Shown: positions 1 to 44,614 of the stretch, piece after piece
Position numbering within the stretch: the stretch's first letter is position 1
Layout of the letters: every line of letters begins with the position of its first letter
From: an uncultured Gammaproteobacteria bacterium
Lineage (GTDB): Bacteria; Patescibacteriota; Patescibacteriia; Magasanikbacterales; UBA922
Direction of reading: 5' to 3'
NCBI GenBank assembly: GCA_964603435.1
Contig: CAZRUM010000003.1
Location: forward strand, 1-44,614
Length of the DNA: 44,614 nt
Notes under the pieces: generated by a model
The model's database searches: none
The model's input: the letters and a program-made list of their open reading frames with translations, nothing else
What the model was told of the DNA's origin: nothing
Made by a program: the position numbers and the translations under genes

Positions 1-3000
1 CCCCATCAAGACTATTACACCACCCCCAGTTATCCAAAACCTGAACTTTTGGTTTAAAGACACAGACTTTTTCGGCATCTGAATTTAGCTTATAAATTTC
101 TCTTTTCATTTCATCTGTAAGAAGACCAATGCCCGGTAAAGAATCCGATTCAATATCAAAATTAGCACTTGCCAAATCACAACTAAGACTTTTGAAATAT
201 TCTTTGTAACTTGGCGTACAAGCACGTGGAGCATCTCCAAATCTACGCTCTCCTAAAGTACTATATCCTTCCGGTTGAGTTATATAATGACCAGTTTTTG
301 CACAAATTGTATTACCTACACCCATAAAAGTACAGTCTGCATTATCAAGACAAGTCATAGAAGTATTCCTACATCTGCCCAGCTCCTCTTCTTCGTAATT
401 AAACTCGTCTTTGCTAGCACAGTATGGTTTACTGTTTTTGAATAAACCATTTTCTATAAATAAATCATCATCACCATCATCCCAATTAATCATTACACGT
501 TTCAAAGGCATGTGATTGTCATCCACCGTTACAAAAAATCTAAGTATAGCTGGTAAGGTGCGATAGGCTACGATAGGGTCGGGATAGCCATCTAGTTTAC
601 CACCGTCTATACCATCCTCATCTGGGATTGGTACCCCGTCAGTACTAAAACCAAGACTATAATTATTCATAGTACCATTGCGCATATTGATGGTAAAATT
701 ATTTTCTTCGCCAGCAGTACACCTATCACTTTCAGCTGATACACAGATATCTGGATTAAGTGAATATATCTTTGGAGGAAAAGTTTCATTACCCCCATTA
801 CCCAAATCACCACTACGGTCCTCATCATTCAACAAACCAACTCCATAATTTGGCAACAGATTTTCTTCTTCTCCTTCTCCTGCAAATTTATAAGGAAAAC
901 CAGTAGTCGAATCAGGTTTTAAAGTTTTATTTATAAACACTTTTTTGAACACATCAAAAATAGCCTCTTGAGCTTCTGGTTTATCACGTTCGGACAAGCT
1001 ATCTACAAAATTATCAGAAAATACTCTTTTTGAATCATTATCCAAAAGATTTTTTAGACTACCACAATAATCTGTAAAACCATAATCAATACTTATCGAA
1101 GATAGCCAAGTTGTACGACAAGAATAAGGTATACCAAAATTTGCATATGACAAGAAAGAAGAATGGCGTAATACTTTTGGATCTTGAAAGTTTTCGCTTA
1201 TTGTTCCCTTGTCAGAGAGTATCATAGCTCCAAACGGTTTGTTTGGCTGGTCTTTTTCTAAGAATGATTTATAAAATGGACTAGGATGTCTCTTGCTGTC
1301 AGTATTATATTTTGGAGCAAATTCCCAAACCCTATTGGTCCAGGCCTTGTCTGTAGTCATGTTAAAATCAGCTCCTGGATCCTTATAAACCTGAGCAAAA
1401 TCAACACACTGATTATTTAGAGTAGCAATAGTAGCCAACATAATACCAGCATCTTCTGCATCTGCATTATTATGAGCAAAACAAAAACGAGAAACATAAC
1501 CCAAGAATTCTCCATCTTTGTTAAAATCCATACCAATAGCTAACCAATTATTTGTATTAAAACCCTTATCTTCTTCCCCTCCACTAAGACCAGAATACTC
1601 TTGAGTATCGTGTTTACATACAGTTGCAAAAGGATCATTAAGATGAAAAGACTCTTCACGACCATTGGTGGGGACATAATCTGTGTTATAAATACTCTCA
1701 ACCCCAAACCATTTTTGCAACACTTCTGTACTGTCAGCAAACAACATCACATATCTATCAGTTATTTTGTTTCTTTCGTCTGCAAGAGCATTAACAATAG
1801 CAGTATCTTCAGTAGAAAAAAGTCCATTCTCATAATTATTAAAAGATAAATCTACCAAGTCAACTTCATCCACATGATAAGACCACACAATATTTTTTAT
1901 TGTTTTGTTTCTACCCCTAGTAAAAATTTTAGATTCAGAATCAGAATAAGAAGCATTAGATATATTTTCTAAAAAATCAGACTTTACCCCATTTCTTAAT
2001 TTGTTGAAATCTATGTACATGTCTTTGGACAACAAGGCAGGCAACCTACCTTCAGCACCAAATGGAAAAGCCAAAGGAACAAAATATACCCTGTCTAAAT
2101 CTGAAATATTTAAAACACCTTCATATTTAGAACGATTAACCATGTTAGCAACATTATTTACATCACTCATCCAAGGTCCAGGAGACATAGCTATGGTTGA
2201 TATATTCCACCGACCATCACTCTCTGGAGGATCATAATAACTATCTTCTAATGATTGTTTTATATCTTGTTGTTTATAAAAATAACTGTAATCTGTGACA
2301 ACATTACTCTCTGGCCAGACCCTTGGAGGATGCATAATAGTACCATAGCTTACACGATTTGCGGTTGGGTGGGGAGCAAAAGAAAAAATACTTTTGATTG
2401 AAGTTTGATCATTGCTAGGAACCTCGTTATTACACCACTTTATATTCTCTCCCACATCTTTTTGTAAACAACCAAAACTGTATCCATCGCTTACCAAACC
2501 TGTTTCAGTACGCAACAATATACTATTTTTACCAATAAATTCCCAAGCCCATCTTTGCATCGTTCTTGACAAAGACCAAATTTCATTATCACAACAAACA
2601 GCTTTGTCATAACCTTCAGAGTTGGATATTTTTTCCTCATTTTCTTCCCCCCACATAGTGGGTTCACAAAATACAAGGCCACAATCCTTTTGTAAAAGAA
2701 GATCGGAATCAGCACAAACAGGATTGTCCAAATCGTCATTAAGTTCAGTACGTTTTGCTTTTTGGTAACCCTCTGGTAAAAAGTATTTATCATTTTGTAT
2801 TTCATTATACAAATCAGCTACCTTTGTTTTATCTGGATATGTTATTTCAAAAGTGGACGAAGCTATATTTACTGTTCTTGGCACCTGACTCTTAGTACCT
2901 GGATAATTATTTGCTTCACTACTAACTACATCAAATCTATATTCTACAGATAATTTCCAACCTTGAGCCACACACACATCAGCCGGACCAGTAAAAATAG

Positions 3001-6000
3001 GTTCATTCGGTTGATAATTTGGATATGCGGGTTTATTTTGAAATAGATAATCTACATCATATTTTGTAAAATCTACAACACCTTTGAACTCACCAAAATC
3101 AGGAGCAGGAACATTCATCCTAGGATTCCATGCCCAATGCCAAAAATGATAAGTATTTTCAGGAGTATTAGAAAAGGTTTTATCATCTTCATAAGGAGAA
3201 ACCGCAAAAGTATTTGTAGAATATGCAGGGAAAGCAGCACTAATAGGACCCCGGGCAACATTAGCTGGAGAAGATGATAAATCAACTCTTTTGTGCTTAT
3301 AAAGATTATTTTTATAACTTATAACACTCTCATCAAATACTATGTTTTTATTACCATTCTCATCTTCTAATTCTAACCAATCTGATTTAGCCTTATTTCT
3401 ATCTAAATATGCTTGACCTCCTAGTACCAATACATCATAAGTATTCCCCTCGTCGTTATTATCCTGCACAGTAGTATAAATGCTCTTATAGGGAATCATA
3501 CGATCTCTCCAATATATTTCCTTTCCATCATACTTAGCAACATAATCTTCCATTTCCTGTTTTCTTGCTTCTACCATATCTTTACAGCGATTATAGAATA
3601 CTTCAATTTTATGAGATTCGTTATTATAGGCTGAGTCTTGCTTAGTTGTTCCAAAAGCAAAAATATTTAAATCTATATTATCAGGATCATACGACATATA
3701 ACCTGTCATTTCCTCATCAAAATTATAATGATTATAAGATGATTCTACACAATAAGCTCCGGCTCCAGCTTCTCCATCTATTGCCAAATTGAAACCAGCT
3801 GAATCTGAAGATTCATATATATCAAATTTATTTTTTACTTCTTTTGGTAACCAGGTTAGACATGGGTATTCTACTACATTTCCACCTGGAGCTGCTTTTT
3901 TACCCAGTGGCCTACTCTTATCATACTCCAAACAAAAACCTTCTTGTCCCAAATAAGTACTTTGTGTTTGTTTTAATATACAAGTCCCCCTGTCATTAGC
4001 ATCTCCACAATCACGATCATCAAAACAAGGGACATTATCAGTTGGTAAAGTAGTATCCGTAGCATTGTCATAGCGCCCTCCACCAGAACAAATACCAGCT
4101 GGAATAGATTCATAAGTATATGGCCAATAATCAACTACTGAATTTCTATAAGTAACCTTACTATAACCACAGGAACATTCTCCATCCTGACAAACCTGAA
4201 CATTGTCAAATTCATTTTTCCTATAATCTAGCGCAAAACGTTTTACCCCAAGATCATTCTCAAAAACTTCATGTCCTACATTTGGATTCAAAACCAAAGC
4301 CTTAGAAAAAGGAGAATTGTCTTCTGGATAAGATTTGCAAGAAGTTGTTAGTAATTCTTTTTTGATGATTTCATCAGAAAGCTCTTCCACTGCAAAACCT
4401 ATTTCATCCCCACCGACTGGCATAACACAACCAATACCGTTTATACATTGACCTTTTTCTATCAATTTATCTCCCGCGTGGCTACCTGTATTTTCACATC
4501 TCTCTGCACCTTCAGAAGTATTACAATTAAATCTTTTGTCAACATAAACTAAATAGGGTTTATTATCTATATCAATTTGTTGCAAATCACCAACTGAAAA
4601 TTTGTTATAGAGAGAATAACCAGAATATTCTTCGTCATACCAGCTAGTACCACGACTAATATAATTTTCATAATCAAGAAAAGGTAACTCGCGCCCAAGA
4701 CTAGCAGAGGATTCCCACAAAGCACACTCACCACCTGGTCCCATCTCCAAACAACTACCATAGGAATAACATATTTTTTTACGAGTTCCATCAGCTTGCA
4801 AAATACTCTTATAACTTTGACAAGCTAACCATTCATTACAAGTCCTGTCACGATCAACTTTTAAAATTATATTGGCGTCCAAAACACCTGTACTTACTGG
4901 CCGAACAGGTAGATAACGCCCGACCTCTCCACTCGCATAATCTTTCTTTTGACTATTTGCTTCATAAGTAAGAGCTGTGTTATAAATTTTATTTGGCTCA
5001 TCAGTCTTATCAAATAAAACACAGCCATCATTTAAATTTACTTGGCTCTCACATTCTCTTGAACGTCTTTCTACTTCTTGGTCATAAATAATATAATAAG
5101 CACGTCCTGCTGAATCAATTCCGCCAGTATCAGCTTTATCAATTAATTCACGACAATTGTTGGCTGACGATGGACAGACACCTACCAAACCTTCGTACAA
5201 TACTGAACCATTGGAAGGTAATTGATATTCATAATTATGGCGAGGACCACAAGGTTCTGGCATTTCATCAATTTTTCCATCCTTATTTCTATCGATATCC
5301 CTATACCAACCGGAATATTGATTACCATTTTTATCTTCCACCAACGGACGATACACACACAAACCATTACCATTCAATTTTGGATCTTTGAAATAAGCCG
5401 GTCCATTGTCAGATTTAAATTCTCCACAAGATACCTGGTCACTAGTACATAAAGTATCACTATAATTACCTGGATCGTTTTTTACAAAAGTTTCGACAAA
5501 TTCAAAATCTGTGTCGATAGGACTAGTAGACCATTCTTTATATTCGCGCGCAGCTACTCTGGTACAGCCCATATCCTTATCATAACAAATATAATTTTCT
5601 GTATCTGTCAGATAAATTGGTGAATTTACTGGTGTATCGGCTGGAATAATAATTGTAGAATCAACTACCCAATCTTCAATCGCTTTAGCCTCTACTCCAT
5701 ATGGAAGCATAACTTCCTCAACAAAACAACCAGTCTGTCCATTTTCTATCTGACAAGTCCCAAGCTCTTCTGGTTCAACCCCTATTTCCCCCTCTGCTTC
5801 TATTTCAATTTTACATTCACCTACATAATCAACAACATCACTGACACACCACAAATTGTAAACCAAGACATCTTCAGAATCCAGGGTATTATAGGTATCA
5901 TACAAAGCAGTACAACCCACTGCCTCAGGTCGACACAGGCTATCAAAGCCAATTGCAAAAGCAGTTCTATCTCTATCATCTCTGTAAGCCTGACAACCTA

Positions 6001-9000
6001 GAGCCAAACCTGGGAAACCATCGTATGGACTAACATCGCAAGAAGTAGAAATATCATAACCTTCACTAGTTTTCCAAGAATCTTTTATAAGAGCATATTG
6101 ATCTTCCAATCTAGTAACACGTACATTATCCAAATAATAACTCTTTCCAGAAGTACGAGGATCAACAATAAACTTCAGACCAACTTCACTACTAGTAGTA
6201 CCCGTAAATTGTACTGGACCAAATTTATATTCTTGCCATTCATTACCGAGAGATACTGGCAAATTTTGTTGTAAATTTATATCATAAGTAAAACTACTAT
6301 TTTCAAATTCAGCTTGTTTAAAATAAATTTCATTAATATTTTGTGCCTCACCGCGAGCCCAAAAACTCAATTCATACCAAGCATAGCTATCAATATCTTC
6401 ACCAGGTTGAAATATATAAGTTATATCACTTGACGCTTGCAAGGAATACCCACCAACATAAATCGATTCCGGTCTGACTTTGGCAGTAGAGGTCCAGCCA
6501 GTCTGAGCTATTTCCAAAGCAGCATCATCATCTGATGTCGGTTCAAAACCAGCAAAGTAAACTTCTTCTATATTACCACCTTGATTTCCTACATATTTAC
6601 GACAACCATTGGCAATAGCAGGACAAGAAATTGATTCACTAGGAATAGAATAATAAATACAGGTCTGATAGCCTTCATCATAAAAACCACCATTACTACA
6701 GCGTTGGCACTCACCACTACCACCGTCATTACCATTCCAAAGACCACCTTTTCTAGTACAGCTATCTGCTGAATCTAGATTATTATCAACAGCCAGATAT
6801 GCTTTTGTCTTGCGCAGAGGATGACAATCATCTGATACAATCACCGTCTTACTTAAAATTCTATAATATATACTACCTTCTCTATCATAAAGTGCCCGGC
6901 AACCTGAATCAAAACCACGAGCCCCCAGATTGTATGGACTATTTAGATGTAAATTATATATATCTTCATTACAGCTAGCATAATTTTCTTCCAATTCTAC
7001 TTCACTATCACCCGCATACACTGGGGAACCAAGTGGAAAATCTGACCTAAGACTAGCAAAAGCAGTCGCATCCAAATAAGCGACGTCATCAACATCCACT
7101 GGCTTCATCCGATGAATTTTCAACACATAACCTGTCAATTCAGAACCTTCCCAAGAATAATAAGCTTTTTCATTTTCCCCACTAGGATCTTCACAATATT
7201 TTAAATCAATATAATATTCCAAACCTTCACCACCAGCAGACATCTCATCTATGTTGGTAAATTGATCACAACCAGCATAGACACCATTACATTCATTGGC
7301 GCCTTGACTAGAATAGTCATTACCAGGAGTGAAATAAAGTGGAAATTCTTCTGGTTCAAACTCTGTTGCTAACTGTTTATAAGTATCATAACCCACACAC
7401 TCAGCCTGACAGAGATTATCACCAATAATACCAGGAATTTCTGGACTAGTTGGATCAGCTATACTAGAATACAACTGACAACCCACTTCACTTGAGATAC
7501 AAACCTGTGAAAAATCTGCACATTCCTCTGGTCGATCTTTTATAGACACCAGATCAACTTTGGTCTGTGGCCAGTCTATGTCATACTCTCCATCGTAAAT
7601 ATCTTTGTCATAACAACCCAGATAATCTGGTGCTTTTTGCAAATAAACTGGATTACCCTGTCCCCCATCATCCCTCACATCATAAAAAAGATTACAACCA
7701 TCGGCGTCTTCGCTACAAGTGAAGTTGGCAATTTTATTATTAAAATAAATATTTTGATTCCAACTACTTAGTTTTTTATCAACATCAAGCTCTAGGTTTG
7801 TTAGCCAACCTTCTTTATCTCCTTCTAGGGCGTAAGGTTGACAACCCACAGACTCGAGATTACAACGACCATAATCAAGTGTCCTATTTAAATATGGGAT
7901 TACTTCACCTTTATTATTTACATAAGTCTGGCAAGTATTGTATTGTTTATCACAAGTCTCAACCCCTAGTTTCCAAATATTTTTTTCTTGTAAACAATAA
8001 CTATAATAATTTTCTATTTTATTAGTATCCGTTTGACTCTCTTCTTCTGTAAAAATTGTAGTTGAATACTCTACACATTCTGTCCGCCTAACATCTCCGC
8101 CTGAGTCAATTAGCTGTGGACCCACAACCAGAGATTCACAACGAATCTCGGGAATTTTTAAAATCCAATTTGGATTGACAAGATGACAAAAAGGTTTGGC
8201 AGAACTTGGTACCACTATTTCATTACCACTTGAGTCCTTTTCATAATTACAATCCTCAAAACCATTCACCACATTTTCTAAAGTCCAATTTTCTAGATTG
8301 TCAGGATCAGCCCTCAAAGCCGCAATCTCAAAACCAAGTGGCAAAATTCTCGCTTTTCTTAATTTTTGAATATTATAATAACAATAACCATTTTGATAAC
8401 AACGAACAACATCCTGATTATCAATTTCACGCTTTGGTGAAATAAATGACCACTTGGCATGCAACATGTCTTGATCCATTGCCTCTTTAATAGTTAGAGG
8501 GTTATCTTCTGTTCTGCCAACTTCCAAAGCTCTCTGCAAACCAGTATCCATGACACAATTATTAAGACTGAGACCAGCCCCACTCTCTTCACAAGCTGCA
8601 AATTCTGTAAGTAATGGATAATTATTTAACTGTTGATTGGGAAAATCTGTAAATAAAAAGCTGAAAGCTTTCTCGGCCTTTTCTTTATTTAATACAACTT
8701 GACTATAAAAATCTGTAACTGCCTCAGTAGAGGCATCACCTGACGACGATCCAGACAACAAGTCCCCACTCATTAATCTGTCCAATAAACTAGTGGCCAA
8801 AGTATTCAAAAAGACACTCGCAGCCTGAGGTAATATTTGTAACATCCCTGCACCATAAACACCTGCTATTTGTTCAGATGTCATTTTTGAATTATGAGTT
8901 GCAGAAAATAATTCCATTTCTTTGGCCACGGTTTGACCAGGAGTTTTTATCTTATCAGAAATAAGATCTGTAACTGCTTTTATGCCTCCCCCTTCTAATC

Positions 9001-9808
9001 TTGATACTTCGGCGGATTTTTCTTCCTTAGCTTTCAAACGATCGAGTTGTGCCATAGCCCCCATTGCAATACCAAAATCTGTATCTTTGACACGAATAGA
9101 ATCATGAAAAGTACGAGCAATCAATCCACGACCACCAGGACCATATTTTCTTTCAAAGGCCTCAGCGCTCCAAGAATCGCTTAAGTTTTGCCAATTACAT
9201 TTTGGGGTAGGCCCGCCACTGTTCGCACCATTGACTCCATACTCATTATCATACATATTGCGCAAGCCAATCTGAATATACAATTGAGCTTGTAAATTTG
9301 GTGTCTGACAAAGATTGAGACCAAAAGGTTGGCCAAATGATTCTATACCCTCAGCTACTGAATCCAAAGCTACATTTTTAAAATAATCACCTGGAGAATT
9401 TTGGTAAATAAGAGCCCCCTTACCCTTACCACCATAAGACACGTACTTAGCTGCATCATAAGCCAACTTACGTGTAAAATATGACATACCATTCATCAAA
9501 GCTGACATAGCAGCAGCTGTCATGCCGGTTTCTACTTGTTCGAGTATTGACACAATTGTAGAAGGTGTATCCGCAACTACAGCTACAGGTGCTCCTAACG
9601 CATTTTTACCTGCATTTGAAGCCGCCTTAGCTGCCTCTGCCGAGTTCGCTATTTTATCTAATGATTCAAATAAAGAAGTCAAAGGGGGTAGCGCAGCCTG
9701 TGCACTATTTTTAGAAGTCAAAGAAAAAATCCCAAACAAATTCACCAACAAAAAAATCACCAATAGAATACTTAGGCCTGCTTTATTTTTTTTATTTAAA
9801 AAATACAT
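1..9808 (-). CDS. giant secreted cysteine-rich surface protein; 5' end complete, 3' end beyond window (at least 3269 codons)
   Basis: Hand translation of the reverse complement from ATG 9808-9806 stays open in one frame to base 2. The track lists no ORF in this frame because it never reaches a stop; the four minus ORFs listed inside it are in another frame. N-terminus MYFLNKKNKAGLSILLVIFLLVNLFGIFSLTSKNSAQA looks like a signal peptide. Many Cys modules follow. Confidence 0.85.
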   Translation of the reverse strand, partial: MYFLNKKNKAGLSILLVIFLLVNLFGIFSLTSKNSAQAALPPLTSLFESLDKIANSAEAAKAASNAGKNALGAPVAVVADTPSTIVSILEQVETGMTAAAMSALMNGMSYFTRKLAYDAAKYVSYGGKGKGALIYQNSPGDYFKNVALDSVAEGIESFGQPFGLNLCQTPNLQAQLYIQIGLRNMYDNEYGVNGANSGGPTPKCNWQNLSDSWSAEAFERKYGPGGRGLIARTFHDSIRVKDTDFGIAMGAMAQLDRLKAKEEKSAEVSRLEGGGIKAVTDLISDKIKTPGQTVAKEMELFSATHNSKMTSEQIAGVYGAGMLQILPQAASVFLNTLATSLLDRLMSGDLLSGSSSGDASTEAVTDFYSQVVLNKEKAEKAFSFLFTDFPNQQLNNYPLLTEFAACEESGAGLSLNNCVMDTGLQRALEVGRTEDNPLTIKEAMDQDMLHAKWSFISPKREIDNQDVVRCYQNGYCYYNIQKLRKARILPLGFEIAALRADPDNLENWTLENVVNGFEDCNYEKDSSGNEIVVPSSAKPFCHLVNPNWILKIPEIRCESLVVGPQLIDSGGDVRRTECVEYSTTIFTEEESQTDTNKIENYYSYCLQEKNIWKLGVETCDKQYNTCQTYVNNKGEVIPYLNRTLDYGRCNLESVGCQPYALEGDKEGWLTNLELDVDKKLSSWNQNIYFNNKIANFTCSEDADGCNLFYDVRDDGGQGNPVYLQKAPDYLGCYDKDIYDGEYDIDWPQTKVDLVSIKDRPEECADFSQVCISSEVGCQLYSSIADPTSPEIPGIIGDNLCQAECVGYDTYKQLATEFEPEEFPLYFTPGNDYSSQGANECNGVYAGCDQFTNIDEMSAGGEGLEYYIDLKYCEDPSGENEKAYYSWEGSELTGYVLKIHRMKPVDVDDVAYLDATAFASLRSDFPLGSPVYAGDSEVELEENYASCNEDIYNLHLNSPYNLGARGFDSGCRALYDREGSIYYRILSKTVIVSDDCHPLRKTKAYLAVDNNLDSADSCTRKGGLWNGNDGGSGECQRCSNGGFYDEGYQTCIYYSIPSESISCPAIANGCRKYVGNQGGNIEEVYFAGFEPTSDDDAALEIAQTGWTSTAKVRPESIYVGGYSLQASSDITYIFQPGEDIDSYAWYELSFWARGEAQNINEIYFKQAEFENSSFTYDINLQQNLPVSLGNEWQEYKFGPVQFTGTTSSEVGLKFIVDPRTSGKSYYLDNVRVTRLEDQYALIKDSWKTSEGYDISTSCDVSPYDGFPGLALGCQAYRDDRDRTAFAIGFDSLCRPEAVGCTALYDTYNTLDSEDVLVYNLWCVSDVVDYVGECKIEIEAEGEIGVEPEELGTCQIENGQTGCFVEEVMLPYGVEAKAIEDWVVDSTIIIPADTPVNSPIYLTDTENYICYDKDMGCTRVAAREYKEWSTSPIDTDFEFVETFVKNDPGNYSDTLCTSDQVSCGEFKSDNGPAYFKDPKLNGNGLCVYRPLVEDKNGNQYSGWYRDIDRNKDGKIDEMPEPCGPRHNYEYQLPSNGSVLYEGLVGVCPSSANNCRELIDKADTGGIDSAGRAYYIIYDQEVERRSRECESQVNLNDGCVLFDKTDEPNKIYNTALTYEANSQKKDYASGEVGRYLPVRPVSTGVLDANIILKVDRDRTCNEWLACQSYKSILQADGTRKKICYSYGSCLEMGPGGECALWESSASLGRELPFLDYENYISRGTSWYDEEYSGYSLYNKFSVGDLQQIDIDNKPYLVYVDKRFNCNTSEGAERCENTGSHAGDKLIEKGQCINGIGCVMPVGGDEIGFAVEELSDEIIKKELLTTSCKSYPEDNSPFSKALVLNPNVGHEVFENDLGVKRFALDYRKNEFDNVQVCQDGECSCGYSKVTYRNSVVDYWPYTYESIPAGICSGGGRYDNATDTTLPTDNVPCFDDRDCGDANDRGTCILKQTQSTYLGQEGFCLEYDKSRPLGKKAAPGGNVVEYPCLTWLPKEVKNKFDIYESSDSAGFNLAIDGEAGAGAYCVESSYNHYNFDEEMTGYMSYDPDNIDLNIFAFGTTKQDSAYNNESHKIEVFYNRCKDMVEARKQEMEDYVAKYDGKEIYWRDRMIPYKSIYTTVQDNNDEGNTYDVLVLGGQAYLDRNKAKSDWLELEDENGNKNIVFDESVISYKNNLYKHKRVDLSSSPANVARGPISAAFPAYSTNTFAVSPYEDDKTFSNTPENTYHFWHWAWNPRMNVPAPDFGEFKGVVDFTKYDVDYLFQNKPAYPNYQPNEPIFTGPADVCVAQGWKLSVEYRFDVVSSEANNYPGTKSQVPRTVNIASSTFEITYPDKTKVADLYNEIQNDKYFLPEGYQKAKRTELNDDLDNPVCADSDLLLQKDCGLVFCEPTMWGEENEEKISNSEGYDKAVCCDNEIWSLSRTMQRWAWEFIGKNSILLRTETGLVSDGYSFGCLQKDVGENIKWCNNEVPSNDQTSIKSIFSFAPHPTANRVSYGTIMHPPRVWPESNVVTDYSYFYKQQDIKQSLEDSYYDPPESDGRWNISTIAMSPGPWMSDVNNVANMVNRSKYEGVLNISDLDRVYFVPLAFPFGAEGRLPALLSKDMYIDFNKLRNGVKSDFLENISNASYSDSESKIFTRGRNKTIKNIVWSYHVDEVDLVDLSFNNYENGLFSTEDTAIVNALADERNKITDRYVMLFADSTEVLQKWFGVESIYNTDYVPTNGREESFHLNDPFATVCKHDTQEYSGLSGGEEDKGFNTNNWLAIGMDFNKDGEFLGYVSRFCFAHNNADAEDAGIMLATIATLNNQCVDFAQVYKDPGADFNMTTDKAWTNRVWEFAPKYNTDSKRHPSPFYKSFLEKDQPNKPFGAMILSDKGTISENFQDPKVLRHSSFLSYANFGIPYSCRTTWLSSISIDYGFTDYCGSLKNLLDNDSKRVFSDNFVDSLSERDKPEAQEAIFDVFKKVFINKTLKPDSTTGFPYKFAGEGEEENLLPNYGVGLLNDEDRSGDLGNGGNETFPPKIYSLNPDICVSAESDRCTAGEENNFTINMRNGTMNNYSLGFSTDGVPIPDEDGIDGGKLDGYPDPIVAYRTLPAILRFFVTVDDNHMPLKRVMINWDDGDDDLFIENGLFKNSKPYCASKDEFNYEEEELGRCRNTSMTCLDNADCTFMGVGNTICAKTGHYITQPEGYSTLGERRFGDAPRACTPSYKEYFKSLSCDLASANFDIESDSLPGIGLLTDEMKREIYKLNSDAEKVCVFKPKVQVLDNWGWCNSLDG

Positions 9809-9811
9809 AAA

Positions 9812-10495
9812 TTATGGTAAAATTTCTTGTAAATTTGTACTAGTTGTAGTGATAAGATCTACCGTCTCTCCTTGTGCACTCATCATTTCCTGAACTAAAG
9901 ATAACAAAGTCTTATCATCAATCTCATCTAACTGTTCTTTACCAATAGTACCTGTACCAAGTAACATCTCTCTCAACTTTTCAGGATCTTGAAGAGAACT
10001 TAAAACAGCGGTCATGTCGCCACCTTCTTCTTCCACCAAACCAGCATCACTCAAAATATCAAACGGTGTATTAGAACCATCTTGCAAAGGCGAGACTATT
10101 ATTTCTTCTGGTGGAGTTGGCAATTCGCCCTGATAGATACTACAATCAGCTCCTGCTGGACACAATGGATCTGCACCTTGATCAATCTCTACTTTGTCAT
10201 CCAAGCCATCAGAATCTGTATCTGAAAGATATGGACTAGTCTCATAAAAATTTAATTCTTCCCAGTCATTGAGACCGTCATGATCTGTATCGATACTCTG
10301 CAAAACCATATCTTGATTTTCAAATAAATTCTGCAAGTCATCAGCTTCTGTAAGACGCACTGAAAAAGGATTGTATATATTATTACGCATTTGCAACATC
10401 CCTAGACCAATAGTCATAAAACCAAAAATAAGCAATAAGACAAAACCCGTCTTCTGCGTTCCGGTAAGACCTGTTTCTTTTTCTTGATGATCCAT
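9812..10495 (-). CDS. membrane-anchored calcium-binding repeat protein (thrombospondin type-3-like DxDxDG repeats)
   Basis: N-terminal TM (GFVLLLIFGFMTIGLGML). Two repeats, DTDHDGLNDWEE and DTDSDGLDDKVE. Stop TAA at 9814-9812 lies one codon upstream of the giant ORF ATG, in the same frame. Confidence 0.8.
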   Translation of the reverse strand: MDHQEKETGLTGTQKTGFVLLLIFGFMTIGLGMLQMRNNIYNPFSVRLTEADDLQNLFENQDMVLQSIDTDHDGLNDWEELNFYETSPYLSDTDSDGLDDKVEIDQGADPLCPAGADCSIYQGELPTPPEEIIVSPLQDGSNTPFDILSDAGLVEEEGGDMTAVLSSLQDPEKLREMLLGTGTIGKEQLDEIDDKTLLSLVQEMMSAQGETVDLITTTSTNLQEILP

Positions 10496-10521
10496 AATTT
10501 GGATTGCTCAATTGTAAAATT

Positions 10522-10550
10522 ATTATACCAAAAAAAGAGACAACTCACAA
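10522..10550 (-). promoter_or_regulatory. sigma70-like promoter for the 227-aa gene plus giant gene
   Basis: Minus strand reads TTGTGA, 17 nt, TATAAT, with an extended -10 (TGGTATAAT). Confidence 0.5.
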
Positions 10551-10551
10551 C

Positions 10552-10571
10552 AAAAAACCCCTTTACTGGGG
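10552..10571 (-). terminator. intrinsic terminator after rsmA
   Basis: Minus strand CCCCAGTAAAGGGG followed by TTTTTTG. Confidence 0.55.
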
Positions 10572-10603
10572 ATAACAAACATATTGAATACACTAAATAC
10601 AAC

Positions 10604-11458
10604 TTATTTTTGTACTTTCGTATTTTTAGTGTTTAGTATATCTGTTATTTCTTTCCACTGCTCTACTAACAACTCCTCTGCTCTAATTTTTTCATTCCCT
10701 GTTACAGTATTTAATATATGTTTAATTTGCTCAGCTTCAATTTTTAAACCCACTGCCAAATTCCGCCATAACTGTTTACGCTTATTAGCAAACCCTACTC
10801 TTACTACTTCGAAAAACTCTTTATCTGTAAAGGTGGTTGAGTGGTTAGGTGGTCGAGTGGTGATGTGCAAAACCGCACTATCTACCTTTGGGCTCGGCCA
10901 AAAATTTCCTTTAGAAACTTTGGCTATTTTTTTAGACTGCCCATAGTATTGAACTGACACTGCCAGCATACTCATATCTCCTGGCTTGGCTACAATACGA
11001 TCAGCCACTTCTCTTTGCACCATGACAGTAATGGACTCTGGTTTATTTTCTAATTCAAGCAGTGTTCTTAAAATATTGGAAGTAATTTGATATGGTAGAT
11101 TTGCTACCACCTTATAACCTTTAAATTTTTTACTTTCTTCTTCTATCTTGTTTAAAACATTTCCCCAAATTACTTCTAAATTTTCTGAAGAATTTTCTTG
11201 CCAATATTTTTCTAATTTTTTTTCAATTTCAAAAGCTAAAACTTTTTTAACTTTTTCTGTAAGTGCAAAAGTAAGTACACCAAAACCAGGTCCAATTTCT
11301 ACTACAATATCAGACTTTTTTAAATCAGCTGCCTCTAGCATTTTCTTTACAGGTGAATCAGTAATCAAATAATTCTGCCCATATTTTTTGGACGGACTTA
11401 AATTATACTTTTTGCAAAGTTCTTGAAGGTAAGTTGGACGAAATAAATCTTTGTACAT
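10604..11458 (-). CDS. rsmA: 16S rRNA (adenine1518/1519-N6)-dimethyltransferase
   Basis: KYGQNYL...VVEIGPGFGVLT SAM motif and NLPYQITS motif. The internal ATG at 11458 (MYKDLF) is preferred over the track start at 11479. Confidence 0.9.
   Translation of the reverse strand: MYKDLFRPTYLQELCKKYNLSPSKKYGQNYLITDSPVKKMLEAADLKKSDIVVEIGPGFGVLTFALTEKVKKVLAFEIEKKLEKYWQENSSENLEVIWGNVLNKIEEESKKFKGYKVVANLPYQITSNILRTLLELENKPESITVMVQREVADRIVAKPGDMSMLAVSVQYYGQSKKIAKVSKGNFWPSPKVDSAVLHITTRPPNHSTTFTDKEFFEVVRVGFANKRKQLWRNLAVGLKIEAEQIKHILNTVTGNEKIRAEELLVEQWKEITDILNTKNTKVQK
10831..10867. repeat. AGGTGGTY octamer array inside rsmA
   Basis: Plus strand AGGTGGTT GAGTGGTT AGGTGGTC GAGTGGTG ATGTG. Encodes HITTRPPNHSTT on the coding strand. 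Confidence 0.7.
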
Positions 11459-11498
11459 AGAAATACATAGAGATAACATAGAGATAAAATTGAGATAA
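11456..11498. repeat. tandem 11-mer array (CATAGAGATAA-type) downstream of four-helix-bundle gene 1
   Basis: CATAGAAATA, CATAGAGATAA, CATAGAGATAA, AATTGAGATAA read directly. Inverted partners lie at 11896-11938. Confidence 0.7.
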
Positions 11499-11502
11499 TA
11501 AC

Positions 11503-11892
11503 TTATCTTTTATCTTTTTGCCTATGCCAATCGTTTATCTGATTATTAATTTTAATTTTAAGTTGTTCATATCTTTTTTCTAGCTCTAACCATTTTTCTT
11601 TTTTTACATACTTTTGACTATAAGCTATCCAGAGATGACTTTGGGTTTCTTCTACTTCACCACGTACAATATAGAATACTCTAATTTTATCTTTGAAATG
11701 AAATCTACCATGTGCTTCGGCAGTATTAGCTACTATAGAATTGGATGATCTTCTAGTTTGGCTTATTAAAGAAAACTTTTCTTCTTCTGGATAATTTTTG
11801 GTAATATTATAGACTTCCTTTACCAGTTCAAATCCTTCTTGCCAAATATCAGTCTGATAAAATTTTTTATATTTTATTTTTTCACCCTCCAT
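11503..11892 (-). CDS. four-helix-bundle protein (23S rRNA intervening-sequence protein family)
   Basis: Family-typical motif RRSSNSIVANTAEAHGR and a length of about 120-130 aa. Confidence 0.85.
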   Translation of the reverse strand: MEGEKIKYKKFYQTDIWQEGFELVKEVYNITKNYPEEEKFSLISQTRRSSNSIVANTAEAHGRFHFKDKIRVFYIVRGEVEETQSHLWIAYSQKYVKKEKWLELEKRYEQLKIKINNQINDWHRQKDKR

Positions 11893-11980
11893 AAATTATC
11901 TCTATTTATCTCACGAGCAAAGCGAGTGTATCTCAATTTATTAAAATGTTTTTTAGCACAAACACCACGCTCCACTCTCT

Positions 11981-13135
11981 TTACTCCGCAGACAACAACC
12001 CCGCACTCGTATATCGATTCGCTGCATTCCATAACAACCACCCACCATCACTGTATTTTTCTACCATATCAATTTGTTGACGAATTTTTACTCCATCAGA
12101 ATACACTGCACCGATATCAAATGCTTGCAACCAAGGACGAACTTTAGCACGCTTACCTTCAAAAGTTGGCATACCTTTTTTCATACCATTTTCAATAATG
12201 ATTCCTGGAATCTCTGCTGGATTTTCTACCCCAAAAGAATTTCTTGAGTAATGTGACGGATACATCATAGGGCAAATATAATCAGTCGAGTCCACTGCAT
12301 CTACCATGCGCTGACCAATGTGCAAATCACCAGTACGCTCCATAACATAACCAAACATATCCAATGAAATCCAAGCTCTCTCTTTGTCTAGTTGTTCACT
12401 CAAATGGGCATAAAACCGTTGCATTACTTCATACCTAGGTTCATCGCCAGTATTGTAAACTACCAGACTCATATTGCCGTCAGATGGAAACCTGACATAA
12501 TCAAAATTGATTTCATCAAAACCAAATCTAATCGCCTCTTTAGCAATTGCCACGTTATAATTCCACACCTCACTTCGAGTTGGATCTACCCAAGCCAGCC
12601 CTTTATTATCTCGCCATATTCCACCATTTTTAGACTTTATAGACCACTCTGGTTTTCTTTCTGCCAAAACAGGATCTTGAAAAACAGTTTGACGTGCAAT
12701 TACATAAATATCATTATCATGAAATTTTTGTATAATACTTTTTACATCACCCAAACGATTCGTCTCTGTTTTAAATTCATTTACCCAAAGTAAATTGCTA
12801 TCATACATTACATATCCAGAATAATCTTTGATATCAATAACGACAGCGTTTAATTCTGTCTTATTAATTAAATCAATGATACGATCAGTAGTCTTGTTAC
12901 TAGAAGCTGAATAGGCTGTCAGATAAAGACCTTTTACCTCTCGTTTGTTGGGTTTTTGTCTTTTTATTTTCAAATCTACTTCAAGATTTTTCTTTGGTGT
13001 AATATTATTAGCTTCAAAGAATAAATTTTCTTCAGTCTGCAAAGTATCAGACCAACCCCAACCCACCAACAAAAAAGCTACTAGGCCTATCCCTATAGCT
13101 AATATAAAATATAATTTTGGATGTTTGTGATTCAT
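11981..13135 (-). CDS. membrane-anchored putative glycoside hydrolase (DUF4015-type TIM barrel)
   Basis: N-terminal TM, then VKGLYLTAYSA...NAVVIDIKD...FDEINFDYVRFP, recalled as typical of the DUF4015 family. Confidence 0.7.
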   Translation of the reverse strand: MNHKHPKLYFILAIGIGLVAFLLVGWGWSDTLQTEENLFFEANNITPKKNLEVDLKIKRQKPNKREVKGLYLTAYSASSNKTTDRIIDLINKTELNAVVIDIKDYSGYVMYDSNLLWVNEFKTETNRLGDVKSIIQKFHDNDIYVIARQTVFQDPVLAERKPEWSIKSKNGGIWRDNKGLAWVDPTRSEVWNYNVAIAKEAIRFGFDEINFDYVRFPSDGNMSLVVYNTGDEPRYEVMQRFYAHLSEQLDKERAWISLDMFGYVMERTGDLHIGQRMVDAVDSTDYICPMMYPSHYSRNSFGVENPAEIPGIIIENGMKKGMPTFEGKRAKVRPWLQAFDIGAVYSDGVKIRQQIDMVEKYSDGGWLLWNAANRYTSAGLLSAE

Positions 13136-13136
13136 A

Positions 13137-13742
13137 TTATTCTACTATTAATTCACCTTGTCTCAATACCTCTACCATACCATTAGACACTTTCACTATT
13201 GTAGATGGGGCATGCTGAGACAATTGCCCAACGTCAATAATAATATCTGGCTGAAATTCCTGTCCTTCAAACATATGCAAAACACTTTCTATATCATAAG
13301 CACTCTTTTGTCTCGTAATATTAGCTGAAGTCGAAACTAAAGGATGACCTAGTTTTTCGGAAATTTCTTTGGCCAAGGGGTAATCAGTAATACGAAAAGC
13401 CACTGTATTATCTTCTCCCACGACTCCTTTTGCCAAGGTACAGTTTTCACGTGCTTCGCTAACAACAGTTAGAGAACCGGGCCAATATTTATCTGCCAAT
13501 TCCTGTATTTTTTTCCCCCAGGGTACATACTCAACCATCATATCTATATCACCAGCTACTACTAAAACAGGCTTATCTGCCTGGCGTTTTTTTATTGCAA
13601 AAATTTTATTTACCGCTTCTTGATTTGTAGCATCACAACCTAAGCCGTAAACAGTCTCGGTAGGATAAACTATCACTTTGCCTTGTTGCAAAGCTTCTAC
13701 AATTTTATCAACGTCTAAATTTTCTTTTTTGACAACCTCCAT
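13137..13742 (-). CDS. tsaC: L-threonylcarbamoyladenylate synthase (Sua5/YwlC/TsaC family)
   Basis: VIVYPTETVYGLGCDA and KPVLVV motifs; 201 aa. Confidence 0.9.
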   Translation of the reverse strand: MEVVKKENLDVDKIVEALQQGKVIVYPTETVYGLGCDATNQEAVNKIFAIKKRQADKPVLVVAGDIDMMVEYVPWGKKIQELADKYWPGSLTVVSEARENCTLAKGVVGEDNTVAFRITDYPLAKEISEKLGHPLVSTSANITRQKSAYDIESVLHMFEGQEFQPDIIIDVGQLSQHAPSTIVKVSNGMVEVLRQGELIVE

Positions 13743-13744
13743 AC

Positions 13745-13787
13745 GATTTAAGATTTAAGACTTATGACATAAGACTCATTGACATTT
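13745..13787. repeat. heptamer array (GAYWTAA-type) at the 3' end of four-helix-bundle gene 2
   Basis: GATTTAA GATTTAA GACTTAT GACATAA GACTCAT, then GACATTT. The inverted copy GACATAA GACTTAA GATATAG lies at 14141-14161. Confidence 0.65.
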
Positions 13788-14132
13788 TATAAGACCATTC
13801 AACATCCTACCAATTTTTCTAGCCTTATTGGTCAATTCTTCTGCCTGTTTCAAATTAATATATTTTAAATGTAAAGTTAATATAAAATAATATTTAGTCT
13901 CTTCAAGTGAGGTATCAGACATTGTATAAAAATGTTTTCTATCTTTTGATGTTTTTCTTTTTGTTCCTTCTACAATATTAGCTACGATTGAGACCGATGA
14001 TCTTCTCACTTGAGACACTAAACCATACAACTCGTGTTTAGGAAAATCCTCTGTAATCTTATAAACCTCCAAAACTAATTTATGTGCCTCAAACCACACA
14101 TCTAATTTTCTCCATTTTTCTAATGTTTCCAT
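13776..14132 (-). CDS. four-helix-bundle protein (23S rRNA IVS protein family)
   Basis: RRSSVSIVANIVEGTKR motif; 118 aa. Confidence 0.85.
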   Translation of the reverse strand: METLEKWRKLDVWFEAHKLVLEVYKITEDFPKHELYGLVSQVRRSSVSIVANIVEGTKRKTSKDRKHFYTMSDTSLEETKYYFILTLHLKYINLKQAEELTNKARKIGRMLNGLIKCQ

Positions 14133-14161
14133 AGCCCTCCCTATATCTTAAGTCTTATGTC

Positions 14162-15265
14162 CTATACCTCTTTTAACCAACGTAAATAACTTTCAACAAA
14201 AGGTTCAACGTCCCCATCAAGCACTGCTTTATCATCTGTAGTTTCATATTTACTACGCAAATCTTTTACCATATGGTATGGATGCAGGACATAACTACGA
14301 ATTTGATTCCCCCACTCTGGACTCTTGTATTCACCGCGAAGTTTTAATCTTTCTTCTTCATCTTTTTCTTCCTGAAGTTTTTGTAATCTTGATTGTAAAA
14401 CCTTCATGGCCACTTTTTTATTTTGCAATTGTGATTTTTCATTTTGAATAGCAACTGTGATATTGGTTGGGAGATGAACTATACGCACAGCTGAGTAAGT
14501 GGTGTTTACAGACTGACCACCATGACCACCAGCCATAAAGGTATCAATACGTAAATCATTCTCATCAATTTTTACGTCACCTTCATCTTCCATTTCTGGA
14601 ATTACTTCGACAAGTGCAAAAGAAGTATGGCGCATTTTTTCTGCATCAAAAGGTGAAATACGCACCAAACGATGTGTACCATGTTCGGATTGCAAATAAC
14701 CATAAGCAAACTGCCCCTCTACACGAAAGGTAGTTGATTTTATCCCAGCTTCATTTCCCTTGGCTTCGTCAAGAATTGTCACTTTCCAATCTTTTTTCTC
14801 AGCATAGCGTAAATACATACGAAGTAACATCTCTGCCCAGTCTTGAGCTTCTGTTCCACCACTACCAGCATGAATAGAAACAATGGCATTTTTTTCATCA
14901 TGTTTGCCATCCAATAAAGTATTGAACTCTAACTTGTCTACTTTTTTAATAAGCTCTTCATAATCATTTTCAATTTCTTCACGCATATTTACTTCTCTGT
15001 CTTCTTCGTCTAGTTTTGCGACTTCCAGCAATTCTTGTGATTCTTTATCAAGCATTTGCCAACTCTCAAATTCTTCTTTTAGAAAACCAAGGCGCTTACT
15101 CTTTTTGGTCGCTTTCTCTTGATCATTCCAAAAATCTGGAGCATTCATAACACTTTCTAATTCTTGAACTTCCTTCTGTTTTTCTTCCAATCTCAACATC
15201 ACTCGCAAGTTAGCCAGTTTTTCACGAAGTTCTCCTAAATTTTTCACCAAATCATGCATTTCCAT
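14162..15265 (-). CDS. prfB: peptide chain release factor 2
   Basis: SPF motif (RISPFDAEKMRHTS) and GGQ motif (GGHGGQSVN). Single continuous frame. The track start at 15301 is a TTG lying inside an upstream terminator, so ATG 15265 (MEMHDLV) is preferred. Confidence 0.9.
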   Translation of the reverse strand: MEMHDLVKNLGELREKLANLRVMLRLEEKQKEVQELESVMNAPDFWNDQEKATKKSKRLGFLKEEFESWQMLDKESQELLEVAKLDEEDREVNMREEIENDYEELIKKVDKLEFNTLLDGKHDEKNAIVSIHAGSGGTEAQDWAEMLLRMYLRYAEKKDWKVTILDEAKGNEAGIKSTTFRVEGQFAYGYLQSEHGTHRLVRISPFDAEKMRHTSFALVEVIPEMEDEGDVKIDENDLRIDTFMAGGHGGQSVNTTYSAVRIVHLPTNITVAIQNEKSQLQNKKVAMKVLQSRLQKLQEEKDEEERLKLRGEYKSPEWGNQIRSYVLHPYHMVKDLRSKYETTDDKAVLDGDVEPFVESYLRWLKEV

Positions 15266-15277
15266 ATCTCTTATAAT

Positions 15278-15308
15278 ACAAAACTCTCGAGCTTTTAGCA
15301 ACCGAGAG
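15278..15308 (-). terminator. intrinsic terminator after the DUF4870-like gene
   Basis: CTCTCG / CGAGAG stem flanked by A/T runs. Confidence 0.5.
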
Positions 15309-15326
15309 TTTTATTTTTTAAAAAAT

Positions 15327-15692
15327 TCACAACCCCAAACTCTTTGCATACTGACCAATCCAGGGTAGTTCTTTCATATTACCCTGTAAAGCATTTACTA
15401 AACCAACTATCATAAGTATAAGGCAAGCAATATTCCCCAATAAACCTACCAGCCAACCCAAGATTGGAATCATCATGACTGCGCCAAATACCACCCAAGC
15501 AATCAGTAAGACCAAGCCCTGTTTACCATGAAACTGCGCGTACTGACTATCCTTTTTTAATAAAAGTGGTACTAAACATAAAATACCAAGATAACTAATA
15601 GCAGCAATTACTTTATTTTCTTCTACATCATTTGGACTAGTTGATTGTTGTGAGGGTTGTTGAGATTGTACTGGAGGCATTTGTTGATCCAT
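15327..15692 (-). CDS. small multi-pass membrane protein, DUF4870-like
   Basis: AAISYLGILCLVPLLLKKDSQYAQFHGKQGLVLL pattern. Confidence 0.6.
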   Translation of the reverse strand: MDQQMPPVQSQQPSQQSTSPNDVEENKVIAAISYLGILCLVPLLLKKDSQYAQFHGKQGLVLLIAWVVFGAVMMIPILGWLVGLLGNIACLILMIVGLVNALQGNMKELPWIGQYAKSLGL

Positions 15693-15744
15693 ATTTTTAA
15701 TTTTAAGGATTACTTATACATTATATAATGAATAAAGGAAAAAT

Positions 15745-16515
15745 GAAACAAAAAACCCTGCATTATTACACAATTCCATAGTGGCATATTGAACAAATGT
15801 GGGATAACAAATAATCATTTAAGATATATTTACTACCATGTGAGCCTAAGCCCAACTACCAACAATTGCCTCGCTCACCATAGAGCTGTTACTATCTGCA
15901 GGGTTTCTGACTCCGAAATAAATCGGAGGGAGGTATAACTACTCATAACTGGTATGACTTAAAAATTACGGCTAAGATAGTTTATCTCCTCCAAGAGGCT
16001 TTTTTAATCCGCCGCGGTATCTATCAGATCCCCTTCCATTCGATCCGAATCTCCGTCTCAGATTGCTTCAACAAATATTTTCAGTACTTGTTTTGCATCC
16101 CCTTCAGTTTGACCTGCCCTGGCAATTTTTGCCAGAACCATCCCTCGACAAACTCCTTTACTTTCATACAGCGAAAGATATTACTATCTAACTTCTCTGT
16201 GAAGCAAAGATGTGTCTGAAGTCAATGGGTCAACCGTTTACGAAGGTGCTGTTGACGGTTCACGGGATTAAAAAAGCCCAAAGTAGGAGACAAGCTCAAT
16301 ATGCCGTACATATATGATCTCGTGATGCCTGTCAGTAACACGAAATCGATGTCGAACACTATGTGCCTGCCACCAACTCTAGGCTTTTACCCTACCACCA
16401 AATGGAAGTAGTGTAGTGAGTTGAGGGACTTCCTCTATATAAATTTTGAATTCCCTCTTTTGTTCTTGTCTCTACCAACCTAAAGTCGGTATTTTGTCCT
16501 TTTATATTCCACGAC
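15745..16515 (-). ncRNA. candidate large structured RNA (unclassified), ORF-free G+C-rich island
   Basis: About 925 bp with no ORF of 60 aa or more in any frame. Own promoter at 16522-16550. Many local hairpins. A 10-bp long-range helix AAACCCTGCA/TGCAGGGTTT (15897-15906 with 15753-15762) is followed by a T run. Confidence 0.35.
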
Positions 16516-16521
16516 AAGGGT

Positions 16522-16550
16522 ATTATGTCATCCAGAGCACCATCTGTCAA
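16522..16550 (-). promoter_or_regulatory. sigma70-like promoter driving the ORF-free island
   Basis: Minus strand TTGACA, 17 nt, CATAAT. Confidence 0.5.
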
Positions 16551-16566
16551 GCTGGGGATAAAAATA

Positions 16567-16590
16567 AATTTAGCTAAGCTTAGCTAAATT
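16567..16590 (-). terminator. 24-nt perfect palindrome terminator after the O-antigen-ligase-like gene
   Basis: AATTTAGCTAAGCTTAGCTAAATT followed on the minus strand by TATTTTTAT. Confidence 0.55.
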
Positions 16591-16618
16591 ATATATAAAA
16601 GGTGGACTTCCTGTGGAG

Positions 16619-17935
16619 CTACTGTGTATTATATTTGGACAAAACGCCCCAATACAGCCCCGAGAGCATTAGACCTACATAGGAGGTATAAAGATAATGA
16701 TCGAAACACATCAGCAAGCAGTAAACAACAAGCAACAAAATTGATAACAACAAATATTTTCTTATAAAAGAAAAGTTTAAAATAATAAAAGAAACAAAAA
16801 CACAAACAATCAAAATAATGCCCACAATACCCAGCTCAGAAAATAACAACAAACCAACATTGTGCACCGGCTGATATTGCCAACCTGGTAAATTTGGATT
16901 TTGTTCATACAATGCCAAAGTATAATTTCCTGCTCCCACACCTAGCCACATATTATTTTTAAAAATATCAATTGATTCCCCTACTTGATTTTTCCTCTCT
17001 GTGATTGATTCTATTTCATTGGCTGAAGTACCAGAAACACGCACTGCCAAAACTGGAATTAAAATTAAAATTAAAATAATTATCGGTAATATAGTAAGGC
17101 TAGCTTTATAAAAAAAATGTTTCAAAACCAATTTTTTTTCTGACAAATAATAAATAATTAAAACTACAGGTAAAGCCAGCAAAGCTGAACGACTGAAAGT
17201 AAAAAATAAAGTAGTAAGTAGTAAACAATAAGTGAAAAACAAAATAATTTTAAATTTTTTGTCTCTGACTTTCAAACTAAATAATGATAAAAATAATATA
17301 ACTATAACTAAATAGCCTCCAAAAATATTTGGATGATTTAGAGATCCATAAGCACGAAGCAACCTGCCCAAACCCGTACCAGATACAATCGAGGCTCCAG
17401 CCAAACTAGAATCATAACCAGCCAAACCTAACCATTTACAAGCCAGGCTACTTTGCCAGACAAATTGAAATATTCCCAACAAAACTGGCAAAATAGAACC
17501 TAAAATCAACCAACGAGCCATAGATTTAAAATCAAGCGGACCCAAAAATAAAATAAAAAATAATAAAAAGCCTTCCATAATACGCAGACCATGTTGCCAA
17601 GCCAGCTGACTATCCAGTGCCCACACAGATGACAATAAAACATAAATTGTAAATAATAAAATAGAAAAAACAAAAATCCTATCTCGAGAAATTTGAAATT
17701 TTAAATCTCTAAACTTTGCTTTCTTTTTCTGCCAAAACCAACCTAGAAACACTAAGACAATTGACCATAATAAAATTTCTGTTGCATAAAAACCAAGCGT
17801 CCCCCATTGTAATTTGTAACCATGAGTACTCACCTCTCTGTATATCCAAATAGTTTGCCAAGGCAATAAAAACAAGAAGGCCTTAATTAAAAAATTAAGT
17901 ATTTGTTCCAAATGAATTTCTTTTTTATACCACAT
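16619..17935 (-). CDS. O-antigen ligase / Wzy_C family polytopic membrane protein
   Basis: About 10 or more TM segments and the FTFSRSALLAL motif. Confidence 0.7.
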   Translation of the reverse strand: MWYKKEIHLEQILNFLIKAFLFLLPWQTIWIYREVSTHGYKLQWGTLGFYATEILLWSIVLVFLGWFWQKKKAKFRDLKFQISRDRIFVFSILLFTIYVLLSSVWALDSQLAWQHGLRIMEGFLLFFILFLGPLDFKSMARWLILGSILPVLLGIFQFVWQSSLACKWLGLAGYDSSLAGASIVSGTGLGRLLRAYGSLNHPNIFGGYLVIVILFLSLFSLKVRDKKFKIILFFTYCLLLTTLFFTFSRSALLALPVVLIIYYLSEKKLVLKHFFYKASLTILPIIILILILIPVLAVRVSGTSANEIESITERKNQVGESIDIFKNNMWLGVGAGNYTLALYEQNPNLPGWQYQPVHNVGLLLFSELGIVGIILIVCVFVSFIILNFSFIRKYLLLSILLLVVYCLLMCFDHYLYTSYVGLMLSGLYWGVLSKYNTQ

Positions 17936-18905
17936 ATTTTTTACATTTTTCTAACCACTTATCTCGATATTCCTCCCGCCTATCATTCTCATGAAACTTC
18001 AACATCTTATCATTTACCACTACCCGAGTGTCTGGTTCATTTTGCACACTCATATAATTTAGCTTCATACGATTGAGCTGCATACCACGAGCTTGAGCCT
18101 CGAGCAAACTTCCATATCCACTACCCCAAATTTTTTCTAATAATTTTTTAAATTTAAAATTACCCTGAACTTTCCACCTATCTATAACATCATATTTTTG
18201 AAATGCATTTGGCAAATCCTGTTTTACCCAAGTATTAGCCCTTTGTAGGCTACTAAATAAATTATCTGGGTCATAAACTGGAATAAGCTGAGCCAACCAA
18301 TACTTCATATAAATATCATCCTTTATTGTTACACTTTCTAAATTCAAATTATCATCAGTCACATAAAAACTCAAACAAATTTTATTTTTAATTTTTCTTT
18401 TTGTACGCCTCATACCAAAAAAACCGAGGTAAAGTGTGACAAGACTGCGAGCTAAAAACAATCTACCTTTTTTTATAATAATGAAAACATCAATATCGCT
18501 GTCTTCATCAACCACTGAACTTGATAGAGTATTACAAACAAACACTGCTCGCACAAATGGCATACTGGCAATTTTTTTTACACCACGCTTCGCAATCTTC
18601 ATTTTATCTTCTACCAGCTTTACCCTGTCCTGTCTTTTTTCTACAATCTCTTCCCCGCCTGCAACGCTTGCACCCCGCCTGCCATTGCCTGGCACTGGAG
18701 GGCAGGTAGCATTGCGGGCAGGTCTACCAGATAAAAAATAAAACCCATCTTTATTTTCAAACTCAGATAATTGATCCACAAAATCTGCATAATCTTTTAC
18801 CCCTACCCCTTCTGCATATAAATACCTAAATAACTCCTCACTCGTGAGAGGATAATCAAAAATATCAAAATAGGCCAAAGTTTTTATAATAGAATTTTCT
18901 AACAT
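17925..18905 (-). CDS. hypothetical protein, possible nucleotidyltransferase fold
   Basis: IKTLAYFDIFDYPLT N-terminus and DEDSDIDVFIII motif. ATG at 18905 preferred. Overlaps the next gene by 11 nt. Confidence 0.6.
   Translation of the reverse strand: MLENSIIKTLAYFDIFDYPLTSEELFRYLYAEGVGVKDYADFVDQLSEFENKDGFYFLSGRPARNATCPPVPGNGRRGASVAGGEEIVEKRQDRVKLVEDKMKIAKRGVKKIASMPFVRAVFVCNTLSSSVVDEDSDIDVFIIIKKGRLFLARSLVTLYLGFFGMRRTKRKIKNKICLSFYVTDDNLNLESVTIKDDIYMKYWLAQLIPVYDPDNLFSSLQRANTWVKQDLPNAFQKYDVIDRWKVQGNFKFKKLLEKIWGSGYGSLLEAQARGMQLNRMKLNYMSVQNEPDTRVVVNDKMLKFHENDRREEYRDKWLEKCKKYVV
18654..18724. repeat. GC-rich nested palindromic element inserted in frame
   Basis: Coding strand CCTGCCCGCAATGCTA...AGCGTTGCAGGCGGG encodes PARNATCPPVPGNGRRGASVAGG. 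The arms match the nusA copy. Confidence 0.7.
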
Positions 18906-19121
18906 AATAGTAATAGTGTACCGTAAATTTAACAAAAACAAAACCCCATTACGTACTCCCTTCCATATTTCCAAACCTTGGAAAGACAGAAGGCAACGCA
19001 ACGAGGTTGTGTTGTGTTACCCACCCCTATTACCGGGATTTGATGTAGTCAATCACCACCTGCTGCACCAAGAGGTGTGATCGGAGGTAGGTCGATCACA
19101 CACAGAGCAGATAAGGATCCT

Positions 19122-19304
19122 CTAGCCCCACCTCGCCGAATGGCTGCCAGATTCGACAATCTGGTGTCTGCGGACAGGCACATGTTGCGGAAGCTGAGCT
19201 TTTCGCAACTTTCGAAGACGACTGATGATAGCCCCCTCACGAGCCTTCTTGTCCACCTGCTTCCTTTTACGACTCGCACTACGTGTAGTAGATCCTCGAC
19301 CCAT
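19122..19304 (-). CDS. small basic protein (60 aa) in a G+C-rich island
   Basis: GGAGAGGGGG SD, 4 nt, then ATG. MGRGSTTRSASRKRKQVDKKAREGAIISRLRKLRKAQ... Own promoter. No family recognised. Confidence 0.4.
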   Translation of the reverse strand: MGRGSTTRSASRKRKQVDKKAREGAIISRLRKLRKAQLPQHVPVRRHQIVESGSHSARWG

Positions 19305-19356
19305 AGGGCCCCCTCTCCATTTTTCTGACAAAGTCAGACTAATTGACAATACAGAG

Positions 19357-19385
19357 ATTTAACCATATTTTATAAAATTTGTCAA
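19357..19385 (-). promoter_or_regulatory. sigma70-like promoter of the small basic ORF
   Basis: Minus strand TTGACA, 17 nt, TTAAAT. Confidence 0.5.
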
Positions 19386-19395
19386 TGTTTATTTC

Positions 19396-19428
19396 AAAAA
19401 TAAAAAGACCACCTATGATTAGGTGGTC
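19396..19428 (-). terminator. yidC intrinsic terminator
   Basis: Minus strand GACCACCT AATCAT AGGTGGTC followed by TTTTTATTTTT. Confidence 0.7.
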
Positions 19429-19452
19429 AGGTAGTTAGGTAGTTAAGTGATT
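19421..19452. repeat. AGGTGGTY octamer array, four units, between the yidC stop and its terminator
   Basis: AGGTGGTC AGGTAGTT AGGTAGTT AAGTGATT. The first unit is the terminator arm; the last overlaps the stop codon. Confidence 0.75.
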
Positions 19453-20251
19453 ACTCTACTTTCCCCTCAATCACATTTTCTTCTTTTCCGACCGAGACGG
19501 ATCCGCCTTGGGTGGATTTATTATTAGCAGGAGCATCTTTTGGTGCATTTCTCTTGAATACTACCAACTGTTGTAAGGCAGTCAAGAAAGTTGATAAGAA
19601 CCAATACAGAGTCAGACCACCTGGAAGTTGGAAACCTATAATAACTGTCAGTACTGGCATGAAATAAAGCATTTGTTTATTCATCATACTGGCCATACCT
19701 TCGTCTTTACCTCCCTTACCGGCTACTACTGGTGGTTTCTTGCGACTCATCATCCTAGCTTGCCAGAACTGAGCTCCACCAGCCATAAGTGCCAAGACTG
19801 GAGCAACTTTACCAAGCTCCATAAAACCAAGTGAAAGTGTCTTTATACTTTCTGGTTGAGTTACAAAAGTATAAAGCAAATCAAAACTTGGATCTACTGT
19901 TAAAACCTTACGCAAAACATAATACAGAGAAATCAAAATCGGCAACTGAATAAGTAAAGGCAAACAAGAACCAAAAGGATTTACTTTGTTTTCCTTATAC
20001 ATCTTCATGGTCTCAGCCGCTACTTTTTGTTGATCACCAGCATGTTTCTTTTTTAGAGCCTCTAGTTTTGGTTGTAGATCTGTTAAAGCCTTTTGTGACT
20101 TGATAGAGCTAGAAGTAAGAGGATATAGAACCAATTTGATAATCACAGTAATAATCAAAATCACAATACCAACATCTGGTATTAGATTATATAGTGCGAT
20201 AAAGGCATTAAAAATTGGCTGGTAAAGTATTGTTTGAAATATTGCTGACAT
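19451..20251 (-). CDS. yidC: membrane protein insertase YidC (short Oxa1-type)
   Basis: NPFGSCLPLLIQLPILISLY motif and five TM segments. Confidence 0.9.
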   Translation of the reverse strand: MSAIFQTILYQPIFNAFIALYNLIPDVGIVILIITVIIKLVLYPLTSSSIKSQKALTDLQPKLEALKKKHAGDQQKVAAETMKMYKENKVNPFGSCLPLLIQLPILISLYYVLRKVLTVDPSFDLLYTFVTQPESIKTLSLGFMELGKVAPVLALMAGGAQFWQARMMSRKKPPVVAGKGGKDEGMASMMNKQMLYFMPVLTVIIGFQLPGGLTLYWFLSTFLTALQQLVVFKRNAPKDAPANNKSTQGGSVSVGKEENVIEGKVE

Positions 20252-20372
20252 AGTTTTTAATCAACTTCTCCGTAGCAAGCTGACGGAATATAAATAAATA
20301 ATTTTGAAGTAAACTTCAAAGAGTTAAATTTGCTTGCCCCGACTATTGTCGGGATTAAATATAAGCGAAGAG

Positions 20373-20401
20373 AGTATATCACTATTAGTTAAATTTATCA
20401 A
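20373..20401 (-). promoter_or_regulatory. yidC promoter
   Basis: Minus strand TTGATA, 17 nt, TATACT. It is followed by a leader of about 110 nt with three hairpins. Confidence 0.45.
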
Positions 20402-20404
20402 GTT

Positions 20405-20433
20405 AAAAAACCACCGCTTACACGATGGTTTTT
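20405..20433 (-). terminator. nusA intrinsic terminator
   Basis: Minus strand AAAAACCATCG TGTAAG CGGTGGTTTTTT. Confidence 0.6.
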
Positions 20434-20449
20434 CTTTGTTATTTCTGAC

Positions 20450-21889
20450 TTATTTTTTATCTTCTACATCTTCAGTCTTTTCTTCTTTCACTTCTTCCTC
20501 GTCATCAGCCTTAGCTTTTTTCTTGACTACTTTTTTCTTCCCGCCTGCAACGCTAGCACTAGCTTTGCGGGCAGGTGGTTTTTTTTCAGCCCCCTTTTTT
20601 TCTTCTTTGTCCTCAGTTTTAGCTTTGGCTTTTTTCTTTGATTTCTCTTCCTCAACACTTTCCGTGTCCTCCTTTTTATCCGTGCTCTCCGTGTTTTCAA
20701 GGGCTTCTTTTACTTCTTCCGATTCATCTTCACTAGAAACAGCTTTTTCACCACCAGCTTCCATTACCTTGATAGTCCAACCTGTTAGCTCGGCTGATAA
20801 ACGGACATTTTGTCCACCACGACCAATAGCAAGAGAAAACTGATCTTCGGCAACGTTCACAATAGCTTCTTTGCTTTCTTCATTTATTTCAACAGAATCA
20901 ATCTTGGCAGGTGATAAAGAATTTTTTAGATATTCTTCTGGATTTTCACTATATTGAATAATATCAATCTTTTCTCCACCAAGCTCGTCAATAATAATAT
21001 TGATACGACTACCACGCTGACCAATACAAGCTCCGATTGGATCAATAGAATCATCCTCTGTAGAAACAGCCACTTTTGATCTAAAGCCAGGATCACGAGC
21101 AATGCCTTTAATCTCTACTGCACCACTTTCGATCTCAGGAATTTCTTGGACAAAAGTTGACTCAACCATTTTTTTACTAGAACGAGATAAATTAATTTCT
21201 ACTCCACGTGCACCCATTTCAATTGATTGTAAGTAAAAACGCATACGCACGCCTGGTTTATATTGCTCACCACGAATCTGTTCATTTTGTGAGACAAGAC
21301 CAGTCACTTTTCCAAGATCAATAATAATTGAACCAGCTCTATCACGACGTTGTACTACACCTTGGATGACTTCACCTTCTTGTTCTTTTAGATCATCGTA
21401 GACAGAAGAACGTTCAGCCTCACGTAGACGCTGAATTATAACTTGTTTGGCAGTCTGGGCAGCCATACGACCGAAGTCCCCAGGAATTTCCAAATCAATT
21501 TCTAAAATATCACCAACTTTAACTTTCTTTTTAATTTCTTTGGCTTCACCAATCATGAGTTCTGTCTTTGGGTTGAAGCGAGTCAGGTCTTCTACTTCTT
21601 CTTCGGAAAGATCTCTATTTTCCTCACGAGCTTTTTCACGACGCAAAACCAATTCTTCTTGGTCAGCCTCAAGTTTTTCTTCATCTACATCTTTCACTAC
21701 TTCTTTGATATCCCAAGCCTGCATATCGCCAGTTTCGGGAGTAAACTTTACCTTGATGTTTTGTTGACGATTGCCATAATCTTTACGATAGGCAGCAGCC
21801 AAAGCAGCCTCAATAGACTCAAGGACTGCATCATACTCCAAGTTCTTTTCATCACAAATAGCTTGGATTGCTTTTGTTATTTCTGACAT
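20450..21889 (-). CDS. nusA: transcription termination/antitermination factor NusA with a long acidic/Lys-rich C-terminal tail
   Basis: MSEITKAIQAICDEKNL N-terminus; S1 and KH regions (GIARDPGFRSKVAV, GACIGQRGSRI, LAIGRGGQNVRL). ATG at 21889 preferred over the track start at 22042. Confidence 0.9.
   Translation of the reverse strand: MSEITKAIQAICDEKNLEYDAVLESIEAALAAAYRKDYGNRQQNIKVKFTPETGDMQAWDIKEVVKDVDEEKLEADQEELVLRREKAREENRDLSEEEVEDLTRFNPKTELMIGEAKEIKKKVKVGDILEIDLEIPGDFGRMAAQTAKQVIIQRLREAERSSVYDDLKEQEGEVIQGVVQRRDRAGSIIIDLGKVTGLVSQNEQIRGEQYKPGVRMRFYLQSIEMGARGVEINLSRSSKKMVESTFVQEIPEIESGAVEIKGIARDPGFRSKVAVSTEDDSIDPIGACIGQRGSRINIIIDELGGEKIDIIQYSENPEEYLKNSLSPAKIDSVEINEESKEAIVNVAEDQFSLAIGRGGQNVRLSAELTGWTIKVMEAGGEKAVSSEDESEEVKEALENTESTDKKEDTESVEEEKSKKKAKAKTEDKEEKKGAEKKPPARKASASVAGGKKKVVKKKAKADDEEEVKEEKTEDVEDKK
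20540..20575. repeat. GC-rich palindromic element in frame in the nusA tail
   Basis: Coding strand CCTGCCCGCAAAGCTAGTGCTAGCGTTGCAGGCGGG encodes PARKASASVAGG. Confidence 0.7.
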
Positions 21890-22027
21890 AGGTTTTTTTA
21901 TTAATACCGAACGAAGTGAGGTATCTCTTTTTAATGCACTGAAGCATGCAATAAACAAATTTTTGTTTAAAGCAACTAATACTACATTAGAAAGGGATTC
22001 CTCTCTTTTGGCTCGGAATGTGAGCTT

Positions 22028-22054
22028 AAAAAAAAGCAGCATTTATAATGCTAC
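22028..22054 (-). promoter_or_regulatory. terminator-like hairpin in the nusA leader (possible attenuator)
   Basis: Minus strand GTAGCATT ATAA AATGCTGC followed by TTTTTTTT, just downstream of the predicted promoter. Confidence 0.3.
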
Positions 22055-22067
22055 TTTCAACGATATA

Positions 22068-22096
22068 AGTATACCATAAGGTAAGTGTTTTGTCAA
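22068..22096 (-). promoter_or_regulatory. nusA promoter
   Basis: Minus strand TTGACA, 17 nt, TATACT, with extended -10 TGG. Confidence 0.5.
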
Positions 22097-22166
22097 GTTA
22101 CTAATACACCTACAAATTTTAAAGCCAACACCCCACACTTAAAACTCTCATCCTATCTCTCTTTCT

Positions 22167-22325
22167 GCGAACAACCCCTCCACCCTTCGGGCACCTCCCC
22201 TTTAGGGCACACTATCCTTTAGGGAGAATGGGGAGGGAATTTGAAAAATACTTTCCCCTCCTCCACTTTTCGCCAGGGGACGAATCCTCTAGAGAGCTAA
22301 GGAAGGAGGTCAGGAGGTGGGTTCC
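22167..22325. repeat. modular GC-rich intergenic repeat, copy 1
   Basis: Block A (22167-22202) matches 42048-42083 at 35 of 36. Block B TTTAGGGCACACTATCCTTTAGGG (22201-22224) is identical to 42123-42146. CCTCCCC/GGGGAGG hairpin arms. Confidence 0.8.
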
Positions 22326-22365
22326 TCGCACGTAAATTCTACCTTCTACTTATACACAAAGAAAA

Positions 22366-22752
22366 TTAAGCCTCCAGCACATATTTTTTAAACTCCACTG
22401 TTTTTGTTTCTTTATCTGGATAAACACTGACATGTTCTATTTTCATCTTGGTCCTATCTATATCAATATTATTTTGTAAACAATACTGTATAGCAATATT
22501 CCTAGTTTTAATAACTTTTTTCTCTACGCTAGTCGCTCGCTCGGCACTACCATTACCCTGACCCCTGGTCTTTACCTCTACAAATGACAATACTCCATCC
22601 CCGTCTCTCGCAATAATATCAATCTCACCTTTTAATTCTAGCGTATAAAATTCGAAATTTCTCTTTATAATCTCATAACCATTTCTTTGCAAAAAAAGAG
22701 AGGCTTGTTTTTCGCCCCATTGTCCTTTCTTTTGTTTTTTGGTTTGTGACAT
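22366..22752 (-). CDS. yraN: YraN family (UPF0102) endonuclease-like protein
   Basis: GEKQASLFLQRNGYEIIKRNF...GEIDIIA...SFVEVKTR pattern. ATG at 22752 preferred. Confidence 0.8.
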   Translation of the reverse strand: MSQTKKQKKGQWGEKQASLFLQRNGYEIIKRNFEFYTLELKGEIDIIARDGDGVLSFVEVKTRGQGNGSAERATSVEKKVIKTRNIAIQYCLQNNIDIDRTKMKIEHVSVYPDKETKTVEFKKYVLEA

Positions 22753-22811
22753 TTTATTTAAAATTCCAACTGTAAAATAACAAATTCCAAATAAATTACA
22801 ACTAACAATTT

Positions 22812-23174
22812 TCAAATTTCTTTTTTATTTTCTGCTTTGTCTATAATTGTAGATAATATTTTCCTCAATTCTACTGATTCATTTATTAAAGGTTTCATTT
22901 TTTCTTCAAGTTCTAAATTTGCTTCAACTATCAAATTGAACCAGTAGGTTGTTTCTTTACATTCTTTTCTGGAAATTTTTACTCTATGTTTAAAATCTTT
23001 TTTACTTAACTTTTCGTTAGCCTCTATATAATTAGCTCCAACTGATGAGCTAGACCTCAAAACCTGATCCGACAATCTTCTATTTATATTATCCTTTGGT
23101 AAAGCTTTACATAATCTCATTACTCTTTTTGAAAATTCCAATGTTCTTTCTTCTAAATCATAGATTTTATTCAT
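22812..23174 (-). CDS. four-helix-bundle protein (23S rRNA IVS protein family)
   Basis: LRSSSSVGANYIEANEK motif. ATG at 23174 preferred; the track extension reads through a flanking heptamer array. Confidence 0.85.
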   Translation of the reverse strand: MNKIYDLEERTLEFSKRVMRLCKALPKDNINRRLSDQVLRSSSSVGANYIEANEKLSKKDFKHRVKISRKECKETTYWFNLIVEANLELEEKMKPLINESVELRKILSTIIDKAENKKEI

Positions 23175-23228
23175 ATTTGTAATTTGAAAGTTATTTGGAA
23201 TTTGGTAGTTGTAATTTGTAATTTTCAA

Positions 23229-23783
23229 TTAGTCATGTCTGTAAAAAACCAAACCATGATGATAAGGACCCATATCAAATTCTTCTTGAACCGCAAAACC
23301 ATTTTGCAGACCCCAGTTTTTTATTTTCTTAAAATCAACCATACTTTCATCGGCTGGAGCAAAAGGTAAACCTTTCTTTGACCAATCCACTATTACTAAT
23401 CTAGCTTTATCTTTTAACATTCTTTTAGCTTCTTTGAGAATTGCTTCGTGATTGTCGGATTGAAATAATATGCTTATTAAAAAACCAACATCAAGATTAT
23501 TATTAGGAATAGCAGTCTTACCATGACTTTCCAAATTTGCCCAAACAGTTTGTACGTTTTGAAAATTTTCAAAGTTAGCACGTTTCTTAATATTTTCCAA
23601 AACATCTTTCATAATATCCACTGCATATACCAAACCAGTCTCACCCAAAAACTTGGCAGCTGGAAAAACAATATGACCAGTCCGACCACAACCCAAATCT
23701 GCTACATGCATCCCCTGTTGCAAATGTGACTTTTCAAAAAGCATTTGTGGGTCTATCAAATTGTTACCAGAGTGATATGTCAT
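23229..23783 (-). CDS. class I SAM-dependent methyltransferase
   Basis: HVADLGCGRTGH motif I and LVYAVDI motif II. Confidence 0.8.
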   Translation of the reverse strand: MTYHSGNNLIDPQMLFEKSHLQQGMHVADLGCGRTGHIVFPAAKFLGETGLVYAVDIMKDVLENIKKRANFENFQNVQTVWANLESHGKTAIPNNNLDVGFLISILFQSDNHEAILKEAKRMLKDKARLVIVDWSKKGLPFAPADESMVDFKKIKNWGLQNGFAVQEEFDMGPYHHGLVFYRHD

Positions 23784-24028
23784 ACTCCAAAAGTAAATAA
23801 TTTACCAAAAGTCCCTAAAATAAACCCACCCAAAAGCCCGGTCATTCCCATCATGGCTATCAAAATAAAAACTAAGCCAACTAGCTTATACATCAAACGT
23901 GTACCCCCACTAGTACCCATATGCTCTTCAGCCCAGGCATTGGCACCAAAGTTTTGTACAAACCAATCGGTCTTGGCAATGAGAAGTAGCCCTGCTGCAA
24001 TCCCTAAAAATCCCCAGAAAAAATTCAT
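23780..24028 (-). CDS. small two- or three-TM membrane protein
   Basis: MNFFWGFLGIAAGLLLIA... The track start at 24094 lies inside the trpS terminator, so ATG 24028 is preferred. Confidence 0.5.
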   Translation of the reverse strand: MNFFWGFLGIAAGLLLIAKTDWFVQNFGANAWAEEHMGTSGGTRLMYKLVGLVFILIAMMGMTGLLGGFILGTFGKLFTFGV

Positions 24029-24077
24029 AATTTTATTTATTAAAATCAACAAGACTATTATACTACAAAACTGATAA

Positions 24078-24103
24078 ACAAAAAACCACCTCAAAGAGGT
24101 GGT
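24078..24103 (-). terminator. trpS intrinsic terminator
   Basis: Minus strand ACCACCTC TTT GAGGTGGT followed by TTTTTTG. Confidence 0.7.
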
Positions 24104-24136
24104 CAGGTGGTTAAGTAGTTAGGTGGTAAGGTATTT
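24097..24136. repeat. AGGTGGTY octamer array, five units, between the trpS stop and its terminator
   Basis: AGGTGGTC AGGTGGTT AAGTAGTT AGGTGGTA AGGTATTT. Confidence 0.75.
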
Positions 24137-25118
24137 ATCTAACCCCTATCATCTTCCTAACGCTCTCCATAGTACCCTCGGCCACAGGTTTGGCTTTCTT
24201 GGCACCAGCAATTAGAATCTCTGCCAGCTCATCATGATTTTCAAGTAATTCATTTCTCTTGTCACGAAAATCTGCAAAATAAGTTGAGACAACCTCAGCC
24301 ACATCAGCTTTCAAATCTCCATAGCGGATACTTCCAGCTTTTTCAGCCTTTTTATATTCTTCTAATTTTGCTTTGTCACCAAAATTTTCTAATAAAACAA
24401 ATAAATTTTCTACACCAGGAGCATTCTCTCCACCCTCACTGGCTGTCACAGCTTTTTTAAGTTTTTTTACAATCACTGCTGGCTCATCTGCCAGCTCAAT
24501 CACGTGCCCCTCACCCAAACTTTTACTCATTTTCTTGGTTGGTTCTAATAGGCTCATTACTTTTGGTACTGGAGTAAGAAGATGTTTTGTTTCTGGAAAA
24601 TATTTATTGTATTTTTTATTAAACCAACGAGCTGTATCACGAGTCAATTCCACATGTTGAATTTGATCCTGTCCGACTGGCACGTGAGTACCATGGTAAA
24701 GTAAAATATCAGCAGCTTGTAAAATTGGGTAGGTAAACAAACCAGCATTAATATTTTTTGCTTGTCGTTCGGATTTATCTTTATACTGAGTCATACGTTC
24801 TAACTCAGCTATTGGTGTCACACTATTAAAAATCCAAGTAAGCTCGGTATGCTCTGGTATATGTGACTGTACATAGAAAGTAGATTTTTCTGGATCAATC
24901 CCAGCAGCAATAAGCTCGGCAGCAGTGCGGATAATCTGAGCGTGACGTTCTTCTGGTTTCATATTACCTGTAAGAGAATGATAATCAGCAATACAAAAAT
25001 AACACTCATACTCACCGGAGTTTTGTAAATCCACCCAGTTTTTTACAGCTCCCAGATAATTACCAATATGTAAATTACCAGTTGGCTGAATAGCGGAGAA
25101 AATTACTTTTTTAGACAT
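24135..25118 (-). CDS. trpS: tryptophan--tRNA ligase
   Basis: FSAIQPTGNLHIGNY (HIGH-type) and KMSKS motifs. ATG at 25118 preferred. Confidence 0.92.
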   Translation of the reverse strand: MSKKVIFSAIQPTGNLHIGNYLGAVKNWVDLQNSGEYECYFCIADYHSLTGNMKPEERHAQIIRTAAELIAAGIDPEKSTFYVQSHIPEHTELTWIFNSVTPIAELERMTQYKDKSERQAKNINAGLFTYPILQAADILLYHGTHVPVGQDQIQHVELTRDTARWFNKKYNKYFPETKHLLTPVPKVMSLLEPTKKMSKSLGEGHVIELADEPAVIVKKLKKAVTASEGGENAPGVENLFVLLENFGDKAKLEEYKKAEKAGSIRYGDLKADVAEVVSTYFADFRDKRNELLENHDELAEILIAGAKKAKPVAEGTMESVRKMIGVR

Positions 25119-25164
25119 AAATATATTTTTATTATAAGTTGCCTCTATTTTAGCTAATATCCAA

Positions 25165-25196
25165 TAAAAAAACAAGACCACTCAAGTCTTGTTTTT
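25165..25196 (-). terminator. trpB intrinsic terminator
   Basis: Minus strand ACAAGAC TTGAGTG GTCTTGT followed by TTTTTTT. Confidence 0.65.
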
Positions 25197-25210
25197 AAAT
25201 TTTAAATAAT

Positions 25211-26404
25211 CTATAAACCCAACCTCTCAGCCACATAATCTACATCCTTATCTCCCCGACCAGATAAATTGATTATGATAATTTTATCTTTATCTAAGGT
25301 TGGAGCAAATTTTATGGCTTCTGCCAAAGCATGTGAACTTTCAAGGGCAGGAATAATTCCCTCAACTTTTGACAATTCCTGGAATGCTTCCAAAACTTCC
25401 TTGTCATCAGCCGTCACATATTTTACTCGTTCCTTATCTTTCAAATTAGAGTGTACAGGACCGACACCTGGATAATCTAACCCGGACGCAATAGAATGAA
25501 CAGGTAGAGCCTCACCTTTGTCATCTTGCAACAAATATGTAAACATACCGTGTAAATTGCCAGGTTTCCCCAAGGTCAGTGTGGCTGCGTGTTCTCCTGG
25601 CTTGAAACTACGTCCAGCAGGCTCCACTCCAATCATTTTCACATCATCATGCAAAAACTCATGAAAAAGACCAATGGCATTGGAACCACCACCAACACAG
25701 GCAATGAGATAATCCGGTAATCTATTTTCCACTGCCAAAATTTGTTCCTTGGCTTCACGACCAATAATAGACTGGAAATCTCGTACTATCATCGGAAAAG
25801 GATGAGGACCAACAACTGAACCAATAGCAAAAAATATATTTTGAGGATCCTGCACAAAAGCCCCAAAAGCACTATCGACGGCTTCCTTTAGGCAACGCCC
25901 ACCTGACTCTACCGACACCACTTTTGTGCCGAGAAGTTGCATACGGATAACATTGGGATGTTGTTTAGCTACATCAATTGCCCCCATATGAATCTCACAC
26001 TCAATCCCAACAATCGCAGCTGCTGTGGCTAGTGCCACACCATGCTGACCAGCTCCGGTCTCTGCCACAAGTTTTGTCTTGCCCATTTTCTTAGCAATCA
26101 AAGCTTCTCCCAAAGTATGATTTATTTTGTGTGCACCTGTATGATTTAGATCTTCACGTTTCAAATATATTTTTGCTCCACCCAATTTAGCCGTTAAGTT
26201 TTTGGCAAAATAAAGTGGTGAGGGACGACCGACATAATTTTTTAACAAATCATTATATTCTTGAATAAACTCGGGATCAATTTTTATTTTTTCATATTCT
26301 ACAGCAATTTCGTCAAAGATAGCTTTTAACTCTGGTGGAATAATTTGTCCACCATATTCACCAAAATATCCTTCTTTGTTGGGTAGTTGTTTTAAGTTTG
26401 TCAT
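25211..26404 (-). CDS. trpB: tryptophan synthase beta chain (stand-alone in this window)
   Basis: [23 protein letters not shown] and [10 protein letters not shown] motifs; 397 aa. No trpA adjacent. Confidence 0.92.
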
Positions 26405-26424
26405 ACTATTATATAATTTAATAA

Positions 26425-26453
26425 AATAAAAAAACGCGCTTTATCCAGCGCGT
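26425..26453 (-). terminator. intrinsic terminator between the trpR-like gene and trpB
   Basis: Minus strand ACGCGCT GGATAA AGCGCGT followed by TTTTTTTATTTT. Confidence 0.65.
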
Positions 26454-26534
26454 TTGTATCTAAAAAATACAAATCAACACTGGACTTTGCTATAACAAAA
26501 ACACCAACGCCAACTTCTATTTTCTAAATTATAA

Positions 26535-26816
26535 TTATTTTTTGTCATAAAACTTTTGTAAAATTTTTCTAAAACCACCTGTTTTATTTTTTAATTCTTT
26601 TGAACCACGTGTCACAGTAGCAATCCCGACCCCAAGCTTTTCTGAAATCTGTCTTTGAGGCACACCTTGCAAAAGCATTTTTACTACTTGCAATCTTTTG
26701 GGAATCTCCTGCTTTTCTGCTGGAGTTAACAAATCATCCAAAAAACTAGCCATTTCTTCTTTGTCTTTTATATTAGCCAAGATCCTAGCCAATTCTTTTG
26801 TATTTTGTTTTTTCAT
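26535..26816 (-). CDS. Trp repressor family protein (TrpR / YerC-YecD type)
   Basis: LLTPAEKQEI...ISEKLGVGIATVTRGSKELK aligns by eye with E. coli TrpR MLTPDEREAL...GAGIATITRGSNSLK. Confidence 0.8.
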   Translation of the reverse strand: MKKQNTKELARILANIKDKEEMASFLDDLLTPAEKQEIPKRLQVVKMLLQGVPQRQISEKLGVGIATVTRGSKELKNKTGGFRKILQKFYDKK

Positions 26817-26818
26817 AA

Positions 26819-26838
26819 TGTACTAGTATGATAGTACA
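26819..26838. promoter_or_regulatory. TrpR-operator-like 20-bp palindrome
   Basis: TGTACTAGTATGATAGTACA versus the symmetric E. coli trp operator TGTACTAGTTAACTAGTACA (from memory): 16 of 20 identical. Lies 3 nt upstream of the ATG and overlaps the -10. Confidence 0.6.
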
Positions 26839-26856
26839 TAACTAACAATTCGTCAA
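26828..26856 (-). promoter_or_regulatory. promoter of the trpR-like gene
   Basis: Minus strand TTGACG, 17 nt, TATCAT. Very short or absent leader. Confidence 0.5.
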
Positions 26857-27269
26857 GCCATGGTGTGGATAAACCCTACCAGATAAATTTCTCTAAAAAT
26901 TTTAAGGTAATAAGTGCAATATCCCCCACGTTTCTAATTACTATCAAAATTACCTCAAATCTTTCTCTATTTTGTGTTCTGACAACTGAATTACCAGCCA
27001 TCCCTGTATTATTGTCCATATAATTTAGCTTAATTTAAACAAAAAACCACACTAAGCTCCTGAGAACTTGAATGTGGTTTTAATTAACTAAACAGACAAT
27101 TTTTTACACACAAACAAGTCCTCAAGAAAACAAGAGGTAGCGTTTCATACAGAAATGCTTGATTGTATATAGGAACGGCATATTTTGTTATTTATGGTCC
27201 TTCACATTAGTTGACGTACAAAATAGAAATATGTTACACTTAAAATATTAAAAAAATAATTAAAATACT

Positions 27270-27542
27270 ATGAAAAGAGAACAATTTCCATCATCAATAG
27301 AAAATGTTGATCATATAGTTTCTTTGGGGCAAAAAGGAGAAGAAATAAAAGGTCCTGAAAAAAAAGCTTTGAGAGACTACCTGGCAGGATGTGTAAGTTC
27401 CAACGAACACGGCGCAGAAGTTGAGGAAAGAATAGAAAAAATAAGAGATATACTTGGATACCACACCCCACAAACAAAAGCATCGGATAAAGAATTAGAA
27501 AAAAATGATCAGGTATTAAGTAAAAAGTTTCCGAAAGAATAG
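27270..27542 (+). CDS. hypothetical hydrophilic protein (90 aa)
   Basis: ATG start, followed by a strong terminator. The overlapping minus ORF has antisense-like composition. Confidence 0.45.
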   Translation: MKREQFPSSIENVDHIVSLGQKGEEIKGPEKKALRDYLAGCVSSNEHGAEVEERIEKIRDILGYHTPQTKASDKELEKNDQVLSKKFPKE

Positions 27543-27558
27543 GAAAAATAAGCCAAAC

Positions 27559-27629
27559 AAAAAACCACCTGCTAAACTCCGCTTTATATAAAAAATATTT
27601 CAAACAAAGCGAACTGCAGGTGGTTTTTT
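27559..27629. terminator. long bidirectional terminator hairpin
   Basis: AAAAAACCACCTGC ... GCAGGTGGTTTTTT with an inner CGCTTT/AAAGCG pairing, between convergent genes. Confidence 0.65.
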
Positions 27630-27661
27630 ATTTTTTTCTCCTTTCCCCACCTCTTGTTCGA

Positions 27662-28021
27662 TCACGAATTGTTGACCAATTCCCCGTCAGAACCGGCCTG
27701 AGAGAAAACACAAATAAGCTCAGAAAAACCGTGATGGTCACGCAGAGTATATATCTCACCTGCCACTACGAAGTAGAGATCACCAGCCGTGAGGATGTGC
27801 TTGGTCCCGTCTGACAACTCAAGCTCAACCTCGCCTCGATGAACAAAGACAGTCTCATCAGTCGGATAAGAAATGTCTTTCCATTCAGCGTCTACCACGG
27901 TGAAGACGTGAGTAATCTTCACTCTCACATCATCGCCCCCGGGCAAAACCCTACGATCACTACTTGCCCCACAGTTGAACTTTTTGGTAAAATGCTTCTC
28001 CCTAACTCTACTGATGATCAT
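27662..28021 (-). CDS. cupin-domain protein in a G+C-rich island
   Basis: AGGAGG SD, 5 nt, then ATG at 28021. The segment ETVFVHRGEVELELSDGTKHILTAGDLYFVVAGEIYTL looks like a beta-barrel. Confidence 0.65.
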   Translation of the reverse strand: MIISRVREKHFTKKFNCGASSDRRVLPGGDDVRVKITHVFTVVDAEWKDISYPTDETVFVHRGEVELELSDGTKHILTAGDLYFVVAGEIYTLRDHHGFSELICVFSQAGSDGELVNNS

Positions 28022-28069
28022 GAGGCCTCCTAAAGAACGACTGGCCACAACCCTGTGTTGTAACGATAT

Positions 28070-28098
28070 ATTATATATAAAAAACAAAAAAGTGTAAA
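28070..28098 (-). promoter_or_regulatory. cupin gene promoter
   Basis: Minus strand TTTACA, 17 nt, TATAAT. Confidence 0.5.
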
Positions 28099-28192
28099 CA
28101 TTACGTCTACACTTTTTTTAAATGTTTCCAATATTTAGCTACATAAAGCTAAATATATATAATTAAAATGTTGTAATTACTCTACAACATTG

Positions 28193-28993
28193 TTATTTAT
28201 CAAGTGGGTATGGTTTATTTTGCACTTCGCCTGTAGCATGTAGCCAGCCAAATTCCCAAATCTTTCTTTGTGCATCAGCGACAACCTTATCCTCTACCGT
28301 TATCGCACGCATTTCTTTTGGTAAGGCTATACTATATTTATTATCATACACAAGCATAAATCCAGGTGTTTCAAATTCTTTTGGTGAAATAAAGCGTGCC
28401 TTCATAGGTGGGGCGTCTTTTTTATCTATATAATTTTTTTGCACATATTCATGTGCTTCTTTCGTGTCCAAAAATATAAATCTTGTTGGAATCTGACGTT
28501 TTGCTTTTTCAGGAAAATAATAAGAATTTAAATATTCATCAAATCTTTTACTAAAAGATTCTATTTTGGTCCATTCCAAAAGTTCCCCGCTTGTTTCAAG
28601 TGCATCACTAGCCCAATTCTTAAGTCCTTCTTCACCTTCATAATAAATGATATTGGTTTTTTCTTGTTTACCCTTCATCACGTCTTTCAACTCAGGCACC
28701 AGACTGTCGAGTAATTTGACTTGCCTCTTTACTTGCTCCTCTTTTCTACTCACAACATCATACAATTTCATTGGAGGATAAGCTGCTATTCTTCGCTTGG
28801 TTTTTTCTTTTTCTTCACGTAAAAAACCTTTTTGCAAAAGTGAATCAATAATACCATACACTGTCACCCTGTTCATTTTAGATTTTTTAGCAATTTCTTG
28901 CACAGAGCTAGAGCCTATCTCTAAACAAGCTAGATAAACATTAGCTTCATTCTCTGATAGACCAAATTTATTTAACTCTTTAACTAAAGACAT
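28193..28993 (-). CDS. TrmB family transcriptional regulator
   Basis: N-terminal wHTH LSENEANVYLACLEIGSSSVQEIAKKSKMNRVTVYGIIDSLLQKGFL. Confidence 0.8.
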   Translation of the reverse strand: MSLVKELNKFGLSENEANVYLACLEIGSSSVQEIAKKSKMNRVTVYGIIDSLLQKGFLREEKEKTKRRIAAYPPMKLYDVVSRKEEQVKRQVKLLDSLVPELKDVMKGKQEKTNIIYYEGEEGLKNWASDALETSGELLEWTKIESFSKRFDEYLNSYYFPEKAKRQIPTRFIFLDTKEAHEYVQKNYIDKKDAPPMKARFISPKEFETPGFMLVYDNKYSIALPKEMRAITVEDKVVADAQRKIWEFGWLHATGEVQNKPYPLDK

Positions 28994-29002
28994 AATAAAA
29001 TT

Positions 29003-30847
29003 TTAGACCTCAATCACAACCGGCAAAATCATCGGCCTTTTCTCAGTCTTGGAAAAAACAAACTGGCCGACTTTATCGCGTAAAATATTTCTAATATGAT
29101 TTGTATCAGCCCAGGTTTTTGGATCAGACTGTACTACCAAAGTTTTTACTTTATTTCTTATTTCTTCAATCAACTTTTTATTGTCTTTCAAGAATACAAA
29201 ACCACGAGAAATAATATCAGGATTCTGAATAAGTTTTCCAGTCTTGGTATCAATCGTAGCAATCACCACCACCATGCCGTCTTCGGCTAGTGCTTGGCGG
29301 TCACGCAATACTATTTGTTGTGTATCACTTACACCCAACCCATCTACAAAAACATAATCACTAGGTACTTTCTTTTCTAGTACTTTGATACCTTTCATAT
29401 TCATTTCAATCACTGAGCCATTGTCTGGTACAAAAATTTTATCCTGAGGAAAACCATTTTTTATCGCCAGACTTCTAGCTTCTTTTAGGAAATAATGATT
29501 GGCGTAAACTGGAATAAAATATGTCGGCTTAATCATTTTCAACATATCTACAATATCATCACGGGTAGCATGACCCGAAACATGTACATCCATCACTTCA
29601 CCATGGATCACATTGTCACATTGACGATAAACATTATCTTTCAAACGTTGAATGGTTCTTTCATTACCTGGAATTACAGAGGAAGAAAATATTACTGTAT
29701 CTTGTTTTTTCAATTTAATAGTTTTATGTTGAGCATTTACAATTCGCATTAACACAGCGTTCTCTTCTCCCTGTGCCCCGGTACATATTACCACCACCTT
29801 GTTATCTGGATAATTTCCCGCTTTTCTCACGTCAATTAGAGCACCTTTTTGAATTTTTATATAACCCAATTCTTGGGCAAGTTCAATGTTCATCTTCATA
29901 CTATAGCCGTCAAGTGCTACTTTTTTACCTAACTTTTTGGCTTCATCAATTACCCATTTTATTCTTTCTACTTGTGAAGAAAAAGTTCCGATAACAATAC
30001 GACCAGGTGCATCTCGCAAAATCTTTTGTAAATTTTTATACATCTCCTCATTGGTACCAGATCTATGAGTATTGGTAGAACCAAGACTTTCAAGCATCAG
30101 AACCGTTGGTTTTTTTAATTTTTGTAGATAAGAATAATCTAGAGTTGGTTTGCCATTTTTATCTCTCTCTATAGTCCAATCACCAGGATGAATAACAGTG
30201 CCTGATGGAGTTTCAATAATTACACCCACCGCATCCATAATAGAATGCTCCACTTGAAAAAATTTAATAGTAAAATTACCCATTTTTATAACATCATGAA
30301 TAGTTTTAATCTGAATAGTTTTCAAATTTTTGACTGAGCCTTTTTTGTAATCTTCTAGTTTGTGTTTTATCATGGCGAGTGTCAGGTCACGACCTGCAAC
30401 TGGCGGATAGCCAAGTTTTTCAAGCAATATTGGTGCAGCACCAATATGATCCAAATGCCCATGACTAAAAACCACACCTTTAATATTTTTTTCTTTGCCC
30501 ACCAAATATTTGGTGTTGGGAATAATGTAATCAATACCTGGCATGTCTTCTTCGGGAAACTGAATTCCCATATCAAGAATAATAATGTCATTCCGATATT
30601 CAAATACTGTCATGTTGCGACCAACCTCTTCACATCCACCAATTGGGATAATGCGCAATTTGTCATTACCATTGGCAGTGCCACGAAAAACTGGACTGTT
30701 TGTTCGTAGACTTGTGTTAGTAGTATTAGTTGATTTTGGTCTGGCAGCAAAAACTCGTTTACCTTTTTTATGAGGATTATTTGAATTTTTGTTTGTACCA
30801 TAAGAACGTTTGGGTCTGGCTTGGTTAGTTTTTTGTTGTATAATCAT
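29003..30847 (-). CDS. rnj: ribonuclease J
   Basis: Metallo-beta-lactamase motif VVFSHGHLDHIGA plus beta-CASP and C-terminal domains. ATG at 30847 preferred because the track start overlaps the tRNA. Confidence 0.9.
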   Translation of the reverse strand: MIIQQKTNQARPKRSYGTNKNSNNPHKKGKRVFAARPKSTNTTNTSLRTNSPVFRGTANGNDKLRIIPIGGCEEVGRNMTVFEYRNDIIILDMGIQFPEEDMPGIDYIIPNTKYLVGKEKNIKGVVFSHGHLDHIGAAPILLEKLGYPPVAGRDLTLAMIKHKLEDYKKGSVKNLKTIQIKTIHDVIKMGNFTIKFFQVEHSIMDAVGVIIETPSGTVIHPGDWTIERDKNGKPTLDYSYLQKLKKPTVLMLESLGSTNTHRSGTNEEMYKNLQKILRDAPGRIVIGTFSSQVERIKWVIDEAKKLGKKVALDGYSMKMNIELAQELGYIKIQKGALIDVRKAGNYPDNKVVVICTGAQGEENAVLMRIVNAQHKTIKLKKQDTVIFSSSVIPGNERTIQRLKDNVYRQCDNVIHGEVMDVHVSGHATRDDIVDMLKMIKPTYFIPVYANHYFLKEARSLAIKNGFPQDKIFVPDNGSVIEMNMKGIKVLEKKVPSDYVFVDGLGVSDTQQIVLRDRQALAEDGMVVVIATIDTKTGKLIQNPDIISRGFVFLKDNKKLIEEIRNKVKTLVVQSDPKTWADTNHIRNILRDKVGQFVFSKTEKRPMILPVVIEV

Positions 30848-30885
30848 AAATAATATATTTTTAAATAAATGAAGAATAAATATTG

Positions 30886-30967
30886 TGCCGATGGTGGGAC
30901 TCGAACCCACACGCCGTGAAGCATGCACACCTGAAGCGCACGTGTATACCAATTTCACCACATCGGC
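30886..30967 (-). tRNA. tRNA-Leu (anticodon CAG), long variable arm, no encoded CCA
   Basis: Hand-folded cloverleaf: acceptor GCCGATG/CATCGGC, anticodon stem TGCGC/GTGCA with loop TTCAGGT, T arm GTGGG TTCGAGT CCCAC. Confidence 0.85.
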
Positions 30968-31000
30968 TATACAATTTTCAATTTGAAATTTTTAATTATT

Positions 31001-33046
31001 TTACCATTTCCAATCACCCTTGGTTTTCATAAACCAAGTAGTGACATCAGCAAAACGATCTGAAGGATGAGAAATCCGTGAGACATTAATACCTCTCACT
31101 TCATCTGAAGTGGCATAGGTATAAGTAGGCATATAAAGAAATATTGCCGGACGCTCAGCTAAAATTAAATCTTGAAATTTTTTATAAAGCTCTGCTAGCT
31201 CTGCCTCATCACTAGTCTCGCGAATTTTGACAAGCAATGCATCTACATTACGATTGACATAACGAGACAAATTGAGTCCAGGATAATCTACCTGACTAGA
31301 ATGCCAAAAAGCATATTGGTCTGGATCCCCACCGACAATTACACCGTAAAGTAAAATATCGTATTTTCTAGTTTTCAAAACATCACGCAAAATTTCTTTG
31401 GCAGATACCAGTGTAATATTGGTTTTAACCCCAATTTCTTGCCAAAAACCAGCAATCAACTCGGCGGTATATTTATATTCATCAGTATCAACCGTCACCA
31501 AATTGATTTGCAAAATATTATCATCGTCATCCTGACGATAAAAAGTCTGAGCTGCGCTAAGCTCTTCGTCCAATCTAATATTAATTTCAATTTCAGCTTG
31601 TTGTCTTGGTGTAGTAGTTGATAAATCCTGAGAGACTTCATCATCAGATGAAGGAGCCGAAGGATCTGGTTCACCTTCTTCTTCAACGCTCAATTCTTCT
31701 GTGCTTGTCACTACTGGATTAGCTTCTTCCCATTCTTTTGTAAGCTCGGCAAAACGAGCCTGACGATAATCTTCGGCTGAAATTCTATCCCAATCTTCAT
31801 CGAGCAATTTATTGGCACTATCCAAAGAAAATTTTATTTTTTCTACTTCTGGATCATACCCAGGAAAACCAGGTAAAATTGGTCCTCTAATAATTTGACC
31901 TTCACCTTGTAAAGCTTCACGCAAGATTCTATCTTTATCAACCGCCTCAGCCAAAGCCAAACGCAAATCTTTATCTTTCAAAATTGGATTGTTATTAGCA
32001 TTAAAAAATAAAGCTGAATACTGTGGCAATTGTAGAGTATGCAAAACAATGTGTTTGCGTTTTACTCTATCATGCAAATGTTTTGGCACAAAAGACAAAG
32101 CTGTCACCTTTTGTGAACGCAAAGCCTGCACCGCCCCAGTATCATTTTCATATTCTGGAAAAAATTGAAAAACAAATTCTTCTAAAAATGGTGGCTCACG
32201 ATAAAATCTGTCAAAACGCATCAATTCATAATTGTAAATATGCCCAGTCTCGTCTTTTGATAACTTACTAAACATAAATGGACCCGTGCCAACTGGTTGG
32301 ATATTTACTTGAGCTAGACGCATTTGTTCTGGCAAAACATTGAACCAAACATGTTCTGGTAAAATTCCAACTGTTAAACTTGCCAAAAAAGCAGAGTATG
32401 GCTCCTGAAGTTCAAACCGAACAGTATAATCATCCAAAGCACTAATTGTCACACCCTGGAAACTTACAGACAGAGGACTTCCTACAACGTTATTTTGGAT
32501 AGCTTCAAAAGTAAACAAAATATCACGAGCTGTAAATGGTTCACCGTCATGCCAAAGTACATCTTCTCTAAGCTCAAAAGTATAAACTTTTTTATCTTCA
32601 CTCACTTCATAGTTGGCTGCCAAATCTTTTACAAGACGATTTTTTTCATCAAGATGCAAAAGTCCAGAAAAAACCAAACGACTTATATCCATATCAACGT
32701 CATTGGTTGTGGCAAATATAGGATTGATAAACTGAGGTGAGCCAACCACTGCCTCCACATGACGCCCTCCAACAGCTGGCACCTGCAAGCGATGTTTACC
32801 AACGAAATCACTACCCACCCAAACAAAGCCTATCAAAAAGACCACGATACTAAGACGCAGAGCCAAACGTTCATTGCTAGATAACACATGTGACAAACGA
32901 GAAAGCTGACCCAGACGTGGCATTTTTTTATTATGCACACGACGCATGAGTTTGTAATCATGATTGTGAGAAACTAAAGGCTTTACTCTTTTGGTCTTGA
33001 GTTTTTTATAAATTTTTTCCGCTTGGGACTTGATTAGTTTTAACAT
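31001..33046 (-). CDS. membrane-anchored ABC transporter substrate-binding protein, family 5 (peptide/nickel type)
   Basis: N-terminal TM, then LVKDLAANYEVSEDKKVYTFELREDVLWHDGEPFTARDILFTFE, typical of SBP_bac_5. Confidence 0.85.
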   Translation of the reverse strand: MLKLIKSQAEKIYKKLKTKRVKPLVSHNHDYKLMRRVHNKKMPRLGQLSRLSHVLSSNERLALRLSIVVFLIGFVWVGSDFVGKHRLQVPAVGGRHVEAVVGSPQFINPIFATTNDVDMDISRLVFSGLLHLDEKNRLVKDLAANYEVSEDKKVYTFELREDVLWHDGEPFTARDILFTFEAIQNNVVGSPLSVSFQGVTISALDDYTVRFELQEPYSAFLASLTVGILPEHVWFNVLPEQMRLAQVNIQPVGTGPFMFSKLSKDETGHIYNYELMRFDRFYREPPFLEEFVFQFFPEYENDTGAVQALRSQKVTALSFVPKHLHDRVKRKHIVLHTLQLPQYSALFFNANNNPILKDKDLRLALAEAVDKDRILREALQGEGQIIRGPILPGFPGYDPEVEKIKFSLDSANKLLDEDWDRISAEDYRQARFAELTKEWEEANPVVTSTEELSVEEEGEPDPSAPSSDDEVSQDLSTTTPRQQAEIEINIRLDEELSAAQTFYRQDDDDNILQINLVTVDTDEYKYTAELIAGFWQEIGVKTNITLVSAKEILRDVLKTRKYDILLYGVIVGGDPDQYAFWHSSQVDYPGLNLSRYVNRNVDALLVKIRETSDEAELAELYKKFQDLILAERPAIFLYMPTYTYATSDEVRGINVSRISHPSDRFADVTTWFMKTKGDWKW

Positions 33047-33112
33047 AGAAATAAAATTGAGCTAGCAAAAGCTTTGGCTCACAGGCAAAATTTTCTAAGA
33101 AGAAAGTAACTG

Positions 33113-33168
33113 GTAATTAGAAATTAGTAATTATCAATTACTATTTACTATTTACTATTTACAAATAC
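33113..33168. repeat. heptamer tandem array, eight units
   Basis: GTAATTA GAAATTA GTAATTA TCAATTA CTATTTA CTATTTA CTATTTA CAAATAC. Confidence 0.7.
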
Positions 33169-33209
33169 TTGATAAACAACATTAATAAAACCACTTTTTA
33201 AAAAGCTGG

Positions 33210-33244
33210 AGTCTGAAGTCTAATAGCTGATAGCTGATAGCTAG
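33210..33244. repeat. heptamer tandem array abutting the secG stop
   Basis: AGTCTGA AGTCTAA TAGCTGA TAGCTGA TAGCTAG. Confidence 0.7.
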
Positions 33245-33248
33245 TTTA

Positions 33249-33467
33249 TTATACCATCAAATTGGCAATAGAAACAATGAAGAAAATTATAACCACAACA
33301 ATTGTGACTTGGTGCAATACTTTATCAATACCACGTTTGGTACTAAAAGAATTGGAAGAGCCACCAAAAGCAGCGCCCAAACCAGAGCCTTTTTGCTGCA
33401 CCAGGATAACCACAATCATAATAATAGCCAAAACTACTTGTAAAATATCTAAAATGTGAGAAATCAT
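33249..33467 (-). CDS. secG: preprotein translocase subunit SecG
   Basis: 72 aa, two TM segments, LVQQKGSGLGAAFGG motif. Confidence 0.85.
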   Translation of the reverse strand: MISHILDILQVVLAIIMIVVILVQQKGSGLGAAFGGSSNSFSTKRGIDKVLHQVTIVVVIIFFIVSIANLMV

Positions 33468-33600
33468 ATTTTTCTTTAATTCTAATAATACGAGGAGTAT
33501 ACACTAAGACTCAAAATAAATCAAGGGGGTTGACTGATTATACCAATTTATAACAAAAACCCTCTAAAATGACCTTTTTTATCATAAACAGAGTATACTC

Positions 33601-33629
33601 TTGACATAAGTAAGCTATCCTGTTATAAT
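33601..33629 (+). promoter_or_regulatory. rpmE promoter
   Basis: Perfect TTGACA, 17 nt, TATAAT. Confidence 0.6.
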
Positions 33630-33709
33630 CATGCCATTATTAATCACAGATTGAATATCTAGTAATATCTTGAAAATAGGCTAAATACCTTGGATTCAAG
33701 ACAAAAAAT

Positions 33710-34003
33710 ATGAAAGCTAAAATTCATCCAAAATACCACGAAGAAGCTAAGGTTAGCTGTGCTTGTGGTTATAGTTTTACAGTCGGCTCTATTCTACCAG
33801 AAATCAGAGTTGAGCTTTGTAGCAATTGTCATCCATTTTATACTGGTAAGGCCAAATTTTTGGATACTGCTGGTCGTGTAGATAAATTTAAAAAGAAAAT
33901 GGAAAAGGTAGAAGCTACTGCCAAAGTTAGAAAAGGTAAAAAAGTGAAAAAAGCTGCAGTTGCCAAAAAGAAAGCAGACGAAAAAAAGAAAGATTCAAAA
34001 TAG
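33710..34003 (+). CDS. rpmE: 50S ribosomal protein L31 with a Lys-rich C-terminal extension
   Basis: MKAKIHPKY...[11 protein letters not shown]. Confidence 0.92.
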
Positions 34004-34017
34004 CTATTTAAATTTAA

Positions 34018-34050
34018 AGAGACGGACTTTTTTGGTCTGTCTTTTTATTT
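34018..34050 (+). terminator. rpmE intrinsic terminator
   Basis: AGACGGAC TTTTTTG GTCTGTCT followed by TTTTTATTT. Confidence 0.65.
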
Positions 34051-34168
34051 GGAAGACAATATCATAATTTTTAACAACGTGTTATAATCATAAATGAAAA
34101 ATCAAAAATCATAAATAGATTATGTATATCAAGGAGGAAAAAAGTAAATTCCAAGCAGACTTAAAAGT

Positions 34169-35224
34169 ATGATTCAAAAATATATTGACCTAAAAACTAG
34201 ATACGAAACACTGGAGCAGGATCTACAAAACCCTGTTGTTATTGCTGATCAAAATAAATTGAAAAAAACTGCTCAGGAATATGATGATCTGAAAGAAACA
34301 GTGGGGTATATTATTACTTTGGAAAATATTGAAAAACAAATTGGTGAAAACCAAGCTATTATTTCTACAGATAGTGACGCCGAGCTCATTGAAATGGCAA
34401 AAGCCGAGCTACCAGAGCTACAAACCAAACAAGAAGAACTAGGAGAACAACTTCGCACTCTTACTATTCCCAAAGATCCACTAGACGGCAAAAATGTAAT
34501 TGTAGAAATCCGCGCTGGGGCTGGTGGGGACGAATCAGCCTTATTTGCTGGAGACCTAATGCGCATGTATATGAAGTATGCCGAAAGTAAAAAATGGAAG
34601 ATAACTCTAATTGATGAAAATCAAATTGGTATTGGTGGTTACAAAGAAGTTATTTTTTCTATTGAAGGCAAAAAAGTTTATGCTGACATGAAATATGAAA
34701 TGGGAGTGCATCGTGTACAAAGAATCCCCGAGACAGAAAAATCTGGACGTATTCACACCTCTACTGCTAGTGTAGCTATACTTCCAGAAATAGAAGAAAC
34801 AGAAATTGAAATAAAACCAAACGACATTCGTGTTGATACTTTTTGTGCAGGTGGCAATGGTGGACAAAGTGTAAACACCACTTACTCTGCGGTACGACTA
34901 ACTCATATCCCGACTGGTACCGTTGCCCAATGCCAAGATGAAAAATCTCAAATAAAAAATAAAGCCAAAGCCATGGGAGTTTTGCGTGCCAGAGTTTTTG
35001 AAGCAGAGCAGTCAAAAAAAGAAGCTGAGCTCTCAGAAAAACGTAAAAACCAAATTGGTACAGGTGATCGCTCAGAAAAAATTAGAACTTACAATTTCCC
35101 TCAAGACAGAATTACTGATCACCGCATTCATCAAAACTGGAATAACATTGGCAATATTTTGAATGGGGAACTTGAAAATGTAATAGAGTCACTACGCAAA
35201 GCTGACTATGAAGACCAGCAGTAA
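34169..35224 (+). CDS. prfA: peptide chain release factor 1
   Basis: PET tripeptide ([14 protein letters not shown]) and GGQ motif (GGNGGQSVN). Confidence 0.92.
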
Positions 35225-36053
35225 AATTGATAACAGAGAAATAGAAATAATCACAGCTCACGTGACTGCTAAACCACGTGAGTTTTTAGTTGCACATCCA
35301 GAATATAAACTTAGCAAAGTGGCAAAGTGGAAAATAACCAGATTAATTAAAAAAAGAGAAAGTGGCGTTCCCCTTGCATATTTACTCGGAGAAAAAGAAT
35401 TCTTTGGTCTAGATTTTAAAGTTAACAAACACACTTTAATTCCCCGCCCTGATACGGAACTTATGGTGGAGACCATACTTCACCACCTGACCACTTCACC
35501 ACCTGACCACACAACACTTATAGACGTAGGGACTGGCACAGGTTGTATACCTATCGCTATTTTAGATCGAATCCGTAAATCAGGATTATCCGTAATCCGT
35601 AATTCTTATGCTATAGATATTTCTAACAAAGCACTGCGAATTGCTAAAAAAAATGCAAAAACACATAACGTAAATATTAAATTTCTACATGGCAACCTAC
35701 TCTCACCATTTCTAAAAAACCAAAAGCTGATAGCCTATAGCCAGAAGCTAATAATTACTGCCAATCTCCCCTACCTCACAGAAGAACAATTTGCTAACGA
35801 AGCTTCTATCAGGCACGAACCGAAGTCAGCGCTCGTCGCAGAAAACAAAGGCCTCGCACTTTACGAAGAGCTTCTTAAACAAATTCAATCACTACTTTCA
35901 ACTTCCGACTTTAAACTTTCGACTTATTTAGAAATCGATCCCGACCAAGCAGAGCCAATTATTCCTCTGATAAAAAAATATCTACCTAAGGCAGATATTC
36001 AAATAAAAAAAGATTTGAGTGGATTAGATAGGGTGGTTATTATAGAGGCTTGA
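35208..36053 (+). CDS. prmC: release factor glutamine N5-methyltransferase
   Basis: [16 protein letters not shown] and NLPY (an NPPY variant). Overlaps the prfA end by 17 nt. Confidence 0.85.
35471..35512. repeat. octamer array (ACCACCT sense) inside prmC, with an exact 16-nt tandem duplication
   Basis: TTCACCACCTGACCAC occurs twice (35479-35510). Encodes [13 protein letters not shown]. Confidence 0.75.
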
Positions 36054-36078
36054 CAAAAAGTCTGTGCTTTGATAATAT
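36050..36078 (+). promoter_or_regulatory. promoter of the 36.1-kb G+C-rich island
   Basis: TTGACA, 17 nt, TAATAT. The -35 overlaps the prmC stop codon. Confidence 0.5.
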
Positions 36079-36175
36079 AATTTATTCTCACCAATCTATT
36101 TGAGGCACTTATATGCTCAAAAATGGGAGGGCGAGACTCCTAAAGACTCCATAAGGTGTCTAAAGGCACCAAAGG

Positions 36176-36562
36176 ATGAAGGACATCATGGACATTACTT
36201 TCCGTGACGGTTTAAACAGCCGCACTACCGACGACTTCGTGACCAGAGCGGTTGGTCTCCTTCGGTCCAACCTTCGTAAAATCAAACTGTTGACAGCTCA
36301 GCTATGTGGTTCCGAGAGCCTACGACTGAGTCCGGAAAATGAGGTCCGTGCACATGTGAAAAGACTGCGCAAGGTGGTCGCGCGTAGTGGGTTCTCCACT
36401 TTCCGTGGACAGCTCGAGATGATCGAGCGTGACCTCTGCGACACTGACGGCTACTCCGTAGCCGCTGTAAAGCGCGACGAACTCTCGCCGCACTTCATCA
36501 CATGCTGTGAAGAAATGATCAAATTCGCCGAACACGTCGAAAAGACCTTCGGCAAACTTTAA
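36176..36562 (+). CDS. hypothetical helical protein (124-128 aa) in a G+C-rich island
   Basis: ORF in the track; alternative ATG at 36188 preceded by GAAGGA. No family recognised. Confidence 0.45.
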   Translation: MKDIMDITFRDGLNSRTTDDFVTRAVGLLRSNLRKIKLLTAQLCGSESLRLSPENEVRAHVKRLRKVVARSGFSTFRGQLEMIERDLCDTDGYSVAAVKRDELSPHFITCCEEMIKFAEHVEKTFGKL

Positions 36563-36616
36563 CCAGGGCTAACTGGAGCTAAAGGGAAATCTCGCCCCTC
36601 CCTGCTCCAAACTATT

Positions 36617-36648
36617 AAAAAAATCACGAACAAATTCGTGATTTTTTA
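36617..36648. terminator. bidirectional intrinsic terminator
   Basis: AAAAAA ATCACGAA CAAA TTCGTGAT TTTTT, between convergent genes. Confidence 0.7.
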
Positions 36649-36666
36649 TTTAATTTATATTCTATT

Positions 36667-37767
36667 TTAATAACTAACACTCCCCCGCCCATTTACAACT
36701 TCAACCCAAATCTTCCCAGGTTTTAATTTTATTTCTTCGCCGGTAATATCGTAAAATCTTGTTCGGCTGGTTTTATTTTCCTTGACCCATCTTCCGAGTA
36801 TATCAATACCATTATAAAATACCACAGCTTCACCGCTACCAACCGTCTCCATACCAAGTCGACCAATCTCGTCCAATACTTCTGTCTCCACATACTGCAC
36901 AACAATAGTATCTGCTTCTATTAGAGTTCCATCTTTGTCTGTATGAGGATAGCCCATTTGATAACGCGCAAATCTAGCTGTGCTAGTATTATATTTCCAG
37001 ACAGCTTCGTAAACTGGTGGTAGAAAAGAAACGATTATCTCCGTCACTTGTGGTTGAGTGGTTAGGTGGTTAGGTGATGAAGTGTTAAATAGCCAACCCT
37101 GATACTCATCTACTTCATAGAGCTCATCATAGCTCTCCAAAGCTTTTTTCCACATTTTTGAAGAGGTATAGACATTATGCGGAGCACTCCTGTCCTCACT
37201 CCGCCAAAAATACCAACCACGATAAAATTCATTTAGATTAAATATTTTATTTTCTTCAATTAAGTTTAAGGCATCGGGAGATCCACCCACATGCATATAC
37301 ATGGCGTCACCATATTCCTGTAGCCAATCTAAAAAGTATGGCCTAGCACTACGCACCGGACCGATTTTTAATGCTTCAACAGTCTCTGGATAGACCAACA
37401 TAAAGCGCGTATAATTTGCCTCTACCGGTGCTTCGTAAACTACACTAGCACTGGCTATCCCAGACTGTGGTCTAGCGCTATAGTGATTTTCTACCATTAC
37501 AGTCACCAATTTTGGATTGACTTCATTTTTTGTTTTTACGCAGACACCGTCAAGTACACGACGAAAATTACAATCTTTTACAATGTCATCTTGTAAGGAC
37601 AGGTCGCGACCTGTCCCTCCACTACCACTAAATTTCGCTCCAAAATAATTCCAGCTAAAAAATACCAACAAGACTAACCCAAATAAAAATACAATCCCAG
37701 CCAAAACATAAACAAATCCAGGCTCACCAGGTCTGATTTTTTTTAATTTTGATAAATTTATTTTCAT
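36667..37767 (-). CDS. DUF3048 domain protein, membrane anchored
   Basis: N-terminal TM, then MVENHYSARPQSGIASASVVYEAPVEANYTRFMLVY, recalled as the DUF3048 signature. Confidence 0.8.
   Translation of the reverse strand: MKINLSKLKKIRPGEPGFVYVLAGIVFLFGLVLLVFFSWNYFGAKFSGSGGTGRDLSLQDDIVKDCNFRRVLDGVCVKTKNEVNPKLVTVMVENHYSARPQSGIASASVVYEAPVEANYTRFMLVYPETVEALKIGPVRSARPYFLDWLQEYGDAMYMHVGGSPDALNLIEENKIFNLNEFYRGWYFWRSEDRSAPHNVYTSSKMWKKALESYDELYEVDEYQGWLFNTSSPNHLTTQPQVTEIIVSFLPPVYEAVWKYNTSTARFARYQMGYPHTDKDGTLIEADTIVVQYVETEVLDEIGRLGMETVGSGEAVVFYNGIDILGRWVKENKTSRTRFYDITGEEIKLKPGKIWVEVVNGRGSVSY
37048..37087. repeat. AGGTGGTY octamer array inside the DUF3048 gene
   Basis: TTGTGGTT GAGTGGTT AGGTGGTT AGGTGATG AAGTGTTA. 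Encodes SSPNHLTTQPQ. Confidence 0.7.
37597..37616. repeat. 20-nt perfect GC-rich palindrome in frame
   Basis: GGACAGGTCGCGACCTGTCC encodes GTGRDLS in the post-TM linker. Confidence 0.7.
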
Positions 37768-37815
37768 GTGCCCTATTATGCCTCAAAATAAAGAAGAAAT
37801 CAAGTTAATATACAT

Positions 37816-37844
37816 TTGACATACCAACCTAATTTTATTATACT
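37816..37844 (+). promoter_or_regulatory. promoter of the 37876 gene pair
   Basis: TTGACA, 17 nt, TATACT. Confidence 0.5.
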
Positions 37845-37875
37845 AAAATAACTAATTAATCTTAATAATTAACCT

Positions 37876-38316
37876 ATGACCAAAGAAGATATTGAAAAAA
37901 CAAAAGAAGTTGAACCACCAAAACCAACTAAGGAAACTCCTGTAGCAAACCCAGCCGAAGCAGCTGCTGTTGACGAGGCAATAGCAGAGACAATGGAAGA
38001 AAGAGATCCTGACAAGTTAGAATTTTCTGACAAAGAATCTTTCATACAATGGATTGAAGAAAATTCCACCGAACTTCCTGATAAATATGATGGAGACTCT
38101 TTAACTACAATAAATAAAGGCCTTGATAGAAACAATGAGCCTGTTGGTTTTGCTGGTTTTGTTGGTTTTGAAAAAGATGGAAAAAGAAGCCAGTGCTATT
38201 TTAAAAACATAAAAATAAAAGGAATAAGTGGGGGTAATAATCTATCTAGGTACGGTTTAATAAAAGCCATGATAGAACTTGGATATGATTGCGGAACTAA
38301 TAGTCGCATGGTATAG
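37876..38316 (+). CDS. hypothetical protein (146 aa), acidic N-terminus
   Basis: ORF with a promoter upstream. No family recognised. Confidence 0.55.
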   Translation: MTKEDIEKTKEVEPPKPTKETPVANPAEAAAVDEAIAETMEERDPDKLEFSDKESFIQWIEENSTELPDKYDGDSLTTINKGLDRNNEPVGFAGFVGFEKDGKRSQCYFKNIKIKGISGGNNLSRYGLIKAMIELGYDCGTNSRMV

Positions 38317-38344
38317 ACAACTCACAAATAAAATAAAAAAACAA

Positions 38345-39193
38345 ATGTTACCCCTTAAAAAGTTTATCTTTTTAGTTAAAAAATTAGAAAAACGACCTTT
38401 TGAATTTCAAACCATCTCAACCAAACAAGAAATTCTTACGAAAGGAAAACTCGCAAGCGAACAACTAAAAAAACCCTTTGAAAAACGACATCTCACAAAA
38501 AGTCACGTCTATAAAATACTTACTAATATAGAATCGTGCTTTTCCTATACATCATTTGATGAGGTTTTTTTTATACAAAATCTAAATAATCTATTAGATA
38601 GCTATAAACTTTCTTCTACCTACAAAGAACACAAAGAATTTCTAGATGAACTGGGTAATCAAATTAATATTACAAAGAAGAAAATACTTGTATATCATAT
38701 TGGTTTAGAATCCCTAGATGAAAGATCTCAAAAGATGACACCAGAAGAAAAAGAAAAAAGCGATACGGAAACAATTCAAAAAATCGGTATATTTTATATT
38801 CTAGAATACACTATTTATATTCTTTCAATACTCAATACTCTCACAGAGGACCAAAGAAAGAAATTGTTTTACGAAGGACTAGAAACAAAGGAAGCAAATT
38901 TACCACCTTATACTGATTTCCGAGAAAGTTTTCGTAAGGATTTGTGTCTAAAAATATTTAACGCAGAATTAAGAAATAGCTTATTTGAAATATTCTTCAC
39001 CTTTGAATCTATCTTTGACAAGGGTGAACTGCAAAATATTTACAAAGGATTCAAAACATTCAATCTAGAACTTCTAAAATTATTTCACAAAGAAGGTGTC
39101 GAGATATTCAATACTATCATACTCTCCCCTTTCGGTGAAAAAATACCTATGGGTGAATTGATAGAAAAAATAAATGCTCTTGAAATAAAATAA
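38345..39193 (+). CDS. hypothetical protein (282 aa)
   Basis: ATG at 38345 preferred; the track start at 38279 overlaps the previous gene. No family recognised. Confidence 0.55.
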   Translation: MLPLKKFIFLVKKLEKRPFEFQTISTKQEILTKGKLASEQLKKPFEKRHLTKSHVYKILTNIESCFSYTSFDEVFFIQNLNNLLDSYKLSSTYKEHKEFLDELGNQINITKKKILVYHIGLESLDERSQKMTPEEKEKSDTETIQKIGIFYILEYTIYILSILNTLTEDQRKKLFYEGLETKEANLPPYTDFRESFRKDLCLKIFNAELRNSLFEIFFTFESIFDKGELQNIYKGFKTFNLELLKLFHKEGVEIFNTIILSPFGEKIPMGELIEKINALEIK

Positions 39194-39208
39194 TTTATCA
39201 CAAACATC

Positions 39209-39235
39209 AAAAAACCACCCTTCCGGGTGGTTTTT
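39209..39235. terminator. bidirectional intrinsic terminator
   Basis: AAAAAACCACCC TTCC GGGTGGTTTTT, between convergent genes. Confidence 0.7.
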
Positions 39236-39257
39236 ATAATTTGTATTATCTACAATC

Positions 39258-39956
39258 TTATTCTTTCTTATCACCTTCTGCTTTATCTCCCTCTTTCTTT
39301 TCTTCTCCACCTTCTTCTGTAGCAGAACCATCTTTCTTGTCACCTTCTACTTCTACATCAGCAATACTAGGAGCTTCAGCTTCATCCATAGCTTTCAACT
39401 CATCTTCACTAAGAGGAGCAGAAACTTTGGCAATTGTGCCGTCTGGATCATCTGTTATGACAACACCAGTTGGTGCTGGTAAATCTTTTACACTAATAAC
39501 ATCATCAAAAGTAGCTAGAGTAGATAAGTCTACATCAATATGTGAAACCAAATCTTTTGGTAAACATTTTACATTTACAGTATCGTGAGTTTTTACCAAT
39601 GTACCACCCTGTTCTTTAACAGCCATAGAATCACCGACAAAATTAAGCTCAACAGTAGCACTCATCTCTACACCCATCTTGATTTGACGTAAATCAACGT
39701 GAGTAATAGTACGTTTGACTGGATCAATTTGCATGTCTTGGATAAGAACCTTAGTTGGTTCTTTGTCTCCCTCAACTGTAAAATCAATCAAGGTAGCTTC
39801 ACCAGCCTCTTTATATAATTTTTCAAAAACATTATATTCCAAAGAAATAGAAACAGGTTCAATCTCTGGTCCATACAAAACACCAGGAATCAATCCTTCA
39901 GCACGAAGTTCTTCGGCTTGTCCTTCGCGTTTTTTAGCAGTTAGACTAATTGTCAT
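39258..39956 (-). CDS. rplY: 50S ribosomal protein L25 / Ctc form, acidic-Lys tail
   Basis: LRAEGLIPGVLYG...THVDLRQI. Confidence 0.9.
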   Translation of the reverse strand: MTISLTAKKREGQAEELRAEGLIPGVLYGPEIEPVSISLEYNVFEKLYKEAGEATLIDFTVEGDKEPTKVLIQDMQIDPVKRTITHVDLRQIKMGVEMSATVELNFVGDSMAVKEQGGTLVKTHDTVNVKCLPKDLVSHIDVDLSTLATFDDVISVKDLPAPTGVVITDDPDGTIAKVSAPLSEDELKAMDEAEAPSIADVEVEGDKKDGSATEEGGEEKKEGDKAEGDKKE

Positions 39957-39959
39957 AAA

Positions 39960-40295
39960 TTAATATTTAAAATTAAATTTGTTATTTTTTAATAAAGTGT
40001 GAAAACCTAGAAGTTCATCCTCATCAATAGACTGTCTATTGCGAAGCCTTTTGGCATCTTTTTCATCTAGATCTGTTAGCATTCCAACAGAGCTCATACC
40101 AAGATTACTGACTACAATTACGGCTAAAACAGAATTGGAACAGTGTGGGCAAGTAATGTGAACTAGATTTGCTTCACCTCGTTCCTCTACTATTTTGGCC
40201 TGTTTAGCAGAATATTTACCCTGACACACAGGGCATTCCTTCATTATTTTTATCTGCTCTTGAATAGGGTCTGATTGTGAGTCTCCTTTTTTCAT
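39960..40295 (-). CDS. zinc-ribbon protein (CPVC...CPHC)
   Basis: ATG at 40295 (MKKGDSQ) preferred. Two CxxC pairs. Confidence 0.5.
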   Translation of the reverse strand: MKKGDSQSDPIQEQIKIMKECPVCQGKYSAKQAKIVEERGEANLVHITCPHCSNSVLAVIVVSNLGMSSVGMLTDLDEKDAKRLRNRQSIDEDELLGFHTLLKNNKFNFKY

Positions 40296-40381
40296 AAACT
40301 TAGTGGACCACACACAAACGCAAAGCCTGGGTGCGATGGACAATAATATAACACAATTAATATTAGATGTCAAGGCAGGCT

Positions 40382-40413
40382 TACACCTAACTACTCAACC
40401 ACCTGACCACTAA
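40382..40413. repeat. octamer array, inverted orientation, downstream of four-helix-bundle gene 4
   Basis: Minus strand reads TAGTGGTC AGGTGGTT GAGTAGTT AGGTGTA. Confidence 0.75.
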
Positions 40414-40415
40414 TA

Positions 40416-40799
40416 TTAAACATTACCAATTGATTGTTCTGTTGATTTAATTTCTGACCAAAGCATTTTACCTATTTCATCTGCAATTTCAATAATTCTA
40501 TCATATTTTTCTCTTTCTAACCAGCCCTCTTTTATAGCAAAATTACATAAATATCTAGACTCTGCTAGTGAACCGTAAGAAATCTCATAAAAATTCAATT
40601 GCACTTTTTTCCTCTTACGAGAATACCCTTCTATATAATTCAATATAACTGACAGAGTCGCTCTTTTAAGTTGAGATGTGGTGGAATATAGTTCTTCTTT
40701 TGGAAATTCCTTAGCTAACTTATAAATAAAATGCACGTAATCATCCATTAAAAATTTTAACTTATTTTGAAAAGGTGACATTGTATTTTCCAAAGTCAT
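40416..40799 (-). CDS. four-helix-bundle protein (23S rRNA IVS protein family)
   Basis: LKRATLSVILNYIEGYSRK motif; 127 aa. Confidence 0.8.
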   Translation of the reverse strand: MTLENTMSPFQNKLKFLMDDYVHFIYKLAKEFPKEELYSTTSQLKRATLSVILNYIEGYSRKRKKVQLNFYEISYGSLAESRYLCNFAIKEGWLEREKYDRIIEIADEIGKMLWSEIKSTEQSIGNV

Positions 40800-40800
40800 A

Positions 40801-40856
40801 AAGTAATCAGGTGATTAGGTGGTAAGGTGGTAAAGTGGTTGAGTAGTTAAGTGCTC
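40801..40856. repeat. AGGTGGTY octamer array, seven units, filling the rodA to four-helix-bundle spacer
   Basis: AAGTAATC AGGTGATT AGGTGGTA AGGTGGTA AAGTGGTT GAGTAGTT AAGTGCTC. Overlaps the rodA stop. Confidence 0.8.
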
Positions 40857-41938
40857 CTAGAAACTGACAGAGCTATTCCTACAAGAAGTAAATTTATAAG
40901 CATAGATGAGCCCCCGTAGCTCACAAATGGCAAGGTGACACCCGTGACTGGTAAAAACCCCGTCGCCCCTCCTATATTGACGAGCATTTGCACCAAAAAT
41001 AAAAATAGAATACCTAAAACTAAATAAGTAGAAAATTCATCACGACTACGCCCAGCAATTTTTAAAAGACGCCATAAAATAATAAAATACAAAACTAAAA
41101 CCAAACTTGCCCCCAAGAAGCCTAATTCCTCAGCAATAACAGAAAAAATAAAATCAGTCTGAGCTTCTGGTAAAAAATGTAATTGACTCTGTGAACCAAA
41201 ACCAAGTCCCCTGCCCCAAAAATTTCCAGAACCAATAGCAATAACCGATTGTGTCACATTATAGCCAGCCCCCAATGGATCACGTGCCGGATCAATAAAG
41301 GTAAGGATTCTTTCTTTTTGATAATCTTTGAAAAGAAGACCCCAAGCAGATACAAAAACTACAATGCCTATTAAAATCAAACCAATAATATATCTTTTTT
41401 TCTTGACAGTCATAAATAAAAGACCGAACCAAGTACCAAGTAAAACCAAAGCTGAACCCAAATCTGGTTGGAGCATGATAAGACCAGCCAATAAAAAAGT
41501 AATAATACCTGAACTAATTATAAATTGTGATTTTTCAAAACGACGACCATGTTGAGAAATCCACCAAGCCAAAAATAAAACCAAAGCAACTTTGGCAAAC
41601 TCTGCTGGCTGAAAAGAAAAACCAAAAACTCTAAACCAACCAGTGGTTCCACGAACATTAACACCAAAAAATAAAACCAACACTAACAAAAGTAAAGAAA
41701 AAATATAAACAAGCTTTACACTACCACGATAAAAAGACACGTGCATAAAAGCTGCCAAAATTAACAAACCCAACCCCAGACCCAAAGCTAAAACTTGAGT
41801 AGGAAAATAGATCAATTCTTCGCCATGTGACAAATCCACACTATATATAGCTGACAGTCCCACAGCAATCAAAACCAAAACAGCCACCAAAAGTAGCCAG
41901 TCAAATTTTCGCAGAAAGATTGATTTGAGATTAATCAT
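40847..41938 (-). CDS. rodA: SEDS family peptidoglycan polymerase (RodA/FtsW)
   Basis: LQPDLGSALVL and PEAQTDFIFSVIAEELGF motifs; 10 TM segments. Confidence 0.88.
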   Translation of the reverse strand: MINLKSIFLRKFDWLLLVAVLVLIAVGLSAIYSVDLSHGEELIYFPTQVLALGLGLGLLILAAFMHVSFYRGSVKLVYIFSLLLLVLVLFFGVNVRGTTGWFRVFGFSFQPAEFAKVALVLFLAWWISQHGRRFEKSQFIISSGIITFLLAGLIMLQPDLGSALVLLGTWFGLLFMTVKKKRYIIGLILIGIVVFVSAWGLLFKDYQKERILTFIDPARDPLGAGYNVTQSVIAIGSGNFWGRGLGFGSQSQLHFLPEAQTDFIFSVIAEELGFLGASLVLVLYFIILWRLLKIAGRSRDEFSTYLVLGILFLFLVQMLVNIGGATGFLPVTGVTLPFVSYGGSSMLINLLLVGIALSVSRST

Positions 41939-42047
41939 ACCATTAGTTTATCACGTAAAAATTAACTCAACAACCTTGCACAAATAGTCTAGAGGATCCG
42001 AGATAATACTGTTTGACCCCGACGTATAATAAAATATTATTTTATCA

Positions 42048-42170
42048 GCGAGCAACCCCTCCACCCTTCGGGCACCTCCCCTTAGAATGGGGAGGAAACA
42101 TATTAAACGAATTCCCTTCCCTTTTAGGGCACACTATCCTTTAGGGTTAAGGGAAGGGCTAGGGATGGGT
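42048..42170. repeat. modular GC-rich intergenic repeat, copy 2
   Basis: Blocks A, C and B are shared with 22167-22239 but in a different order. CCTCCCC/GGGGAGG and CCCTTCCC/GGGAAGGG hairpins. Confidence 0.8.
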
Positions 42171-42180
42171 TGCGTATATC

Positions 42181-42199
42181 AAAAAACCACCAAAGGTGG
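42181..42199 (-). terminator. intrinsic terminator after the 42255 gene
   Basis: Minus strand CCACC TTT GGTGG followed by TTTTTTG. Confidence 0.5.
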
Positions 42200-42254
42200 A
42201 AATAAATAACCAAGTACTAACTATATTAATATCACACAAACAAAATAAGACCCC

Positions 42255-43142
42255 TTATCTAAAATACGCATCTCTATCAAACACATTCAAAACTGGATAG
42301 ACTCTAACATCGGTTACACGTAAATTTGAAAGCATTGATCTGACATCTATATAGCGCGTTTCACCACCTAGAAATTGTTCCTCTACTACATAAAGATAAC
42401 CTGCTGTACCACCGTCAACCAATTCAATTATAAATTCTGGTTCCCAAAAATTATAAACACTGTCATTGATCACATCAAATTCTACAATATTACTTGGAAT
42501 ATTGGCTGCTCGACTAGATCGAGTGTATTTAAAATTTTCAATGATAAATCTTTTTCTACTCTCCATAAATTCTGCCACATCTTTTATGTCATGCGTATCT
42601 ACTTTTTGCCAATCCACTTCAAAAACCAATTCTACTTTTCCAGGAAAACGTTCCGCTTCCTGCCCAAAGAAAACCAAAGGCATAGTCTCACCCGGCAAAA
42701 CCACCACTTGCCTAGTCTCTGTTTCACCTTCACTATGTTTGTATCTAAAATCAACTTTAGCTACCCAACGCTCATTTGAATTTATAACCAAAGTAGCAAA
42801 ATCATATTTGCCAGTCGCACTTTCAAATATTTCTACATTATCAACACGCAAATTTTGCGGGCCATAAACATAATTCAAACTTTCATAATCAACAAATTCA
42901 CTTGGTTGATTATTATAAATAATTTGATCCTGCGGATAACCCACTACCAAATAAAAAATAAAATAACCAAAACCATAAGAAACACTAGCAATACACCACA
43001 TAACCAAAACAGTCATGCCTATTTTTCTAAGCCTAGCTTTGTGACGCAAATACCATTCCCCCAGCTTCAAACTACGATTACTAAATTCACCAGTAGGATC
43101 CCGGTATTGCTCAAATTTATTTTCTTTTTTCTTTCCAAACAT
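42255..43142 (-). CDS. hypothetical membrane-anchored protein
   Basis: ATG at 43142 (MFGKKKENKF) preferred over the TTG at 43163. One TM, then a beta-rich ectodomain. Confidence 0.6.
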   Translation of the reverse strand: MFGKKKENKFEQYRDPTGEFSNRSLKLGEWYLRHKARLRKIGMTVLVMWCIASVSYGFGYFIFYLVVGYPQDQIIYNNQPSEFVDYESLNYVYGPQNLRVDNVEIFESATGKYDFATLVINSNERWVAKVDFRYKHSEGETETRQVVVLPGETMPLVFFGQEAERFPGKVELVFEVDWQKVDTHDIKDVAEFMESRKRFIIENFKYTRSSRAANIPSNIVEFDVINDSVYNFWEPEFIIELVDGGTAGYLYVVEEQFLGGETRYIDVRSMLSNLRVTDVRVYPVLNVFDRDAYFR

Positions 43143-43304
43143 AATACCAACATTATACCACAAATAAAAAAACCATTCTATAATTAAAATGATTTTTTAA
43201 CCCAAATATATTTTTACAAACAAACTTGGGAGAAGTGCGGACAACGAGGTCCGCGGGTTGAAAGATCGGAAGGAACGAAAGGAACGGGAGAGGATGAACG
43301 AACT

Positions 43305-43493
43305 CTAGTGTCCAGAGCCATAGATCTTGGCACGAAGCCCTGCCTGTGAAAGCTCCGGACCAGGGGCGTAGGCGACACCAAGCTCTTCGGCGGTTTTGTC
43401 GGTGAAAGAACGAGGGCCCTGCTGACTCCTCTTCATCTTCCATTGGCTGGCAGGCCGTCGTGGTTTACGGCGAGAAAATCCCGATACCCTCAT
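43305..43493 (-). CDS. small basic protein (62 aa), third gene of the G+C-rich operon
   Basis: AAGGAGG SD, 5 nt, then ATG. MRVSGFSRRKPRRPASQWKMKRSQQ... Confidence 0.5.
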   Translation of the reverse strand: MRVSGFSRRKPRRPASQWKMKRSQQGPRSFTDKTAEELGVAYAPGPELSQAGLRAKIYGSGH

Positions 43494-43513
43494 GTGTCCT
43501 CCTTTTCCCGAGT

Positions 43514-43747
43514 CTACTGACTCTTGTTGCTCAGACCAGCCTGGCGCACCTGCTCGAGCAATTCGCGCTGTTCTTTATCAGTCGGACACTCACAGCCGAG
43601 AAAACCGACGCCGTAGTCGACATCTCCGAGGTGTTCGGTCTCGACTGGTCCGCGATCACGGAGCCTTTCCTGAACTTCCCGCCTCACATCCTATGGCGAA
43701 GGTGATGGCAAGGGAGCCAGAAGCCAATCACTTGCTCGAGTAAGCAT
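43514..43747 (-). pseudogene. paralogue of the 43770-43967 gene, interrupted by an in-frame TAG at 43691-43693
   Basis: AAGGAGGTGTGA SD plus ATG. MLTRASDWLLAPLPSPSP, stop, then DVRREVQERLRDRGPVETEHLGDVDYGVGFLGCECPTDKEQ... aligns with its neighbour. Confidence 0.5.
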
Positions 43748-43769
43748 TTTATCACACCTCCTTAACGCA

Positions 43770-43967
43770 TCAGCCCAGGAACTGAGTCCATCTGCGAGCT
43801 CTCTCTTCGGCATCAGGATCCTCACAGCGAAGGAAGCTGCCGTCGTCACCATCGAGATCACTGAAATGCACGGTCTCGACAGGACCTTGGTCTAAGATCA
43901 TAGCTTGCCACTCTTTCACTGGAGTGGGAGGAATTTCGAATCCATCCAAAACCCAAGGATTACCCAT
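43770..43967 (-). CDS. small acidic protein (65 aa), first gene of the G+C-rich operon
   Basis: GGAGGTGTGA SD, 4 nt, then ATG at 43967. MGNPWVLDGFEIPPTPVKEWQAMILDQGPVETVHFSDLDGDDGSFLRCEDPDAEE... Confidence 0.55.
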   Translation of the reverse strand: MGNPWVLDGFEIPPTPVKEWQAMILDQGPVETVHFSDLDGDDGSFLRCEDPDAEERARRWTQFLG

Positions 43968-44006
43968 TTTCTCACACCTCCGTGTGGCCGTTGACGTTGT
44001 ATACCT

Positions 44007-44035
44007 AGTATAGATAATTACCCAAAAAAAGGCAA
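44007..44035 (-). promoter_or_regulatory. promoter of the three-gene G+C-rich operon
   Basis: Minus strand TTGCCT, 17 nt, TATACT. Confidence 0.5.
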
Positions 44036-44141
44036 TTGAAACCCCTTGCCCTCCACACCCAAACATGCTATAATATCGTCGTAATTTTAATAAAAACTGC
44101 CGACTCCGTAAGACTCGTCGGCTTTATAAGCCTTTATATTT

Positions 44142-44614
44142 ATGCCAATAAAACGTGTTTCCAAAGGAAGAATTGAAAAAAAACCAACTGCAAAAGAGGT
44201 AGTAAAAAAAACACCTGTTGAAAAAAAAGAGGTTGTTAAAGTTGCAAAGAAAGCTCCCGCTGAAAAGAAAATCCGTAAAACAAAAAATGATGGTAGCTAC
44301 AGCGCCAAAAATATTACAGTACTCGAAGGACTTGATGCAGTTCGCAAAAGACCAGGAATGTACATTGGCTCTACCGGTGTCACAGGTCTTCACCACATGC
44401 TATGGGAAGTAGTGGACAATGCTTTTGACGAAGCCATGGCTGGACACTGCGATGAAATTTTAGTTAGACTTTTACCAGACAATTGGGTAGCTGTGACCGA
44501 CAATGGTCGTGGTATTCCAGTTGATATGCATCCTATAAAAAAAGTTAGTGCTCTAGAACTCGTATTGACCCAGCTTCATGCTGGGGGAAAATTTGGTGAT
44601 AGTGGTTACAAAGT
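44142..44614 (+). CDS. gyrB: DNA gyrase subunit B, N-terminal part (runs off window), with a Lys-rich N-terminal extension of about 45 aa
   Basis: Hand translation: ...[50 protein letters not shown]...GRGIPVD. Absent from the track because there is no stop in the window. Confidence 0.92.

Follow-up and report, generated by a model that had tools for sequence, protein, structure and literature searches.

Giant proteins and related surface systems

Giant proteins have been proposed to act in cell recognition and attachment in Vampirococcus lugosii, where they are 1,392 to 4,163 residues long with signal peptides or transmembrane segments (PMC8080830), and in Strigamonas methylophilicida and the Absconditicoccaceae, where they exceed 1,500 residues (PMC13059738). 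There are several such proteins per genome, and they include WD40, TPR, PKD, saposin, FN3, Ca-stabilized adhesin repeat, ConA, and integrin domains (PMC8080830, PMC13059738). The locus described here, at one end of a 44,614-nucleotide stretch of Magasanikbacterales DNA (the window), codes for a protein that is similarly large (at least 3,269 residues), similarly equipped with a signal peptide, and likewise found in reduced Patescibacteria genomes. Unlike the proteins above, however, it has no recognized domains (PKD, FN3, WD40, integrin, or ConA) except one resembling a carbohydrate-binding module (CBM), and it is Cys-rich, non-repetitive, apparently single-copy, order-wide, and syntenic, with a partner gene of its own. 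No sequence homology to the Vampirococcus or Strigamonas giant proteins was found.

Adhesins of the RTX, LapA, and Bap types are built of Ig-like or cadherin-like domains repeated many times in tandem, are usually Cys-poor and secreted by type I systems, and often vary between strains. The giant protein resembles these in being acidic, predicted to be extracellular, and associated with calcium, although here the calcium motifs are on the partner, and it differs in its absence of tandem repeats, its Sec signal peptide, its cysteine content (3 to 4.4%), and its core-gene status; type I secretion is not supported, given the N-terminal Sec signal peptide, the housekeeping neighbors, and the lack of conservation of downstream genes. 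Chlamydial OmcB and OmcA and the planctomycete YTV proteins have many conserved cysteines that are thought to stabilize the envelope. They resemble the giant protein in their extracytoplasmic location, which for the latter is predicted, and in their conserved cysteines, which presumably are cross-linked here too, but they were not detectably related to it in sequence or fold, and the sizes are very different and the envelope types distinct. The SPEARE proteins of Nanohaloarchaeota (DPANN) are multi-thousand-residue proteins at the surface of ultrasmall symbionts with a proposed role in host contact; none of their protease, adhesion, and nuclease domains was detected in the giant protein.

Magasanikbacteria are abundant in groundwater and uncultured, and a literature search found neither cultured representatives nor imaging and, within its partial coverage, no description of the giant protein. 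We know of no host for them and, to our knowledge, cell contact or dependence is undescribed for most Patescibacteria (CPR) outside Saccharibacteria and Absconditabacteria.

A single gene spans the first 9.8 kb

The first 9.8 kb of the window had appeared to be devoid of open reading frames (ORFs), because programs that list them drop those crossing the window edge. The original prediction was that a single minus-strand frame extends from an ATG at 9808 to base 2 without a stop and codes for a secreted, Cys-rich protein whose C terminus is cut by the edge, and machine translation bears this out. The features of the locus are as follows.

2..9808, minus strand: giant ORF of 3,269 codons, with its 3' end beyond the window edge
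9695..9808, minus strand: predicted signal peptide (aa 1-38), with a Lys-rich n-region, hydrophobic core LSILLVIFLLVNLFGIFSL, and SAQA|A cleavage site
8609..9694, minus strand: Cys-poor, Ala-rich N-region by composition (aa 39-400), predicted by AF2 to be all-helical at low confidence
3719..8608, minus strand: conserved acidic Cys-rich core (aa 401-2030; 1,630 residues, 71 Cys)
6101..6547, minus strand: predicted Cys-free beta-jelly-roll domain (aa ~1088-1236) resembling CBM4/9/22
1409..3718, minus strand: hypervariable region (aa 2031-2800), from alignment occupancy and length variation
2..1408, minus strand: conserved C-terminal region (aa 2801-3269), from conserved alignment columns
9812..10495, minus strand: partner gene (227 aa), with its stop 3 nt before the giant ATG
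10550-10522, minus strand: promoter-like TTGTGA-17-(TG)TATAAT before the partner gene, a pattern match only, from a consensus scan
10573-10557, minus strand: terminator-like hairpin with a T-run after KsgA, a pattern match only

There are zero stops over the 3,269 codons, whereas each of the five remaining reading frames has between 136 and 476 across this stretch, excluding a chance open frame. ATG 9808 is the earliest possible start, with an in-frame TAA (9812-9814, the stop codon of the upstream partner gene) one codon upstream, and the homologue alignments begin at residue 1. The product runs to the window edge at ...KPKVQVLDNWGWCNSLDG, as had been read, and the family NWGWC motif is present with the tail missing. 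Beyond NWGWC the family has a median of 54 aa (53 aa in the closest C-terminal fragment, P0336); about 48 residues are probably absent at the contig edge, with a predicted full length of ~3,317 aa. The stop codon was not reached in other contigs with an identical partner protein, which span just 6.2 and 1.6 kb, and the last 330 aa used as a query returned solely fragments at no more than 66% identity and no sequence closing the gene. The 9.8-kb stretch is a real gene coding for an exported Cys-rich protein of roughly 3,300 residues, and its counterpart accounts for ~0.7% of the DNA in one complete ~1.2-Mb chromosome.

The hydrophobic core of the signal peptide (19 residues; Kyte-Doolittle 2.71) is the sole strongly hydrophobic segment of the protein, there being no other transmembrane segment, and the overall net charge is about -212. 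The n/h/small-x-small pattern recurs in 104 of 120 homologues, and the protein is thus predicted to be Sec-exported, in line with the signal peptide first proposed. The N-region that follows had been called Ala/Gly-rich and without a recognizable family; it has no PDB or Pfam match and is rich in Ala (12.2%), but hardly in Gly (9.1%, versus 8.4% in the core). It contains two conserved cysteines (C167 and C204) and the conserved motifs SYFxRKLAYD and QIAGxYGxG..SVFLNTL in the alignments.

A cysteine-rich core and a hypervariable region

The giant protein contains 98 Cys (3.0%), compared with 0.55% in 14 other window proteins, a 5- to 8-fold enrichment over its neighbors. The claim that more than 2,500 residues are packed with cysteines goes too far: the Cys content is 4.4% over aa 401 to 2030, but just about 2% over aa 2031 to 3269. 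Although the 60 homologues compared are only ~37 to 45% identical, 88 of the 98 cysteines are conserved in at least 80% of them, including 70 of the 71 in the core. Short hairpin-like modules of the form C-x6-C-x2-[YF] occur at least 12 times in the core, with 12 C-x6-C motifs observed against 3.0 expected from shuffling. CxxC-type spacings are rare, which favors disulfides over metal clusters, and the conserved cysteines could form roughly 44 conserved disulfides. Large repeats are not evident in the giant protein, as self-BLAST returns only the identity match; recurring hhalign matches within it cover just 24 to 33 columns, correspond to Cys hairpins, and have 30 to 57% probability. A repeat adhesin is rejected on these grounds, together with the absence of tandem repeats by TRF. 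The core has a mean pairwise identity of 41 to 49% among homologues and diverges slightly faster than KsgA (mean p-distances of 0.56 and 0.49, respectively).

Alignment occupancy falls to 0.09 to 0.47 over aa 2001 to 2400, and the hypervariable region is 386 to 782 aa long in homologues with 28% pairwise identity. A BLAST search of aa 2030 to 2420 against 120 homologues and 84 loci gave no match for aa 2031 to 2420 (nt 2549-3718). This orphan segment is internal, with conserved parts on both sides. The C-terminal region holds a beta-rich segment, FF.TVDDNHMPLKRVMINWDDG, and a family signature, KPKVQVLDNWGWC (nt 17-55; motif VQVLDNWGWC), and the C-terminal motif is in 89 of 120 homologues; the most distant homologues share this region only. 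The internal position of the variable part, the conserved C terminus, and the unrelatedness of downstream genes between loci do not fit a polymorphic toxin (Rhs/CDI-like), and a diversity-generating retroelement (DGR) target is likewise rejected, as there is no direct repeat involving the giant gene and no reverse transcriptase among the window ORFs scanned; the window does contain four bAvd-like (23S_rRNA_IVP) genes. The hypervariable region is a defined cassette, and its variation might be matched to co-occurring hosts.

A CBM-like fold in an orphan protein

Searches of Pfam, NCBIfam, PHROGs, and the PDB (phmmer and profile searches) with the full-length protein, a profile of 16 sequences, and three segments gave a single match, a weak one to Pfam CBM_4_9 (PF02018; E = 0.18, 12.6 bits against a cutoff of 25.9). 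However, 5 of 16 homologues have a CBM_4_9 match at E ≤ 0.01, the strongest at 1.7e-5, and PF02018 is precomputed on several giant homologues. The corresponding segment is modeled by AF2 with pLDDT of 80 to 92 and, in Foldseek, resembles CBM22 (4xup and 4xuo), CBM4-2, CBM16, and CBM61 (E of 1e-6 to 3e-5; target-normalized TM-scores [TMt] of 0.47 to 0.63 over ~140 to 180 columns), as well as the jelly rolls of phage tail fibers. Residues ~1088 to 1236 are therefore predicted to adopt a CBM-like beta-jelly-roll fold in common with the CBM4, CBM9, and CBM22 modules of PF02018, and may bind carbohydrate. In contrast to those modules, this is a single domain embedded midway along an orphan protein of 3,300 residues, with no recognizable glycoside hydrolase attached.

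The AF2 model of aa 39 to 1235 is of usable confidence solely at aa ~398 to 558 and ~808 to 1235 (pLDDT is below 50 for 537 of 1,197 residues, ~45%), and searches of it against the PDB and BFVD with Foldseek gave solely the jelly-roll matches (CBM and tail fiber). For aa 2410 to 3269 the pLDDT is 53.5 (below 50 for 435 of 860 residues), and the fold search gave nothing at E < 1. Outside the CBM-like domain, the protein is without a matching family, solved structure, or fold in the searches run, and these more than 2,000 residues lacking a match in Pfam, PDB, or fold searches are a likely source of new folds.

A conserved partner gene and a syntenic locus

A co-encoded membrane partner, absent from the original prediction, lies immediately upstream of the giant gene. 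It has a predicted N-terminal transmembrane helix (aa ~16-36; hydropathy 2.18) and an acidic tail (46 acidic and 9 basic residues overall). Two thrombospondin-type-3 Ca-binding motifs, DTDHDGLNDWEE and DTDSDGLDDKVE, are encoded at nt 10142 to 10291, a segment that also includes a C-x5-C pair; the partner scores 21.4 bits with Pfam TSP3_bac (PF18884), below the cutoff of 25, but the D-x-D-x-D-G-x-x-D motifs are present. About half of the partner homologues among the matches listed carry a precomputed PF18884 annotation, NCBI names some of them "thrombospondin type 3 repeat-containing protein," and the two motifs recur in 56 of 77 partner orthologues. The family is restricted to proteins of 205 to 282 residues from organisms that, where informatively named, are Magasanikbacteria.

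In 77 of 82 loci the partner directly precedes the giant gene on the same strand, and the 3-nt gap between the two is the same in the window and in distant homologues, in which KsgA abuts or overlaps the small partner gene. The partner and giant-core distance matrices correlate at r = 0.85, and at a partial r of 0.71 when controlling for KsgA, against 0.24 for the partner-KsgA comparison; by these measures the partner appears to co-vary with the giant protein, although such mirror-tree correlations may be inflated by shared rate classes.

Giant homologues occur in 258 species genomes and, at 50% identity, make up 1,333 clusters, all of them Magasanikbacteria or Patescibacteria where informatively named. 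The gene order RF1-Sua5-KsgA-small protein-giant is fixed, even with homologues only 27 to 30% identical; genes downstream of the giant gene are unrelated between loci and include no conserved partner. The gene had been regarded as the only clearly accessory locus in the window, which is contradicted by its presence in these 258 species genomes, its fixed synteny, and its core p-distance near that of KsgA; an accessory-island interpretation is thus ruled out. Rather, on comparative grounds it appears to be an order-wide, apparently single-copy, syntenic core gene. The conservation of both genes across Magasanikbacteria indicates that they probably specify a core cell-surface structure, not an accessory one, and that the giant protein is probably one with an orphan fold.

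Possible roles at the cell surface

We propose, with about even confidence, that the two genes are a core module for a disulfide-stabilized surface protein and its membrane partner, acting in glycan or host contact or serving as an envelope scaffold. The ~3,300-residue protein would be exported by Sec with cleavage of its signal peptide and, outside the cytoplasm, would form a non-repetitive multidomain body stapled by the conserved disulfides. The co-translated, single-pass partner would retain it at the cell surface, its acidic thrombospondin-type Ca-binding ectodomain serving as a tether or assembly partner, and the CBM-like jelly roll and lineage-specific hypervariable segment may face outward, touching glycans or a partner (host) cell. 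The original suggestion of a host-attachment organelle is plausible; we note, however, that besides the CBM-like domain the searches (Pfam, NCBIfam, PHROGs, and PDB profile) revealed nothing recognized as an anchor, an adhesin repeat, or an interaction domain.

A structural or essential role in the envelope would account for the order-wide conservation, the fixed housekeeping neighborhood, and the slow divergence of the core no less well than adhesion to a particular host would. It is possible, but rather unlikely, that the protein is not an adhesin but a constitutive, disulfide-cross-linked scaffold or coat, anchored by the partner and similar in function to S-layers or to the Cys-rich proteins in the envelopes of Chlamydia and Planctomycetes. 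Its universal presence and synteny by RF1, Sua5, and KsgA, sometimes with KsgA abutting or overlapping, suggest housekeeping-like expression, the core evolves nearly as slowly as KsgA does, and the protein is giant, non-repetitive, and highly acidic with many conserved cysteines. However, the hypervariable internal segment and CBM-like domain suggest ligand contact, and no SLH or other wall-binding domain was found (Pfam and NCBIfam). Classical S-layer proteins are Cys-poor and usually much smaller.

An improbable explanation is that the protein is a secreted enzyme or toxin-like effector with hidden catalytic or pore-forming domains that the CBM-like module aims at substrates or host cells, for example in polysaccharide or cell wall degradation. 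Modules of the CBM4/9/22 type are usually found attached to glycoside hydrolases, and 39 of 82 loci have a gene for a putative glycosidase (DUF4015) nearby. The domain order, with a helical N-region ahead of beta-rich domains and a jelly roll, is loosely reminiscent of three-domain toxins. Foldseek also lists the CBM-bearing toxins iota Ib, CDTb, Cry4Ba, and Vip3, but with rmsd values above 20 Å over long alignments, such that only the jelly roll is shared; moreover, Pfam, NCBIfam, PHROGs, and PDB profile searches turned up neither a catalytic nor a toxin family, the C terminus is conserved and not polymorphic, and no conserved immunity-like gene is downstream. A chance frame, pseudogene, or assembly chimera is highly improbable, for although the contig ends within the gene and aa 2031 to 2420 are without a family homologue, the frame is free of stops, 1,047 clusters match collinearly from the N terminus at E ≤ 1e-30, 88 cysteines are conserved, an independent JGI contig carries codons 1 to 998 together with an identical partner protein, neither tandem nor dispersed repeats were found in the DNA of the gene (TRF and repeat search), and collinearity with homologues of 2,700 to 3,300 residues argues against misassembly.

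Returning to the two-gene surface module, a bolder and quite tentative extension is that the pair forms an undescribed, lineage-defining organelle, either a host contact device or a disulfide-locked exoskeleton, with the hypervariable cassette, as an interchangeable part, setting partner specificity. The gene pair is a specific candidate, open to test, for the principal surface structure of Magasanikbacteria, and offers a marker for the order.

A giant, exported cysteine-rich protein

Translation of the reverse complement over window 2-9808 gives 3,269 sense codons without a stop, bearing out the original prediction of one giant gene open from 9808 to 2; each of the five alternative frames has 136 to 476 stops, which excludes a chance origin of the open frame. 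The ORF list is nearly empty here because ORFs running off the window edge are unlisted. The first possible start is ATG 9808, the TAA of the upstream gene (9812-9814) lies in the same frame one codon off, and alignment of homologues begins at residue 1. Mis-assembly is unlikely, since no tandem or dispersed DNA repeats were found within the gene, an independent JGI contig carries its first 998 codons with an identical partner protein upstream, and the giant protein is collinear with full-length homologues. Its layout, in residues counted from ATG 9808, is as follows.

Layout of the giant protein
1-38: signal peptide; Lys-rich n-region, 19-residue hydrophobic core, SAQA/A site
39-400: N-terminal region; 0.6% Cys, 12% Ala, helical by low-confidence prediction
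401-2030: acidic Cys-rich core; 71 Cys (4.4%, versus 0.55% in 14 neighboring proteins)
~1088-1236: CBM-like domain inside the core; beta-jelly roll without Cys
2031-2800: hypervariable region; 28% pairwise identity, 386-782 aa long in homologues
2031-2420: orphan insert inside the hypervariable region; 0 matches in 120 homologues or 84 loci
2801-3269: C-terminal region; conservation resumes, terminal family signature KPKVQVLDNWGWC

Residues 1-38 are the only strongly hydrophobic segment, and both the export signal and the cysteine richness that had been claimed for the product are present. Homologues extend a median of 54 residues beyond KPKVQVLDNWGWC, ending in the pattern ...Y-x-G-x-I-I-V-x-P, and the closest C-terminal fragment (66% identity) extends 53, so ~48 C-terminal residues should be missing, for an expected full length of ~3,317 aa.

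The CBM-like domain has a sub-threshold Pfam CBM_4_9 match in the giant protein and matches in 5 of 16 homologues; it is modeled in an AF2 segment at pLDDT 80-92, and Foldseek aligns it to CBM22, CBM4, CBM16, and CBM61 with target-normalized TM-scores (TMt) of 0.47-0.63. Apart from this jelly roll, no folds or families were found using Pfam, NCBIfam, PHROGs, PDB sequence and profile searches, and Foldseek of two AF2 models. No large internal repeats were found; what does recur is limited to one short module, C-x6-C-x2-[YF] (12 in the core versus 3.0 expected), with profile matches of 24-33 columns at 30-57% probability.

A large family within one lineage

A word-indexed search finds >130 proteins of 2,700-3,300 aa with 27-44% identity to the giant protein, all annotated 'hypothetical protein'; their informative source names are Candidatus Magasanikbacteria or Patescibacteria, with two apparent binning errors. 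Exhaustive phmmer searching with aa 39-1235 returns 1,333 clusters at 50% identity (1,047 with E<=1e-30), the best 150 of which are all collinear from the N-terminus, and a species-genome scan finds relatives in 258 genomes, one a complete 1.23-Mb chromosome. It is a large yet sharply bounded family. Magasanikbacteria are classed as an order within ABY1, a class (PMC12577380). Among the papers listed as naming Magasanikbacteria, none was seen to concern the giant protein. This is a real, well-delimited gene family, previously uncharacterized. Cysteine conservation is high: 88 of the 98 are kept in 80% or more of 60 homologues. Taken with the export signal and how seldom CxxC spacings occur, this suggests ~44 structural disulfides.

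A putative membrane-protein partner and conserved gene order

A gap of 3 nt separates the giant ATG from the preceding upstream gene, which codes for a 227-aa partner with an N-terminal transmembrane helix, two predicted thrombospondin-type-3 Ca-binding motifs, a C-x5-C pair, and a very acidic tail. A small gene of this kind is the next one upstream, in the same orientation, in 77 of 82 homologous loci (the remaining five have no upstream sequence), and its family consists only of 205-282-aa proteins from the same lineage as the giant family. Pairwise distances across 65 genomes correlate more closely between small protein and giant core (r = 0.85) than between either and KsgA (0.68 and 0.70, respectively); the small-giant partial correlation controlled for KsgA is 0.71, versus 0.24 for small protein and KsgA controlled for the giant. 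Co-variation of this kind favors a functional pairing, subject to the usual mirror-tree caveats. In the window, KsgA is set apart from the pair by a hairpin resembling a terminator and by a promoter-like site with a near-consensus extended -10, both pattern matches only.

The window is a CPR-typical stretch of housekeeping genes (KsgA, Sua5, RF1, YidC, NusA, TrpS, RNase J, and FtsW). KsgA precedes the small gene in 70 of 82 loci, and the order RF1–Sua5–KsgA–small–giant is kept in the most distant homologues (27-30% identity); genes downstream of the giant are not conserved between loci. The locus had been proposed to be accessory, and here the prediction fails: the giant gene is a syntenic core gene found across the order, apparently in single copy, and the protein's core is only a little more divergent than KsgA (mean p-distance 0.56 versus 0.49).

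Genes in and related to the conserved block
9812-10495 (-): partner
11981-13135 (-): DUF4015/GHL6 putative glycoside hydrolase, between Sua5 and KsgA; likewise placed in 39 of 82 related loci
14162-15301 (-): class-I release factor (PCRF and RF-1 domains), part of the block RF–Sua5–(DUF4015)–KsgA–small–giant
34169-35224 (+): second class-I release factor (same domains)
35208-36053 (+): PrmC, after the second release factor

A few kilobase pairs downstream of the giant gene, some homologous loci carry another very large gene unrelated to it, as in loci L084 (17087-21615; >2,386 aa, with SpvB, RHS, TcdB_toxin_midN, FG-GAP, and Laminin_G_3 matches) and L002 (20999-25885; 1,628 aa, without a Pfam match).

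Relationship to known systems and proposed role

Among known proteins, the closest in kind are giant envelope proteins from other CPR bacteria, including those of Vampirococcus (1,392-4,163 aa, with WD40, TPR, PKD, or saposin domains; PMC8080830) and Strigamonas (>1,500 aa, with FN3, Ca-adhesin repeats, ConA, and integrin domains; PMC13059738). The present family resembles these in size, export, and type of lineage, but it has no homology to them and contains none of their domains; unlike them, it is non-repetitive, Cys-rich, core, and syntenic, with a dedicated membrane-protein partner. It would belong with the giant surface proteins of ultrasmall bacteria as an uncharacterized variant. The giant protein lacks the defining features of a repetitive RTX/Bap adhesin, an S-layer protein, a polymorphic toxin, and a DGR target.

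Function, adhesion and scaffold alike, is something we infer. With roughly even confidence, we propose a two-component surface module for host or glycan contact, in which the giant protein would be exported and disulfide-stapled, the Ca-binding partner would hold it at the membrane, and a glycan-binding-type module and lineage-specific hypervariable cassette would be displayed outward for contact with a host or other glycan-bearing surface. The chief alternative, a scaffold or coat made constitutively as part of the envelope, is possible, albeit distinctly less probable; a hidden enzyme or toxin role is improbable, and an artefactual ORF has next to no likelihood. Order-wide conservation, the 88 conserved cysteines, and a co-evolving partner make the giant protein a good experimental lead, and its >2,000 residues lacking a detectable fold relative are a further reason for interest.

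Other elements in the window

Four paralogous 23S_rRNA_IVP/bAvd-like four-helix-bundle genes are scattered singly among the housekeeping genes; the window showed neither a reverse transcriptase nor a template/variable repeat. An 8-nt-period repeat, (GTGGTTAG/GTGGTTGA)n, recurs on the plus strand at five sites, three of them intergenic and directly past minus-strand YidC, TrpS, and FtsW, and two within ORFs (KsgA and a linker joining two DUF3048 domains). A GC-rich element of ~100 nt, bearing CCCTTCGGG-type hairpins, is present in two copies (89-95% identity in parts); it has no Rfam match and could be either a leader RNA or a small mobile repeat.

Dispersed elements
11503-11892, 13776-14132, 22812-23228, 40416-40799 (all -): 23S_rRNA_IVP/bAvd-like genes
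10817-10880, 19415-19454, 24099-24146, 37050-37097, 40795-40858 (+): (GTGGTTAG/GTGGTTGA)n
22164-22261, 42045-42153: CCCTTCGGG-type element, intergenic, just upstream of minus-strand NusA and FtsW, respectively

The longest ORF for RNase J (29003-30961; GTG start at 30961) overlaps at its 5' end with a tRNA-Leu(CAG) at 30885-30967, and RNase J translation probably begins at a more downstream codon.

Follow-up and report, generated by a model that had tools for sequence, protein, structure and literature searches.

The large ornate RNAs OLE, ROOL, GOLLD, HEARO/omega RNA and raiA are long, multi-domain non-coding molecules with covarying helices. Typical genomic contexts are prophages or tRNA genes for ROOL and GOLLD, IscB for HEARO, and oapA/oapB for OLE. 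To our knowledge, few bacterial non-coding RNAs of 450–770 nt have covariation support. The 4.5S SRP RNA is a much smaller, end-paired hairpin, and SRP RNAs are marked by a universal GNRA tetraloop and by the AGCA/AGG loop nucleotides of the symmetric and asymmetric loops of helix 8. Apical-loop regulatory RNAs such as the plasmid antisense RNAs RNA I and CopA and many Hfq-independent small RNAs have a single long stem-loop with a conserved loop, whereas attenuators and riboswitch platforms use mutually exclusive terminator and anti-terminator pairings to control an ORF. CPR/Patescibacteria account for a substantial part of bacterial diversity; their genomes are very small, and almost none of them has been cultivated. 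A full-text literature search found no description of a lineage-specific or structured RNA for Magasanikbacteria, Patescibacteria or CPR.

The locus described here lies in a DNA stretch of 44,614 nucleotides assigned to Magasanikbacterales and hereafter called the window. On the evidence of sequence comparison, the minus strand of the spacer between a Wzy-like gene and a DUF4870-like gene is shown to encode an independently transcribed structured RNA that matches no Rfam 15 family. The reading that we prefer, with a probability of about 0.6, is a small-RNA gene with a conserved hairpin core, of which one sub-clade carries a long form with terminator read-through and refolding. The features are as follows, in the order of transcription.

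16568–16607, minus strand: terminator-like palindrome that belongs to the Wzy-like gene upstream, AATTTAGCTAAGCTTAGCTAAATT with its flanks, read directly
16522–16550, minus strand: sigma-70-type promoter, with the -35 element TTGACA at 16545–16550, a 17-nt spacer, the extended -10 TG at 16529–16530 and the -10 element CATAAT at 16522–16527
16387–16515, minus strand: 5' leader, in long forms only (12 loci), containing V
16477–16490, minus strand: V, ACCGACUUUAGGUU, complementary to W, a proposed anti-terminator
16270–16386, minus strand: core RNA, a rod-like hairpin of ~117 nt and 43–44 bp, kept in every relative
16365–16386, minus strand: W, the 5' basal strand of the hairpin, AAGCCUAGAGUUGGUGGCAGGC, partner of X or alternatively of V
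16325–16338, minus strand: apex UUA-CU-GACA-GG-CAU, in which a GACA tetraloop caps a 2-bp mini-helix above a 3x3 internal loop; a proposed recognition site
16263–16295, minus strand: X, the 3' basal strand of the hairpin (GCUUGUCUCCUACUUUGGGC, 16276–16295), followed by U6 and AAUCCCG (16263–16275), the terminator-like T1; the alternative partner of X and the U-tract is Y
16015–16262, minus strand: variable insert between core and 3' module, largely window-specific, gapped or unalignable in relatives
15984–16014, minus strand: Y, CGGCGGAUUAAAAAAGCC...GGAGGAGAU, an A-tract and the SD-like GGAGGAGA, partner of X and the U-tract or, through its GGAGG part, of Z
15746–15983, minus strand: remainder of the 3' module, with the Y:Z hairpin, a hairpin at 15911–15928, the closing and inner helices and T2
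15925–15934, minus strand: Z, ACCUCCCUCC, alternative partner of GGAGG in Y
15897–15906 with 15756–15762, minus strand: closing helix, AAACCCUGCA with UGCAGGG
15859–15870 with 15792–15803, minus strand: inner helix, GGCAAUUGUUGG with CCCACAUUUGUU
15746–15755, minus strand: predicted terminator T2, a U-run

The original prediction, made from the sequence alone, had described a gene-free, G+C-rich island of about 925 bp that matches no known RNA family. The first point holds, since the ORF list of the window contains no ORF longer than 52 aa in any frame over the 926 bp from 15693 to 16618, and six-frame translation places stops densely across all frames. The second holds in part. The region is richer in G+C (0.39–0.41, and 0.45 for the core) than the window (0.36), but two other spacers are richer (0.465 at 19002–19450 and 0.433 at 22043–22365), so that its richness is modest and not unique within the window. 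The third is borne out by Rfam 15, against which the whole window yields only a tRNA elsewhere at gathering scores. Searching the region at E<=10 returns four chance-level matches of 13–15 bits, to be compared with gathering scores of 35–86, and 14 related loci give only a tRNA at gathering scores. Likewise, ARAGORN reports only a distant tRNA-Leu in the window.

Relatives were reached through Wzy homologues and their contigs; the Wzy protein of the window has no tblastn-confirmed match in GTDB genomes, and no database record was found for the exact DUF4870 protein. The homologue set comprises 32 related loci, 28 distinct sequences of which served for core covariation. The apex pattern itself retrieved 21 homologues and synteny 11 distinct loci. 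With its 16 specified bases, this pattern mostly finds chance matches in GTDB genomes. The long form is confined to 12 loci of the window's own sub-clade, and most relatives carry only the promoter, the hairpin and a U-tract. Gene order across 31 loci is unk358 (NTase-fold), Wzy, the RNA, and then either groES-groEL or DUF4870-RF. In every related Magasanikbacteria-type locus examined, the core is thus flanked by the Wzy-like gene and by groES or a replacement of groES.

The promoter had been proposed as TTGACA-N17-CATAAT on the minus strand from 16550 to 16522, just past the palindromic terminator of the upstream gene, and both elements stand as read. In a promoter scan it matches the consensus at 11 of 12 positions and has the extended -10 TG in addition. 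Such a match is weak by itself, because chance alone would yield about 5.8 promoter-like sites in the stretch. In all 32 related loci, TTGAC, a 17-nt spacer and a -10-like hexamer occupy the homologous place, and the -35 and -10 columns are invariant in the alignment. Transcription is predicted from the promoter to start near 16515 (GUCGUGGAAU...). In the short forms the helix begins 0–28 nt past the predicted start. The presence of a promoter of its own, a terminator-like 3' end and no ORF, together with conservation where either neighbour has been lost, is what is expected of an independent small-RNA gene. For instance, the RNA is retained in L092 although Wzy is no longer upstream.

The core is present in 32 of 32 related Magasanikbacteria-type loci, and its nucleotides are 78–91% identical in cases where the identity of the flanking Wzy protein is 45–65%. 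RNAalifold places 44 pairs in it, interrupted only by 1-nt bulges and one small internal loop. Among the 28 distinct sequences, 95.1% of the cells pair and 33 of 43 pairs are doubly changed in a compensatory manner, with a covariation score of 0.557 as compared with 0.09–0.12 in slid controls. Hence the check on homologous spacers that had been suggested with the original prediction yields strong covariation. Because the helix contains many G-U pairs, its structure is strand-specific, and the covariance model scores 143.8 bits on the minus strand and 38.4 bits on the plus strand.

The apex of the hairpin is identical in the first 9 synteny-retrieved sequences. More distant loci found by synteny have UUAUCGACAGGCAU and UU-UCGACAGGCAU at this place and keep the mini-helix. 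Its near-invariance rests on the 11 distinct synteny loci, because the other 21 were retrieved by the apex pattern. Apical-loop regulatory RNAs resemble the short form in their promoter, single long stem-loop, conserved loop and U-tail. However, they are conserved within a genus or plasmid, whereas the present RNA is conserved across an order- or class-level lineage, and its apex looks structured, with a mini-helix and a tetraloop, rather than like an open seed. No antisense or nearby target was found either: complements of the apex do not exceed chance within the window, and no conserved 8-mer complement occurs in about 250 kb of related loci.

The 771-nt minus-strand RNA of the window is predicted to fold at -248 kcal/mol, as compared with -195 +/- 8 for shuffled sequences (z -6.5), and the plus strand of the same region gives z -4.4. 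By domain, the z values are -6.3 for the core, -3.7 for the 3' module, -3.65 for the insert and -2.7 for the 5' leader. Together with the conserved promoter and the covariation, this agrees with the original prediction of a non-coding gene for a structured RNA that is transcribed from the minus strand, starts from its own promoter and ends in a predicted terminator. The transcript of about 770 nt is likewise predicted here, but that length is specific to the window and the conserved unit is the hairpin of ~117 nt; the other long forms measure 449–688 nt. The four hairpins listed in the original prediction can all be read directly in the sequence. Two of them, CTGGCAAAAATTGCCAG (16119–16135) and CTTTCGCTGTATGAAAG (16161–16177), lie in the insert and are not common to relatives, while CTCCGATTTATTTCGGAG (15911–15928) and GTGAGC/GCTCAC (15873–15878/15840–15845) belong to the conserved 3' module. 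The long-range helix claimed to close a 3' domain, AAACCCTGCA (15897–15906) with TGCAGGG (15756–15762), is present as well, followed by a T-run. It is 92% paired in relatives, where 5 of 11 pairs are doubly changed.

The 3' module (~270 nt) is homologous in 12 of 12 long forms and always co-occurs with the 5' leader, the 5' end of which (GTCGTGGA) is conserved in L002, L005 and L074. Over 35 pairs the module is 88.3% paired with 21 doubly changed, and its covariation score is 0.55 as compared with 0.13–0.17 in slid controls. It is predicted to arise by read-through of the core, because L077 and L035 leave no room for a promoter after the core (14–16 nt). The insert makes up about 190–250 nt of the window's RNA and is not conserved; across long forms, between 14 and 271 nt separate the core from GGAGG. 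A stem followed by a U-run can be read directly at both predicted ends, GGGCUUUUUU at 16270–16279 and GGGUUUUUUGUUU at 15746–15758, and is conserved in relatives. A terminator scanner reported none; its rules (a loop of 3–8 nt and at least 3 G-C pairs) exclude such long-range stems and the 44-bp hairpin. A small ORF behind the SD-like GGAGGAGA was considered and rejected, because neither a start codon nor a reading frame is conserved among the long forms, and the conserved UAUG.GUAGUU is more plausibly one strand of a helix.

In the long forms, the base of the core hairpin has alternative partners. W:X is paired at 20 of 20 positions in all 11 long forms, then followed by U6, and all but one of the 12 long forms share the same X, which varies freely in short forms. 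In 11 of 11 long forms, W binds V better than any other site of the leader, with 14–15 contiguous bp and z of -2.7 to -5.1, and 0–3 of 200 shuffles are as good. Pairing of V with W reaches 95.5% and includes 4 doubly changed pairs, although part of it follows by construction because V was picked as the best partner of W. For example, a change from CCUAG to CUCAG in W of L042 is matched by one from UAGG to UGAG in V. X:Y is 82% paired over 28 positions with 5 doubly changed pairs, and its duplex energy is -14 to -29 kcal/mol in 32-nt windows and up to -43 on longer windows. This covariation says nothing about the GGAGGAGA/UCUCCUAC part of X:Y, because that part never varies. The motif GGAGGAGA is unchanged in every long form (11 of 12) but L035, which has GGAGGGUA instead, with two mismatches in this part. 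Of the downstream strands, the homologous Z pairs best with Y in 8 of 11 long forms.

Both V:W and X:Y are therefore shown to be conserved and covarying in the long forms, although internal duplication could be responsible for part of their similarity. In 8 of 11 full-length RNAs, the fold that combines them is predicted to be the MFE or to exceed it by no more than about 1 kcal/mol; in L042, L002, L057 and L035 it lies 4.6–17 kcal/mol above the MFE. The long transcript thus looks bistable, with two isoforms and not a single rigid fold. As in attenuators and riboswitch platforms, a terminator-like W:X followed by U6 can be undone by an upstream V that captures W and a downstream Y that captures X, and the two sets of pairings are mutually exclusive in the long forms. 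However, no ORF appears to be controlled. The read-through product is non-coding, structured and ends in its own terminator T2, the short forms have no switch at all, and neither a recognisable leader peptide in the region nor an Rfam aptamer, in the region or in 14 related loci, was found as a sensor.

In the preferred reading, the short hairpin RNA would be a trans-acting molecule that reaches its partner, a protein or another RNA, by way of the apex. In the long forms, polymerase may stop at the hairpin and release a short isoform, or it may read through, aided by V capturing W. Capture of X by Y would then lock the second conformation and yield the ~770-nt isoform. The switch would thus set the ratio or the conformation of two non-coding isoforms rather than control an ORF.

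The evidence for refolding also bears on whether the whole ~770 nt is a single large ornate RNA with one fold, in which V:W and X:Y are native helices and the internal terminator is merely structural. The V:W and X:Y pairings form the unconstrained MFE in L074, L007, L009 and L012, the leader and the 3' module never occur apart, every domain beats its shuffles, and the 3' module covaries. The present long forms also share with OLE, ROOL, GOLLD, HEARO/omega RNA and raiA a non-coding, multi-domain, covarying architecture of 449–770 nt, found through an ORF-free, relatively G+C-rich spacer. Nevertheless, such a single fold is unlikely, because most relatives carry the 117-nt hairpin only, W:X remains fully paired ahead of U6 in every long form, and the modules are separated by an insert of very different lengths. 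Nor does the RNA resemble ROOL, GOLLD or HEARO, with whose size the original prediction had compared that of the transcript, in sequence, structure or genomic context. The ROOL, GOLLD, HEARO, OLE and raiA covariance models do not match the region even at E<=10, the characteristic contexts of ROOL, GOLLD, HEARO and OLE are absent across the 31 loci, and the present RNA keeps a constant chromosomal position, between Wzy and groES. Distinctly improbable is that the RNA acts in cis on the genes downstream, ancestrally groES-groEL, as a leader or attenuator whose regulated read-through feeds the chaperonin operon. The neighbourhood would fit it. In 26 of 31 loci groES lies downstream on the same strand, starting 91–207 nt past the core in 15 of the 17 short forms that retain it, and the terminator-like hairpin is joined in long forms by terminator- and anti-terminator-like alternatives. 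However, a TTGACA promoter and a CIRCE operator of groES itself follow the terminator or U-tract of the RNA, the second terminator of the long forms precedes that promoter, and the short forms have no sensing leader. Moreover, where groESL has moved away (the window, L007, L009, L012 and L131), the RNA is kept at 78–91% identity.

A highly divergent housekeeping RNA of the 4.5S SRP or 6S type would account for the size, the rod shape, the strong promoter, the clade-wide presence and the near-invariant apex. The resemblance to 4.5S RNA is close in outline, as both are end-paired hairpins of ~115 nt that have minor bulges, carry a tetraloop and, close to the tip, an internal loop, and show a highly conserved apex behind a strong promoter of their own. 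However, the core lacks the SRP signature nucleotides, its UUA/CAU loop is capped by GACA and not by a GNRA tetraloop, and a large central bubble as in 6S RNA is absent. No SRP or 6S model matches at E<=10 in a 1.3-kb search space or at gathering scores in 14 relatives. Both were thus rejected as candidates, and an origin from either is very improbable. Finally, a long ORF-free stretch with a long inverted repeat between genes might be a decayed protein gene or a DNA palindrome serving as a recombination or replication site. This is effectively refuted. The check for a decayed gene found stops in all frames, no Pfam match at E<=1 for the nine small spacer ORFs, and substitutions that are compensatory within helices and not codon-patterned, while the structure is strand-specific and its promoter is conserved and oriented. 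Mobile or foreign DNA was rejected too. Neither plasmids nor phages gave a blastn match, and eight matches of the apex pattern in phage contigs are due to chance, none being full-length by the covariance model.

The RNA is found in every examined genome of an order- or class-level clade, which suggests that it matters to the cells. Its helices are held by compensatory change, its apex is essentially frozen and its promoter is strong. Tentatively, and with less confidence than in the small-RNA gene itself, it may represent a first lineage-wide CPR orphan RNA, a Magasanikbacteria-specific housekeeping-type ribonucleoprotein RNA whose GACA-capped apex would bind a dedicated partner, with one sub-clade having evolved a self-contained switch that has a second structured non-coding domain as its output. 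The partner could conceivably be the Wzy-like membrane protein or the NTase-fold protein, which is invariably linked. The long form appears to choose between two non-coding isoforms by terminator and anti-terminator logic, which would put attenuation to an unusual purpose. With the covariance model from this analysis, Magasanikbacteria MAGs can be annotated and metatranscriptomes mined.

The genes upstream of the RNA can be described further. The protein encoded by unk358 has a Pol-beta nucleotidyltransferase fold, with aminoglycoside NTases, MNT antitoxins and HalB as its closest matches. These are weak (E about 3e-3, TM about 0.3), and a role as an RNA-specific enzyme was dropped on that account. 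The palindrome behind the Wzy-like gene is conserved in relatives as TTTGGCTTA..TAAGCCAAA and marks the end of the preceding transcription unit. The L001 contig breaks inside this palindrome.

The spacer between the Wzy_C/O-antigen-ligase-like gene and the DUF4870 gene carries an independently promoted, structured RNA that occurs clade-wide. We put the probability that it is a real, conserved structured-RNA gene at about 95%. The RNA also exists in an extended form, in which two conserved folds compete. Short forms consist of the core hairpin only, and long forms add a leader, an insert and a 3' module. The relevant features of the window are:

17925-18905, minus strand: unk358, always directly upstream of the Wzy-like gene, with overlap
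16619-17935, minus strand: Wzy_C/O-antigen-ligase-like gene, one flank of the gap
15693-16618: gene-free gap of 926 bp between two minus-strand genes
16550-16522, minus strand: promoter TTGACA-N17-CATAAT, extended -10 TG, 11/12 matches
16477-16490, minus strand: V, leader strand
16270-16386, minus strand: core, a rod-like hairpin of ~117 nt
16365-16386, minus strand: W, 5' base of the core
16276-16295, minus strand: X, 3' base of the core, followed by the U-tract
16015-16262, minus strand: lineage-specific insert (about 190-250 nt)
15984-16014, minus strand: Y, start of the 3' module
15925-15934, minus strand: Z, CCUCC-bearing partner
15327-15692, minus strand: DUF4870 gene, other flank of the gap

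As the original prediction stated, the gap lacks a sizeable ORF: the longest within 15693-16618 is 52 aa, stops occur in all six frames, and Pfam gives nothing at E<=1 for its nine small ORFs. The promoter lies directly past the palindrome of the Wzy gene, as had been described, and each of the four named hairpins, like the long-range helix of 10 bp, is present where it had been placed; the long-range helix is part of the 3'-module structure backed by covariation. The minus-strand RNA, with a predicted length of 771 nt, folds at -248 kcal/mol versus -195 +/- 8 in shuffles (z -6.5), and the plus strand of the same region gives a fold z of -4.4. The observation thus stands, and its interpretation as a large structured RNA of ~770 nt is partly supported: there is a structured-RNA gene with a predicted transcript of that size, but the conserved core is small, distant relatives keep only ~125 nt, and the lineage-specific insert holds two of the named hairpins. 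G+C richness is real for the gap region (0.39-0.41; core 0.45) against the window (0.36) but was overstated, as the spacers 19002-19450 (0.465) and 22043-22365 (0.433) exceed it. Spacer 19002-19450 also has a TTGACA-type promoter-like site and, on the minus strand, GGAGAGGGGG followed by AUG (fold z -2.5); judged from its sequence, it may conceal a small basic ORF that has escaped annotation.

Homologues of the Wzy-like protein carry the source names Candidatus Magasanikbacteria or Patescibacteria, and related contigs were collected by their encoded Wzy homologues, from 84% down to 38% identity. A gene-free gap lies immediately downstream of the Wzy gene in every locus that reaches beyond that gene. 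Contig L001, from the closest relative (Wzy 84%), stops inside the Wzy terminator palindrome and gives no information on the RNA; its end (7309-7378), where the last 42 bases recur in inverted orientation, is an assembly artefact caused by a perfect palindrome and masks that organism's RNA copy. In L002 (Wzy 65% identical), a 152-nt spacer block is 91% identical to the window, and the block remains 78-91% identical where Wzy is only about 50% identical, a conservation far above that of flanking coding DNA. The full-spacer alignment runs from the Wzy terminator through invariant -35 and -10 elements and the transcript to a common GGGGTTTTTTGTTT end. The more distant L013, L016 and L018 keep nothing beyond the promoter, ~125 nt of sequence and a T-run. 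In 32/32 loci the RNA is preceded by TTGAC, 17 nt of spacer and then a hexamer resembling a -10 element, and the helix of short forms starts 0-28 nt past the predicted transcription start.

The core alignment of nine synteny-retrieved loci forms one rod-like hairpin of 44 pairs, in which 97% of cells are paired and 27 pairs are changed on both sides; shuffles give 11 such pairs, and slid controls 2-6. A covariance model of the core (R1) was built, and GTDB genomes were scanned with the apex pattern, giving 119 loci, most of them chance matches; 21 of the 119 match R1 over its full length at 68-145 bits. Across 28 distinct core sequences, 95.1% of cells are paired, 33/43 pairs are doubly changed, and the covariation score is 0.557 versus 0.09-0.12 in slid controls. 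Because the core scores 143.8 bits on the minus strand and 38.4 bits on the plus strand, and because the promoter is oriented, the structure is that of RNA, not DNA. Among the sequences retrieved by synteny, the first nine agree throughout the apex UUA-CU-GACA-GG-CAU, and the most distant loci, which carry UUAUCGACAGGCAU and UU-UCGACAGGCAU there, still keep a 2-bp mini-helix under a GACA tetraloop.

The gene order common to 31 related loci is unk358, Wzy and the RNA, with groES-groEL next in 26/31. Past the RNA's U-tract, groES is served by a promoter and a CIRCE operator of its own. In the window, L007, L009, L012 and L131, groESL no longer follows the RNA, and in L092 Wzy no longer precedes it. 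The RNA is kept through both rearrangements, which argues against a leader or 3'UTR and for an independent gene. In L002 (3090-3250) and L018 (5600-5695), groES lies behind its own TTGACA promoter and an inverted repeat resembling CIRCE (TTATCACTC-N9-GAGTGCTAA and TTAGCACTC-N9-GAGTGACAG), a pattern that indicates HrcA-type heat-shock control in Magasanikbacteria. The MAGs behind the GTDB records L020, L021, L035, L055, L072, L082 and L084 are titled 'uncultured Gammaproteobacteria bacterium', yet carry the unk358-Wzy-RNA-groESL locus, and their GroEL shares 75-80% identity with the GroEL of L002, which is closely related to the window. Because the synteny is of the Magasanikbacteria type, these labels appear to be mis-assigned. 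unk358 is a conserved protein with no sequence match in Pfam, NCBIfam or PDB; in its AlphaFold model (pLDDT 87) the core is a nucleotidyltransferase of the Pol-beta type, structurally nearest to ANT(4')/AadA, MNT antitoxins and HalB in weak matches (E about 3e-3) too weak to tell substrate.

The long form occurs in twelve loci, all among closer relatives, and adds a 65-143-nt 5' leader, a 14-271-nt insert and a 243-351-nt 3' module. The module runs from GGAGGAGA, which hardly varies, to a closing helix plus U-run that resemble a terminator; its 35 pairs are 88% paired, 21 are doubly changed, and the covariation score is 0.55 versus 0.13-0.17. The covariation check proposed for homologous spacers is therefore positive for both core and module. 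Because no promoter fits in the 14-16 nt between core U-tract and module in L077 and L035, the module must arise by read-through. Its closing helix with terminator (AAACCCUGCA...UGCAGGGUUUUUU; 15746-15906) is similar to the core-hairpin base (AAAGCCUAGAG...CUUUGGGCUUUUUU; 16270-16386), and its inner helix GGCA..UUGG/CCCACAUUUGU to core GGCAGGC/GCUUGUC. The module may have begun as a tandem duplicate of the core; it is not picked up by R1.

X (GCUUGUCUCCUACUUUGGGC + U6) is the same in 11/12 long forms and freely variable in short forms. This invariance in long forms only suggests a second constraint on X. X, the U-tract and the next GAUCC are complementary to Y (GGAUC-AAAAAA-GCC...GGAGGAGA) in a single continuous 28-position register, with duplex energies of -14 to -29 kcal/mol (32-nt windows) and up to -43 (longer windows). 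X:Y is paired in 82% of cells, with double changes in 5 pairs; its GGAGGAGA/UCUCCUAC segment is invariant and thus beyond the reach of covariation, with two mismatches there in L035. In 11/11 long forms, W finds its best partner within the leader in one homologous element, V (ACCGACUUUAGGUU); V having been picked as best partner, V:W forms an unbroken run of 14-15 pairs (z -2.7 to -5.1), with 95.5% of cells paired and 4 pairs doubly changed. Some of these compensatory changes sit in loop positions of V's own local hairpin, and in L042, CCUAG>CUCAG in W is matched by UAGG>UGAG in V. W:X is 20/20 paired in all long forms. Folded without constraints, the full-length RNA has the V:W + X:Y state as its MFE in L074, L007, L009 and L012; this state lies within 1.1 kcal/mol of the MFE in four more, including the window (0.1), and 4.6-17 kcal/mol above it in four. 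GGAGG of Y has an alternative partner in the downstream CCUCC (Z) in 8/11. A legacy of internal duplication could explain part of the cross-complementarity.

We favour, with moderate confidence, a full model of a trans-acting core with a long isoform made by read-through and refolding. The short RNA would act in trans via its frozen apex; no site complementary to the apex is present in the window or about 250 kb of related loci. In long forms, polymerase would either stop at W:X + U6 or read through, and V holding W would favour read-through. Y would then take X, giving a long isoform of different conformation. As had been noted, no known family is recognised: Rfam 15 gives no meaningful match, and a literature search found no description of the RNA. 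4.5S RNA is alike in shape, but the RNA lacks any of the 4.5S signature nucleotides as generally known. Attenuators follow a similar logic, but no controlled ORF is present here, and OLE, ROOL and GOLLD are alike only in long-form size. We class the RNA as a new family among the orphan structured RNAs of bacteria, a kind already known; the switch that one sub-clade adds is unusual.

Elsewhere in the window, 13776-14132 (minus strand) encodes a 23S_rRNA_IVP/bAvd-like four-helix-bundle protein between Sua5 and a release-factor gene; because no reverse transcriptase is seen nearby, it probably does not belong to a diversity-generating retroelement here. Region 43164-44100 (G+C 0.53-0.55 in a 0.36 G+C genome) folds weakly (z -2.0) and has no Rfam match. 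On its minus strand lie two small ORFs that are paralogues of each other, 43770-44066 (98 aa) and 43514-43687 (57 aa), with the common motif ...GPVET.H..D.D...F..CE.P..., and from its sequence the region looks like a foreign coding islet. On the minus strand, 2-9811 is a single ORF of at least 3270 aa, a giant protein gene cut by the left window edge.

Follow-up and report, generated by a model that had tools for sequence, protein, structure and literature searches.

The window, that is, the whole 44,614-nt stretch of DNA analysed here, contains four genes (IVP1 to IVP4) that are members of the PF05635/TIGR02436 four-helix-bundle (S23p/23S_rRNA_IVP) family. All four ORFs matched both PF05635 (E values of 3.8e-21 to 1e-35; 75.7-122.6 bits against a cut-off of 33.8) and TIGR02436 (89-114 bits against a cut-off of 24). 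An earlier note on this DNA had described four paralogous four-helix-bundle genes, each placed between housekeeping genes on the same strand; the profile matches, all on the (-) strand, and the identities of the neighbouring genes agree with this description.

11503..11892, (-) strand: IVP1 gene, 129 aa, flanked by genes for a DUF4015 protein and KsgA; PF05635 E 2.7e-29, TIGR02436 match
13776..14132, (-) strand: IVP2 gene, 118 aa, flanked by genes for RF2 and TsaC; PF05635 E 1e-35, TIGR02436 114 bits
22812..23174, (-) strand: IVP3 gene, 120 aa, flanked by genes for a methyltransferase and YraN; PF05635 E 3.8e-21, TIGR02436 92 bits
40416..40799, (-) strand: IVP4 gene, 127 aa; PF05635 E 6.9e-25, TIGR02436 89 bits

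The gene at 22812 had been recognized correctly, except for its start, which is the ATG at 23174 and not the TTG at 23228. IVP4 lies between a 137-aa ORF and RodA, has a further in-frame ATG at 40781 (giving a 121-aa form) and matches the PDB entry 2gsc (XCC0516; five chains in this entry) with an E value of 2e-8. The DGR accessory protein Avd (bAvd) has a related four-helix-bundle fold, and weak matches to PF22296 (bAvd) were obtained for two paralogues (40.2 and 47.2 bits). With NF033474, three paralogues scored 34.6, 50.3 and 21.8 bits, whereas IVP3 had no match. Avd identity was rejected, since all NF033474 scores were below the cut-off of 80 and the window ORFs scanned included no reverse transcriptase. 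We know of no description of Avd genes with inverted-array brackets.

Arrays bracketing the four genes

Each of the four genes is enclosed by short tandem arrays that stand in opposite orientation on its two sides, and the elements so delimited span 396-474 nt. The arms are as follows (TRF, Tandem Repeats Finder).

11455..11498, (-) strand: IVP1 3' arm, 11-mer ACATAGAGATA x4.1 (TRF), exact core 11487-11497
11893..11940, (-) strand: IVP1 5' arm region, TTATCTC-type units, exact core 11929-11939
13745..13785, (-) strand: IVP2 3' arm, GATTTAA/TAAGACT units (TRF), exact core 13766-13776
14133..14165, (-) strand: IVP2 5' arm, exact core 14151-14161, adjoining the RF2 stop codon
22745..22811, (-) strand: IVP3 3' arm, AATTCCA/AATTACA units, exact core 22781-22794
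23176..23228, (-) strand: IVP3 5' arm, heptamer ATTTGGA x4.6 (TRF 23193-23224), exact core 23191-23204
40384..40410, (-) strand: IVP4 3' arm, G/U-rich as RNA, beginning 5 nt past the stop codon
40827..40853, (-) strand: IVP4 5' arm, A/C-rich as RNA, inside the octamer array 40801-40856

The cores form exact inverted repeats of 11 bp at IVP1 (11487-11497 with 11929-11939), 11 bp at IVP2 (13766-13776 with 14151-14161), 14 bp at IVP3 (CAAATTCCAAATAA) and 15 bp at IVP4 (40388-40402 with 40835-40849; TAACTACTCAACCAC). These are the four longest flank-to-flank inverted repeats among the 39 genes of the window; in the other 35 genes the longest repeat was at most 10 bp and mostly 5-8 bp, and by our calculation the IVP genes would take the top four ranks by chance about once in 82,000 cases. 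The perfect 15-bp repeat around IVP4, already pointed out in the earlier note, is indeed present, and 200 shuffles of the flank gave no repeat longer than 12. It extends to 27 nt with 89% complementarity (40384-40410 with 40827-40853) at an inter-arm distance of 416 nt. On the other hand, the seven upstream and four downstream octamers counted before were too many, as four upstream and only one downstream lie within one mismatch of AGGTGGTT; Tandem Repeats Finder reported a period of 8 at 40798-40837 (5 copies, 78% matches). A GGGAGGG Shine-Dalgarno-like run comes after the IVP2 5' arm.

The four window cassettes have four unrelated arm sequences. It had been proposed that the other three cassettes share the architecture of IVP4, each with private repeat units. 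This holds for the brackets of IVP1 to IVP3, which are built of their own units, but the unit of the octamer cassette is not private. Copies of the IVP4 15-mer arm with at most one mismatch occur at 10833, 24107 and 37050, related arrays are present at 19419-19445 and 35477-35510, and the AGGTGGTY octamer was also found at terminator-like hairpins and within coding linkers.

19407..19445, (-) strand: solo octamer array and hairpin after YidC, GACCACCTA-ATCA-TAGGTGGTC followed by T5 in sense
24084..24132, (-) strand: solo octamer array and terminator-like hairpin after TrpS, ACCACCTC-TTTG-GAGGTGGT followed by T6 in sense, loop without an ORF
40345..40373, (-) strand: predicted sigma-70-like promoter, TTGACA-17-TG-TATATT, 11/12, a consensus match only

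The predicted promoter is located directly downstream of the IVP4 cassette and ahead of the genes for the 137-aa ORF and L25. Because this promoter-like site comes after the cassette, the latter may end the RodA transcript rather than sit within a polycistron.

Octamer arrays without an IVP gene, as at the two hairpins above, are what one would expect if arrays and hairpins filled spacers generally, or if the ORF had been inserted into the loops of terminator hairpins, in which case the bracket would be a property of the site. We consider such a by-product very improbable on the basis of the comparisons with other genes and with related loci given below.

The bracket across the family

The Patescibacteria (CPR) genome set comprised 80 loci, with 89 IVP ORFs from about 80 genomes and 567 other ORFs, and the bracket was measured as an ungapped helix score with a threshold of 11. 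The median score was 17 for IVP ORFs and 8 for other ORFs, and the threshold was reached by 85% of the former versus 7% of the latter (p = 2e-35). Similar fractions (87% and 10%, respectively; p = 3e-28) were obtained in 80 metagenome loci. With an earlier measure, RNA.duplexfold on 160/110-nt flanks, the difference had a p value of 4e-19, although that measure was noisy and returned long gapped pseudo-duplexes. Two of the top-scoring other ORFs were divergent four-helix-bundle genes missed by the HMM. The inverted bracket is specific to the four-helix-bundle family and is found family-wide. The threshold score is attained by 85-87% of IVP ORFs but by no more than 7-10% of the others, which also argues against arrays as a general filling of spacers, even though a few housekeeping genes (RF2 in L008 and EF-P in L053) do lie between two opposite arrays.

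Over the family, the median element length is 434 nt (5th-95th percentile 403-481), with a median spacing of 11 nt from arm to ATG and 5 nt from stop codon to arm, and 101 of 120 cassettes (84%) are co-oriented with both neighbours. The protein itself is under strong purifying selection (median dN/dS of IVP ORFs 0.10, 113 pairs), and its conserved residues are common to the IVP paralogues although their array units differ greatly.

The arrays consist of about 4-7 units with a length of 7-8 nt, or of 11 nt in one case, and the CPR units have a common periodic CA[T/C] core with a strongly A/C-biased 5' arm. The solved homologue of the family has been described as a homopentameric toroid (PMC4990558). 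Repeats of this number and period, together with the five chains of the 2gsc homologue and the bAvd-like profile matches, which point to a nucleic-acid-associated relative, would suit an explanation in which the arrays are putative periodic binding sites, in RNA or DNA, for a pentameric protein that autoregulates or packages its own transcript, the inversion being secondary. A minority of elements with arrays in the same orientation on both sides (L039, L157/L161 and L085) would also be compatible with it. However, the arrays are inverted in at least 85% of elements, the complementarity between the two arms of an element exceeds the sharing of units, and the units are very different between paralogues that have the same conserved protein residues. 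An explanation by binding sites is therefore improbable in our opinion.

Brackets of this type are not confined to Patescibacteria. In cyanobacterial plasmids, six of eight copies were bracketed by inverted heptamer arrays; these copies slot between cas6 and cas4, between cas10 and cmr3 or among trb genes, and some of them (L082 and L086) run antisense to the adjacent genes. The bracketed copies include AVA_RS28115 on plasmid C of Trichormus variabilis ATCC 29413 (L084), HUN01_RS02755 of Nostoc edaphicum (L086) and, between cas10 and cmr3, AWQ21_RS15215 of Picosynechococcus PCC 7003 (L087). GxxExxY (TIGR04256), another family of small genes, which we take to have a PD-(D/E)XK-type fold, has a similar bracket, including a perfect 44-bp repeat in L004.

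Occupied and empty sites in related genomes

Related loci were searched for with an alignment of IVP4-like proteins, the alignment of the four paralogues having no conserved stretch. In the genome and metagenome collections, the nearest relatives of IVP4 reached no more than about 66% identity, and column-wise covariation of orthologous arms was therefore replaced by a comparison of own-arm with cross-element pairing. At an ORF identity of 75-85%, own-arm pairing was 17.5 versus 13.3 for cross-element pairing (103 pairs favoured the element's own arms and 32 the cross-element combination), and at 60-75% the values were 16.6 and 9.5, respectively. As judged from these comparisons, the two arms of each element co-evolve in such a way that they stay complementary. 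DNA-level upkeep or gene conversion between the arms could explain the complementarity equally well.

The arms of related ORFs located in different contexts remained cross-complementary (score 14.6; the most distant pairs compared scored 9.9, and other ORFs had a median of 8). The related pairs comprised 24 in different contexts and three in the same context. Because related ORFs elsewhere keep cross-complementary arms, arms and ORF move as one unit and are inherited jointly. A target-hairpin model, in which the arms belong to the site, was rejected on the same ground.

Conserved synteny allowed occupied and empty sites to be compared directly. The gene order in the window is RF2-[IVP2]-TsaC-DUF4015-[IVP1]-KsgA-227aa. 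In L009 an IVP4-like gene is present at RF2/TsaC and the DUF4015/KsgA spacer is empty, whereas L003 has no IVP gene at RF2/TsaC, only a solo array, and carries one at KsgA/227aa. A landmark downstream of KsgA, GTTATCCCCA, is kept in all four genomes compared. Cassette sites are thus polymorphic (occupied or empty) among syntenic relatives, although occupied and empty sites were too diverged for junctions to be placed base-exactly. The solo array at the empty RF2/TsaC junction of L003 could be taken as a bracket belonging to the site, but no remnant of the IVP1 unit is seen in the empty DUF4015/KsgA spacer of L009, which is difficult to reconcile with that explanation. The search for empty sites in related genomes, suggested in the earlier note, was thus successful. 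The same note regarded positional conservation without flank symmetry as evidence against cassettes; the pattern found was clearly different, and this favours the cassette reading.

Relation to rRNA intervening sequences and the level at which the arms act

The origin, mobility and function of bacterial intervening sequences (IVSs) and of the very large S23p family have been debated since the early 1990s, and the competing hypotheses have been reviewed (PMC4990558). ORF-bearing 23S IVSs are known from Coxiella burnetii, Leptospira, Xanthomonas and Brucella. The Coxiella IVS (428-444 nt) has a 28-bp terminal stem with an S23p ORF in the loop and three to four tandem heptamers ahead of the start codon; RNase III cuts within the stem, and the ORF is reported to be decaying and probably untranslated (PMC4990558). 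The cassettes described here are very similar. They contain the same protein family (S23p/PF05635) in the loop and have nearly the same length (median 434 nt), the insert is enclosed by a terminal inverted-repeat stem of ~27-28 bp (27 nt with 89% complementarity at IVP4), heptamer- or octamer-type tandem repeats of variable copy number stand right before the start codon, and the distribution is sporadic, which suggests horizontal transfer. Two differences should be noted: the cassettes are located in spacers of protein-coding operons and not in helix 25/45 of 23S rRNA, and their ORF is under strong purifying selection, in contrast to the reportedly decaying Coxiella ORF. The window cassettes thus have the terminal stem, the S23p ORF in the loop and the size of an IVS, but not the 23S location. 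Neither the window nor 943 kb of related loci yielded any rRNA, the sole Rfam match in the window being one tRNA, and rRNA signature motifs were absent from the 169 loci searched; a domain-V-like 15-mer in L041 was rejected as rRNA for want of Rfam support. A survey of 16S/23S rRNA insertions in CPR reported 23S_rRNA_IVP ORFs and short insertions at classical IVS sites (PMC11270868). The lineage is the same, but the survey covered rRNA genes only, whereas the cassettes here lie between protein-coding genes, and we noted no mention of inverted repeats in it.

Folding the cassettes with their flanks, as the earlier note had proposed, predicted terminal arms closing all four of them in both MFE and centroid structures. 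The IVP4 fold (40376-40860, (-) strand) had a z score of -3.3 and the IVP2 fold one of -2.5; the folds of IVP1 (z = -1.1) and IVP3 (z = -0.6) were unremarkable overall. We consider that the cassettes are best understood as mobile, IVS-type elements with a terminal stem that folds at the RNA level and probably undergoes RNase III processing, with a probability of roughly 55%. Such an element would be a unit of about 400-480 nt made up of a 5' short tandem array, a four-helix-bundle ORF and the same array inverted, and, judging by the 84% co-orientation, it would usually be co-transcribed with its host operon. The two arrays would then pair as a dsRNA stem of ~20-30 bp with the whole ORF in the loop, and RNase III would cut this stem, by analogy with rRNA IVSs, for which such cutting has been demonstrated experimentally. 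Such a cut would free the IVP mRNA or control it, and would break the host transcript at the same place. With its arm stopping ~11 nt ahead of the ATG, the stem would also keep the ribosome-binding region covered for as long as it is neither opened nor cut. Ribosomes translating the 360-nt ORF could, in turn, block such a long-range stem. No match to RNase III was found among the window ORFs scanned.

The earlier suggestion of a mobile or RNA-processed cassette is therefore supported in part, by the discrete stem-plus-ORF units, the family-wide bracket, the occupied and empty sites, the relocation together with the arms and the predicted terminal stems, but its RNA-processing side gained no support from wobble pairs. 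Among the mismatches in 75 helices, 78 were G:U and 110 were A:C in the sense strand. There was no G:U excess, and wobble pairs thus give no sign that pairing of the sense RNA is under selection. Because many of the mismatches stem from register shifts between unit variants, we regard the comparison as uninformative and not as evidence against an RNA stem. The A/C-rich 5' arm was likewise rejected as evidence of strand polarity: an inverted repeat is the same from both strands, so the bias is uninformative on gene orientation and on RNA versus DNA.

The lack of a G:U excess would be expected if the arrays were the ends of a foldback-type mobile element acting as DNA, through single-strand hairpins or cruciforms, with an incidental RNA stem. 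Here the ends would be recognized by a recombinase or nuclease, either supplied by the host or acting in trans, with the four-helix-bundle protein as an accessory factor. The joint relocation of arms and ORF and the polymorphic sites would also fit, as would the solo arrays of the same unit scattered even over coding linkers, like derivatives of mobile repeats, and the brackets of the same kind around GxxExxY genes, with a 44-bp perfect repeat in L004. However, a sequence-specific transposase is hard to reconcile with four copies whose arms differ completely within one genome, and a scan of window ORFs detected no transposase, integrase or reverse transcriptase. The close match to rRNA IVSs, with stems that are proven RNase III substrates (PMC4990558), would also be left unexplained. 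On balance, we find a DNA-level element unlikely; it is compatible with an IVS-type cassette and differs only in the molecule in which the stem acts.

Known small mobile units were also considered. MITEs, foldback transposons and integron cassettes resemble the present elements as small units with inverted ends that are present or absent between conserved genes; the terminal inverted repeats of foldback transposons are made of tandem short repeats, and integron attC sites are recognized by structure and not by sequence. An IS or MITE was rejected because the arms are unrelated among the four copies and no transposase was detected in the scanned window ORFs. An integron cassette was rejected because arms are present on both sides instead of a single 3' attC, and the cassettes are dispersed among housekeeping genes rather than arrayed at intI/attI.

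In the literature searched, we found no description of inverted arrays around non-rRNA four-helix-bundle genes, although an early mention (Ralph & McClelland 1993, 1994) is possible. A broader proposal, possible but less likely than not, is that rRNA IVSs are only the part so far seen of a large, undescribed class of mobile cassettes with a stem-plus-ORF design in operon spacers of Patescibacteria and Cyanobacteria. Their spread would depend on structure, through rapidly co-evolving inverted arrays in place of conserved ends, with a pentameric protein acting on the arrays in RNA processing or mobility and with short arrays throughout the genome as footprints. As cargo, such a class would carry the four-helix-bundle protein, perhaps along with GxxExxY proteins; its footprints would comprise repeats like the short tandemly repeated repetitive (STRR) sequences, array-type terminators and in-frame linker inserts. 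Cyanobacterial STRR heptamers, which are described as dispersed repeats, are similar to the present arrays in being tandem 7-nt intergenic units with genome-specific unit families, and in the cyanobacterial plasmid copies examined, heptamer arrays of the STRR type make up the inverted brackets around the four-helix-bundle genes. No paper tying STRRs to this family was found.

If rRNA IVSs were one habitat of a general cassette found mostly between protein-coding genes, tests of the system would no longer be tied to the ribosome and could use culturable cyanobacteria with bracketed copies in their cas, trb and RNR operons, and the intergenic short tandem arrays of these genomes would have a candidate explanation. 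Operon transcripts of CPR would then contain long dsRNA stems at intervals, and this would affect how mRNA is processed in organisms that are not yet culturable. Calls of function by guilt-by-association would also need care. For example, '23S rRNA IVP' has been listed as a CRISPR-linked gene (PMC10910872), a link that could stem from cassettes carried along in operons and not from a shared function.

Four bracketed genes in the window

At ~36% G+C, the window carries a long run of minus-strand housekeeping genes (KsgA, TsaC, RF2, YidC, NusA, YraN, TrpS, TrpB, RNase J, RodA and L25), with RF1, PrmC and L31 on the plus strand. Four ORFs belong to PF05635/TIGR02436, the 'four helix bundle protein' or 'S23 ribosomal protein' family, and are here called IVP1 to IVP4:

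11503-11892, minus strand: IVP1, PF05635/TIGR02436
13776-14132, minus strand: IVP2, PF05635/TIGR02436
22812-23174, minus strand: IVP3, PF05635/TIGR02436
40416-40799, minus strand: IVP4, PF05635/TIGR02436

As the earlier note had described, each occupies a short spacer between housekeeping genes on the same strand. Pairwise identity among them was only 20-31%, and they are therefore not recent duplicates. The nearest relatives of IVP4 came, with few exceptions, from Patescibacteria (CPR; Magasanik-, Moran- and Nomurabacteria), and a metagenome contig in ENA encodes an identical protein.

The perfect 15-bp inverted repeat claimed around IVP4 (40388-40402 with 40835-40849) is present, and lies within a 27-nt repeat of 89% complementarity. 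Thirty-nine genes of the window were compared by the longest exact inverted repeat that their two 70-nt flanks share: the IVP genes ranked first to fourth (11, 11, 14 and 15 bp), and none of the remaining 35 exceeded 10 bp, most having 5-8. The arms of these brackets consist of short units in tandem: IVP4 has octamers, IVP1 an 11-mer, and IVP2 and IVP3 heptamer-like units. The similar architecture proposed for the other three cassettes was borne out. The arrays around IVP4 are, however, more degenerate than the count of seven and four AGGTGGTY octamers had implied.

Two other features of the window should be mentioned. A minus-strand ORF of >3,266 codons (1-9797), with a signal/TM-like N-terminus, runs off the window start and probably encodes a giant surface protein. 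In addition, the GTG at 30961 with which the mechanically called RNase J ORF begins falls within a minus-strand tRNA gene (30886-30967; Rfam, 52 bits); the true RNase J start must therefore lie further downstream.

A bracket shared across the family

Using an alignment of IVP4-like proteins as the query, we collected 80 loci from separate GTDB genomes, the great majority of them Patescibacteria, and scored every ORF by the best ungapped inverted repeat between its start-proximal and stop-proximal flanks. The median bracket score was 17 in 89 IVP ORFs and 8 in 567 other ORFs, and scores of at least 11 were found in 85% and 7% of them, respectively (Mann-Whitney p = 2e-35). Repeating the test on 80 metagenome loci gave 87% versus 10% (p = 3e-28). 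High-scoring 'other' ORFs were divergent four-helix-bundle genes missed by the HMM used (L022 and L047), one GxxExxY (TIGR04256) gene, in L004, whose bracket is a perfect 44-bp repeat, or housekeeping genes that chanced to fall between two opposite arrays; many of the low-scoring IVP genes reflected windowing artefacts or imperfect arrays, and a few had arrays of like orientation on the two sides. The stem-plus-ORF unit is thus specific to the family and family-wide.

Its anatomy is uniform. Elements had a median total length of 434 nt (5th-95th percentile 403-481), with 11 nt from the 5' arm end to the ATG and 5 nt from the stop to the 3' arm start (medians), and encoded proteins of 115-126 aa. 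CPR elements are strongly enriched in A and C in the 5' arm and rich in G and T in the 3' arm, and their units of 7-8 nt have a CA[T/C] core in common. Outside CPR, inverted heptamer arrays bracketed six of eight cyanobacterial plasmid copies, which were slotted between cas6/cas4, cas10/cmr3, RNR subunits or trb genes.

On three of these plasmids (L085, L087 and L088), cassettes lay at cas6|cas4 (twice) and cas10|cmr3. The '23S rRNA IVP' has been listed as CRISPR-linked (PMC10910872), a link that hitch-hiking of the cassettes, and not their function, may explain. A minority of elements (L039, L157/L161 and L085) had long arrays of a single unit type in direct, not inverted, orientation on the two sides of the ORF, for example AAAAGCT x9 upstream and AAAAGCC x9 downstream in Pseudanabaena. 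Inverted arrays also flanked GxxExxY genes of ~130 aa in L004 (2281-2680, 44-bp perfect) and L005 (1386-1779, score 13); on these two cases, a second small-gene family seems to use the same vehicle.

Joint movement of arms and ORF

Empty sites in related genomes, which had been proposed as a check, were observed by synteny. The gene order in the window is DUF4870-RF2-[IVP2]-TsaC-DUF4015-[IVP1]-KsgA-227aa. In L009, which has the same order, an IVP4-like gene 60% identical to IVP4 (IVP2 versus IVP4, 31%) occupies RF2|TsaC, and both DUF4015|KsgA and KsgA|227aa are empty. In L003, RF2|TsaC lacks an IVP gene and KsgA|227aa carries one, as it also does in L004. The landmark GTTATCCCCA downstream of KsgA was kept in all four genomes compared, so that the cassette was gained or lost in the interval from the KsgA stop to GTTATCCCCA. 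Since different subfamilies hold the same RF2|TsaC spacer in syntenic genomes (IVP4-like in L009, 3934-4387; IVP2 in the window), a recurrent landing site, or cassette replacement there, is suggested. IVP4-like genes also follow RF2 in L007, L008 and L010. The L003 spacer (~2090-2135) contains a solo CATCAC heptamer array, which the RF2 frame enters and in which it stops, which leaves RF2 with a short His-rich tail at its C-terminus.

Within an element, the two arms co-evolve. At 75-85% ORF identity, own-arm pairing scored 17.5, versus 13.3 when the 5' arm was matched with the 3' arm from the other element of the pair (own-arm pairing higher in 103 pairs, lower in 32), and at 60-75% identity the values were 16.6 and 9.5. 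Where related ORFs had non-homologous genes on both sides, their arms were still cross-complementary (14.6, compared with 9.9 in the most distant pairs of the same comparison and 8 as the median of other ORFs); 24 related-ORF pairs lay in different contexts and 3 in the same context. Arms and ORF therefore move together, and the possibility that the arms are pre-existing hairpins of the target site is ruled out by these different-context pairs.

The IVP ORF is under strong purifying selection (median dN/dS 0.10, 113 pairs) and shared the orientation of its two neighbours in 84% of cases, versus 62% for other ORFs. No recombinase gene was found among the window ORFs scanned, and the arms differ in sequence from copy to copy, which points to movement by recognition of structure rather than sequence, or by recombination through dispersed arrays.

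Candidate RNA step, known systems and solo arrays

Folding each cassette with its flanks, as had been proposed, gave predicted sense-strand RNAs in which the terminal arms close the whole ORF in all four cases, in both MFE and centroid structures (overall z-scores: IVP1 -1.1, IVP2 -2.5, IVP3 -0.6, IVP4 -3.3). In the RNA mechanism that we infer from these predicted folds and by analogy with rRNA intervening sequences, the unit would be transcribed, usually together with the host operon, and the two arrays would pair into a dsRNA stem of ~20-30 bp; cleavage of this stem by RNase III would release or regulate the IVP mRNA and sever the host transcript, and the stem would also mask the ribosome-binding region. 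A wobble test on sense-strand helices gave no support for RNA-level pairing (78 G:U versus 110 A:C), and action of the arms at the DNA level is thus still a serious rival. Because a strong promoter-like site lies directly downstream of the IVP4 cassette (40373-40345, minus strand) and no intrinsic terminator was detected, this cassette may belong to the 3' part of the RodA transcript.

The best-characterised ORF-bearing intervening sequence (IVS), that of Coxiella burnetii 23S rRNA, is 428-444 nt long, with a 28-bp terminal stem, a loop filled by the S23p ORF, a variable number (3 or 4) of tandem GACAGAT heptamers ahead of the start codon, and RNase III cleavage within the stem at the first repeat (PMC4990558). 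The cassettes resemble it feature for feature, RNase III cleavage being presumed in their case, but differ in host sequence. The defining location inside 23S rRNA does not apply to them, since none of the ~160 IVP4-like loci (943 kb) lay in rRNA and the window contains no rRNA. We would file them as working like an IVS rather than as IVSs in the strict sense. In CPR, 23S_rRNA_IVP ORFs are also reported within 16S and 23S rRNA insertions (PMC11270868), which places the family in both habitats in this lineage. Readings as DGR Avd, integron cassettes or IS/MITE elements were rejected, as each lacks some of the features that define it, among them, in the window ORFs scanned, a reverse transcriptase, integrase or transposase. 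Full-text searches, whose coverage did not extend to the two founding Leptospira papers, turned up no account of inverted arrays around non-rRNA four-helix-bundle genes and no link between STRR-type repeats and this family. We consider these results of fairly high interest, because they carry the IVS problem beyond the ribosome, into operon spacers of two phyla, and open it to experiment in culturable cyanobacteria.

The octamer had been regarded as private to the IVP4 cassette, but near-identical arrays occur elsewhere in the window:

24084-24132: octamer array at terminator-like hairpin after TrpS, no ORF enclosed
19407-19445: octamer array at terminator-like hairpin after YidC, no ORF enclosed
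10831-10861: in-frame octamer array in KsgA CDS, variable loop
35477-35510: in-frame octamer array in PrmC CDS, inter-domain linker
37050-37088: in-frame octamer array in DUF3048 protein CDS, inter-domain linker

In both hairpins the 5' stem side runs on into an array of 3-4 octamer units, of ACCACCT type when read in sense, and a T-run follows; they look like ORF-less miniatures of the IVP4 bracket. The in-frame arrays are always A/C-rich in the sense strand of the gene. In L003, the KsgA loop matching the array site of the window and the KsgA C-terminus bear that genome's own CATCAC unit, read as a His/Ile/Thr-rich peptide. Together with the in-frame arrays of the window, this suggests genome-wide invasion or homogenisation by the arrays. 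Several different heptamer arrays (AATTAGA, TTACTAT x3.6 and ATAGCTG x2.9) and a small palindrome, with no ORF enclosed, lie in the spacer between the divergent genes for the peptide-binding protein and L31 (33090-33260), and the TRF table lists a 17-nt tandem repeat, CCTCCCCTTTAGGGCA x2.9, in the NusA/YraN spacer (22177-22224).

Follow-up and report, generated by a model that had tools for sequence, protein, structure and literature searches.

Among described systems, those closest to the locus analysed here are horizontally acquired ORFan islets, type II toxin-antitoxin operons, the anti-defence proteins Ocr and ArdA, and the YacG-type gyrase inhibitors. Acquired ORFan islets are recognized by (i) an atypical G+C content and GC3, (ii) absence from the same site in relatives, (iii) donor-type expression signals, (iv) a lack of homologues, and (v) a position between housekeeping genes. 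Type II toxin-antitoxin operons are small, tightly spaced and co-oriented, and the acidic product is encoded upstream of the basic one. Ocr and ArdA are small and strongly acidic, and both are longer than 65 aa. YacG is a four-cysteine zinc finger of ~65 aa with an acidic tail. The locus, here referred to as the islet, is a minus-strand trio of tiny ORFs in the window, i.e. the whole stretch of 44,614 nucleotides that was analysed. It shares all five properties with acquired ORFan islets and the gene arrangement with type II toxin-antitoxin operons, while its first ORF shares small size and strong acidity with Ocr and ArdA, and length, an acidic tail and a place next to gyrB with YacG, which is compared only because gyrB is adjacent. 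Taken alone, the islet is an orphan cassette of a familiar kind, the small horizontally acquired islet. Our overall explanation, to which we assign a probability of about 0.55, is that it is a recently acquired orphan cargo cassette that may encode an acidic/basic partner pair and may already be decaying.

The three ORFs are ORF1 (43770-43967; 65 aa, pI 4.1, net charge -9), ORF2 (43514-43747; 77 codons, net charge -4) and ORF3 (43305-43493; 62 aa, pI 11.3, net charge +9), all on the minus strand. The initial annotation had described an acidic 65-aa and a basic 62-aa product in a series of three minus-strand ORFs 20-22 nt apart, each preceded by a strong Shine-Dalgarno (SD) sequence, and these features are borne out: the gaps are 22 and 20 nt, and GGAGG lies 9 nt 5' of the ATG of ORF1 (43977-43981, minus strand), 9 nt 5' of that of ORF2 (43757-43761, minus strand) and, as AAGGAGG, 4 nt 5' of that of ORF3 (43498-43502, minus strand), which begins 20 nt beyond the ORF2 stop. 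The ribosome-binding context of ORF2 is a duplicate of that of ORF1 (direct repeat D3). Both strands of the 44.6-kb window together hold only 47 GGAGG sequences and, beyond the three in the islet, only ~4 of them are followed, after 3-12 nt, by a start codon with an open frame of 40 codons or more.

Upstream of all three ORFs lies one single promoter-like site, from which we infer that they are co-transcribed. This sigma-70-like candidate, TTGCCT-N17-TATACT (44007-44035, minus strand), is present as initially annotated; however, it matches the consensus at 9 of 12 positions, and the number of promoter-like sites in the region is unremarkable (4 compared to 1.9 ± 1.5 in shuffles). It is arranged back to back with the gyrB promoter and, judged by the spacer alignment with relatives, may in part be ancestral host spacer. 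At the 3' end, sequence inspection and folding identified a pyrimidine-rich tract followed by a GCGGAC-N6-GTCCGC hairpin (43237-43301, hairpin at 43254-43237, minus strand). The hairpin had also been pointed out before and exists, but it lacks a T-run, is not called by terminator prediction and has a z-score of only -1.5 when the short 3' tract is folded. Because a terminator is not evident, the islet mRNA may read through into the downstream gene for a 295-aa protein.

ORF1 carries an intact copy of a domain with the signature GPVET-x-H-x2-D-x-D...FL-x-CE-x-P. That ORF2 is a paralogue of ORF1, as proposed in the initial annotation, is supported by BLASTP (E=1e-8, 50% identity over a 40-residue core); what had been overlooked is an in-frame TAG at codon 19 (43691-43693, minus strand), 18 codons after the SD-led ATG at 43747. 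Likeness to ORF1 (W-x-L...P-x-P) extends upstream of this TAG, so that ORF2 is an interrupted copy of a full-length paralogue. The ORF2 copy now carries a nonsense codon, which is the same in all five independent assemblies (the window, L001, L002, L003 and L005). TAG as a sense codon of the host was ruled out, TAG being the ordinary stop in 3 of 25 long host ORFs. A GTG lies 3 nt downstream of the TAG (43685-43687), and re-initiation could therefore occur; the 57-aa remainder of ORF2 starts at this codon (GTG 43687), which one gene caller used as the start of a 57-aa product (P0002).

The differences between the two copies have a codon-level pattern. Over 63 aligned codons pS is 0.77, i.e. 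saturated, and pN is 0.41; the core alone gives 0.82 and 0.31, respectively. Different codons encode 14 of the 25 residues that are identical, and these 25 identities compare to 13.7 ± 2.5 obtained when the 92 nucleotide differences are placed randomly (P ~2e-4), in a test that is somewhat biased by the protein-guided alignment. Saturation of synonymous sites together with non-saturation of replacement sites argues that ORF1 and ORF2 evolved as proteins. At the level of sequence, this pattern clearly indicates that the duplicated unit has a long history as a protein under protein-level purifying selection, and ORF1 and ORF2 are best described as the products of an old duplication of an acidic domain that is ~50 residues long and had not been seen before.

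For ORF3, which has an Arg/Lys-rich N-terminus and is not hydrophobic, the SD and ATG are the only support for a coding status, as the paralogue control covers ORF1 and ORF2. Structure prediction, a check proposed initially, gave models for ORF1 and ORF3, but both are of low confidence. In the ORF1 model (AlphaFold2, pLDDT 61.5, pTM 0.24) helices at residues 17-26 and 53-64 flank the conserved core, which weakly suggests a helix/beta-hairpin/helix fold. In the ORF3 model (pLDDT 68.6, pTM 0.21) the protein is mostly coil with one short helix; as far as a model of this confidence allows, the prediction is of a largely disordered protein and not of a folded toxin. An HTH_17/excisionase-like reading of ORF3, prompted by a 'TAEELGV...' stretch, was dropped, as Pfam has no match.

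Sequence and structure searches returned essentially the islet itself. A word-indexed search of 5.8 billion clustered proteins with ORF1 and ORF3 recovered self only. A profile of ORF1 and ORF2 run with HMMER over 1.84 billion representatives gave, besides self, only two teleost NLR-type repeat proteins; these were rejected, because single repeats score between -4 and 7 bits (independent E-values 1e5-1e9) and the total is a sum over near-identical repeats. The earlier statement that the shared core matches no known family holds against Pfam, PHROGs, PADLOC and NCBIfam (E up to 10 for Pfam, NCBIfam and PADLOC) and against PDB sequences, none of which gave a match for the islet proteins. Foldseek searches of PDB and BFVD with the low-confidence models were likewise without a match, as were blastn and tblastn searches of INPHARED (50,697 phage genomes) and PLSDB (72,556 plasmids) and pattern scans of IMG/VR viral contigs. 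A scan of GTDB genomes produced a single match, which lies antisense to a permease gene of an Eisenbacteria MAG with high G+C and which we consider spurious. Rfam had no family at threshold; among weak matches at E up to 10 the best (E=0.0066) was to a model of a mammalian lncRNA, fell far short of the gathering score and appears chance-like. Searches of the literature gave nothing specific to the islet. By these searches the islet ORFs are orphans, and the acidic domain appears to be previously unseen.

The genomic context of the islet is that of an insertion. The islet adjoins gyrB, as stated initially, although gyrB lies on the plus strand (ATG at 44142) and is divergent from the islet operon. 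On the other side is a conserved gene for a 295-aa membrane protein (42255-43142, minus strand), for which we found 17 relatives, one of them named Candidatus Magasanikbacteria, which places the uncultivated host among the CPR/Patescibacteria as a Magasanikbacteria-like bacterium. The closest relative is L006, whose 295-aa protein is 84% identical; here gyrB and the 295-aa gene are divergent and 154 bp apart, and the two genes are also adjacent in L008-L011, L012, L013-L015 and L017-L018, with spacers of 123-200 bp. Alignment of these spacers reveals that ~0.85 kb (roughly 44039 to 43166) is absent elsewhere and that two conserved host elements bracket it. On the gyrB side this is the gyrB promoter TTGCCC-N17-TG-TATAAT (44046-44074, plus strand, with TGcTATAAT after the N17 spacer), which is conserved in relatives as ATTATAGCA / GCAAGGGG in minus-strand reading; on the other side it is the extended -10 TGGTATAAT of the 295-aa gene (43152-43160, minus strand), which lies 9 nt before the ATG at 43142, so that the mRNA of this gene looks leaderless.

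Because gyrB directly adjoins the flanking gene in the closest relative and in at least five other lineages, the islet is a lineage-specific insertion. Its maximal extent, based on the spacers of L006, L008, L012 and L013, the L006 spacer sequence and the G+C profile, is 43166-44039, with each boundary uncertain by ~40 bp and a G+C-rich core at ~43237-43995. G+C content is 0.52-0.58 over 43200-43900 (~0.55 for the islet) compared to 0.36 for the whole window. The jump in G+C and GC3 and the comparison with relatives substantiate the foreign-composition island proposed initially, and we consider it very probable, from sequence comparison, that ~0.85 kb of foreign, higher-G+C DNA with protein-coding ancestry was inserted into the divergent spacer in this lineage. 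Signs of how it arrived were sought at both ends and inside: the top match between the two flanks does not exceed that in shuffles (236/500) and indicates no flanking repeat or target-site duplication, the islet contains no integrase, transposase or large ORF, and no tRNA gene is nearby, the only one in the window being at 30885-30967.

Sequence identical to the islet is present in contigs from four other samples that were assembled with different assemblers. L001 (Logan assembly) spans both flanks, and both junctions are seen in it and in the window; the gyrB-side junction is also present in L005, the only contig in which a search of JGI metagenomes recovered the islet. These observations bear on the possibility that an assembly chimera joins CPR DNA to DNA of another organism. 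The abrupt change in composition and the fact that L002 and L003 are short contigs consisting almost only of islet would fit a chimera, but the same junctions recur across samples and assemblers (window, L001, L005), and we regard the chance of such an artefact as negligible.

Comparison of window positions 43029-44614 with 5035-6620 of L005 identified 27 differences, all of which are in 44103-44606 (the 5' part of gyrB and its leader) and none in 43029-44102. The islet is thus 100% identical in a contig in which gyrB differs by 4-5%. This pattern suggests either a very recent recombinational spread of the islet with its flank between diverged strains or a strain-chimeric contig. Separately, L001 (1-211), in a part of gyrB just past the end of the window, shows that after ~codon 165 gyrB of the window strain departs abruptly from L005 and L006 and has 14 aa inserted; either the gene is a mosaic or the contig end is chimeric. 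The gyrB leader also contains a GCCGAC...GTCGGC hairpin just 5' of the gyrB start (44099-44122, plus strand), which has an unremarkable z-score; six of the L005 differences fall inside it, including one compensatory A-U to G-C and one change to G-U.

The expression signals of the islet are those of a donor rather than of the host. GC3 is 0.48-0.56 in the islet ORFs compared to 0.27 ± 0.03 in host genes, and a perfect GGAGG precedes all three islet ORFs compared to any SD core in only ~3 of 31 host genes. In many host genes a TATAAT box lies no more than ~10 nt from the start codon (e.g. 43142-43160 and 26404-26430), suggesting that leaderless or very short-leader mRNAs are widespread in the host genome. 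The islet clearly has the appearance of a compact operon with donor-style translation signals in an SD-poor host. Because its GC3 has not shifted towards the host value, its acquisition was probably recent. The donor would be an SD-using, higher-G+C organism or mobile element unsampled in current databases.

The islet is not the only insert of this type at this site. In L007 (1130-3010) and in a 337-kb JGI contig, a different insert of ~1.4 kb and 55% G+C occupies the same spacer between gyrB and a gene for a ~300-aa protein. It encodes a polytopic membrane protein of 461/466 aa that has no Pfam match and has its own TTGACA-N17-TGcTATAAT promoter and GGAGG. We rejected the idea that the islet is what remains of this 461-aa gene, as tblastn detects no similarity. 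As a different G+C-rich insert is found at the same spacer in another lineage, the gyrB/295-aa spacer appears to be a place where foreign DNA lands repeatedly. Similarly, the presence of an unrelated membrane-protein gene at the same site makes the adjacency to gyrB look like an insertion hotspot instead of a functional link, and this adjacency is probably not functional.

Two further G+C-rich patches in the window (19020-19400 and 36176-36562) carry SD-led orphan ORFs, and relatives have G+C-rich orphan ORFs of their own, most with G-rich SD-like sites. By these sequence features the islet appears as one of a class of G+C-rich orphan inserts. The patch at 19020-19400 (minus strand) lies between yidC and the gene for a 358-aa protein, has a promoter-like TTGACA and a GGAGAGGGGG site, and contains an ORF for a 60-aa Arg/Lys-rich protein (19122-19304, MGRGSTTRSASRKRK...) without a Rfam or Pfam match; comparison of this ORF with ORF3 gave no homology. 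At 36176-36562 (plus strand) a 128-aa orphan ORF of 52% G+C is located between the PrmC and DUF3048 genes, a slot that in relatives holds unrelated small ORFs (L006 11744-12154, with a strong SD; L013 9394-9732, 60% G+C). A single ORF of at least 3266 codons (2-9799, minus strand) runs off the start of the window and probably encodes a giant surface protein, such as CPR genomes often have.

The net charges of the three products (-9, -4 and +9) are complementary, in favour of the following mechanism, which is our best guess. In this model, the cassette would be transcribed as one mRNA from the sigma-70-like promoter and its ORFs would be translated in an SD-led manner; ORF1, and maybe the 57-aa core of ORF2 after re-initiation at the GTG that follows the TAG, would form acidic helix/beta-hairpin/helix proteins that bind and neutralise a basic, disordered and probably nucleic-acid-binding ORF3; and the cassette would be a self-contained inhibitor/effector cargo pair and not part of a core function. 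Taken jointly, these steps are doubtful. Several points weigh against the overall explanation of a recently acquired cargo cassette: with homologues absent, conservation of the frames can be assessed only within the paralogue pair, ORF2 is interrupted by the TAG, the models are of low confidence, and its arrival route has left no trace in the form of integration scars or mobility genes.

The islet might instead be dead cargo, i.e. environmental DNA residing in a tolerant intergenic spacer, functionless in the host, with the TAG at 43691-43693 as a first step of decay. A composition that has not drifted towards that of the host and so implies little time under host selection, confinement of the cassette to one lineage, a spacer that tolerates different cargo in another lineage, and other G+C-rich orphan ORFs scattered in the host genome and in relatives all fit this reading; however, neither ORF1 nor ORF3 is damaged, nor is any of the three SDs or the promoter-like site, translation from the GTG could still yield the conserved core of ORF2, and complete identity to L005 in spite of the divergence in gyrB fits recent spread as well as recent arrival. 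We consider dead cargo a tentative alternative, about as likely as the acidic/basic pair mechanism. A functional new acidic/basic small-protein module, e.g. an inhibitor-effector or counter-defence pair, is quite improbable. Such a module would be part of a G+C-rich, SD-bearing accessory gene pool that moves among CPR lineages by recombination into promoter spacers, which would explain how the islet can be 100% identical in a contig with a diverged gyrB.

Kinship to toxin-antitoxin, anti-defence or phage-derived modules, which was suggested initially, is supported by none of our tests: family, phage, plasmid and viral searches were empty, and a mobility gene, a tRNA gene and a significant flanking repeat are missing as well. 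In a type II toxin-antitoxin-like system, acidic ORF1 and ORF2 antitoxins would neutralise a basic ORF3 toxin. Pfam, NCBIfam and PADLOC contain no matching toxin or antitoxin model, ORF3 is predicted as largely coil and is not hydrophobic, ORF1 and ORF2 have no recognisable DNA-binding domain (RHH, HTH, AbrB) in a search limited by model quality, and the break in one 'antitoxin' copy seems to have had no effect; this makes a toxin-antitoxin system very unlikely even though the acidic-first and basic-last order, the small sizes, the tight spacing and the opposite charges are as expected for one. Just as unlikely is an anti-defence or DNA-mimic gene of phage or plasmid origin, with the acidic ORF1 (pI 4.1, charge -9) in the role of Ocr or ArdA; in favour of it, ORF1 is small, has an SD and is closely packed, as early genes of mobile elements are. 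Neither as DNA nor as protein is the islet matched in PHROGs, the 50,697 phage genomes, the 72,556 plasmids or IMG/VR; by synteny, the genes around it are chromosomal housekeeping genes (gyrB, an FtsW/RodA-family gene and the gene for ribosomal protein L25), with no phage or plasmid genes nearby; and a phage of a host with 36% G+C is not expected to have 55% G+C. G+C-rich intergenic stretches in A+T-rich genomes are often RNA genes, and the islet could by this argument be a structured non-coding RNA with incidental ORFs. Yet Rfam yielded only chance-like matches below threshold, neither of the two short elements that were folded, i.e. the hairpin in the gyrB leader and the 3' tract containing the GCGGAC hairpin, has a remarkable z-score, and the three SD-plus-ATG starts and the codon-level pattern of paralogue differences are those of protein-coding genes, so that an RNA gene is highly improbable.

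As a recently acquired cargo cassette, the islet is an example of the uptake of foreign DNA by reduced CPR genomes. Of more interest is the general pattern, in which G+C-rich, SD-bearing cargo resides in an SD-poor CPR genome and the same spacer is used repeatedly. If the islet proteins are expressed and interact, they would constitute a new family of small proteins; otherwise, the islet would capture newly acquired DNA just as decay sets in.

Returning to the described systems, ORF1 and ORF2 differ from the four-cysteine YacG in having one and two cysteines, respectively. Compared to Ocr and ArdA, ORF1 is shorter, lies outside a phage or plasmid context and has no sequence similarity or reliable structural similarity to either. 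The islet departs from type II toxin-antitoxin operons in that it lacks a recognised family or fold, its basic protein is predicted to be disordered, and the gene for the acidic protein is duplicated with one copy interrupted. The closest parallel is the horizontally acquired ORFan islet, from typical examples of which this one differs in being very small (0.85 kb), in being without an integrase, transposase, tRNA target or flanking repeats, and in its location inside a divergent promoter spacer that elsewhere holds other G+C-rich cargo.
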